Source of the DNA: Halodesulfovibrio spirochaetisodalis
GTDB lineage: Bacteria; Desulfobacterota; Desulfovibrionia; Desulfovibrionales; Desulfovibrionaceae
Direction of reading: 5' to 3'
Length of the DNA stretch: 24,000 bases
NCBI RefSeq assembly: GCF_001672295.1
Contig: NZ_JXMS01000024.1
Location: 18,173 to 42,172, forward strand
The notes under the pieces: model-generated
The model's input: only the letters and a program-made list of their open reading frames with translations
What the model was told of the DNA's origin: nothing
Databases searched by the model: none
Shown here: positions 1 through 24,000 of the stretch, piece by piece
How positions within the stretch are numbered: position 1 is the first letter of the stretch
Layout of the letters: every line of letters starts with the position of its first letter
Made by a program: the position numbers and the translations under genes

Positions 1-30
1 ATTAAAGCGACTTCGCTTAAAGGAGTTTTT

Positions 31-774
31 ATGAATACAGTAGTGCGTAAAATTATTGAAATTGATGAAGAACGTTGTGACGGCTGCGGCCTGTGCGTTC
101 TCGACTGTGCCGAAGGTGCTATCCAGATCATCGATGGCAAAGCAAAAATCGTTAAAGATGAGTACTGTGACGGGTTAGGCGCTTGTCTCGGTGCGTGTCC
201 TCAGGACGCATTGCACATTATTGAACGTGAAGCTCCTGAATTTGACGAAGAAGCAGCTATGGCGTGGGTAGCAGAGCGTGATGCTAAAGAAGAAGCAGCC
301 AAGGAAGCACCAAAGTCCAGCCCATGCGGTTGTATGGGGTCTCATGTAAAAAGCATGAAGACTGTTGAGATTGAGGTTCCGGGCAGCAAAGTTTCCGGTC
401 CTGGTCACTGGCCTCTTAAAATCCGCCTTGTACCGCCGACTGCGCCATACCTCAAAGATGCAGACGTATTAGTTGCAGCAGACTGTGCAGCAGCAGCGTC
501 TCCTATCTTCCACAGCGAGTTTGCCAGAGGCAAAGTAGTACTCATCGGCTGCCCGAAATTTGACGACACCAATGAATACGTACACAAACTGGCAGACATC
601 ATCCGCAACAGCGGTATCCGTTCCATCAGCGTTCTTCGCATGGAAGTACCTTGCTGTACCGGTCTTTCCCGAGCATTGGCTGACGCTATCAAGCTTTCCG
701 GCGTTGGTATTGAAGCTCAGGAAACTATTATGACCTGTGGTGGTGCTAAAGCACAAAAAACTATGTTTGGTTAA
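31..774 (+). CDS. 4Fe-4S dicluster ferredoxin-like protein (FrdX-type, the kind usually found downstream of hybrid-cluster protein hcp)
   Basis: ATG at 31 with AGGAG 6 nt upstream. CDGCGLCVLDC (CxxCxxCxxxC) plus CDGLGACLGACP give two ferredoxin-type cluster motifs. Extra Cys pairs (PCGC, CPKFDD, PCC) occur in the C-terminal domain. The FrdX/hcp association is contextual (Crp/Fnr regulator nearby); hcp itself is not in the window. Confidence 0.8.
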   Translation: MNTVVRKIIEIDEERCDGCGLCVLDCAEGAIQIIDGKAKIVKDEYCDGLGACLGACPQDALHIIEREAPEFDEEAAMAWVAERDAKEEAAKEAPKSSPCGCMGSHVKSMKTVEIEVPGSKVSGPGHWPLKIRLVPPTAPYLKDADVLVAADCAAAASPIFHSEFARGKVVLIGCPKFDDTNEYVHKLADIIRNSGIRSISVLRMEVPCCTGLSRALADAIKLSGVGIEAQETIMTCGGAKAQKTMFG

Positions 775-832
775 CGGCTCTACCAGACATTCTCCATAGA
801 ACGATTTATTTTTCCTTACCTAGCAAAGCTTG

Positions 833-873
833 AAAAAGCCGCAGTGCATATGCACTGCGGCCTTTTCTATTTC
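833..873. terminator. Bidirectional rho-independent terminator between convergent genes
   Basis: Perfect palindromic stem GCCGCAGTGCA/TGCACTGCGGC at 838-861. It is flanked by an A-run (833-837) on the left and cttttctatttc on the right, so a U-tract follows the hairpin on either strand. Confidence 0.75.
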
Positions 874-919
874 TGTGTGCAAGACGGGTAAGCCTTACAC
901 GGTTGCTGCGTTGCTACGG

Positions 920-1279
920 TTATTTCATGTACCCTTTAGGAGCCCACCATCTGCCGCAAGGAGGAACAAAACGTCCTGCGCATGGGGAGGTGCCGCAAGG
1001 CATACCGGTGTAGCAAGGTCTGGTTCTAGGAACTACGATTTTACAATCAGCAGCTTCGCGGAGAACCTTTTTAATTGCGATCTGGTTACATGGCACGGTC
1101 ATTACCGGGCATGGCGGGCAGGATGAGCATTGTGTTTCATCCAGAACCTCAATCTTTTCAACTACAACTACGTTGTCTGTTACTTGAACGGTTTGTGCCT
1201 TAACGGCTGTAGGCAGCACCAATGCAACCAAAACTACTAATGCTGCAATATTACAAGCAATAATTTTTGCTCTTACCAT
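920..1279 (-). CDS. Small secreted cysteine-rich protein, function unknown
   Basis: ATG with GGAGG 7 nt upstream. The N-terminus IIACNIAALVVLVALVLPTAVKA-QT looks like a Sec signal peptide. The mature ~90 aa part has 9 Cys, including CSSCPPCP and PCx5PCx4PCx7PC spacing. I recognise no family. Confidence 0.65.
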   Translation of the reverse strand: MVRAKIIACNIAALVVLVALVLPTAVKAQTVQVTDNVVVVEKIEVLDETQCSSCPPCPVMTVPCNQIAIKKVLREAADCKIVVPRTRPCYTGMPCGTSPCAGRFVPPCGRWWAPKGYMK

Positions 1280-1501
1280 AACGTGCCTCCATCGATAATA
1301 ATTTTAATCTATTAGAACCTGTTACGTTCATCATAAAGGAGTGCAGCTTGCTGCAACACAGACCGTAACACCCTAAGCAATTACCAACACGCTAGCAGAA
1401 AGAACGCAAAACAAACATTACTACAGTGTAATATTGTTGATAAATCACAGTATTTTTTCCTTACTATTGCGCAACAACACTGCATCACACTTTTATTACA
1501 G

Positions 1502-1532
1502 AAAAAAACGCTTTCGGAATTTTCCAAAAGCG
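1502..1532 (-). terminator. Rho-independent terminator downstream of the Crp/Fnr regulator gene
   Basis: On the minus strand: CGCUUUUGG-aaaauu-CCGAAAGCG (9 bp including one G-U pair) followed by UUUUUUU. It lies ~165 nt after the stop at 1697. Confidence 0.65.
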
Positions 1533-1696
1533 GTTTTCTAATTATCGCTGCATTCAATCTAGTAATACTAACAACACGTTGCAGCGCATACTCATCATAA
1601 TCATGATGATGCATAAACACGACACACACTGCAACAATCAGAAATCATATGCTAAATTGAAATACGTAAAATATGTGATTGTACATGTTATACGAA

Positions 1697-2380
1697 TTAA
1701 AGGACAATCTCACCCTCAGCCAAGTCCTCTAGGGCAGCAATATCTTCAATGGTAATTTGTCTGCCTTCAACGGAAACAAGTCCCCTGTCAGCCATCTTAG
1801 ACAACGTTCGGGACAAAGTTTCACGAGCTGTTCCCAGCATGCCTGCGAGCAAGCCTTTTGAAACATCAAGCTTGAAGGTCAGTGCTCCGTCCTTTTCTTC
1901 ACTGGTGTACAGCAAGTAGGAGGCAAGACGCTGCGGTGCTTCATGCAGCGTTAATGCTTCCACCTGTTTGGTAAACATACGTAACTTCTTAGACATTGCT
2001 CCCAGCATTGCCAACGCCAGTGCTGGGTCTTTTGCAATGCAGTCCAGCAGCCCTTTGCGCGGAAAAAAAGCCAGCGTAGATTTTTCAACAGCTTCAGAGT
2101 GCGCAGGAAAAGAGCTGTTCTGAAACACAGCCACTTCACCGAAGGTTTCGCCGGAACCGTACAGATGAATAATGGCTTCACGGCCATCCGGTCCGGTCTT
2201 ATAAATTTTCACCCGTCCTGACAGAACAATATAGAACCCCTCAGCCGGTGCAGATTCGTAAAAAATAATCTGACCGCGGTTCACATCTTTTTTAACCGCA
2301 ATTGCTGCCAAGTCAGCAAGTTGCTCTTCTGAAAGTCCGCTAAAAAATGGCATTCTGGAAAGCACTGAAGTAAGCTGCAT
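1697..2380 (-). CDS. Crp/Fnr family transcriptional regulator (candidate HcpR-type regulator)
   Basis: 227 aa. The N-terminal cNMP-binding-like beta-roll (FYIVLSGRVKIY...GETFGE) and C-terminal HTH (TARETLSRTLSKMADRGLV) are typical of Crp/Fnr. The HcpR idea rests only on proximity to the FrdX-like gene. Confidence 0.85.
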   Translation of the reverse strand: MQLTSVLSRMPFFSGLSEEQLADLAAIAVKKDVNRGQIIFYESAPAEGFYIVLSGRVKIYKTGPDGREAIIHLYGSGETFGEVAVFQNSSFPAHSEAVEKSTLAFFPRKGLLDCIAKDPALALAMLGAMSKKLRMFTKQVEALTLHEAPQRLASYLLYTSEEKDGALTFKLDVSKGLLAGMLGTARETLSRTLSKMADRGLVSVEGRQITIEDIAALEDLAEGEIVL

Positions 2381-2601
2381 GTCGACCCTTTTTCCTATCT
2401 ATAAAGTACGTTGCGCCCATACAAAACACCTGCGCATGGTGAGTATATTCCTTTTATTCAAGTTCGATCACCTTATAGCAGCTTGCTGTCAAACCGTCAC
2501 CCTTTGCCCAAAAAGCACTCATCAGCGTTGCAACCCCTTTACACAATTGCGAACTGTTTCAATCAAGGCTATAGTCTCTCCACCATAATGAGGAGAACTC
2601 T

Positions 2602-2856
2602 ATGAGTAAGATGTCTCAAGGCGTTGCAGCACGTGTAGAAGAGCTGCTCCGCGAACAATTAAGTGAACTCGGAATTGAAGTAAGCAAGCTAGAACCGCAT
2701 GAAATCGCAGAAAACATGACATGTGATGTGTTCTCTGACGAATCCATGATATATTATTGGAAGGGTGAGCCTGTACTGCGCATTGAACCGGAATCCGACA
2801 GCGACGGTTCAACAACATGGCGCATGTATACCAAAGACGATTTGCCAGCACAGTAA
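2602..2856 (+). CDS. Small acidic hypothetical protein (84 aa)
   Basis: ATG preceded by GAGGAG. It is divergent from the Crp/Fnr gene and followed by a strong terminator. No recognisable motif. Confidence 0.55.
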   Translation: MSKMSQGVAARVEELLREQLSELGIEVSKLEPHEIAENMTCDVFSDESMIYYWKGEPVLRIEPESDSDGSTTWRMYTKDDLPAQ

Positions 2857-2948
2857 TACGTCACGCAACAAAGGGTTGTAACGCGGACACGATATCCGCC
2901 GCCATTCCAAACTATGTTGCAACACTATGGCACTCTTAAGCAAATCAA

Positions 2949-2986
2949 AGGGTGATTCTACTGATACGTGGAATCACCCTTTTTTT
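2949..2986 (+). terminator. Rho-independent terminator
   Basis: A 10-bp stem AGGGTGATTC/GAATCACCCT (2949-2958 and 2971-2980) followed by TTTTTT. Confidence 0.8.
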
Positions 2987-3068
2987 CGTCTTTTTTTCGA
3001 TATATTAGACATAGATGACGCTGGAATGAAACGCATTTGTAACCCGTCCATTCCAGACGCAAGCCTGC

Positions 3069-4484
3069 TTATTTACAAAATTTACTAATCTTACGTGCTG
3101 CACTCGGCTGACTTATTCCGAGTGCTTTAGCTGTGGCGACGGTTGTCTTATGTTTCTTGTATGCCCGCGCAACGAGTTTCTTTTCCAGTTCATACAGTGC
3201 ATTTTTTAGCGGCAACTTGTTCTCACGCTCCAAAAAAGCACCGTCCTGAATATGTGACGGCAAATCGTCTTCTGTTATTATTAACTGTTCAGAAATAATG
3301 ACGAGGCGTTCCACTACATTTCGCAACTCACGGACATTACCCGGCCACGAATACATCTGTAAGGCATCTATGACCTCGGGTGAAAAATATTTATTAGTGG
3401 AATATTTACCATTGGATTCTTCCAGCACGTTGTTTGCCAAAGGTAAAATATCTTCTGTGCGATCACGCAATGGAGGGATGTTGAGATGCAATACATTCAG
3501 ACGGAAAAACAGATCGCTACGAAATCGCTTTTTATCCACAAGTGACCGTAAATTCTGATTAGTCGCAGCAATCAATCGAAAGTCCACATTAATAGCACGG
3601 GTTCCGCCAAGTTTCGTCAGCTTTTTCTCTTGAATGACCTGCAGTAATTTTGCTTGTAGCTCCAAGGGCAGTTCGCCAATTTCATCCAGAACAAGTGTTC
3701 CACCATTCGCAAGTTCTATGCGTCCAACCTTGCCTTGCCTGCAAGCTCCGGTGAACGCACCAGCTTCATATCCAAAGAGTTCCGATTCAAGTAAATTTGC
3801 TGGAATTCCAGCGCAGTTAATCTCCATAAGCGGTCCGTCAGACCGGTCACTCTGCTTATGAATAAGGCGAGATATGACATTCTTTCCCACTCCGGACTCT
3901 CCGGTAATAAGAACGTTTGTATCCACCAGCGTAACTTTGGAGACGTACTCCAGCACCCGCTGCATCGCAGGGCTGATGGCCACAACTCCCCACGAAGAAG
4001 GATCGGGGCTTATCACTAACTGGCTGCCATCCAGTGCTTCATTTAACTTTTCGTACTCATTATTGAGTTTTAAAAAATACCGTGAATCAACGGTGTAGCT
4101 GATAACCCACTCCACATCGCCCGCTTTGTCATAAATAGGCACACCAGTAACAATATTACGACCACCAAGCTGGTTATCTTCTACAATTGTTACAGTCTGC
4201 TTGCTCTGTAAAACAAGAGAGGCAACAGAAGGACTGAAGAAACCCTCCGCCTCCATGTCATAGGTAGTTCGTCCAATGATAGAATCTTTAGGTATCCCAT
4301 AGGTACGTTCAAAGCAGCTGCTTACCCAGATAGTCACACCCATTTTATTCACGATAACAACATTATCGTGCATGGATTCAATTACTGAATAAAGATCATG
4401 CACGTCTGGAAAATCAGCATGTGCGGGCGCAGAATCTGCAAAAAAATCTTGTGACCGGTTTTCATAGGGAGTGTAGTTGCGCAT
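3069..4484 (-). CDS. Sigma-54-dependent transcriptional activator with N-terminal PAS sensor domain (RocR/AcoR-like architecture)
   Basis: Walker A GESGVGKN, the GAFTGA sigma-54 contact loop (GYEAGAFTGA), an AAA+ core, and a C-terminal Fis-type HTH (TVATAKALGISQPSAARKI). The ORF-track start at 4490 is TTG. The ATG at 4484 with AGGA upstream is the more likely start. Confidence 0.9.
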   Translation of the reverse strand: MRNYTPYENRSQDFFADSAPAHADFPDVHDLYSVIESMHDNVVIVNKMGVTIWVSSCFERTYGIPKDSIIGRTTYDMEAEGFFSPSVASLVLQSKQTVTIVEDNQLGGRNIVTGVPIYDKAGDVEWVISYTVDSRYFLKLNNEYEKLNEALDGSQLVISPDPSSWGVVAISPAMQRVLEYVSKVTLVDTNVLITGESGVGKNVISRLIHKQSDRSDGPLMEINCAGIPANLLESELFGYEAGAFTGACRQGKVGRIELANGGTLVLDEIGELPLELQAKLLQVIQEKKLTKLGGTRAINVDFRLIAATNQNLRSLVDKKRFRSDLFFRLNVLHLNIPPLRDRTEDILPLANNVLEESNGKYSTNKYFSPEVIDALQMYSWPGNVRELRNVVERLVIISEQLIITEDDLPSHIQDGAFLERENKLPLKNALYELEKKLVARAYKKHKTTVATAKALGISQPSAARKISKFCK

Positions 4485-4637
4485 ACACAAGTCCTAGCAA
4501 AAAGGTTGAGTGCAGCGGGAGTCATTCTGCCAAACAACAACACACTGCCGTAAACGTTCTATCCAAACTTCCTTATGGATAAAATAATGCCCCTGACCCT
4601 AGCAAAAGCACGAAACTCAGGCAAACCGCACTACGCT

Positions 4638-4667
4638 AAAAAAGCCCGAAGAGAACCTCTCCGAGCT
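4638..4667 (-). terminator. Rho-independent terminator after the symporter gene
   Basis: On the minus strand: AGCUCGGAGAG-guu-CUCUUCGGGCU (11 bp with two G-U pairs) followed by UUUUUU. The G-U pairs become C-A mismatches on the plus strand, so the element is minus-oriented. It separates the symporter from the activator gene. Confidence 0.75.
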
Positions 4668-4701
4668 TTTGTTGTAGTACTAACAATAATTACAGAACCG
4701 C

Positions 4702-6180
4702 CTAGTGCAAAGTCGCTGTCTGTGTCTGTGCACGACGCTCCTCATCAGTCATGGTATCAGCATCATACTGCTCAGAAGCAGCAAGACGTGCTTCCCATGC
4801 GGCAAGCTTGGCAGGATTCGGCGGACCGGTCATCAAGCTTACCACCACCAGAACTACCGCGCTGCTTACGATGCCGTAAATAATGGTGTACGCAGAAAAA
4901 GCTCCATACGTCATGATGCATACAGTCGTGATAACACCACTGACAAGAATGGAGTACACAGCACCCTGCGCTGTTGCTTTACGCCAGAAGAATCCGGCAA
5001 CAACCGGGACAAAGATACAACCGGAAAGCAGTGCGTACGCGATATCAAGAGCGTGCATAACGTCACCGATAACAACTGCGAGGAAGAGAACGACAATCCC
5101 TACAACAAGGGTGATCAGACGGGAAAGAAACATCTCCTGTTTCGTATCCATATCGCTGCGGAACGGCTTGACAAGATCATTAATAATAAGAGTCGAAGAA
5201 GCGAGAATAGTGCCGCTCACGGTGGACATCAGTGTTGAGAGCAGACCGGCGACAACCATACCAAGCAGGCCGCTAGGCATAACTGTTACAACCAGCTGGC
5301 CAAGTGCTTTCTGCGGCTGATCAAGGTCAGGGAGAAGCACAAACGCTGCCATACCGCAGATTGCCATTGCACAGCCCCAGAGAACAGAAAAGAAGCCAGC
5401 AGTCACAGTACCGCGAGTTGCAACCTTGCCGCTTTTCGCTGTAAATACACGCTGCCAAATATCTTGACCAATCATGATGCCAAGATACATCAGCAGGAAA
5501 TACATAAGAAGCTGATCCCAGCCAATAGCAAAAGGATCAAAGTAGGAAGGAGGCACTGCGTTAAACAACGCATCAATTCCGCCTGCTTTTTCAATGGAAA
5601 GTGGTACAAGAAAGCCAAATACACCGACCATCATCAGCACAAACTGAATAACATCCGTGATGGTTACAGACCACATACCGCCGAGTAATGTATACAGCAA
5701 TGACACAGCGCCACCAGCAACCATTGATGTGACCATATCCCAGCCGAAAAAGGCATGGAGAACGGTGCCGATGGCGATAACCTGTACTACCGCGATCATT
5801 GCCGTGTAGATACATGAGATAATAGCACTGATATAACGGGCACTGGCGGCGTAACGCACTTCCAGCATTTCACTCAGGCTGATAACACGCAGGTTAGCCA
5901 TTTTACTTGAAAGCAGCACACCCATGCTCATCACGCCTAAACCGTACATAAGTACAACCCATGCCCCTGAAAAACCGAACTGATACGCGAGTTTTACAGA
6001 GCCGAAGGTCGCCCCGCCACCTAAGATAACACTGGCAAGACACGGGAAATACATCCAGAATTTCAAGTTTCGTCCTGCAACAAGAAAGTCTTCATTATTT
6101 TTGGCAAAGAAAATTCCTGCAATCCCACACCCGATCATTACGAAAAAATACGCGACGATAATCAGCAGATCGATAGACAT
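4702..6180 (-). CDS. Sodium:solute symporter (SSS) family transporter
   Basis: 492 aa and highly hydrophobic, with roughly 13 predicted TM segments and Gly-rich helices typical of PutP/PanF-type SSS proteins. GGAG lies 6 nt before the ATG. The start is 3 nt after the stop of the upstream ureohydrolase gene. Confidence 0.8.
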   Translation of the reverse strand: MSIDLLIIVAYFFVMIGCGIAGIFFAKNNEDFLVAGRNLKFWMYFPCLASVILGGGATFGSVKLAYQFGFSGAWVVLMYGLGVMSMGVLLSSKMANLRVISLSEMLEVRYAASARYISAIISCIYTAMIAVVQVIAIGTVLHAFFGWDMVTSMVAGGAVSLLYTLLGGMWSVTITDVIQFVLMMVGVFGFLVPLSIEKAGGIDALFNAVPPSYFDPFAIGWDQLLMYFLLMYLGIMIGQDIWQRVFTAKSGKVATRGTVTAGFFSVLWGCAMAICGMAAFVLLPDLDQPQKALGQLVVTVMPSGLLGMVVAGLLSTLMSTVSGTILASSTLIINDLVKPFRSDMDTKQEMFLSRLITLVVGIVVLFLAVVIGDVMHALDIAYALLSGCIFVPVVAGFFWRKATAQGAVYSILVSGVITTVCIMTYGAFSAYTIIYGIVSSAVVLVVVSLMTGPPNPAKLAAWEARLAASEQYDADTMTDEERRAQTQTATLH

Positions 6181-6183
6181 ATG

Positions 6184-7140
6184 CTACTCCGTTCCAGTGT
6201 GTCGTTTGTTGTAAGCAAGACATGATAAGAATGCATGCATAATTCCGGCTGCAGCAAAGGATGTAATGTCTGCAGTGTCAGATTCCGGCAGAACTTCCAC
6301 AAGATCCATCCCGACAAGGTTTAGTCCCTGGCAGGATTCAAGCATCAGCTTGAGTGCTTCATGTGTTGTAAAGCCACCAATCTCTGGCGTTCCGGTTCCC
6401 GGAGCGTATGCCGCATCGAGAAAATCAATATCAAAGGTAACAAAAACTGGTGTATTCGGAGTAATACGCCTACGGATGCGTTCTACAGCAGCTTCAACGC
6501 CAATGTGATGCAGTTCCCATCCTGTGATGACGTCCATCCCGCTTTCTCGCGCAAATTTTAATCCATCACGGCTATAGAGGGGCCCACGAATGCCCACCTG
6601 TGAGGACTCTTCCGGTTTGAACAGACCTTCTTTGATAGCCCAGTGGAAAGTTGTTCCATGGTTGTATGGCTTACCAAAATAGTCATTACCGGTATCAGAA
6701 TGTGCATCAAAATGGATAAGAGCAACCGGACCATGTTTTTTTGCCACAGCACGCAGTTCCGGCAGTGTAATAGAGTGGTCTCCGCCCATGATCACAGGAA
6801 CAGCGCCTTCCTGTATGACGTTACTAACCCCCTCTTCTATTTTTTCAAAGCTCTCCTCCAAGTATCCGGGAACAATGTCTATATCTCCACAATCCACACC
6901 GGTACACTCTTCAAAAATATCTACATCTAACACTTCATTATAGTTTTTCAGAATACTGGACGCTGCTCGAATAGATTCCGGTCCAAAACGGCACCCCGGT
7001 TTATACGATGTTGCAGTATCAAACGGGACACCAAGAATCGCAAAATCCACACCTTCTGCGGTCGCAACATTAGGCAAACGCATAAACGTACGCACCCCGC
7101 AAAACCGAGGAGATTCTAAAGAATTAATTGGCTTACTCAC
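6184..7140 (-). CDS. Ureohydrolase of the arginase/agmatinase family (agmatinase or guanidino-acid hydrolase)
   Basis: Mn-binding signature motifs GGDHSIT, DAHSD and FDIDFLDAAYAPGTGTPEIGG. The N-terminal FMRLP segment is typical of agmatinase-like enzymes. I place the start at GTG 7140, with AGGAGG 5 nt upstream. The ORF-track start at 7197 is a TTG without an SD. Confidence 0.85.
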   Translation of the reverse strand: MSKPINSLESPRFCGVRTFMRLPNVATAEGVDFAILGVPFDTATSYKPGCRFGPESIRAASSILKNYNEVLDVDIFEECTGVDCGDIDIVPGYLEESFEKIEEGVSNVIQEGAVPVIMGGDHSITLPELRAVAKKHGPVALIHFDAHSDTGNDYFGKPYNHGTTFHWAIKEGLFKPEESSQVGIRGPLYSRDGLKFARESGMDVITGWELHHIGVEAAVERIRRRITPNTPVFVTFDIDFLDAAYAPGTGTPEIGGFTTHEALKLMLESCQGLNLVGMDLVEVLPESDTADITSFAAAGIMHAFLSCLAYNKRHTGTE

Positions 7141-7289
7141 ACTTTCCTCCTGAGATTGCCCTGCCCATGGGACAGTCTCAGCAAAACAAACGGGCAAAAA
7201 TCAAACTACATTCAACATCCACCACAATATATGGCGATAACGTATCAAAATATATTGCCGGACAAGGGCAGGGTATTCCTCCTATAAGG

Positions 7290-7304
7290 GCAAGCAGCAT
7301 GCCA
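7290..7304 (-). promoter_or_regulatory. Sigma-54 (-24/-12) promoter of the ureohydrolase-symporter operon
   Basis: The minus strand reads TGGCAT-gctgc-TTGC. This matches the TGGCAC-N5-TTGC consensus with exact spacing, ~135 nt upstream of the GTG start. Confidence 0.8.
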
Positions 7305-7357
7305 AATCATAACTATTTAAATTTTATTGATATTATGTGTAAGTTTATTTTACAGCC

Positions 7358-7462
7358 TATTCACTTTTGAATAATTTTCAAAACACAACAAAAAGAAATC
7401 CTGTTTTAACGGCACATTCGAGCCTATTCAAAGATGAATAGGCATCCATTCAAAAGTGAATA
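7358..7462 (-). promoter_or_regulatory. Three palindromic upstream activator sites (TATTCA-N4-TGAATA)
   Basis: Site 1 is 7358-7373 TATTCActttTGAATA. Site 2 is 7425-7440 TATTCAaagaTGAATA. Site 3 is 7447-7462 CATTCAaaagTGAATA. Sites 1 and 2 share the flank GCC. They sit ~55-160 bp upstream of the -24 element, with an AT-rich spacer between. Confidence 0.7.
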
Positions 7463-7551
7463 CTGCGTAAAATAAAAAATGATACGACCTATTCTGAAGT
7501 GTTTTCTGCCCCCATAGCAGAACAGCCGAACTGTGCGTTTTTTACTTTGGC

Positions 7552-7581
7552 AAAAAAAAAGCCGCTACCAATGTAGCGGCT
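7552..7581 (-). terminator. Rho-independent terminator of gltX
   Basis: On the minus strand: AGCCGCUAC-auug-GUAGCGGCU followed by a run of 9 U. It lies 25 nt after the gltX stop. Confidence 0.85.
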
Positions 7582-7605
7582 TCTGTATAACGAAATACCA
7601 AGCGA

Positions 7606-8997
7606 TTACTGCTCAAGAGCGCGATCGATACGAGCAAGAGTGCGCTCTTTACCGATGATTTCCATCACGTCAGGAAGGTTAGGACCACCCATAGCACCAA
7701 CAAGTGCCACACGCAGTGGAGGGCCTACAGCTTTAAACTTAAGGCCGTTGTCAGAAACGTAGTTACCCATAACTTCGTGGGTAGTATCTTTGGTAAATGC
7801 TTCGAGCGCAGCAAACTGCTCACGGAGATTAGCAAGATGCTCTTTGCCTTCCTCGGTCAGGGCTTTTGCTACTGCTTTTTCTTCAAATTCATACTCAGAA
7901 TCAGCAAGAAGCATGAAGCGCATTGCGTCTACAAGACCGATAAGATCTTTTGCACGATCCTTAACAAGAGGAACCATAGCGGTTAACTCTTCGGCGGAAA
8001 CTTCAAAGCCAGCTTCCTTTGCGAACGGTGCAACAAGTGCAGCAAGTTCAGCATCAGGAGTTTCTTTCATGTACTGTGCGTTGAGCCAGAGAAGTTTATC
8101 AGGATCAAAGCCGGCAGCTGAAGAAGAAAGGTTGTCTGTAGAGAACTTTTCGATGAGTTCGTCCAGCGCAAAAATTTCCTGATCACCGTAAGACCAGCCA
8201 AGGCGTACGAGATAGTTTACCAGCGCCTGCGGGAGCAGACCCATTTTCTCGTATTCCATAACGGACTTAGCACCATGACGTTTGGAAAGTTTTTTACGGT
8301 CAGAACCGAGAATCATCGGAACATGACCGAACTGAGGCACTTCCCAGCCAAGGGCTTCGTAGACCATGATCTGCTTAGGAGTATTGTTAACGTGGTCATC
8401 ACCGCGCAGAACGTGAGAAATCTCCTGAGAATGGTCATCCACAACTACAGCAAGGTTGTAGGTAGGAGAACCGTCGCTGCGACGGATAATCATGTCATCA
8501 AGTTCTTCATTGTCAAAAGCAATGCTGCCTTTCACAAGGTCTTTCCAGACGGTACGGCCGGTCAGCGGTGCCTTGAAGCGAACAACACGGCCATCTGCTT
8601 TTTTCAGCCCCATTTCACGACATTTGCCGTTGTACTTAGGCTTTTTTCCCAGCGCACGGGCTTCTTCGCGCATTGCTTCTACTTCTTCTGCTGTACAGTC
8701 ACAGTAGTACGCTTTGCCTTCTGCAAGCAGCTGGTCAATGTACTTGTTGTACAGGTCATCACGCTGGCTCTGGTACACAGGCTCTGCATCCCAGCTAAGA
8801 CCAAGCCATTCCATAGAAGCAAGAATTGCGTCGGTGTACTGCTGTTCAGAACGTTCTCTGTCTGTATCTTCGATACGCAGAACAAACTCACCGCCGTGAT
8901 GACGAGCAAGCAACCAGCTGAAAATAGCGGTACGCGCACCGCCGATGTGTAAATGTCCTGTCGGGGACGGAGCAAAACGAGTGACTACTTTTGCCAT
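7606..8997 (-). CDS. gltX: Glutamate--tRNA ligase
   Basis: Class I signature HIGH (PTGHLHIGG) and KMSKS variant (KLSKRHG), with overall GltX-like length. The ATG at 8997 has AGGAG upstream. The ORF-track start at 9045 is a TTG extension. Confidence 0.93.
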   Translation of the reverse strand: MAKVVTRFAPSPTGHLHIGGARTAIFSWLLARHHGGEFVLRIEDTDRERSEQQYTDAILASMEWLGLSWDAEPVYQSQRDDLYNKYIDQLLAEGKAYYCDCTAEEVEAMREEARALGKKPKYNGKCREMGLKKADGRVVRFKAPLTGRTVWKDLVKGSIAFDNEELDDMIIRRSDGSPTYNLAVVVDDHSQEISHVLRGDDHVNNTPKQIMVYEALGWEVPQFGHVPMILGSDRKKLSKRHGAKSVMEYEKMGLLPQALVNYLVRLGWSYGDQEIFALDELIEKFSTDNLSSSAAGFDPDKLLWLNAQYMKETPDAELAALVAPFAKEAGFEVSAEELTAMVPLVKDRAKDLIGLVDAMRFMLLADSEYEFEEKAVAKALTEEGKEHLANLREQFAALEAFTKDTTHEVMGNYVSDNGLKFKAVGPPLRVALVGAMGGPNLPDVMEIIGKERTLARIDRALEQ

Positions 8998-9084
8998 GTG
9001 ACAATCTCCTACAAAATATAAAAAACCGGACACACGTGAAGACAAATACGCTGCACATGCATCACAGGTATATGATCAACTATC

Positions 9085-9318
9085 TTAATCTTCAGCCGGT
9101 TCTACAGCTTTCACTTCAGGCACTGCTTTCAGAACAAAACGCTCTACAGTATTACGCAGGGTCATCTGGGACATAGGGCAGCCCTTGCAAGCGCCGGTAA
9201 GGCGTACAGTAACAATGCCGCGCTCAGAAATATCCACCAGTTCAACGTCGCCGCCGTCATTCTGCAGGTACGGGCGCACTTTATCCAACGCTGCTTCAAC
9301 TTTTTCTTTAAGAGTCAT
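9085..9318 (-). CDS. NifU C-terminal-domain (Nfu-like) Fe-S cluster assembly/scaffold protein
   Basis: LQNDGGDVELVDI...VRLTGACKGCPMSQMTL carries the CxxC motif typical of the Nfu/NifU C-terminal domain. The ATG at 9318 has GAGGA upstream. The ORF-track start at 9354 is a GTG extension. Confidence 0.8.
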   Translation of the reverse strand: MTLKEKVEAALDKVRPYLQNDGGDVELVDISERGIVTVRLTGACKGCPMSQMTLRNTVERFVLKAVPEVKAVEPAED

Positions 9319-9418
9319 TCTATTCCTCACAGGTCTGTATATGATGTGTGGCACTTCTATCGCCGTTAAAAAACGGTGTCAAACACAGACAATGCCACCG
9401 GCAACTTTCCCTTTGCAT

Positions 9419-9469
9419 AAAAAAACGTCAAACCCGAACGTACAATCACCTGCAGCCCGAATTTGACGT
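9419..9469 (-). terminator. Possible terminator after the MATE-DUF2156 operon
   Basis: On the minus strand: ACGUCAAA...UUUGACGU (8 bp, 29-nt loop) followed by 6-7 U. The long loop and a competing GAACGT/ACGTTC pairing make this uncertain. Confidence 0.35.
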
Positions 9470-9521
9470 TCATTCTACTCTACGGTTCTGAACACACTGT
9501 CAGCCCAATCACAGGCGCAGC

Positions 9522-10427
9522 TTATTGTTCTTCCGCCAGCTCAACAACAAATTTCTTTACAAAATCAACTGGATTGTAGCTCATTTTAGCTTTACGCAAA
9601 CCCTCATCATCCAAATCCTGCTCACGGTTTACGTGGACGAAACGACCACCTTCATCATTCAGGAAAAAGTTGTTGATTGCCTGATAGATGCCTTTGTAAT
9701 CAGTTTTTCCTTTTTCAAAATGGATAACCACAGTATCGCCGTTAATGGCTTCAGCTACGGTGTAGGCAATAACCTTTCCGTCAACCTGAATGGAACCGCC
9801 GATAAGGGACGGAATTTCGTCCCACTGCTCAAGTACGCGGCGGATTGCATCGTTTTCGGCAAGCAATGACTGGGAATCCTCACACTCGCGCCACATGCAC
9901 CACTCTTCCTGCATTTCAAGCACAGCTTCCACGCAATCGGCAGTCATAGGCTCATAGGAGTATGTGTAGTTTTTCTTGAACTGGTTAACGAGATTCTTTT
10001 TCTTATGAAACTTCTTACCCTTCAGGTCAGCCAGTTCCTGTACATCATAGATGTAATCCCACTGCCCGCGATCTTCTGTGGCAGAAACACGTCCTTCCAA
10101 TTTCTCGTTCCAAATTTCAAGCAATCGTTCAGGAACACGGTGGAAGGTGCGCGCCTGTTTCATGTACGGGCAGTTTGCCCAGTCCACGTTGTCCCAATTC
10201 CCAACAGGTGCCCAGTAACGGACAACAGGAATCTCAGAACCCGCAGTTGATGACTGGCGAATCCAGACTAAATTGGGCGTCCATGCCCACTCAAGACTGT
10301 ACTCATCAGCCCACCCCCATATATTGGTAAAACTGAAATCTGATGACTTTGTTTTACTCAGCGCAAGGCGCTCCATGTATTCATCTTTTCGTTCTAGCGA
10401 AATCGGTTCAAAAACAAGTTCTTTCAT
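9522..10427 (-). CDS. Stand-alone DUF2156 / MprF C-terminal-like (aminoacyl-tRNA-dependent transferase fold) protein
   Basis: ~300 aa and soluble. The N-terminal pattern FEPISLERKDEY...SDFSFTNIWGW matches my memory of DUF2156 (LPG synthase C-terminal) family proteins. This is recognition from memory, not a search. The ATG at 10427 has AGGAG 6 nt upstream, overlapping the end of the MATE gene. Confidence 0.55.
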   Translation of the reverse strand: MKELVFEPISLERKDEYMERLALSKTKSSDFSFTNIWGWADEYSLEWAWTPNLVWIRQSSTAGSEIPVVRYWAPVGNWDNVDWANCPYMKQARTFHRVPERLLEIWNEKLEGRVSATEDRGQWDYIYDVQELADLKGKKFHKKKNLVNQFKKNYTYSYEPMTADCVEAVLEMQEEWCMWRECEDSQSLLAENDAIRRVLEQWDEIPSLIGGSIQVDGKVIAYTVAEAINGDTVVIHFEKGKTDYKGIYQAINNFFLNDEGGRFVHVNREQDLDDEGLRKAKMSYNPVDFVKKFVVELAEEQ

Positions 10428-10436
10428 CAAAGACTC

Positions 10437-11828
10437 CTACGCAGCCGGAGCGGTCGAGTTTTTGCGTTTAATCATGCTGAAGCGATACCAATCGCGACAC
10501 ATGAATATATAAAACATAATGGTAGACTGGAACACCTGTGAAACAAGCATGGCAATATAGACCCCTTCAGCATCCTTCAAAATAAGATGCCCGAGAACAT
10601 ATGCCACGGGTAAACGAACCAGCCATGACGCACTGCTGTAAATCCAAAAATTGTATATGGTTGCTCCCGCACCAGTCATGATCCCCCCAAGGGTCATACT
10701 GGCAACGGTAAACGGAATTGAAATGATATTATACTTCAAATACACGGCAGCCTGAACCGTTACATCCGGCTCAGGTGCAAGAAATTTAGCCATAGGCTCA
10801 ATAAACGGCCAAAACACGACGGCCACTACAGACATAAGCCCGCAGGCCGTACCCAGAATACGTAAGCCTACGCGCTTGGCTTCCACCTTGTTACCGGCAC
10901 CAAGAAAATGCCCGATAAGAATACTGGCTGTCATATTAAAGGCAAAGGCAGGCAGGAATAATAGCGACTCAATACGCATGCCCGCAGCAAGCCCTGCCAG
11001 CGCATCAACAGCATCAAACGGCAAGGAGGCCACAATGGCAAACAGCACAATGTATCCGGTGTGCCATAACGCCTGAGTCCCGCCAGCTGGTGCCGCTACC
11101 TTGATGAGGTAGGGCAGCGCACGACGTGCCCAGCGCCACGGAGCAAACGAGTCGCGAACAAGGATTCCCCTGCCTGTGAGCACAATAAAATTGTAAATGG
11201 CCCCACCACTGATGGAAAGCAAGGTAGCCCATGCCACCCCTTTGTAGCCAAATTCCGGGAATCCGAACCAGCCAAGTCCGAATCCCAAATCTGCTATTGT
11301 ATTTACAAGTGCCACAATGGCAATGGCGCGCATGGGAATGAACACCATCATCTTTGCACGAAATACAGCATTGGTAATGACAAAGACATAGTACACCGGC
11401 AGCAGCACCAAATAGATTTGCAAAAAGTACTGTGCGATCGGGTAAATGTCGTCCGGTGTCTGTAAGATTCCTAAGAAAATATGTCTGAAACTCAGCCCCA
11501 GACCGGAAATACCGACCCCGCAGACAAGCCCCAGTAACACCACCAATCCGATATACCGAGCCGCCCTTTTATGCAGACCGGCACCTATGGATTGGCTTAT
11601 TGCAGCCACACACCCGTTACCAATAGCAATGGCAATAACCAGAAAAAACAGGAAGGTCTGAGAGATCATCCCAAGAGCAGCCTGAACATTCGAATCGATC
11701 TGTCCGGCTACCCAGACATCAACAAAGCCTATTAAAAAGTGAAACATCATCATGAGAACCTGCGGCCAGGCGAGGTTCCAAATGGCTCTGTACGATGTAG
11801 GGTCAGCTATCTGTTCTGTGTTGCTCAT
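10437..11828 (-). CDS. MATE family efflux transporter
   Basis: 463 aa with ~12 TM segments. The N-terminus YRAIWNLAWPQVLMMMFHFLIGFVDVWVAGQI is typical of NorM/DinF-type MATE proteins. Confidence 0.85.
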   Translation of the reverse strand: MSNTEQIADPTSYRAIWNLAWPQVLMMMFHFLIGFVDVWVAGQIDSNVQAALGMISQTFLFFLVIAIAIGNGCVAAISQSIGAGLHKRAARYIGLVVLLGLVCGVGISGLGLSFRHIFLGILQTPDDIYPIAQYFLQIYLVLLPVYYVFVITNAVFRAKMMVFIPMRAIAIVALVNTIADLGFGLGWFGFPEFGYKGVAWATLLSISGGAIYNFIVLTGRGILVRDSFAPWRWARRALPYLIKVAAPAGGTQALWHTGYIVLFAIVASLPFDAVDALAGLAAGMRIESLLFLPAFAFNMTASILIGHFLGAGNKVEAKRVGLRILGTACGLMSVVAVVFWPFIEPMAKFLAPEPDVTVQAAVYLKYNIISIPFTVASMTLGGIMTGAGATIYNFWIYSSASWLVRLPVAYVLGHLILKDAEGVYIAMLVSQVFQSTIMFYIFMCRDWYRFSMIKRKNSTAPAA

Positions 11829-11982
11829 GAAAGTATACCAGGATGAAAGTGTTGAAGTAGCAAGAGTAATACGGATGCAAAAAAAGTACAGCCCTGAAGC
11901 GACAAATACTTCTTCACAGACAGGAAAGCGACGCTGTTAGCGCCGCTGAACGTATGTTGAAATATTATATCTTTCTTGATGG

Positions 11983-12969
11983 TTACAGGATATCTCCGGA
12001 AAAGAGGGAGTGCTCAATGCCGTTCTCGTCCTGCAAAACAAGCATACCGTCAGTGGATACATCCACTACTGTTCCAGAAAAAGTTTCTCCCCGAACTTGC
12101 ACAGTGAGTTCTTTGCCCACTACATCTGTCAGTTCTTTCCAACGGGAAAGCAACGGTGCAAAGCCTTGCTTTGTCACGAGCAGGTACCAGTGCTCATAGC
12201 GGGTCAAAAACGCCTGCAGCAGTTCAACACGGGAAATATGTTTCCCCGCTGCCTCTTCAAGCGAGCACGGAACCGTGCGTAGTTCCGGCACCAGTTTTTC
12301 CGGCAACGGAGCAACATTGATTCCCGCGCCTGAAATAACGTGCCCTACACTGTCTCCCGAAAGAAAAACCTCAGTCAGGTTTCCGGCAACCTTACACCCG
12401 TCTATCAAAACATCATTAGGCCATTTGCAGACAGGAATGATATCCGTCAGATCCTGAACAGCTTCTGCCGCCGCAACATTCGTAAGCAGAGTGATGAGCG
12501 GTGCCTCGTTAGGAGCAATATCCGGTCGCAGCACAACGGAAACGTACAGGCCGCACCCAGAAGGAGAATGCCATGTTCGCCCCTGCCGCCCGCGTCCGCC
12601 CGTCTGCTCATCAGCAACGACCACAGTTCCTTCAGGAGCATCACCAAGAGCAAGCTTCATTGCCTCAAGGTTTGTAGACCCGACACTCGGTAAATAGTGA
12701 ATGTCATGCTGCCCGAACACTGTTGTGGTAAGCCCCTGCCGCACCACATCCTGCGTCATTTTTTCTGCTTTACGCACCAGCCGGTAGCCTTTACGAGTTA
12801 CCGCTTCAATCTCATGCCCTTGTCCACGCAACACACTTACGTGCTTTGATACCGCCGCACGGGAAATTGAAAACAACTGGCTTACATCTTCGCCAGAAGT
12901 ATATCTATCTGTATTTTTTTGCAGCAGTTCCAAAATTTTTGTCCGAACCGCATCGCCCCGTAACGCCAT
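11983..12969 (-). CDS. birA: Bifunctional biotin--[acetyl-CoA-carboxylase] ligase / biotin operon repressor
   Basis: N-terminal winged HTH (ISRAAVSKHVSVLRGQGHEIE), the biotin-ligase loop GGRGRQGRTWHS, and a C-terminal SH3-like tail. GAGG lies 5 nt before the ATG. Confidence 0.92.
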   Translation of the reverse strand: MALRGDAVRTKILELLQKNTDRYTSGEDVSQLFSISRAAVSKHVSVLRGQGHEIEAVTRKGYRLVRKAEKMTQDVVRQGLTTTVFGQHDIHYLPSVGSTNLEAMKLALGDAPEGTVVVADEQTGGRGRQGRTWHSPSGCGLYVSVVLRPDIAPNEAPLITLLTNVAAAEAVQDLTDIIPVCKWPNDVLIDGCKVAGNLTEVFLSGDSVGHVISGAGINVAPLPEKLVPELRTVPCSLEEAAGKHISRVELLQAFLTRYEHWYLLVTKQGFAPLLSRWKELTDVVGKELTVQVRGETFSGTVVDVSTDGMLVLQDENGIEHSLFSGDIL

Positions 12970-12981
12970 CGCTACCTCTAA

Positions 12982-13015
12982 TTGTAAACCTTTCAGAAAG
13001 GCGTAAAGTTGACAA
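12982..13015. promoter_or_regulatory. BirA operator (bioO-like inverted repeat)
   Basis: TTGTAAACC-N16-AGTTGACAA. This has the same half-sites and spacing as E. coli bioO as I recall it (TTGTAAACC-N16-GGTTTACAA), with two mismatches in the right arm. It lies between divergent birA and bioB. Confidence 0.8.
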
Positions 13016-13037
13016 TAGTGCCGCTCTCAGATAATTC
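13009..13037 (+). promoter_or_regulatory. Candidate sigma-70 promoter for the bio operon, overlapping the operator
   Basis: A perfect -35 TTGACA (13009-13014) sits inside the right operator arm. GATAAT/TAATTC -10 candidates follow 15-17 nt downstream. No experimental support. Confidence 0.4.
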
Positions 13038-13175
13038 AGCCTGAACAACAATCAAATTCTGCACTGTGACCCGTTACCGTCGCAGGCAAAAACAAAATAT
13101 AACCAGCGTCACACACTGGCAGAGTTTTCTTCTACTAAAATATCTCCGGCGCTGTCTGTTTTTTCGAGAAAGAGT

Positions 13176-14156
13176 ATGACTACCACCGCTTTATCTGTGT
13201 ACGCCCTGTGTGAAGAGGTTGTCCAGTCTGGAAAAGGTATCAGCCGTGCTGATGCCGAAATGCTTATCAATCTTCCAGACAGCGCAACACTCGATCTGCT
13301 TGCAGGTGCACGCCGTATCCGTTCCGCAGTGACCACAAATCCATCGTTCACCTGCGGTATTGTAAACGCAAAATCCGGCAAGTGCAGCGAAAACTGTTCG
13401 TTCTGTGCACAGTCAAAATATCATGACACAGGCGCACCTATTTATCCGCTTATAGAGCCACACACCCTGCTTACCCGCGCAAAGGAGCTGGAAGCAGCCG
13501 GAGCAAACCGGTACGGCATAGTTACCAGTGGAATGGCTCTTTCCGACAAAGAGTTGGATACCGTATGCGAAGCAGCACTTGCCATCACAACACAAACCAG
13601 CCTTAACGTATGCGGCTCCCTTGGTCAGCTTTCTCCGGACATGGCGCTCCGTTTACGGCAGGCAGGATTTTCAAGCTACCATCACAATCTTGAAACAGCA
13701 CGTTCCCACTTTTCTGCTATTTGCAGCACACATGAATACGATGAAGATATTGCATCCGTACAAATTGCCCTTGATGCCGGTTTTCGCGTCTGCTCTGGCG
13801 GCATATTAGGACTTGGCGAAAACCGCAACCAGCGAGTTGAGCTGGCCTGTACCCTGCGCGATCTCAATGTTCCTTCCGTCCCTATGAACTTCCTTACACC
13901 AGTTAAAGGAACACGGCTGGAAAATCAGCCACTTTTACCTGCCTCAGAAGCACTCCGAGCCATTGCTGTCTACCGGTTCATTCTCCCGACGCAGGACATT
14001 TTAATCGCAGGTGGACGTGAAAACACACTAGGTGAGCTTCAGTCTCTTATCCCTATGGCAGGCGCAAACGGTCTTATGATCGGCAACTACCTGACCACAA
14101 GCGGACGCAGCACAAACGATGATATAGCCATGCTGACCAGCCTTGGCGTTTTATAA
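13176..14156 (+). CDS. bioB: Biotin synthase (radical SAM)
   Basis: Radical-SAM triad CSENCSFC, 326 aa, BioB-like throughout, and first gene of the bio operon. Confidence 0.93.
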   Translation: MTTTALSVYALCEEVVQSGKGISRADAEMLINLPDSATLDLLAGARRIRSAVTTNPSFTCGIVNAKSGKCSENCSFCAQSKYHDTGAPIYPLIEPHTLLTRAKELEAAGANRYGIVTSGMALSDKELDTVCEAALAITTQTSLNVCGSLGQLSPDMALRLRQAGFSSYHHNLETARSHFSAICSTHEYDEDIASVQIALDAGFRVCSGGILGLGENRNQRVELACTLRDLNVPSVPMNFLTPVKGTRLENQPLLPASEALRAIAVYRFILPTQDILIAGGRENTLGELQSLIPMAGANGLMIGNYLTTSGRSTNDDIAMLTSLGVL

Positions 14157-14165
14157 GGAAGATAC

Positions 14166-15521
14166 ATGAGCACAACTCAAGATTTGCAAACAATTGACCG
14201 CACCAACGTATGGCACCCATTCACTCAGATGGCAGAGTGGGTGCAGCAAGACCAGCTCATCATAGAAAGCGGTAAGGATAACTGGCTCATAGACACAGAA
14301 GGGAACCGTTATCTGGACGGAATTTCATCTCTCTGGACAAACGTACACGGACACTGTGTGCCGGAAATAGACAACGCCGTGCAGGAACAGCTTGGTAAAA
14401 TTGCACACACAACCATGCTTGGGCTTGCCAATGTGCCTGCAACCGAACTTGCAAAACGTCTTGTGGATATTCTTCCACAGGGGCTCACACGTGTTTTCTA
14501 TTCTGACAGCGGTTCCACTGCTGTGGAAGTAGCACTTAAAATTGCGTTCCAGTTTCAGCAGCAGGCAGAAAAAGGTGACCCGAACCGCATCAAATTTATC
14601 TCCATGCAAAATTCCTATCACGGAGACACCATCGGTTCTGTTGCTGTTGGCGGCATGGATTTATTCCACGCCACATACAAGCACATGCTCTTCCAAGGTG
14701 AAAAGGTTCTCAGCCCCTACTGTTACCGTTGTCCATTTGGCAAAGAGAAAGCAACCTGCGACCATGAATGTTTCCAGCACGTAGAAGATGTACTCAGCGA
14801 ACACGGAAGCACTGCGGCCGCGTTTGTTATTGAACCTCTGGTACAGGGTGCGGCAGGACAAATTATGCATCCTGAAGGATACCTCGCACACGTTCGCGAG
14901 CTATGCACGCGCCACAATGTACTTCTTATTGCAGATGAGGTTGCAGTCGGCTTCGGCAAAACCGGAACCATGTTCGCCTGCGAGCAGGAAAATATCACAC
15001 CGGATATTATCTGCCTCGCCAAAGGCATCAGCGCAGGCTACCTGCCGCTTGCAGCAACAGTAGCGTCAGAAGAAATCTACAACGGGTTCCTTGGGAAGCA
15101 CGAAGAGTTCAAAACTTTCTTCCACGGCCATACATATACAGGCAACCCGCTTGCCTGTGCTGCCGCCATTGCTAACCTCGACTACTTTGAAAACAACAAT
15201 GTCATGGAAAAGCTTCAGCCCAAGATTGCTCACCTGCAAAACAGACTGAACGCCATGCAAGAACTTGAACACGTCGGTGAAATACGCATTCGGGGCATCA
15301 TGACAGGCATTGAGCTTGTGAAAGACAAAGGCAGCAAAGCATCGTTCGAAGCAGCAGCAAAGATCGGTCACAGGGTCTGTATGGAAGCACGCAAGTACGG
15401 GGTTATTATCCGTAACCTTGGTGATGTCATCATCCTTATGCCACCGCTCAGTATTTCTCTCAGTGAAATAGACCTTCTTTGCGATGCAACTGCCAAGGCA
15501 ATTAGCACTGTCACTGAATAA
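14166..15521 (+). CDS. bioA: Adenosylmethionine-8-amino-7-oxononanoate aminotransferase
   Basis: Class III aminotransferase. N-terminal VWHPFTQM, DEVAVGFGKTG, and the PLP-lysine context LAKGISAGYLP. GGAAG precedes the ATG, which is 9 nt after bioB. Confidence 0.92.
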   Translation: MSTTQDLQTIDRTNVWHPFTQMAEWVQQDQLIIESGKDNWLIDTEGNRYLDGISSLWTNVHGHCVPEIDNAVQEQLGKIAHTTMLGLANVPATELAKRLVDILPQGLTRVFYSDSGSTAVEVALKIAFQFQQQAEKGDPNRIKFISMQNSYHGDTIGSVAVGGMDLFHATYKHMLFQGEKVLSPYCYRCPFGKEKATCDHECFQHVEDVLSEHGSTAAAFVIEPLVQGAAGQIMHPEGYLAHVRELCTRHNVLLIADEVAVGFGKTGTMFACEQENITPDIICLAKGISAGYLPLAATVASEEIYNGFLGKHEEFKTFFHGHTYTGNPLACAAAIANLDYFENNNVMEKLQPKIAHLQNRLNAMQELEHVGEIRIRGIMTGIELVKDKGSKASFEAAAKIGHRVCMEARKYGVIIRNLGDVIILMPPLSISLSEIDLLCDATAKAISTVTE

Positions 15522-15746
15522 GTTTTATCCTGAGGAGTGTCTCCGACAGCTCTCCTCGGGACGGGGCACTGCCCCTCTCCCCCGCAAGGGCGCCCCTCCT
15601 TGGCCGCGAGTAGTTTAGACAGGTTTGGGCAGTTACCCGACTGCCTTGCCCGAGGTAATAACACTAGGACAACTCACCCACTTATGCGGTCAAGGAAGGG
15701 TCTCCCTCGCGATATAAACGCAGTCCCCTTCTGGAGGCAAACCATC
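15522..15746 (+). other. GC-rich, structure-prone intra-operon spacer (possible structured RNA, processing site or internal regulatory element)
   Basis: A non-coding-looking 225 nt between bioA and the next gene, visibly more GC-rich than its flanks. Helices:
- CCTGAGGAG/CTCCTCGGG (15529-15560).
- GGGGC-act-GCCCC (15563-15575).
- CCC-GCAA-GGG (15581-15590).
- GGCAG-N8-CTGCC (15628-15645).
- Long-range CCTCGGG/CCCGAGG (15554-15560 with 15649-15655). Confidence 0.4.
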
Positions 15747-16055
15747 ATGTTCAACCTTACCGGAACATTCACATTTCCAGCAGACGAAGCTGCACTTCAG
15801 GATCATTTTCCTGACAGTCCGGTCATTCCGGGCACACTCATTATCCACAGCTTTGTACACGCGCTGCGCACCCGAATGCCGGAAGCTATGTTGAGTGCAA
15901 ACAGATTCCGCTTCAAAGAATTTATTACGCCTGCATCATATCAGTACAGCATTGAGCAAACACCATCAGGCTTTTCATGCACTCTGTTCAACAAAGGAAG
16001 AAAAGCTGTTACCGGACGCCTAGATATACAGACAAGAGGAGACGCCAATGGCTGA
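15747..16055 (+). CDS. Small FabZ/FabA-like hotdog-fold protein (His-box subunit)
   Basis: ATG at 15747 with GGAGG 9 nt upstream. DHFPDSPVIPGTLIIHS aligns with the FabZ motif HFPGxPxxPGVLxxEA, but His replaces the catalytic Glu. It is only 102 aa and lacks the FabZ N-terminal RFPFLLVD segment. Confidence 0.7.
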   Translation: MFNLTGTFTFPADEAALQDHFPDSPVIPGTLIIHSFVHALRTRMPEAMLSANRFRFKEFITPASYQYSIEQTPSGFSCTLFNKGRKAVTGRLDIQTRGDANG

Positions 16056-16797
16056 TATTCCCATCCACCTTTCAGGTACTCATGCATGCATACTCGGTGC
16101 ATCTTCAGATCTTGGGATGGCTATTGCGCACACCCTTGCTGACGCTGGAATAGAATTGACCCTGTCAGCCTGTTCTGAACAAGGAATTAATCGCATCACG
16201 TTAGCGTTTCCCGCCGCAACCATTCTCAAGCTCGATATGAAAGAGATTGCTCAATATGCCATGACGGATAGAGCATCCGAGCTCGATGGAATTGATTCTC
16301 CAGACTACCTTATCGACTGTATGCAAACTGATTTTGAAGCATTTATTGCTGGTGCAGAATCCTCTGATGTCACGAGCTATATGGAAACAAACATATCAGG
16401 CAGAGCTGCCTGCCTGCGGCATATTTCCCGCATGATGCTGGGCAAACGATTTGGGCGATGCATTTTTATTTCTTCTACAGCAGCAGCACTTCCCAACGCA
16501 GGTCAAGGTTTCTACAGCGCAAGCAAACTTGCAGGAGAAGCACTGTATCGAAGTCTCGGGGTTGAACTCGGAAAGCGCGGCGTCACCAGCTGCTCTGTGC
16601 GTCTTGGATATGTCCAGAGTGGAAGAGGTACAGATTTTCTGGAAAAAAATCCGCAAACAACCGGCCGCATCCCTATGGCTCGCGCTGTAACAGCGCAAGA
16701 AGCAGCCCGTTCAATTGCTTTTTTACTGAGTGATGATGCTCAGATGATAAACAGCACAACCATTACCATGGACGGCGGATTAACCGCCTGTAAATAG
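16048..16797 (+). CDS. Short-chain dehydrogenase/reductase, FabG-like 3-oxoacyl-ACP reductase
   Basis: Rossmann N-terminus ILGASSDLGMAIA (variant TGxxxGxG), NISG, and catalytic Ser (ISSTAA) and YSASK (YxxxK). GAGGAG precedes the ATG. Overlaps the upstream gene by 8 nt. Confidence 0.85.
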   Translation: MADIPIHLSGTHACILGASSDLGMAIAHTLADAGIELTLSACSEQGINRITLAFPAATILKLDMKEIAQYAMTDRASELDGIDSPDYLIDCMQTDFEAFIAGAESSDVTSYMETNISGRAACLRHISRMMLGKRFGRCIFISSTAAALPNAGQGFYSASKLAGEALYRSLGVELGKRGVTSCSVRLGYVQSGRGTDFLEKNPQTTGRIPMARAVTAQEAARSIAFLLSDDAQMINSTTITMDGGLTACK

Positions 16798-16805
16798 GAA
16801 CCACC

Positions 16806-17174
16806 ATGTTCAGTTTTAAAAAAGTACAACGAGTAATTACCGAGGTTCTGGAACTAGAACCGGAAGAAGTTACTTCAGAAACATATATTATGCGGGACTT
16901 ACCTACAGAATCCATCGACCTGATGGAATACGGTGTAGGGTTGGCAAAAGAATGCGGCATTTCTGTGCATGACGAAACAGTCTTCATTAAATCCCTGCGC
17001 CTGCACATGGCAGAAGCTGAAGACCGGGGACTTGATCCAGTTACATACCTTATGTCCAAGTACCCTCACCTTTCCGCAGAACGACTTACTGAAATGATCA
17101 GCACAGTACACGAAGGCCCTGTCTTACAGGTGCGCGATATTGTGGCCTATGTCGATCATGCTAAACGACATTAG
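16806..17174 (+). CDS. Atypical acyl carrier protein with ~45 aa C-terminal extension
   Basis: RDLPTESIDLMEYGVGL aligns with the ACP motif DLGADSLDTVE. The predicted phosphopantetheine Ser is residue 36 (codon 16911-16913), the same position as in E. coli ACP. It is 122 aa, against ~78 aa for canonical ACP. Confidence 0.75.
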   Translation: MFSFKKVQRVITEVLELEPEEVTSETYIMRDLPTESIDLMEYGVGLAKECGISVHDETVFIKSLRLHMAEAEDRGLDPVTYLMSKYPHLSAERLTEMISTVHEGPVLQVRDIVAYVDHAKRH

Positions 17175-17183
17175 GATTTTTAC

Positions 17184-18404
17184 ATGCGCAATCGGGTTGT
17201 TATCACAGGCACAGGGTATGTCACCTCATTGGGAACTCTACCGGAAACCATACTGCATTCTGTCCAACAGAACACACCGGCATTCAGAACTTCTGAACAC
17301 TTCTCCGATTGCATGGAATGCCCGATATCTGATTTTGACCTGACGCAAAGCACCGGACGCTGGAAAAACAAAAAGTATCTGGCACGAGGAGCTCAGTTTG
17401 CGCTGGCTTCTGCCATTCGAGCAGTTGAAGACTGCGGCCTTAACACTGGCCATTTTGAGAATGCAGGATTATTCACCGGCACAGGTCCTAACTTCGACAT
17501 AGGCACAGACTTTCCTGACGTTCAAGGCGGTAAGCTGGATAACGACAGTCTAGCTGCTCTGTGGATGCTTAAATATCTTCCTAACACTGCAGCCAGTGCC
17601 ATCAGCCAGTTTCTGCATATTCATGGTGAAAACTCCACCATAGGCACGGCATGCTCTGCTTCAACACAAGCAATCGGGGAAGCATTCCGAAAAATTAAGG
17701 ATGGCTACCTGACTGTGGCGCTTGCCGGTGGTGGTGACTCCAGACTCTCCCACGGCGGACTGCTTGCCTACAACAAAGCTCAGGCGCTCTGGAATAACTG
17801 GGGAGAACCAACAGGAGCCTGCCGCCCGTTTGATGCTGAACGGAACGGATTTATTACAGGAGAAGGCGGTGCCATGTTTGTTCTGGAATCTTTAGAACAC
17901 GCACAGCAACGCGGAGCACATATTATTGCAGAAATCTGTGGATATGGAGCCACTATGGATGCGCAGAGTATGACAGCGCCACATCCAGAAGGACACTATG
18001 CAGAGCAAGCTGTAAAAGCTGCATTGGCAGAAGCTGTTCTTCTGCCGGAAGCAATTGATCTTGTTGCCGCACACGGTACTTCCACACAGCTTAACGACCA
18101 GATGGAAGCAGCAATGCTGGAGCGAGTTTTCTATACTGAGGACACTTCCCGGACACCACAGGTTACCGCGCTGAAATCATGGATTGGACACTGTGCTGCG
18201 GCATCCGGTGCGGTTGAGTTGGGAGTTCTGCTTGCTCTTCTAGCACAAGGCATTGTTCCTCCTGTTCGTAACCTAACTGCTCCCTGTTCTGAAAACATTG
18301 CCTTTGTCACACGCGAGGAACCATTCTCCGGTTCACATATCTTGTTAGAAAACTTTGGATTCGGTGGTCAAAACAGCGCGCTGGTTATGCGCCTCTGGTC
18401 ATAA
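17184..18404 (+). CDS. Beta-ketoacyl-ACP synthase, KAS I/II (FabF/FabB-like)
   Basis: Active-site Cys157 (GTACSAS), His297 (AAHGTST), Lys331/His336 (LKSWIGHCAAASG), and the C-terminal NFGFGGQNSALV. A Cys-His-His triad marks a decarboxylating elongation condensing enzyme. Confidence 0.9.
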   Translation: MRNRVVITGTGYVTSLGTLPETILHSVQQNTPAFRTSEHFSDCMECPISDFDLTQSTGRWKNKKYLARGAQFALASAIRAVEDCGLNTGHFENAGLFTGTGPNFDIGTDFPDVQGGKLDNDSLAALWMLKYLPNTAASAISQFLHIHGENSTIGTACSASTQAIGEAFRKIKDGYLTVALAGGGDSRLSHGGLLAYNKAQALWNNWGEPTGACRPFDAERNGFITGEGGAMFVLESLEHAQQRGAHIIAEICGYGATMDAQSMTAPHPEGHYAEQAVKAALAEAVLLPEAIDLVAAHGTSTQLNDQMEAAMLERVFYTEDTSRTPQVTALKSWIGHCAAASGAVELGVLLALLAQGIVPPVRNLTAPCSENIAFVTREEPFSGSHILLENFGFGGQNSALVMRLWS

Positions 18405-18842
18405 ATGCAATACGATTCAACCATACACTTCGGGGTAGAGCGCTTTATCCTTATGGATTCAATTACACAACACGATTCCCATGCGCTTACCTCTGAAAAA
18501 AAATTTACGAAGGCACCTGCCTATCTTGCACTGGAAGCAATGGCACAGACCGGAGGCATGCACTTTAGAAAATGCATGGGCTTTGCTCGCCATGCATTCC
18601 TGCTTTCCGTCCAGCAAGTGCCGTTGCCCAACGTATCAACATTTTCCGGCTGCGGAACAACCAAGGCTGTGCAGACTGCTCTCACGGACTCCACAGCAGC
18701 CTACGACATTTTGTTTACCTGTGGAGAAATTGAGCTTTCCGGCTCATTTCTCTTCGGCAGTACTAAATTTGGTGACCAGTTTTCACAAGGCACCCTTGCA
18801 ACCCATTACAGCGAGTTATTCCAATGGTTACAGAACGCCTGA
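18405..18842 (+). CDS. Second FabZ-like hotdog-fold protein (Glu-box subunit), function uncertain
   Basis: Its ATG directly abuts the KAS stop (TAAATG). ERFILMDSI resembles the FabZ N-terminal RFPFLLVDRV, and YLALEAMAQTGG matches the FabZ Glu box LILEAMAQ. The HFP His box is missing through an apparent ~11-residue deletion. Confidence 0.6.
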   Translation: MQYDSTIHFGVERFILMDSITQHDSHALTSEKKFTKAPAYLALEAMAQTGGMHFRKCMGFARHAFLLSVQQVPLPNVSTFSGCGTTKAVQTALTDSTAAYDILFTCGEIELSGSFLFGSTKFGDQFSQGTLATHYSELFQWLQNA

Positions 18843-19966
18843 AACGCTCCATAAGTATACGGAAATCTGCCGGACTGCATCGCGACCCCATAACTGTTGA
18901 AAAACATATGGGCAGCAGCGCTCTTGTTAACGGGAAGCAGCTTATCAACTTTGCGTCCAATGACTATCTGGGGCTGGCTCAAGATACAGAGTGGCAAAAA
19001 ACACTCAGCGAATGTTTTGCCAACCATCCTCCATCCGGAACTTCATCACGGCTGGTGAGCGGCCACAACAGTTTCACCGAGGCAGTGGAGCAAGAATTTG
19101 CCGCATACTTCGGTTATGACGAGGCCATGTTCTTCCCAAGCGGGTATCAGGCAAATCTTGCGGCCATCAACGGATTATGCAGTCCTGCAGAGACTATTTT
19201 TTATGACAAACGCATCCATGCAAGCATGGTACAGGCTCTTCCCCAGACAGGGAGTACATTAAAAGGCTTCGCGCACAGTGATCTTTTTCAACTGGACAGG
19301 AAACTCTCCGATGCACAGAGCGAATCTGCCGTAGTGCTTACTGAGTCCCTTTTCAGCATGGATGGAGACCAGCTGGACACAGAAACATTCCATCAACTTA
19401 AATACCTGCACAGCTTCTTCAGCATTGTTGACGAAGCCCATGCGTTCGGTGCCCTCGGTCATAACGGTACAGGCATCTGCCGTGGCCTTACTGAGGTTGC
19501 CGTTGGAACATTCGGCAAGGCGCTGGGTATGTTCGGGGCATTCATACTGATGCCCTCAGGCTTCAAAGAATTTTTCCACAATTTTGCATCACCGGTAATA
19601 TACTCCACAGCCATGCCTGAAGCACATGCAGCAGCTGCTGCTGCCCTGCTCCAAAAACTGCCGCAAATGGGACAGCAACGTGCCCACCTTGCTGCCATAT
19701 CTGAACTCATGCGTTCAGAACTTCAAGACGCGGGCTTCACCGTGCAAGGTGATGCACATATTATTTCCATTGGAATCGGAGATGAGATGAAAGCCGCAAA
19801 ACTTGCGGAAAAAATGCAGGATGACGGTGTGCTTGCATTTGCATCCAGATATCCGACAGTACCAATGAACAAAGCTGTCATACGGATAAGTATGACAGCC
19901 TTGCACAGTACTGCGGACGTACACACATTCGTCAACAGTATCAGGGGGTGGTATGACAGAACCTAA
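18824..19966 (+). CDS. bioF: 8-amino-7-oxononanoate synthase
   Basis: INFASNDYLGL, SGYQANLA, DEAHAFG and the PLP lysine in TFGKALG. Overlaps the upstream gene by 19 nt. Confidence 0.92.
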   Translation: MVTERLKRSISIRKSAGLHRDPITVEKHMGSSALVNGKQLINFASNDYLGLAQDTEWQKTLSECFANHPPSGTSSRLVSGHNSFTEAVEQEFAAYFGYDEAMFFPSGYQANLAAINGLCSPAETIFYDKRIHASMVQALPQTGSTLKGFAHSDLFQLDRKLSDAQSESAVVLTESLFSMDGDQLDTETFHQLKYLHSFFSIVDEAHAFGALGHNGTGICRGLTEVAVGTFGKALGMFGAFILMPSGFKEFFHNFASPVIYSTAMPEAHAAAAAALLQKLPQMGQQRAHLAAISELMRSELQDAGFTVQGDAHIISIGIGDEMKAAKLAEKMQDDGVLAFASRYPTVPMNKAVIRISMTALHSTADVHTFVNSIRGWYDRT

Positions 19967-20657
19967 TCCATCATATTTCGTTGTCGGTACAGATACCGAT
20001 GTGGGTAAGACAGTTGCTTCCCTGATGCTTATGCGCTTCCTCATAAAGACGGGGCACTCGCCATATTACTGGAAGCCGGTGCAAACAGGCTGTCTCAGCC
20101 CGAACGAGGCAGGCGCGGACGCCAGCTTCGTTCTTAAATATTGTCCAGAAGTACAGCAAACTGCTGCTGATGCTACCGGAGCCTGCTTTAACGCTCCCAA
20201 GGCTCCATTCTATGCTGCCCGTGATGAACAAAGCAGCATAGAAGTGGAAGACCTTTTACACAAACTGGCATATTTGCGTAAAAATAATACCTTGGTGGTC
20301 GAAGCGGCAGGAGGACTGCTGGTGCCGTTCAGCCGCACACACATGTTGGCGGACATGGTACAACTGGCTGTCGAGCGGTTCGGGATCAAGCCCATACTCG
20401 TTGCACGAGCCGGACTCGGTACAATCAACCATACGCTTCTTTCCATTGAGGCGTTGCATCACCGGGGCGTTCAACCGGCAGGGATAGTGTTTGTGAATAA
20501 CAAGGAACACCGTACACCACAGGCGATGCTGCAGGAAAACATGGAGGCAATCTCCACATTTTCAAACTATTCTGTATGCGGATGTATTCCACATATTGAA
20601 GACTTTACGTGTCCTCCCGAAGAGGCAATTACACTCTTCGAGAAGATCGCTGGCTAG
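19953..20657 (+). CDS. bioD: Dethiobiotin synthetase
   Basis: P-loop VVGTDTDVGKT and EAAGGLLVP. Overlaps bioF by 14 nt and is the last gene of the operon. Confidence 0.92.
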   Translation: MTEPNPSYFVVGTDTDVGKTVASLMLMRFLIKTGHSPYYWKPVQTGCLSPNEAGADASFVLKYCPEVQQTAADATGACFNAPKAPFYAARDEQSSIEVEDLLHKLAYLRKNNTLVVEAAGGLLVPFSRTHMLADMVQLAVERFGIKPILVARAGLGTINHTLLSIEALHHRGVQPAGIVFVNNKEHRTPQAMLQENMEAISTFSNYSVCGCIPHIEDFTCPPEEAITLFEKIAG

Positions 20658-20776
20658 GTTTGCAGAATGGAGAGCAGCAAACCAGCCAACAATGTCGTAC
20701 CTTCGTCACTCCGCGTGTGTCTTACCTAATGCCTGACACAATGCAGGCACACATGCAGAGTAACTCATGAGCTAAA

Positions 20777-22078
20777 TTACTTTTCACCAAACTCGCTGAT
20801 GAGAGCATCCGCTTCCGGATACATATTCAAAAGGTCATTCAATGTTTCACGACGACGGATGAGGCGTGCTTCACCATTTTCCTGAATAAGCACTTCTGCC
20901 GGACGAGGACGCTGGTTGTACGGGGATGCCATTACATATCCGTATGCACCTGCGTCGAGCATGGCAATTACATCACCTTCTGCAATCTCAGGAAGCTGAC
21001 GGTCTTTTGCCATGATGTCACCGGATTCGCAGATGTTTCCGACAATGGTCTGTTCCATTGTTTCGGTAACTTCGCTGCCGCCTTCACGGTAAATTTCCAC
21101 GTCGTGGAATGAATCATACATGGCAGGACGCATAAGCTGGTTAAAGCCAAGGTCGGTACCAGCAAAGCGCTTTTCACCGTTGTTCTTTACGCTGAAACAT
21201 GTGCCGAGCAGAACACCGCATTCTGCTGCAATGTAGCGCCCCGGTTCACACATAAAGCGACCGGTGTAGCCAGTCTCTTCTGCAAACTGTGTAATCGTAG
21301 CATGGAATGCTTTACCAAGCTCAGTGAGATCAAGACGCTCTTCACCGTCATATTTACGGTACGGGATACCAAAGCCACCACCGAAATCGATAATTTCAAT
21401 GGCGTTACCTTCAGTCATCCACTCTTTTGCAATGGAGAGCAGTACACCCATTGCTTCAAGGTACCCATCCGGCTCCATGAACAACGAACCGATATGCATG
21501 TTCACACCGCACAGAGTAAGGTTGTGACGCCCCAGAATCTCACGCACAGTATCTGCAGATTCAGGATCAACCCCGAACTTGGTCTGCTTACCGCCTGTTA
21601 CCACCTTGGCATGGTGACCTGCACCAATACCCGGATTAAAGCGGATTACAACCTTGCCGCCCGGATTCAACTGCCCGAACAGATCCAGTTGCGAGAGAGA
21701 ATCGACGCTCACATATACGCCACGATCAATGGCGAACTGGAGTTCTTCAGCAGAGACGTTGTTTGAGATGAACAGAATCTGCTCCGGCGTAAATCCGGCG
21801 GCAAGGTTCATGACAATCTCACCCGGAGACATGGCGTCCACAACCATGCCCTCTTCCTGTACTACCTTAAGGAGGTGAATATTCGTATTCGCTTTCGCAG
21901 AATAGTTAGGCGTAAAGGATGGATTGTCAGAAAGCGCCTGAACTTCACGGCAACGAGTACGCAGTACATTCTCGTTATATACATACAGCGGACTGCCGAA
22001 TGTTTTTACAAGCTCCATAGGAGTGTTGTTACCGTAAAAATTTACACTGTCAGTATAGGTGGAGCGAACATTGCTCAT
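20777..22078 (-). CDS. lysA: Diaminopimelate decarboxylase-like PLP enzyme (alanine racemase-fold / group IV decarboxylase)
   Basis: PLP lysine in YSAKAN, then HIGS, DFGGGFG, EPGR and ICESGD. The CESGD box is characteristic of DAP decarboxylase rather than ornithine decarboxylase. AGGAG lies 8 nt before the ATG. Substrate was not verified. Confidence 0.75.
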   Translation of the reverse strand: MSNVRSTYTDSVNFYGNNTPMELVKTFGSPLYVYNENVLRTRCREVQALSDNPSFTPNYSAKANTNIHLLKVVQEEGMVVDAMSPGEIVMNLAAGFTPEQILFISNNVSAEELQFAIDRGVYVSVDSLSQLDLFGQLNPGGKVVIRFNPGIGAGHHAKVVTGGKQTKFGVDPESADTVREILGRHNLTLCGVNMHIGSLFMEPDGYLEAMGVLLSIAKEWMTEGNAIEIIDFGGGFGIPYRKYDGEERLDLTELGKAFHATITQFAEETGYTGRFMCEPGRYIAAECGVLLGTCFSVKNNGEKRFAGTDLGFNQLMRPAMYDSFHDVEIYREGGSEVTETMEQTIVGNICESGDIMAKDRQLPEIAEGDVIAMLDAGAYGYVMASPYNQRPRPAEVLIQENGEARLIRRRETLNDLLNMYPEADALISEFGEK

Positions 22079-22093
22079 GCCGAAATCTCCTGA

Positions 22094-22783
22094 TTAAATG
22101 CCTCGTATCTTAATAAGCTCAATTTCATTAAGCAGAGCTTCACGCATTAAGGATACGAGATGCTTGTTTTTTGAATAGAGACACTGCCCTTTATTCACTT
22201 CGAGCGTGCCCACTATAACTTCGCTGGTATCAGCGATGATGCGTACATTCTCCGCCGGAGCTTCATTATGCATAAAGACTGCGCCGGAAAGATGCGGGTC
22301 CTCATCTGATAAAATCACTACCTTAAGTCCACGTTCGATACAGTTCTCTAAATCAGACGTAAGCAGCTTTACAGTTGAGGATGAGACAGAAAGATATACC
22401 CACCCTTTTGCAAGCAGAATCATATTCCGCATTTTATCAAGAGTGTTTCCGTACCCTGAAATGGTAAGGTACGGTGCTTCTTCCTCTTCCTGCTCAGGTA
22501 AATTTTCTTCCAGAAATTCCAATGTCGATTCACAGGATCGACGTAAATTCAAAATAAGTTCTTCACGAGGAATCGCAGTATACTTACTGGAGTCTTCCGA
22601 AGAAACGATTGCTCCGCCTTTTTCAACAAGGCTGGATAACGCAGCGTATGCATTGGATCGGGAAATGCCGGAAACCTTCGCGGCCTCATACCCTGTCATG
22701 GCACCCATTTTACAAAGAGTAACGTACATCAGAGACTCTTGCTGAGTGAAACCAAATTTCTTCAATGCCTGAATGAGTTCCAT
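22094..22783 (-). CDS. TrmB-family transcriptional regulator
   Basis: The N-terminal winged HTH LKKFGFTQQESLMYVTLCKMGAMTGYEAAKVSGISRSNAYAALSSLVEKG is typical of TrmB-type regulators. GGAG lies 5 nt before the ATG. The stop is 15 nt before the lysA-like start. Confidence 0.8.
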   Translation of the reverse strand: MELIQALKKFGFTQQESLMYVTLCKMGAMTGYEAAKVSGISRSNAYAALSSLVEKGGAIVSSEDSSKYTAIPREELILNLRRSCESTLEFLEENLPEQEEEEAPYLTISGYGNTLDKMRNMILLAKGWVYLSVSSSTVKLLTSDLENCIERGLKVVILSDEDPHLSGAVFMHNEAPAENVRIIADTSEVIVGTLEVNKGQCLYSKNKHLVSLMREALLNEIELIKIRGI

Positions 22784-22795
22784 TTATTCTCCTGC

Positions 22796-22815
22796 GTAGT
22801 TCTTATAAGTACTAC
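22796..22815. promoter_or_regulatory. 20-bp near-perfect palindrome, candidate operator of the TrmB-family regulator
   Basis: GTAGTTCTTATAAGTACTAC is self-complementary at 18 of 20 positions. It sits 13-32 nt upstream of the regulator start codon, just beyond its SD. Confidence 0.45.
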
Positions 22816-23228
22816 TATTTCAGATTTGAATACCGGTCAAGTATTCAAGAGTGTTTTTTTAACTTTTCCGAGCCTTGTTCAACTGCATGCAAAGGCGTCC
22901 GTCAGCAACGGTTTTCTCTATGTTTTTCTTTGAAAAAACACGAAAAACACAAAACACATGCTATGAAAACAATGTGCATTAGTGAATGCAGAACCTTGTT
23001 TTACACTATTGCAACTCTATGCCGCACCTTGCACAAGCAAACAGGCAATGTACTGTCAAAATAAAATCGCCATCAAAATACTTTCTGGCTGCGTATTCCA
23101 TGCGACTGAATATGTCCATGCCCAAGACATCATTACTCACTGTTATCTTGCCGATGTTTAAATAAGAATTGACTTTAAAGATGCTAACAGTCATCCTACC
23201 ATACCACATTTTTAATAAGGAGACCTTC

Positions 23229-23654
23229 ATGGCACAGGTCAAAGACGGCGATTCAGTTAAAGTTCACTACACAGGTACTCTTGAAGACGGCACGGTTTTC
23301 GATTCCTCTCGCGAGCGCGAACCTCTGGAGTTTACTCTTGGTTCCGGCATGCTTATTCCTGGTTTCGAAAAAGCTGTTGAGGGTATGAATGTAGGTGATT
23401 CTACTAAAGTTACTATCCCGGCAGACGAAGCATACGGCCAGCGCAATGACGAAATGGTTATTGATGTTGCCAACGATCAGGTGCCAGAGCACATCACTCC
23501 TGAAGTAGGCATGCTCTTGCAGCTCGAGTCTGAAGGCGGAGTAATGGAAGTAGTCATTACTGACGTCAAAGAAGACGGCATTACTCTTGATGCCAACCAC
23601 CCGCTCGCAGGTAAAGACCTTACCTTCGAAATTGAACTCGTTGAAATCGTGTAA
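23229..23654 (+). CDS. FKBP-type peptidyl-prolyl cis-trans isomerase (SlyD-like, no His-rich tail)
   Basis: VKVHYTGTLEDGTVFDSS...LIPGFEKAVEGMNVGD...AYG plus an inserted flap domain and NHPLAGKDLTFEIELV. The ATG at 23229 has GGAG upstream. The ORF-track start at 23169 is a TTG extension. Confidence 0.88.
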   Translation: MAQVKDGDSVKVHYTGTLEDGTVFDSSREREPLEFTLGSGMLIPGFEKAVEGMNVGDSTKVTIPADEAYGQRNDEMVIDVANDQVPEHITPEVGMLLQLESEGGVMEVVITDVKEDGITLDANHPLAGKDLTFEIELVEIV

Positions 23655-23674
23655 CACTGATTTCATTCGGATAG

Positions 23675-23708
23675 AAAAAAGCCCGCGTTGTATAACGCGG
23701 GCTTTTTT
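23675..23708. terminator. Bidirectional rho-independent terminator
   Basis: AAAAAA-GCCCGCGTT-gtat-AACGCGGGC-TTTTTT, between the convergent FKBP and chemoreceptor genes. Confidence 0.85.
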
Positions 23709-23771
23709 CTGTTTAATTTATGTAGAGATATCTCAGTGAGGAGACAATAACCCTCATGGAAATATCTTCAC

Positions 23772-24000
23772 CTACTGTTTTAATTCAGCAACAAGCCCCT
23801 TAAGTTGCAAAGCAACTGAAGAAAGCTCTTTAACCGCAACTGAAGACTCTTGTATTCCAGCAGTCGTTTCCGCAACCACCACATTTACTTCTTCAAGTGC
23901 TCTGTTAATTTCTTCTGAAGTAGCAGATTGCTGCTCGGCTGCCGTTGCGATGCTGCTAATCAGGATGGATCCTTCCGCAGACATGTCTACAATTGCCTGT
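23772..24000 (-). CDS. Methyl-accepting chemotaxis protein, C-terminal part (gene continues beyond the window)
   Basis: IATAAEQQSATSEEINRALEEVN and the following coiled-coil are typical of the MCP signalling-domain C-terminus. The reading frame stays open to the window edge. Confidence 0.8.
   Translation of the reverse strand, partial: QAIVDMSAEGSILISSIATAAEQQSATSEEINRALEEVNVVVAETTAGIQESSVAVKELSSVALQLKGLVAELKQ

What the first reader, a model, noticed from the sequence alone, without database searches (positions are those of the whole stretch)
15747..18842. Private fatty-acid-synthase-like module embedded in the biotin operon where pimeloyl-thioester genes should be
**Seen in the sequence**
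- The operon reads bioB-bioA-[hotdog, SDR/FabG-like, ACP-like, KAS I/II-like, hotdog]-bioF-bioD, all on one strand.
- From 15747 to 20657 the genes are translationally coupled: an 8-nt overlap, 8-9 nt gaps, a TAAATG abutment, then 19-nt and 14-nt overlaps.
- The whole unit lies behind a BirA operator.

**Established knowledge**
- BioF needs pimeloyl-ACP or pimeloyl-CoA.
- The known sources are BioC/BioH (methyl-masked malonyl-ACP run through housekeeping FAS), BioW, BioI, and BioZ (a KAS III acting on glutaryl-CoA).
- None of these is in the cluster.

**Inference**
- The five genes form a dedicated ACP-tethered route to the pimeloyl moiety.
- The KAS has a Cys-His-His triad, so it should carry out decarboxylative elongation.
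- There is no enoyl reductase, malonyl transacylase, phosphopantetheinyl transferase, methyltransferase or esterase. Those steps must be borrowed from elsewhere or be unnecessary.
- How a free omega-carboxylate is tolerated without BioC-type masking is the open mechanistic question.

**Prior notice**
- From memory, comparative-genomics work on Desulfovibrio bio loci has noted FAS-like genes in this position.
- I cannot verify that here, and I know of no biochemical reconstitution.
Basis: partly seen in the sequence, partly recalled or inferred. Interest (0 to 1): 0.85.

Follow-up and report, generated by a model that had tools for sequence, protein, structure and literature searches.

The report
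Known Desulfovibrio-type pimeloyl-ACP biotin module
Five fatty-acid-synthase-like genes inside this biotin operon are real and almost certainly make the pimeloyl precursor of biotin, but the gene cluster was predicted in 2004 and shown genetically in 2023, so only its chemistry is still open.

Summary
**Observation: confirmed.** The layout is birA, a BirA operator, then bioB-bioA-[short hotdog, SDR, ACP-like, KAS I/II-like, hotdog]-bioF-bioD.

**Novelty: already known.**
- Rodionov et al. 2004 predicted this five-gene insert in Desulfovibrio.
- Trotter et al. 2023 showed by RB-TnSeq that all nine cluster genes plus a nitroreductase-like gene are needed without biotin. Their supplement already shows a Halodesulfovibrio cluster.
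- The window comes from a Halodesulfovibrio relative.
- I found no biochemical reconstitution.

- The order is kept in 54 loci. In 32 of them a nitroreductase gene sits between ACP and KAS; it is absent here.
- The two hotdogs complement each other. HD1 keeps the FabZ His (40/40). HD2 lacks the His loop but keeps the Glu (49/49). This suggests an ApeI:ApeP-like heterodimeric dehydratase.
- The KAS keeps Cys-His-His but has clade-invariant polar or basic residues at acyl-pocket positions (Arg187, Tyr196, Pro102, Asp105).
- The reductase has an invariant Arg193.
- These arginines are candidate sites for the free omega-carboxylate.

The parts
11983..12969 (-). birA, bifunctional biotin-protein ligase and repressor, divergent from the operon
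   Evidence: TIGR00121 1e-53 (above cut-off). HTH_11 + BPL_LplA_LipB + BPL_C domains.
12982..13015 (.). BirA operator TTGTAAACC-N16-AGTTGACAA, 13 nt upstream of the birA start and 161 nt upstream of the bioB start
   Evidence: single match, 0.02 expected by chance; the same site is in H. aestuarii L001; published Desulfovibrio sites are TTGTAAACC-N15-xGTTgACAx.
13176..14156 (+). bioB, biotin synthase
   Evidence: TIGR00433 3e-109, above cut-off.
14166..15521 (+). bioA, adenosylmethionine-8-amino-7-oxononanoate transaminase
   Evidence: TIGR00508 4e-164, above cut-off.
15522..15746 (+). 225-nt structured non-coding spacer between bioA and HD1, role unknown
   Evidence: MFE -90.8 kcal/mol, z = -3.25; no Rfam match; no promoter-like or terminator-like site; only partly conserved with H. 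aestuarii; not repeated elsewhere.
15747..16055 (+). HD1, a short (102 aa) FabZ-like hotdog that carries the catalytic His (His20 in HFPDSPVIPG). The FabZ Glu position holds His.
   Evidence: weak FabA/FabZ hits; family profile vs FabZ structures E=7e-8, and vs 6qsr_A (small subunit of the ApeI:P dehydratase heterocomplex) E=6e-4. His 40/40, Glu position variable. GGAGG ribosome-binding site 8 nt upstream of the ATG.
16048..16797 (+). FabG-like SDR, proposed 3-oxoacyl-ACP reductase. Catalytic Ser143/Tyr156/Lys160; clade-invariant Arg193.
   Evidence: adh_short_C2 1.7e-29. TIGR01830 6e-30, below cut-off. S/Y/K 41/41, G-R-G 41/41, glycine-rich motif and NNAG motif degenerate.
16806..17174 (+). 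Specialised acyl carrier protein (122 aa). Ser36 lies in the TESID motif, and three extra helices are inserted (residues ~64-103).
   Evidence: ACP models 6e-9, below cut-off. E-S-I-D with Ser 42/42. AlphaFold pLDDT 88; ACP structures are the best Foldseek matches, though none reaches E<=0.001 (best 6.6e-3; target TM ~0.7); helical insert.
17184..18404 (+). KAS I/II-type ketosynthase with Cys157-His297-His336, Lys331 and gate Phe393, and an altered acyl pocket (Pro102, Asp105, Trp127, Arg187, Tyr196)
   Evidence: both ketoacyl-synt domains; fabF 1.3e-87, below cut-off; alignments to FabF structures; residue conservation and pocket enrichment.
18405..18842 (+). HD2, a 145-aa divergent hotdog. 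It lacks the FabZ His loop, keeps Glu44 (LALEAMAQ) and has an extra C-terminal helix.
   Evidence: no family hit; 218 representative clusters at E<=1e-3 among 1.84 billion proteins. FabZ structures E=3e-4; hotdog model; FabZ TM ~0.64; 6qsr_B at rank 7. Glu 49/49, His loop absent 49/49.
18824..19966 (+). bioF, 8-amino-7-oxononanoate synthase, the consumer of the pimeloyl thioester
   Evidence: TIGR00858 1.5e-91 is the best hit, but 306.9 bits is below the 426 cut-off; directly follows HD2 in almost all loci.
19953..20657 (+). bioD, dethiobiotin synthase
   Evidence: TIGR00347 1.3e-38, above cut-off.

Best explanation
The five genes are the Desulfovibrio-type private fatty-acid-synthase-like module that makes pimeloyl-ACP for BioF. 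It works on its own acyl carrier protein and does not use BioC/BioH methyl-ester masking.

**Proposed route.**
1. Housekeeping enzymes (AcpS, FabD), encoded outside the window, activate the specialised ACP and load it with malonate.
2. The Cys-His-His ketosynthase takes a malonyl primer, later a glutaryl primer, onto Cys157. The free omega-carboxylate sits in a shortened polar pocket (Arg187, Tyr196, Asp105, Pro102, Trp127).
3. The ketosynthase condenses the primer with malonyl-ACP, with decarboxylation.
4. The FabG-like reductase (Ser143/Tyr156/Lys160, with invariant Arg193) reduces the 3-keto group.
5. An HD1:HD2 heterodimer dehydrates the product at one composite site. HD1 gives His20 and HD2 gives Glu44.
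6. An enoyl reductase encoded elsewhere saturates the double bond. It is probably nitroreductase-like, or else the housekeeping enzyme.
7. Two rounds give C3 to C5 to C7. BioF takes pimeloyl-ACP, and BioA, BioD and BioB finish biotin.

BirA represses the unit from the operator between birA and bioB.

**What is shown here:** gene content, order, catalytic residues, folds and conservation.
**What is shown elsewhere:** the genetic requirement for biotin synthesis in D. vulgaris.
**What is inferred:** the substrates, the roles of the arginines, the heterodimer and the identity of the enoyl reductase.
For: - **Gene identities and junctions:**
- **BirA operator:**
- **Synteny:** HD1-SDR-ACP-(nitroreductase)-KAS-HD2-bioF is kept in 54 loci across three Desulfobacterota orders and one Elusimicrobia MAG. 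Beyond them, the next KAS relatives (<=39% identity) lie in non-bio contexts.
- **Literature:** predicted in 2004. In 2023 RB-TnSeq showed all nine genes DVU2558:DVU2565, plus nitroreductase-like DVU1220, are specifically required without biotin, and that bioC and bioH are absent.
- **KAS:** Cys/His/His/Lys/Phe invariant in 49/49. Clade-specific changes are Ile108 to Pro (48/49), Phe202 to Tyr (49/49) and Ala193 to Arg (48/49). Ile108 and Phe202 are the documented back gate of the FabF acyl pocket. Five of the 22 clade-specific positions fall among 10 pocket residues chosen beforehand (p=6e-5).
- **Reductase:** catalytic triad 41/41 and Arg193 41/41.
- **ACP:** Ser 42/42; ACP fold with a helical insert.
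- **Hotdogs:** HD1 His 40/40; HD2 Glu 49/49 with the His loop deleted. FabZ similarity for both. Both partners resemble the two chains of the ApeI:P dehydratase heterocomplex 6QSR.
- **Nitroreductase:** a PF00881 gene lies between ACP and KAS in 32 loci.
Against: - No biochemistry exists for any step, and I found no reconstitution.
- The placement of Ala193 in the FabF acyl pocket rests on my memory of the cerulenin complex. I could not inspect coordinates.
- In 10 of 40 HD1 sequences the FabZ Glu position also holds Glu, so HD1 could be self-sufficient in those species.
- The HD2 model also matches hotdog thioesterases (PA1618, TM 0.57).
- Co-transcription across the 225-nt bioA-HD1 spacer is not shown.
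- The rest of this genome could not be searched for bioC, bioH, bioW, bioI, bioZ or a DVU1220 homologue.
Confidence: 0.8

Rival explanations
1. The module runs only one elongation round from a pre-formed C5 dicarboxylate, as BioZ does. A glutaryl thioester is condensed with malonyl-ACP to 3-ketopimeloyl-ACP and then reduced, rather than pimelate being built from three malonyl units.
For: - A single basic site (Arg187) at a fixed depth in the KAS pocket is easier to reconcile with one primer length than with both C3 and C5.
- Many hosts are Syntrophales or Desulfobacterales. From my own knowledge, glutaryl-CoA is a common intermediate in those groups.
- BioZ is an established precedent for a glutaryl primer.
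Against: - No acyltransferase or CoA ligase that could load glutarate onto the ACP is in the cluster.
- KAS I/II enzymes normally take acyl-ACP primers, not acyl-CoA.
- From my own knowledge, Desulfovibrionales are not known for a glutaryl-CoA pool. This was not tested here.
- The published proposal is elongation from malonyl-ACP.
Confidence: 0.12
2. HD2 is not a dehydratase partner. It is a hotdog thioesterase, either a chain-length editor or a release enzyme that frees pimelate or clears mis-elongated acyl chains from the private ACP. HD1 alone is then the dehydratase.
For: - The best single Foldseek hit of the HD2 model is thioesterase PA1618 (E=5.9e-6), and several 4HBT-type thioesterases follow.
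- HD2 lacks the dehydratase His.
- 10 of 40 HD1 proteins have both His and Glu.
Against: - At sequence level the HD2 profile hits only FabZ dehydratases. Its invariant Glu aligns exactly with the FabZ catalytic Glu in the same (L/I)E(A/S)xAQ motif.
- TM-scores are higher to FabZ (0.64) than to thioesterases (0.57).
- In 30 of 40 HD1 proteins the Glu is missing, so HD1 needs a Glu donor.
- HD1 is a truncated hotdog of 91-128 aa.
- The HD1/HD2 pair resembles the ApeI:P heterocomplex chain for chain.
- BioF uses pimeloyl-ACP directly, so no release step is required.
Confidence: 0.1
3. The insert makes some other acyl product, such as a lipid or another cofactor precursor, and merely rides in the bio operon.
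For: - All five proteins score below the equivalog cut-offs of their FAS counterparts, so their substrates are unknown in principle.
- A 225-nt spacer separates them from bioA.
Against: - In 54 loci the module sits directly upstream of bioF. In this window HD2 and bioF overlap by 19 nt.
- It lies behind a BirA operator.
- The D. vulgaris orthologues have biotin-specific fitness defects.
- No known pimelate route is present in the window.
Confidence: 0.03

Closest known systems
Extended biotin operon of Desulfovibrio vulgaris Hildenborough, DVU2558-DVU2565 (Rodionov et al. 2004; Trotter et al. 2023)
   Same: - Same gene set and order: birA, BirA operator, bioB, bioA, FabZ-like, 3-oxoacyl-ACP reductase, ACP, FabF-like KAS, second FabZ-like ORF, bioF, bioD.
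- The downstream lysA-lysX neighbours are the same too.
- The published Supplementary Figure S3 already includes a Halodesulfovibrio cluster.
   Different: - Different species: a Halodesulfovibrio relative, about 72% KAS identity to H. aestuarii.
- Operator spacer is N16 rather than N15.
- A 225-nt spacer follows bioA.
- D. vulgaris itself was not among the loci I retrieved, so orthology is shown through other Desulfovibrio species (43-50% KAS identity, same synteny).
BioC/BioH pathway (E. coli)
   Same: - Same overall logic: malonyl thioester elongated by two FAS-type cycles to a pimeloyl-ACP that BioF consumes.
   Different: - No methyltransferase or esterase is present.
- The pathway has its own ACP, KAS, reductase and dehydratase instead of borrowing the housekeeping FAS.
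- The omega-carboxylate is presumably left free and recognised by basic residues, rather than disguised as a methyl ester.
BioZ (alpha-proteobacterial KAS III using glutaryl-CoA)
   Same: - A dedicated ketosynthase inside a bio cluster that handles an unmasked dicarboxylate primer.
   Different: - BioZ is a FabH-type KAS III (Cys-His-Asn) that uses a CoA primer and hands the product to housekeeping FAS.
- The enzyme here is a KAS I/II type (Cys-His-His) with a private ACP, reductase and dehydratase.
ApeI:ApeP dehydratase heterocomplex of aryl-polyene synthesis (PDB 6QSR)
   Same: - A specialised type II FAS-like system with its own ACP, KS and KR, and two different hotdog subunits.
- The HD1 profile hits chain A (119 aa; E=6e-4).
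- The HD2 model hits chain B (152 aa; E=1e-5, TM 0.59).
   Different: - Different pathway and substrates.
- Sequence identity is only about 13-16%.
- Heteromer formation by HD1 and HD2 has not been tested.
Housekeeping type II FAS (FabF, FabG, AcpP, FabZ)
   Same: - Same folds and catalytic residues: Cys-His-His-Lys in the KAS, Ser-Tyr-Lys in the reductase, the phosphopantetheine Ser in the ACP, and His plus Glu in the hotdogs.
   Different: - All five score below the NCBIfam equivalog cut-offs.
- The KAS acyl-pocket residues are replaced.
- The reductase has degenerate glycine-rich and NNAG motifs.
- The ACP has a three-helix insert.
- The dehydratase active site is split over two genes.

Membership tests
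Desulfovibrio-type extended bio cluster (DVU2558-2565 type) | Five FAS-like genes (hotdog, SDR, ACP, KAS I/II, hotdog) in that order between bioA and bioF | tested here: met
   The same order is seen in 54 related loci, including Desulfovibrio, Bilophila and Halodesulfovibrio.
Desulfovibrio-type extended bio cluster (DVU2558-2565 type) | BirA operator between divergently transcribed birA and the bio operon | tested here: met
   TTGTAAACC-N16-AGTTGACAA at 12982-13015.
Desulfovibrio-type extended bio cluster (DVU2558-2565 type) | Genome lacks bioC, bioH/G, bioW, bioI and bioZ | tested here: inconclusive
   None is present in the 24-kb window.
Desulfovibrio-type extended bio cluster (DVU2558-2565 type) | Module genes are required for growth without biotin | not testable with these tools
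   Reported for D. vulgaris Hildenborough only (PMC10102598).
Beta-ketoacyl-ACP synthase I/II (FabF/FabB) | Cys-His-His triad with Lys335 and gate Phe400 (E. coli FabF numbering) | tested here: met
   Cys157, His297, His336, Lys331 and Phe393 are invariant in 49/49.
Beta-ketoacyl-ACP synthase I/II (FabF/FabB) | Housekeeping FabF equivalog score and hydrophobic acyl pocket (Ile108/Phe202 back gate) | tested here: not met
   294 bits against a cut-off of 493.75. Ile108 to Pro, Phe202 to Tyr, Ala193 to Arg, Leu111 to Asp.
FabG 3-oxoacyl-ACP reductase | Ser-Tyr-Lys catalytic residues and the ACP-docking Arg129/Arg172 | tested here: met
   Ser/Tyr/Lys 41/41. Arg or Lys at position 129 in 40/41 and at position 172 in 34/41.
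FabG 3-oxoacyl-ACP reductase | Equivalog score, TGxxxGxG motif and NNAG motif | tested here: not met
   104.6 bits against a cut-off of 297.75. LG(G/A)S(C/S)(D/E)L(A/G) in place of the glycine-rich motif, and (V/I)D(F/C)xQ in place of NNAG.
Acyl carrier protein | Phosphopantetheine-attachment Ser at the start of helix II, and a four-helix bundle | tested here: met
   E-S-I-D with Ser 42/42; the AlphaFold model aligns best with ACP structures, weakly (best E 6.6e-3; target TM ~0.7), and has three extra helices. Pfam PP-binding scores 17.8 bits, below the 20.8 cut-off.
FabZ 3-hydroxyacyl-ACP dehydratase | Both catalytic residues, His (HFPxxPxxPG) and Glu (LxxEAxAQ), in one polypeptide | tested here: not met
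   HD1 has His 40/40 but Glu in only 10/40 (His in this window). HD2 has Glu 49/49, and the His loop is deleted in 49/49.
FabZ 3-hydroxyacyl-ACP dehydratase | Hotdog fold | tested here: met
   HD2: (pLDDT 91.9; FabZ TM ~0.64). HD1: sequence profile only (E=7e-8). HD1 was not modelled.
BioC/BioH pathway | SAM-dependent malonyl-ACP O-methyltransferase and pimeloyl-ACP methyl ester esterase | tested here: not met
   No methyltransferase or alpha/beta-hydrolase gene is in the window. The genome-wide status is unknown.
BioZ | FabH-type KAS III with Cys-His-Asn | tested here: not met
   KAS I/II type with Cys-His-His. No KAS III model is among the NCBIfam hits.
ApeI:ApeP-type heteromeric dehydratase | Two different hotdog subunits that form a stable heterocomplex | not testable with these tools
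   Similarity to both 6QSR chains and complementary catalytic residues fit this.

The most novel reading that the evidence does not exclude
The module would be the first FAS-type machinery that elongates an unmasked dicarboxylate. Clade-invariant arginines in the ketosynthase pocket (Arg187, with Tyr196) and in the reductase lid (Arg193) would bind the free omega-carboxylate and set the C7 end point. The dehydratase would be an obligate heterodimer, with its active site split between two genes (His from HD1, Glu from HD2). In most lineages a nitroreductase-fold flavoenzyme would serve as the enoyl reductase. These residue-level points do not appear in the papers I could read.
Probability: 0.45. 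Interest if true: 0.6.

Novelty: already known. Interest (0 to 1): 0.35.

Why it matters
How bacteria make the pimelate part of biotin is the most variable step of the pathway. It is also the only step still unsolved in some lineages. Sulfate reducers and syntrophs use this private FAS-like route in place of BioC/BioH, BioW, BioI or BioZ. Working out its chemistry would close one of the last gaps in biotin biosynthesis. It would also show how FAS-type enzymes can accept a charged omega-carboxylate, which is useful for engineering dicarboxylic-acid production. This window adds no new kind of system. It is one more copy of a described cluster. The comparative residue analysis does give specific mutations and complexes to test.

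Tried and rejected
- **Fused HD1-HD2 model.** I built a paired alignment of HD1-linker-HD2 (A4) to test the heterodimer with AlphaFold.
- **HD1 against HD2.** Direct profile-profile comparison is not significant (hhalign probability 4.6%). Their kinship rests on each matching FabZ separately.
- **The bioA-HD1 spacer.**
  - Rfam gave no match, either for the whole window at gathering thresholds or for the spacer at E<=1.
  - It is not a repeat in the window or in the loci.
  - The consensus scan found no promoter-like or terminator-like site.
  - I rejected the longer GTG-started ORF (15537-16055) as the HD1 gene. Its first 70 residues are low-complexity, and homologues are 91-128 aa and begin near the ATG.
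- **Enoyl-reductase candidate in this organism.** I used the nitroreductase embedded in L014 as the query. It found 523 relatives, but no Halodesulfovibrio was named among the 120 listed. tblastn found nothing in the window.
- **Later biochemistry.** Three literature searches found none.
- **Ala193 in the FabF pocket.** I could not confirm this from the papers held. Only the Ile108-Phe202 back gate is documented there.
- **ORF 18481-18900.** I rejected this overlapping ORF (139 aa) as spurious, because it lies out of frame inside HD2 and bioF.

Full report
**1.

ORF listing and translation give, all on the + strand:
- bioB 13176-14156
- bioA 14166-15521
- a 102-aa ORF 15747-16055 (HD1)
- a 249-aa SDR 16048-16797
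- a 122-aa ACP-like protein 16806-17174
- a 406-aa ketosynthase 17184-18404
- a 145-aa ORF 18405-18842 (HD2)
- bioF 18824-19966
- bioD 19953-20657

- an 8-nt overlap (ATGGCTGA)
- 8-nt and 9-nt gaps
- a TAAATG abutment
- 19-nt and 14-nt overlaps

Family searches gave the following:
- bioB, bioA, bioD and the upstream divergent birA (11983-12969, minus strand) pass their NCBIfam cut-offs.
- bioF is the clear best hit (1.5e-91) but scores below its equivalog cut-off.
- The ketosynthase matches fabF (1.3e-87), the SDR matches FabG (6e-30) and the small protein matches ACP models (6e-9). All three are below the equivalog cut-offs, so none is the housekeeping enzyme.
- HD1 hits FabZ only weakly. HD2 hits nothing.

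A BirA operator, TTGTAAACC-N16-AGTTGACAA, lies at 12982-13015 between birA and bioB. Chance expectation is 0.02 matches per window.

A 225-nt non-coding spacer (15522-15746) separates bioA from HD1.

Nothing in the 24 kb resembles BioC, BioH, BioW, BioI, BioZ, an enoyl reductase, FabD or a phosphopantetheinyl transferase.

**2. Where the window comes from, and how widespread the module is**

The closest named relatives are Halodesulfovibrio species. H. aestuarii DSM 17919 (L001) has the identical neighbourhood: birA, bioBA, the five genes, bioFD, lysA, lysX.

A scan of species-representative genomes with the ketosynthase returned 54 loci at 42-72% identity. They come from Desulfovibrionales, Syntrophales, Desulfobacterales and one Elusimicrobia MAG. 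All keep HD1-SDR-ACP-KAS-HD2-bioF wherever the contig covers it. The next relatives (<=39% identity, Planctomycetota) lie in unrelated contexts with tandem ketosynthases.

An exhaustive profile search with HD2 found only 218 representative clusters among 1.84 billion proteins. The family is narrow.

**3. It is already known**

- Rodionov et al. [quoted passage not shown] It lies behind a BirA site between birA and bioB. [quoted passage not shown]
- Trotter et al. 2023 (PMC10102598) used RB-TnSeq in D. vulgaris Hildenborough. Nine clustered genes (DVU2558:DVU2565, including both FabZ-like ORFs, the reductase, the ACP and the KAS) are specifically required without biotin. So is the nitroreductase-like DVU1220.
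- They noted similar clusters in two further Desulfobacterota orders and in Desulfurispirillum, some with an embedded nitroreductase gene.
- Their Supplementary Figure S3 already includes a Halodesulfovibrio cluster, whose HD2 homologue had to be added to the annotation.
- They state that the biochemistry remains to be defined. I found no later reconstitution.

Their half-remembered prior notice is also right, and the finding is not new.

**4. What the sequences say about mechanism**

These are new inferences. They rest on conservation and not on experiment.

*(a) Ketosynthase*
- I aligned 49 bio-cluster ketosynthases with E. coli FabF and 25 outgroup ketosynthases.
- Cys157, His297, His336, Lys331, Thr299, Thr301 and the gate Phe393 are invariant. 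Decarboxylative Claisen condensation is therefore expected.
- The acyl-pocket positions are replaced in a clade-specific way: FabF Ile108 to Pro102 (48/49), Phe202 to Tyr196 (49/49), Ala193 to Arg187 (48/49), Leu111 to Asp105 (46/49) and Phe133 to Trp127 (48/49).
- Ile108 and Phe202 are the documented 'back gate' of the FabF acyl-binding pocket.
- Five of the 22 clade-specific positions fall among ten pocket residues that I had listed beforehand (hypergeometric p = 6e-5).
- The inclusion of Ala193 in that list rests on my memory of the cerulenin complex. I could not check it against coordinates.
- An invariant Arg plus Tyr in a shortened pocket is the obvious candidate site for the free omega-carboxylate of a malonyl or glutaryl primer. 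It is also a candidate ruler that stops elongation at C7.

*(b) Reductase*
- Ser143, Tyr156 and Lys160 are invariant (41/41). The ACP-docking positions Arg129 and Arg172 stay basic.
- The glycine-rich motif and the NNAG motif are degenerate.
- An invariant G-R-G (Arg193, 41/41) replaces FabG Met188 in the substrate lid. This is a second candidate carboxylate contact.

*(c) Carrier protein*
- The E-S-I-D serine is invariant (42/42).
- The AlphaFold model (pLDDT 88) is an ACP bundle with three extra helices at residues ~64-103.
- The insert is conserved across the family. It may keep the pathway separate from housekeeping FAS.

*(d) The two hotdogs complement each other*
- HD1 (91-128 aa in the family) keeps the FabZ HFPxxPVVPG histidine in 40/40 sequences.
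- The FabZ glutamate position in HD1 is variable: His 18, Glu 10, Gln 4 and others. It is His in this window.
- HD2 has the His loop deleted in 49/49 sequences. It keeps the glutamate of (L/I)E(A/S)xAQ in 49/49.
- The HD1 profile hits FabZ structures at E=7e-8. The HD2 profile hits them at E=3e-4, with the Glu aligned.
- The HD2 model (pLDDT 91.9) is a hotdog with an extra C-terminal helix and TM ~0.64 to FabZ.
- In FabZ and FabA the active site sits at the dimer interface. His comes from one subunit and Glu or Asp from the other (established knowledge). An HD1:HD2 heterodimer would therefore have exactly one complete site.
- Both partners resemble the two chains of the ApeI:ApeP dehydratase heterocomplex of aryl-polyene synthesis (6QSR). 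HD1 hits chain A at E=6e-4. HD2 hits chain B at E=1e-5.
- This would explain why both hotdog genes are individually required in D. vulgaris.

*(e) Enoyl reductase*
- In 32 of the loci a ~210-aa Pfam Nitroreductase (PF00881) gene lies precisely between ACP and KAS.
- It is missing from that position in the window, in all Desulfovibrionales loci, in the Desulfoluna loci and in L010.
- In D. vulgaris the distantly related DVU1220 is encoded elsewhere.
- The window has no such gene. I could not search the rest of the genome.

**5. Rival explanations**

- **One round from a glutaryl primer (BioZ-like).** This cannot be excluded. A single basic site fits one primer length better. However, no loading enzyme is in any cluster, and KAS I/II enzymes use acyl-ACP primers.
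- **HD2 as a thioesterase.** The best single Foldseek hit (PA1618) and the missing His support this. The FabZ-only sequence signal, the exact Glu motif, the lack of Glu in most HD1 proteins and the chain-for-chain resemblance to ApeI:P argue against it.
- **An unrelated acyl product.** The synteny with bioF, the BirA operator and the biotin-specific phenotypes effectively exclude this.

**6. Verdict**

Novelty is 'already known'.

The open part is the chemistry of handling an unmasked dicarboxylate on FAS-type enzymes. The residue-level predictions above (KAS Arg187 and Tyr196, SDR Arg193, the split His/Glu dehydratase, and a nitroreductase as enoyl reductase) make that directly testable. They remain inferences.

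Interest is 0.35.

Noticed in passing
window 15522-15746: A 225-nt GC-rich non-coding spacer lies between bioA and HD1. It folds unusually well (MFE -90.8 kcal/mol, z = -3.25), including a strong hairpin at about 15528-15561 with no U-tract after it. It has no Rfam match and is not repeated. The consensus scan found no promoter-like or terminator-like site. The equivalent spacer in H. aestuarii is about 350 nt and shares only a short 3' block (GCGGTCAAGG...). Its role is unknown.
   Followed up: partly
L002-L062 (e.g. L014:6286-6921, L047:6180-6785): In 32 related loci outside Desulfovibrionales, a ~210-aa Pfam Nitroreductase gene sits exactly between the ACP and KAS genes. It is absent from the window, from all Desulfovibrionales loci, from the Desulfoluna loci (L027, L030, L033) and from L010.
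   Followed up: yes
window 15747-18842 compared with L001: The five module proteins are much more diverged from H. aestuarii (66-75% identity) than the flanking genes are: bioB 88%, bioA 89%, bioD 94%, lysA 94%, lysX 97%. bioF (78%) and birA (83%) are intermediate. This suggests faster evolution of the private FAS-like enzymes.
   Followed up: no
window 20777-22783 (minus strand): lysA (diaminopimelate decarboxylase) and a TrmB-type regulator lie directly downstream of bioD on the opposite strand. In Rodionov 2004 the D. vulgaris lysX-lysA gene identifier (208064) lies close to that of bioB (208055), which suggests the same neighbourhood.
   Followed up: partly
window 12982-13015: The BirA operator half-sites are separated by 16 nt, as in H. 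aestuarii L001. The published consensus spacing is N14/15. Related loci L004/L007 and L011 show 15 and 14.
   Followed up: partly
window 18824-19966: The BioF here scores 306.9 bits against TIGR00858, below the 426.45 equivalog cut-off, although BioF is by far the best match. It may be adapted to the specialised ACP.
   Followed up: no
window 18405-18842: HD2 has no Pfam or NCBIfam family. Public records call it 'hypothetical protein', or in one case 'hotdog family protein'. The 2023 paper had to add its Halodesulfovibrio homologue to the annotation by hand. A spurious 139-aa ORF (18481-18900) overlaps it out of frame.
   Followed up: yes
window 3069-7197 (minus strand): An arginase/agmatinase-family gene, a sodium:solute symporter and a sigma-54 activator are adjacent. 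They may form a regulated amine or ureohydrolase utilisation unit. They are unrelated to the finding.
   Followed up: no
window 23229-23654 (+) and 23772-23984 (-): There is an FKBP-type (SlyD-like) peptidyl-prolyl isomerase ORF and what looks like the C-terminal end of a methyl-accepting chemotaxis protein. I judged both from the translations only.
   Followed up: no
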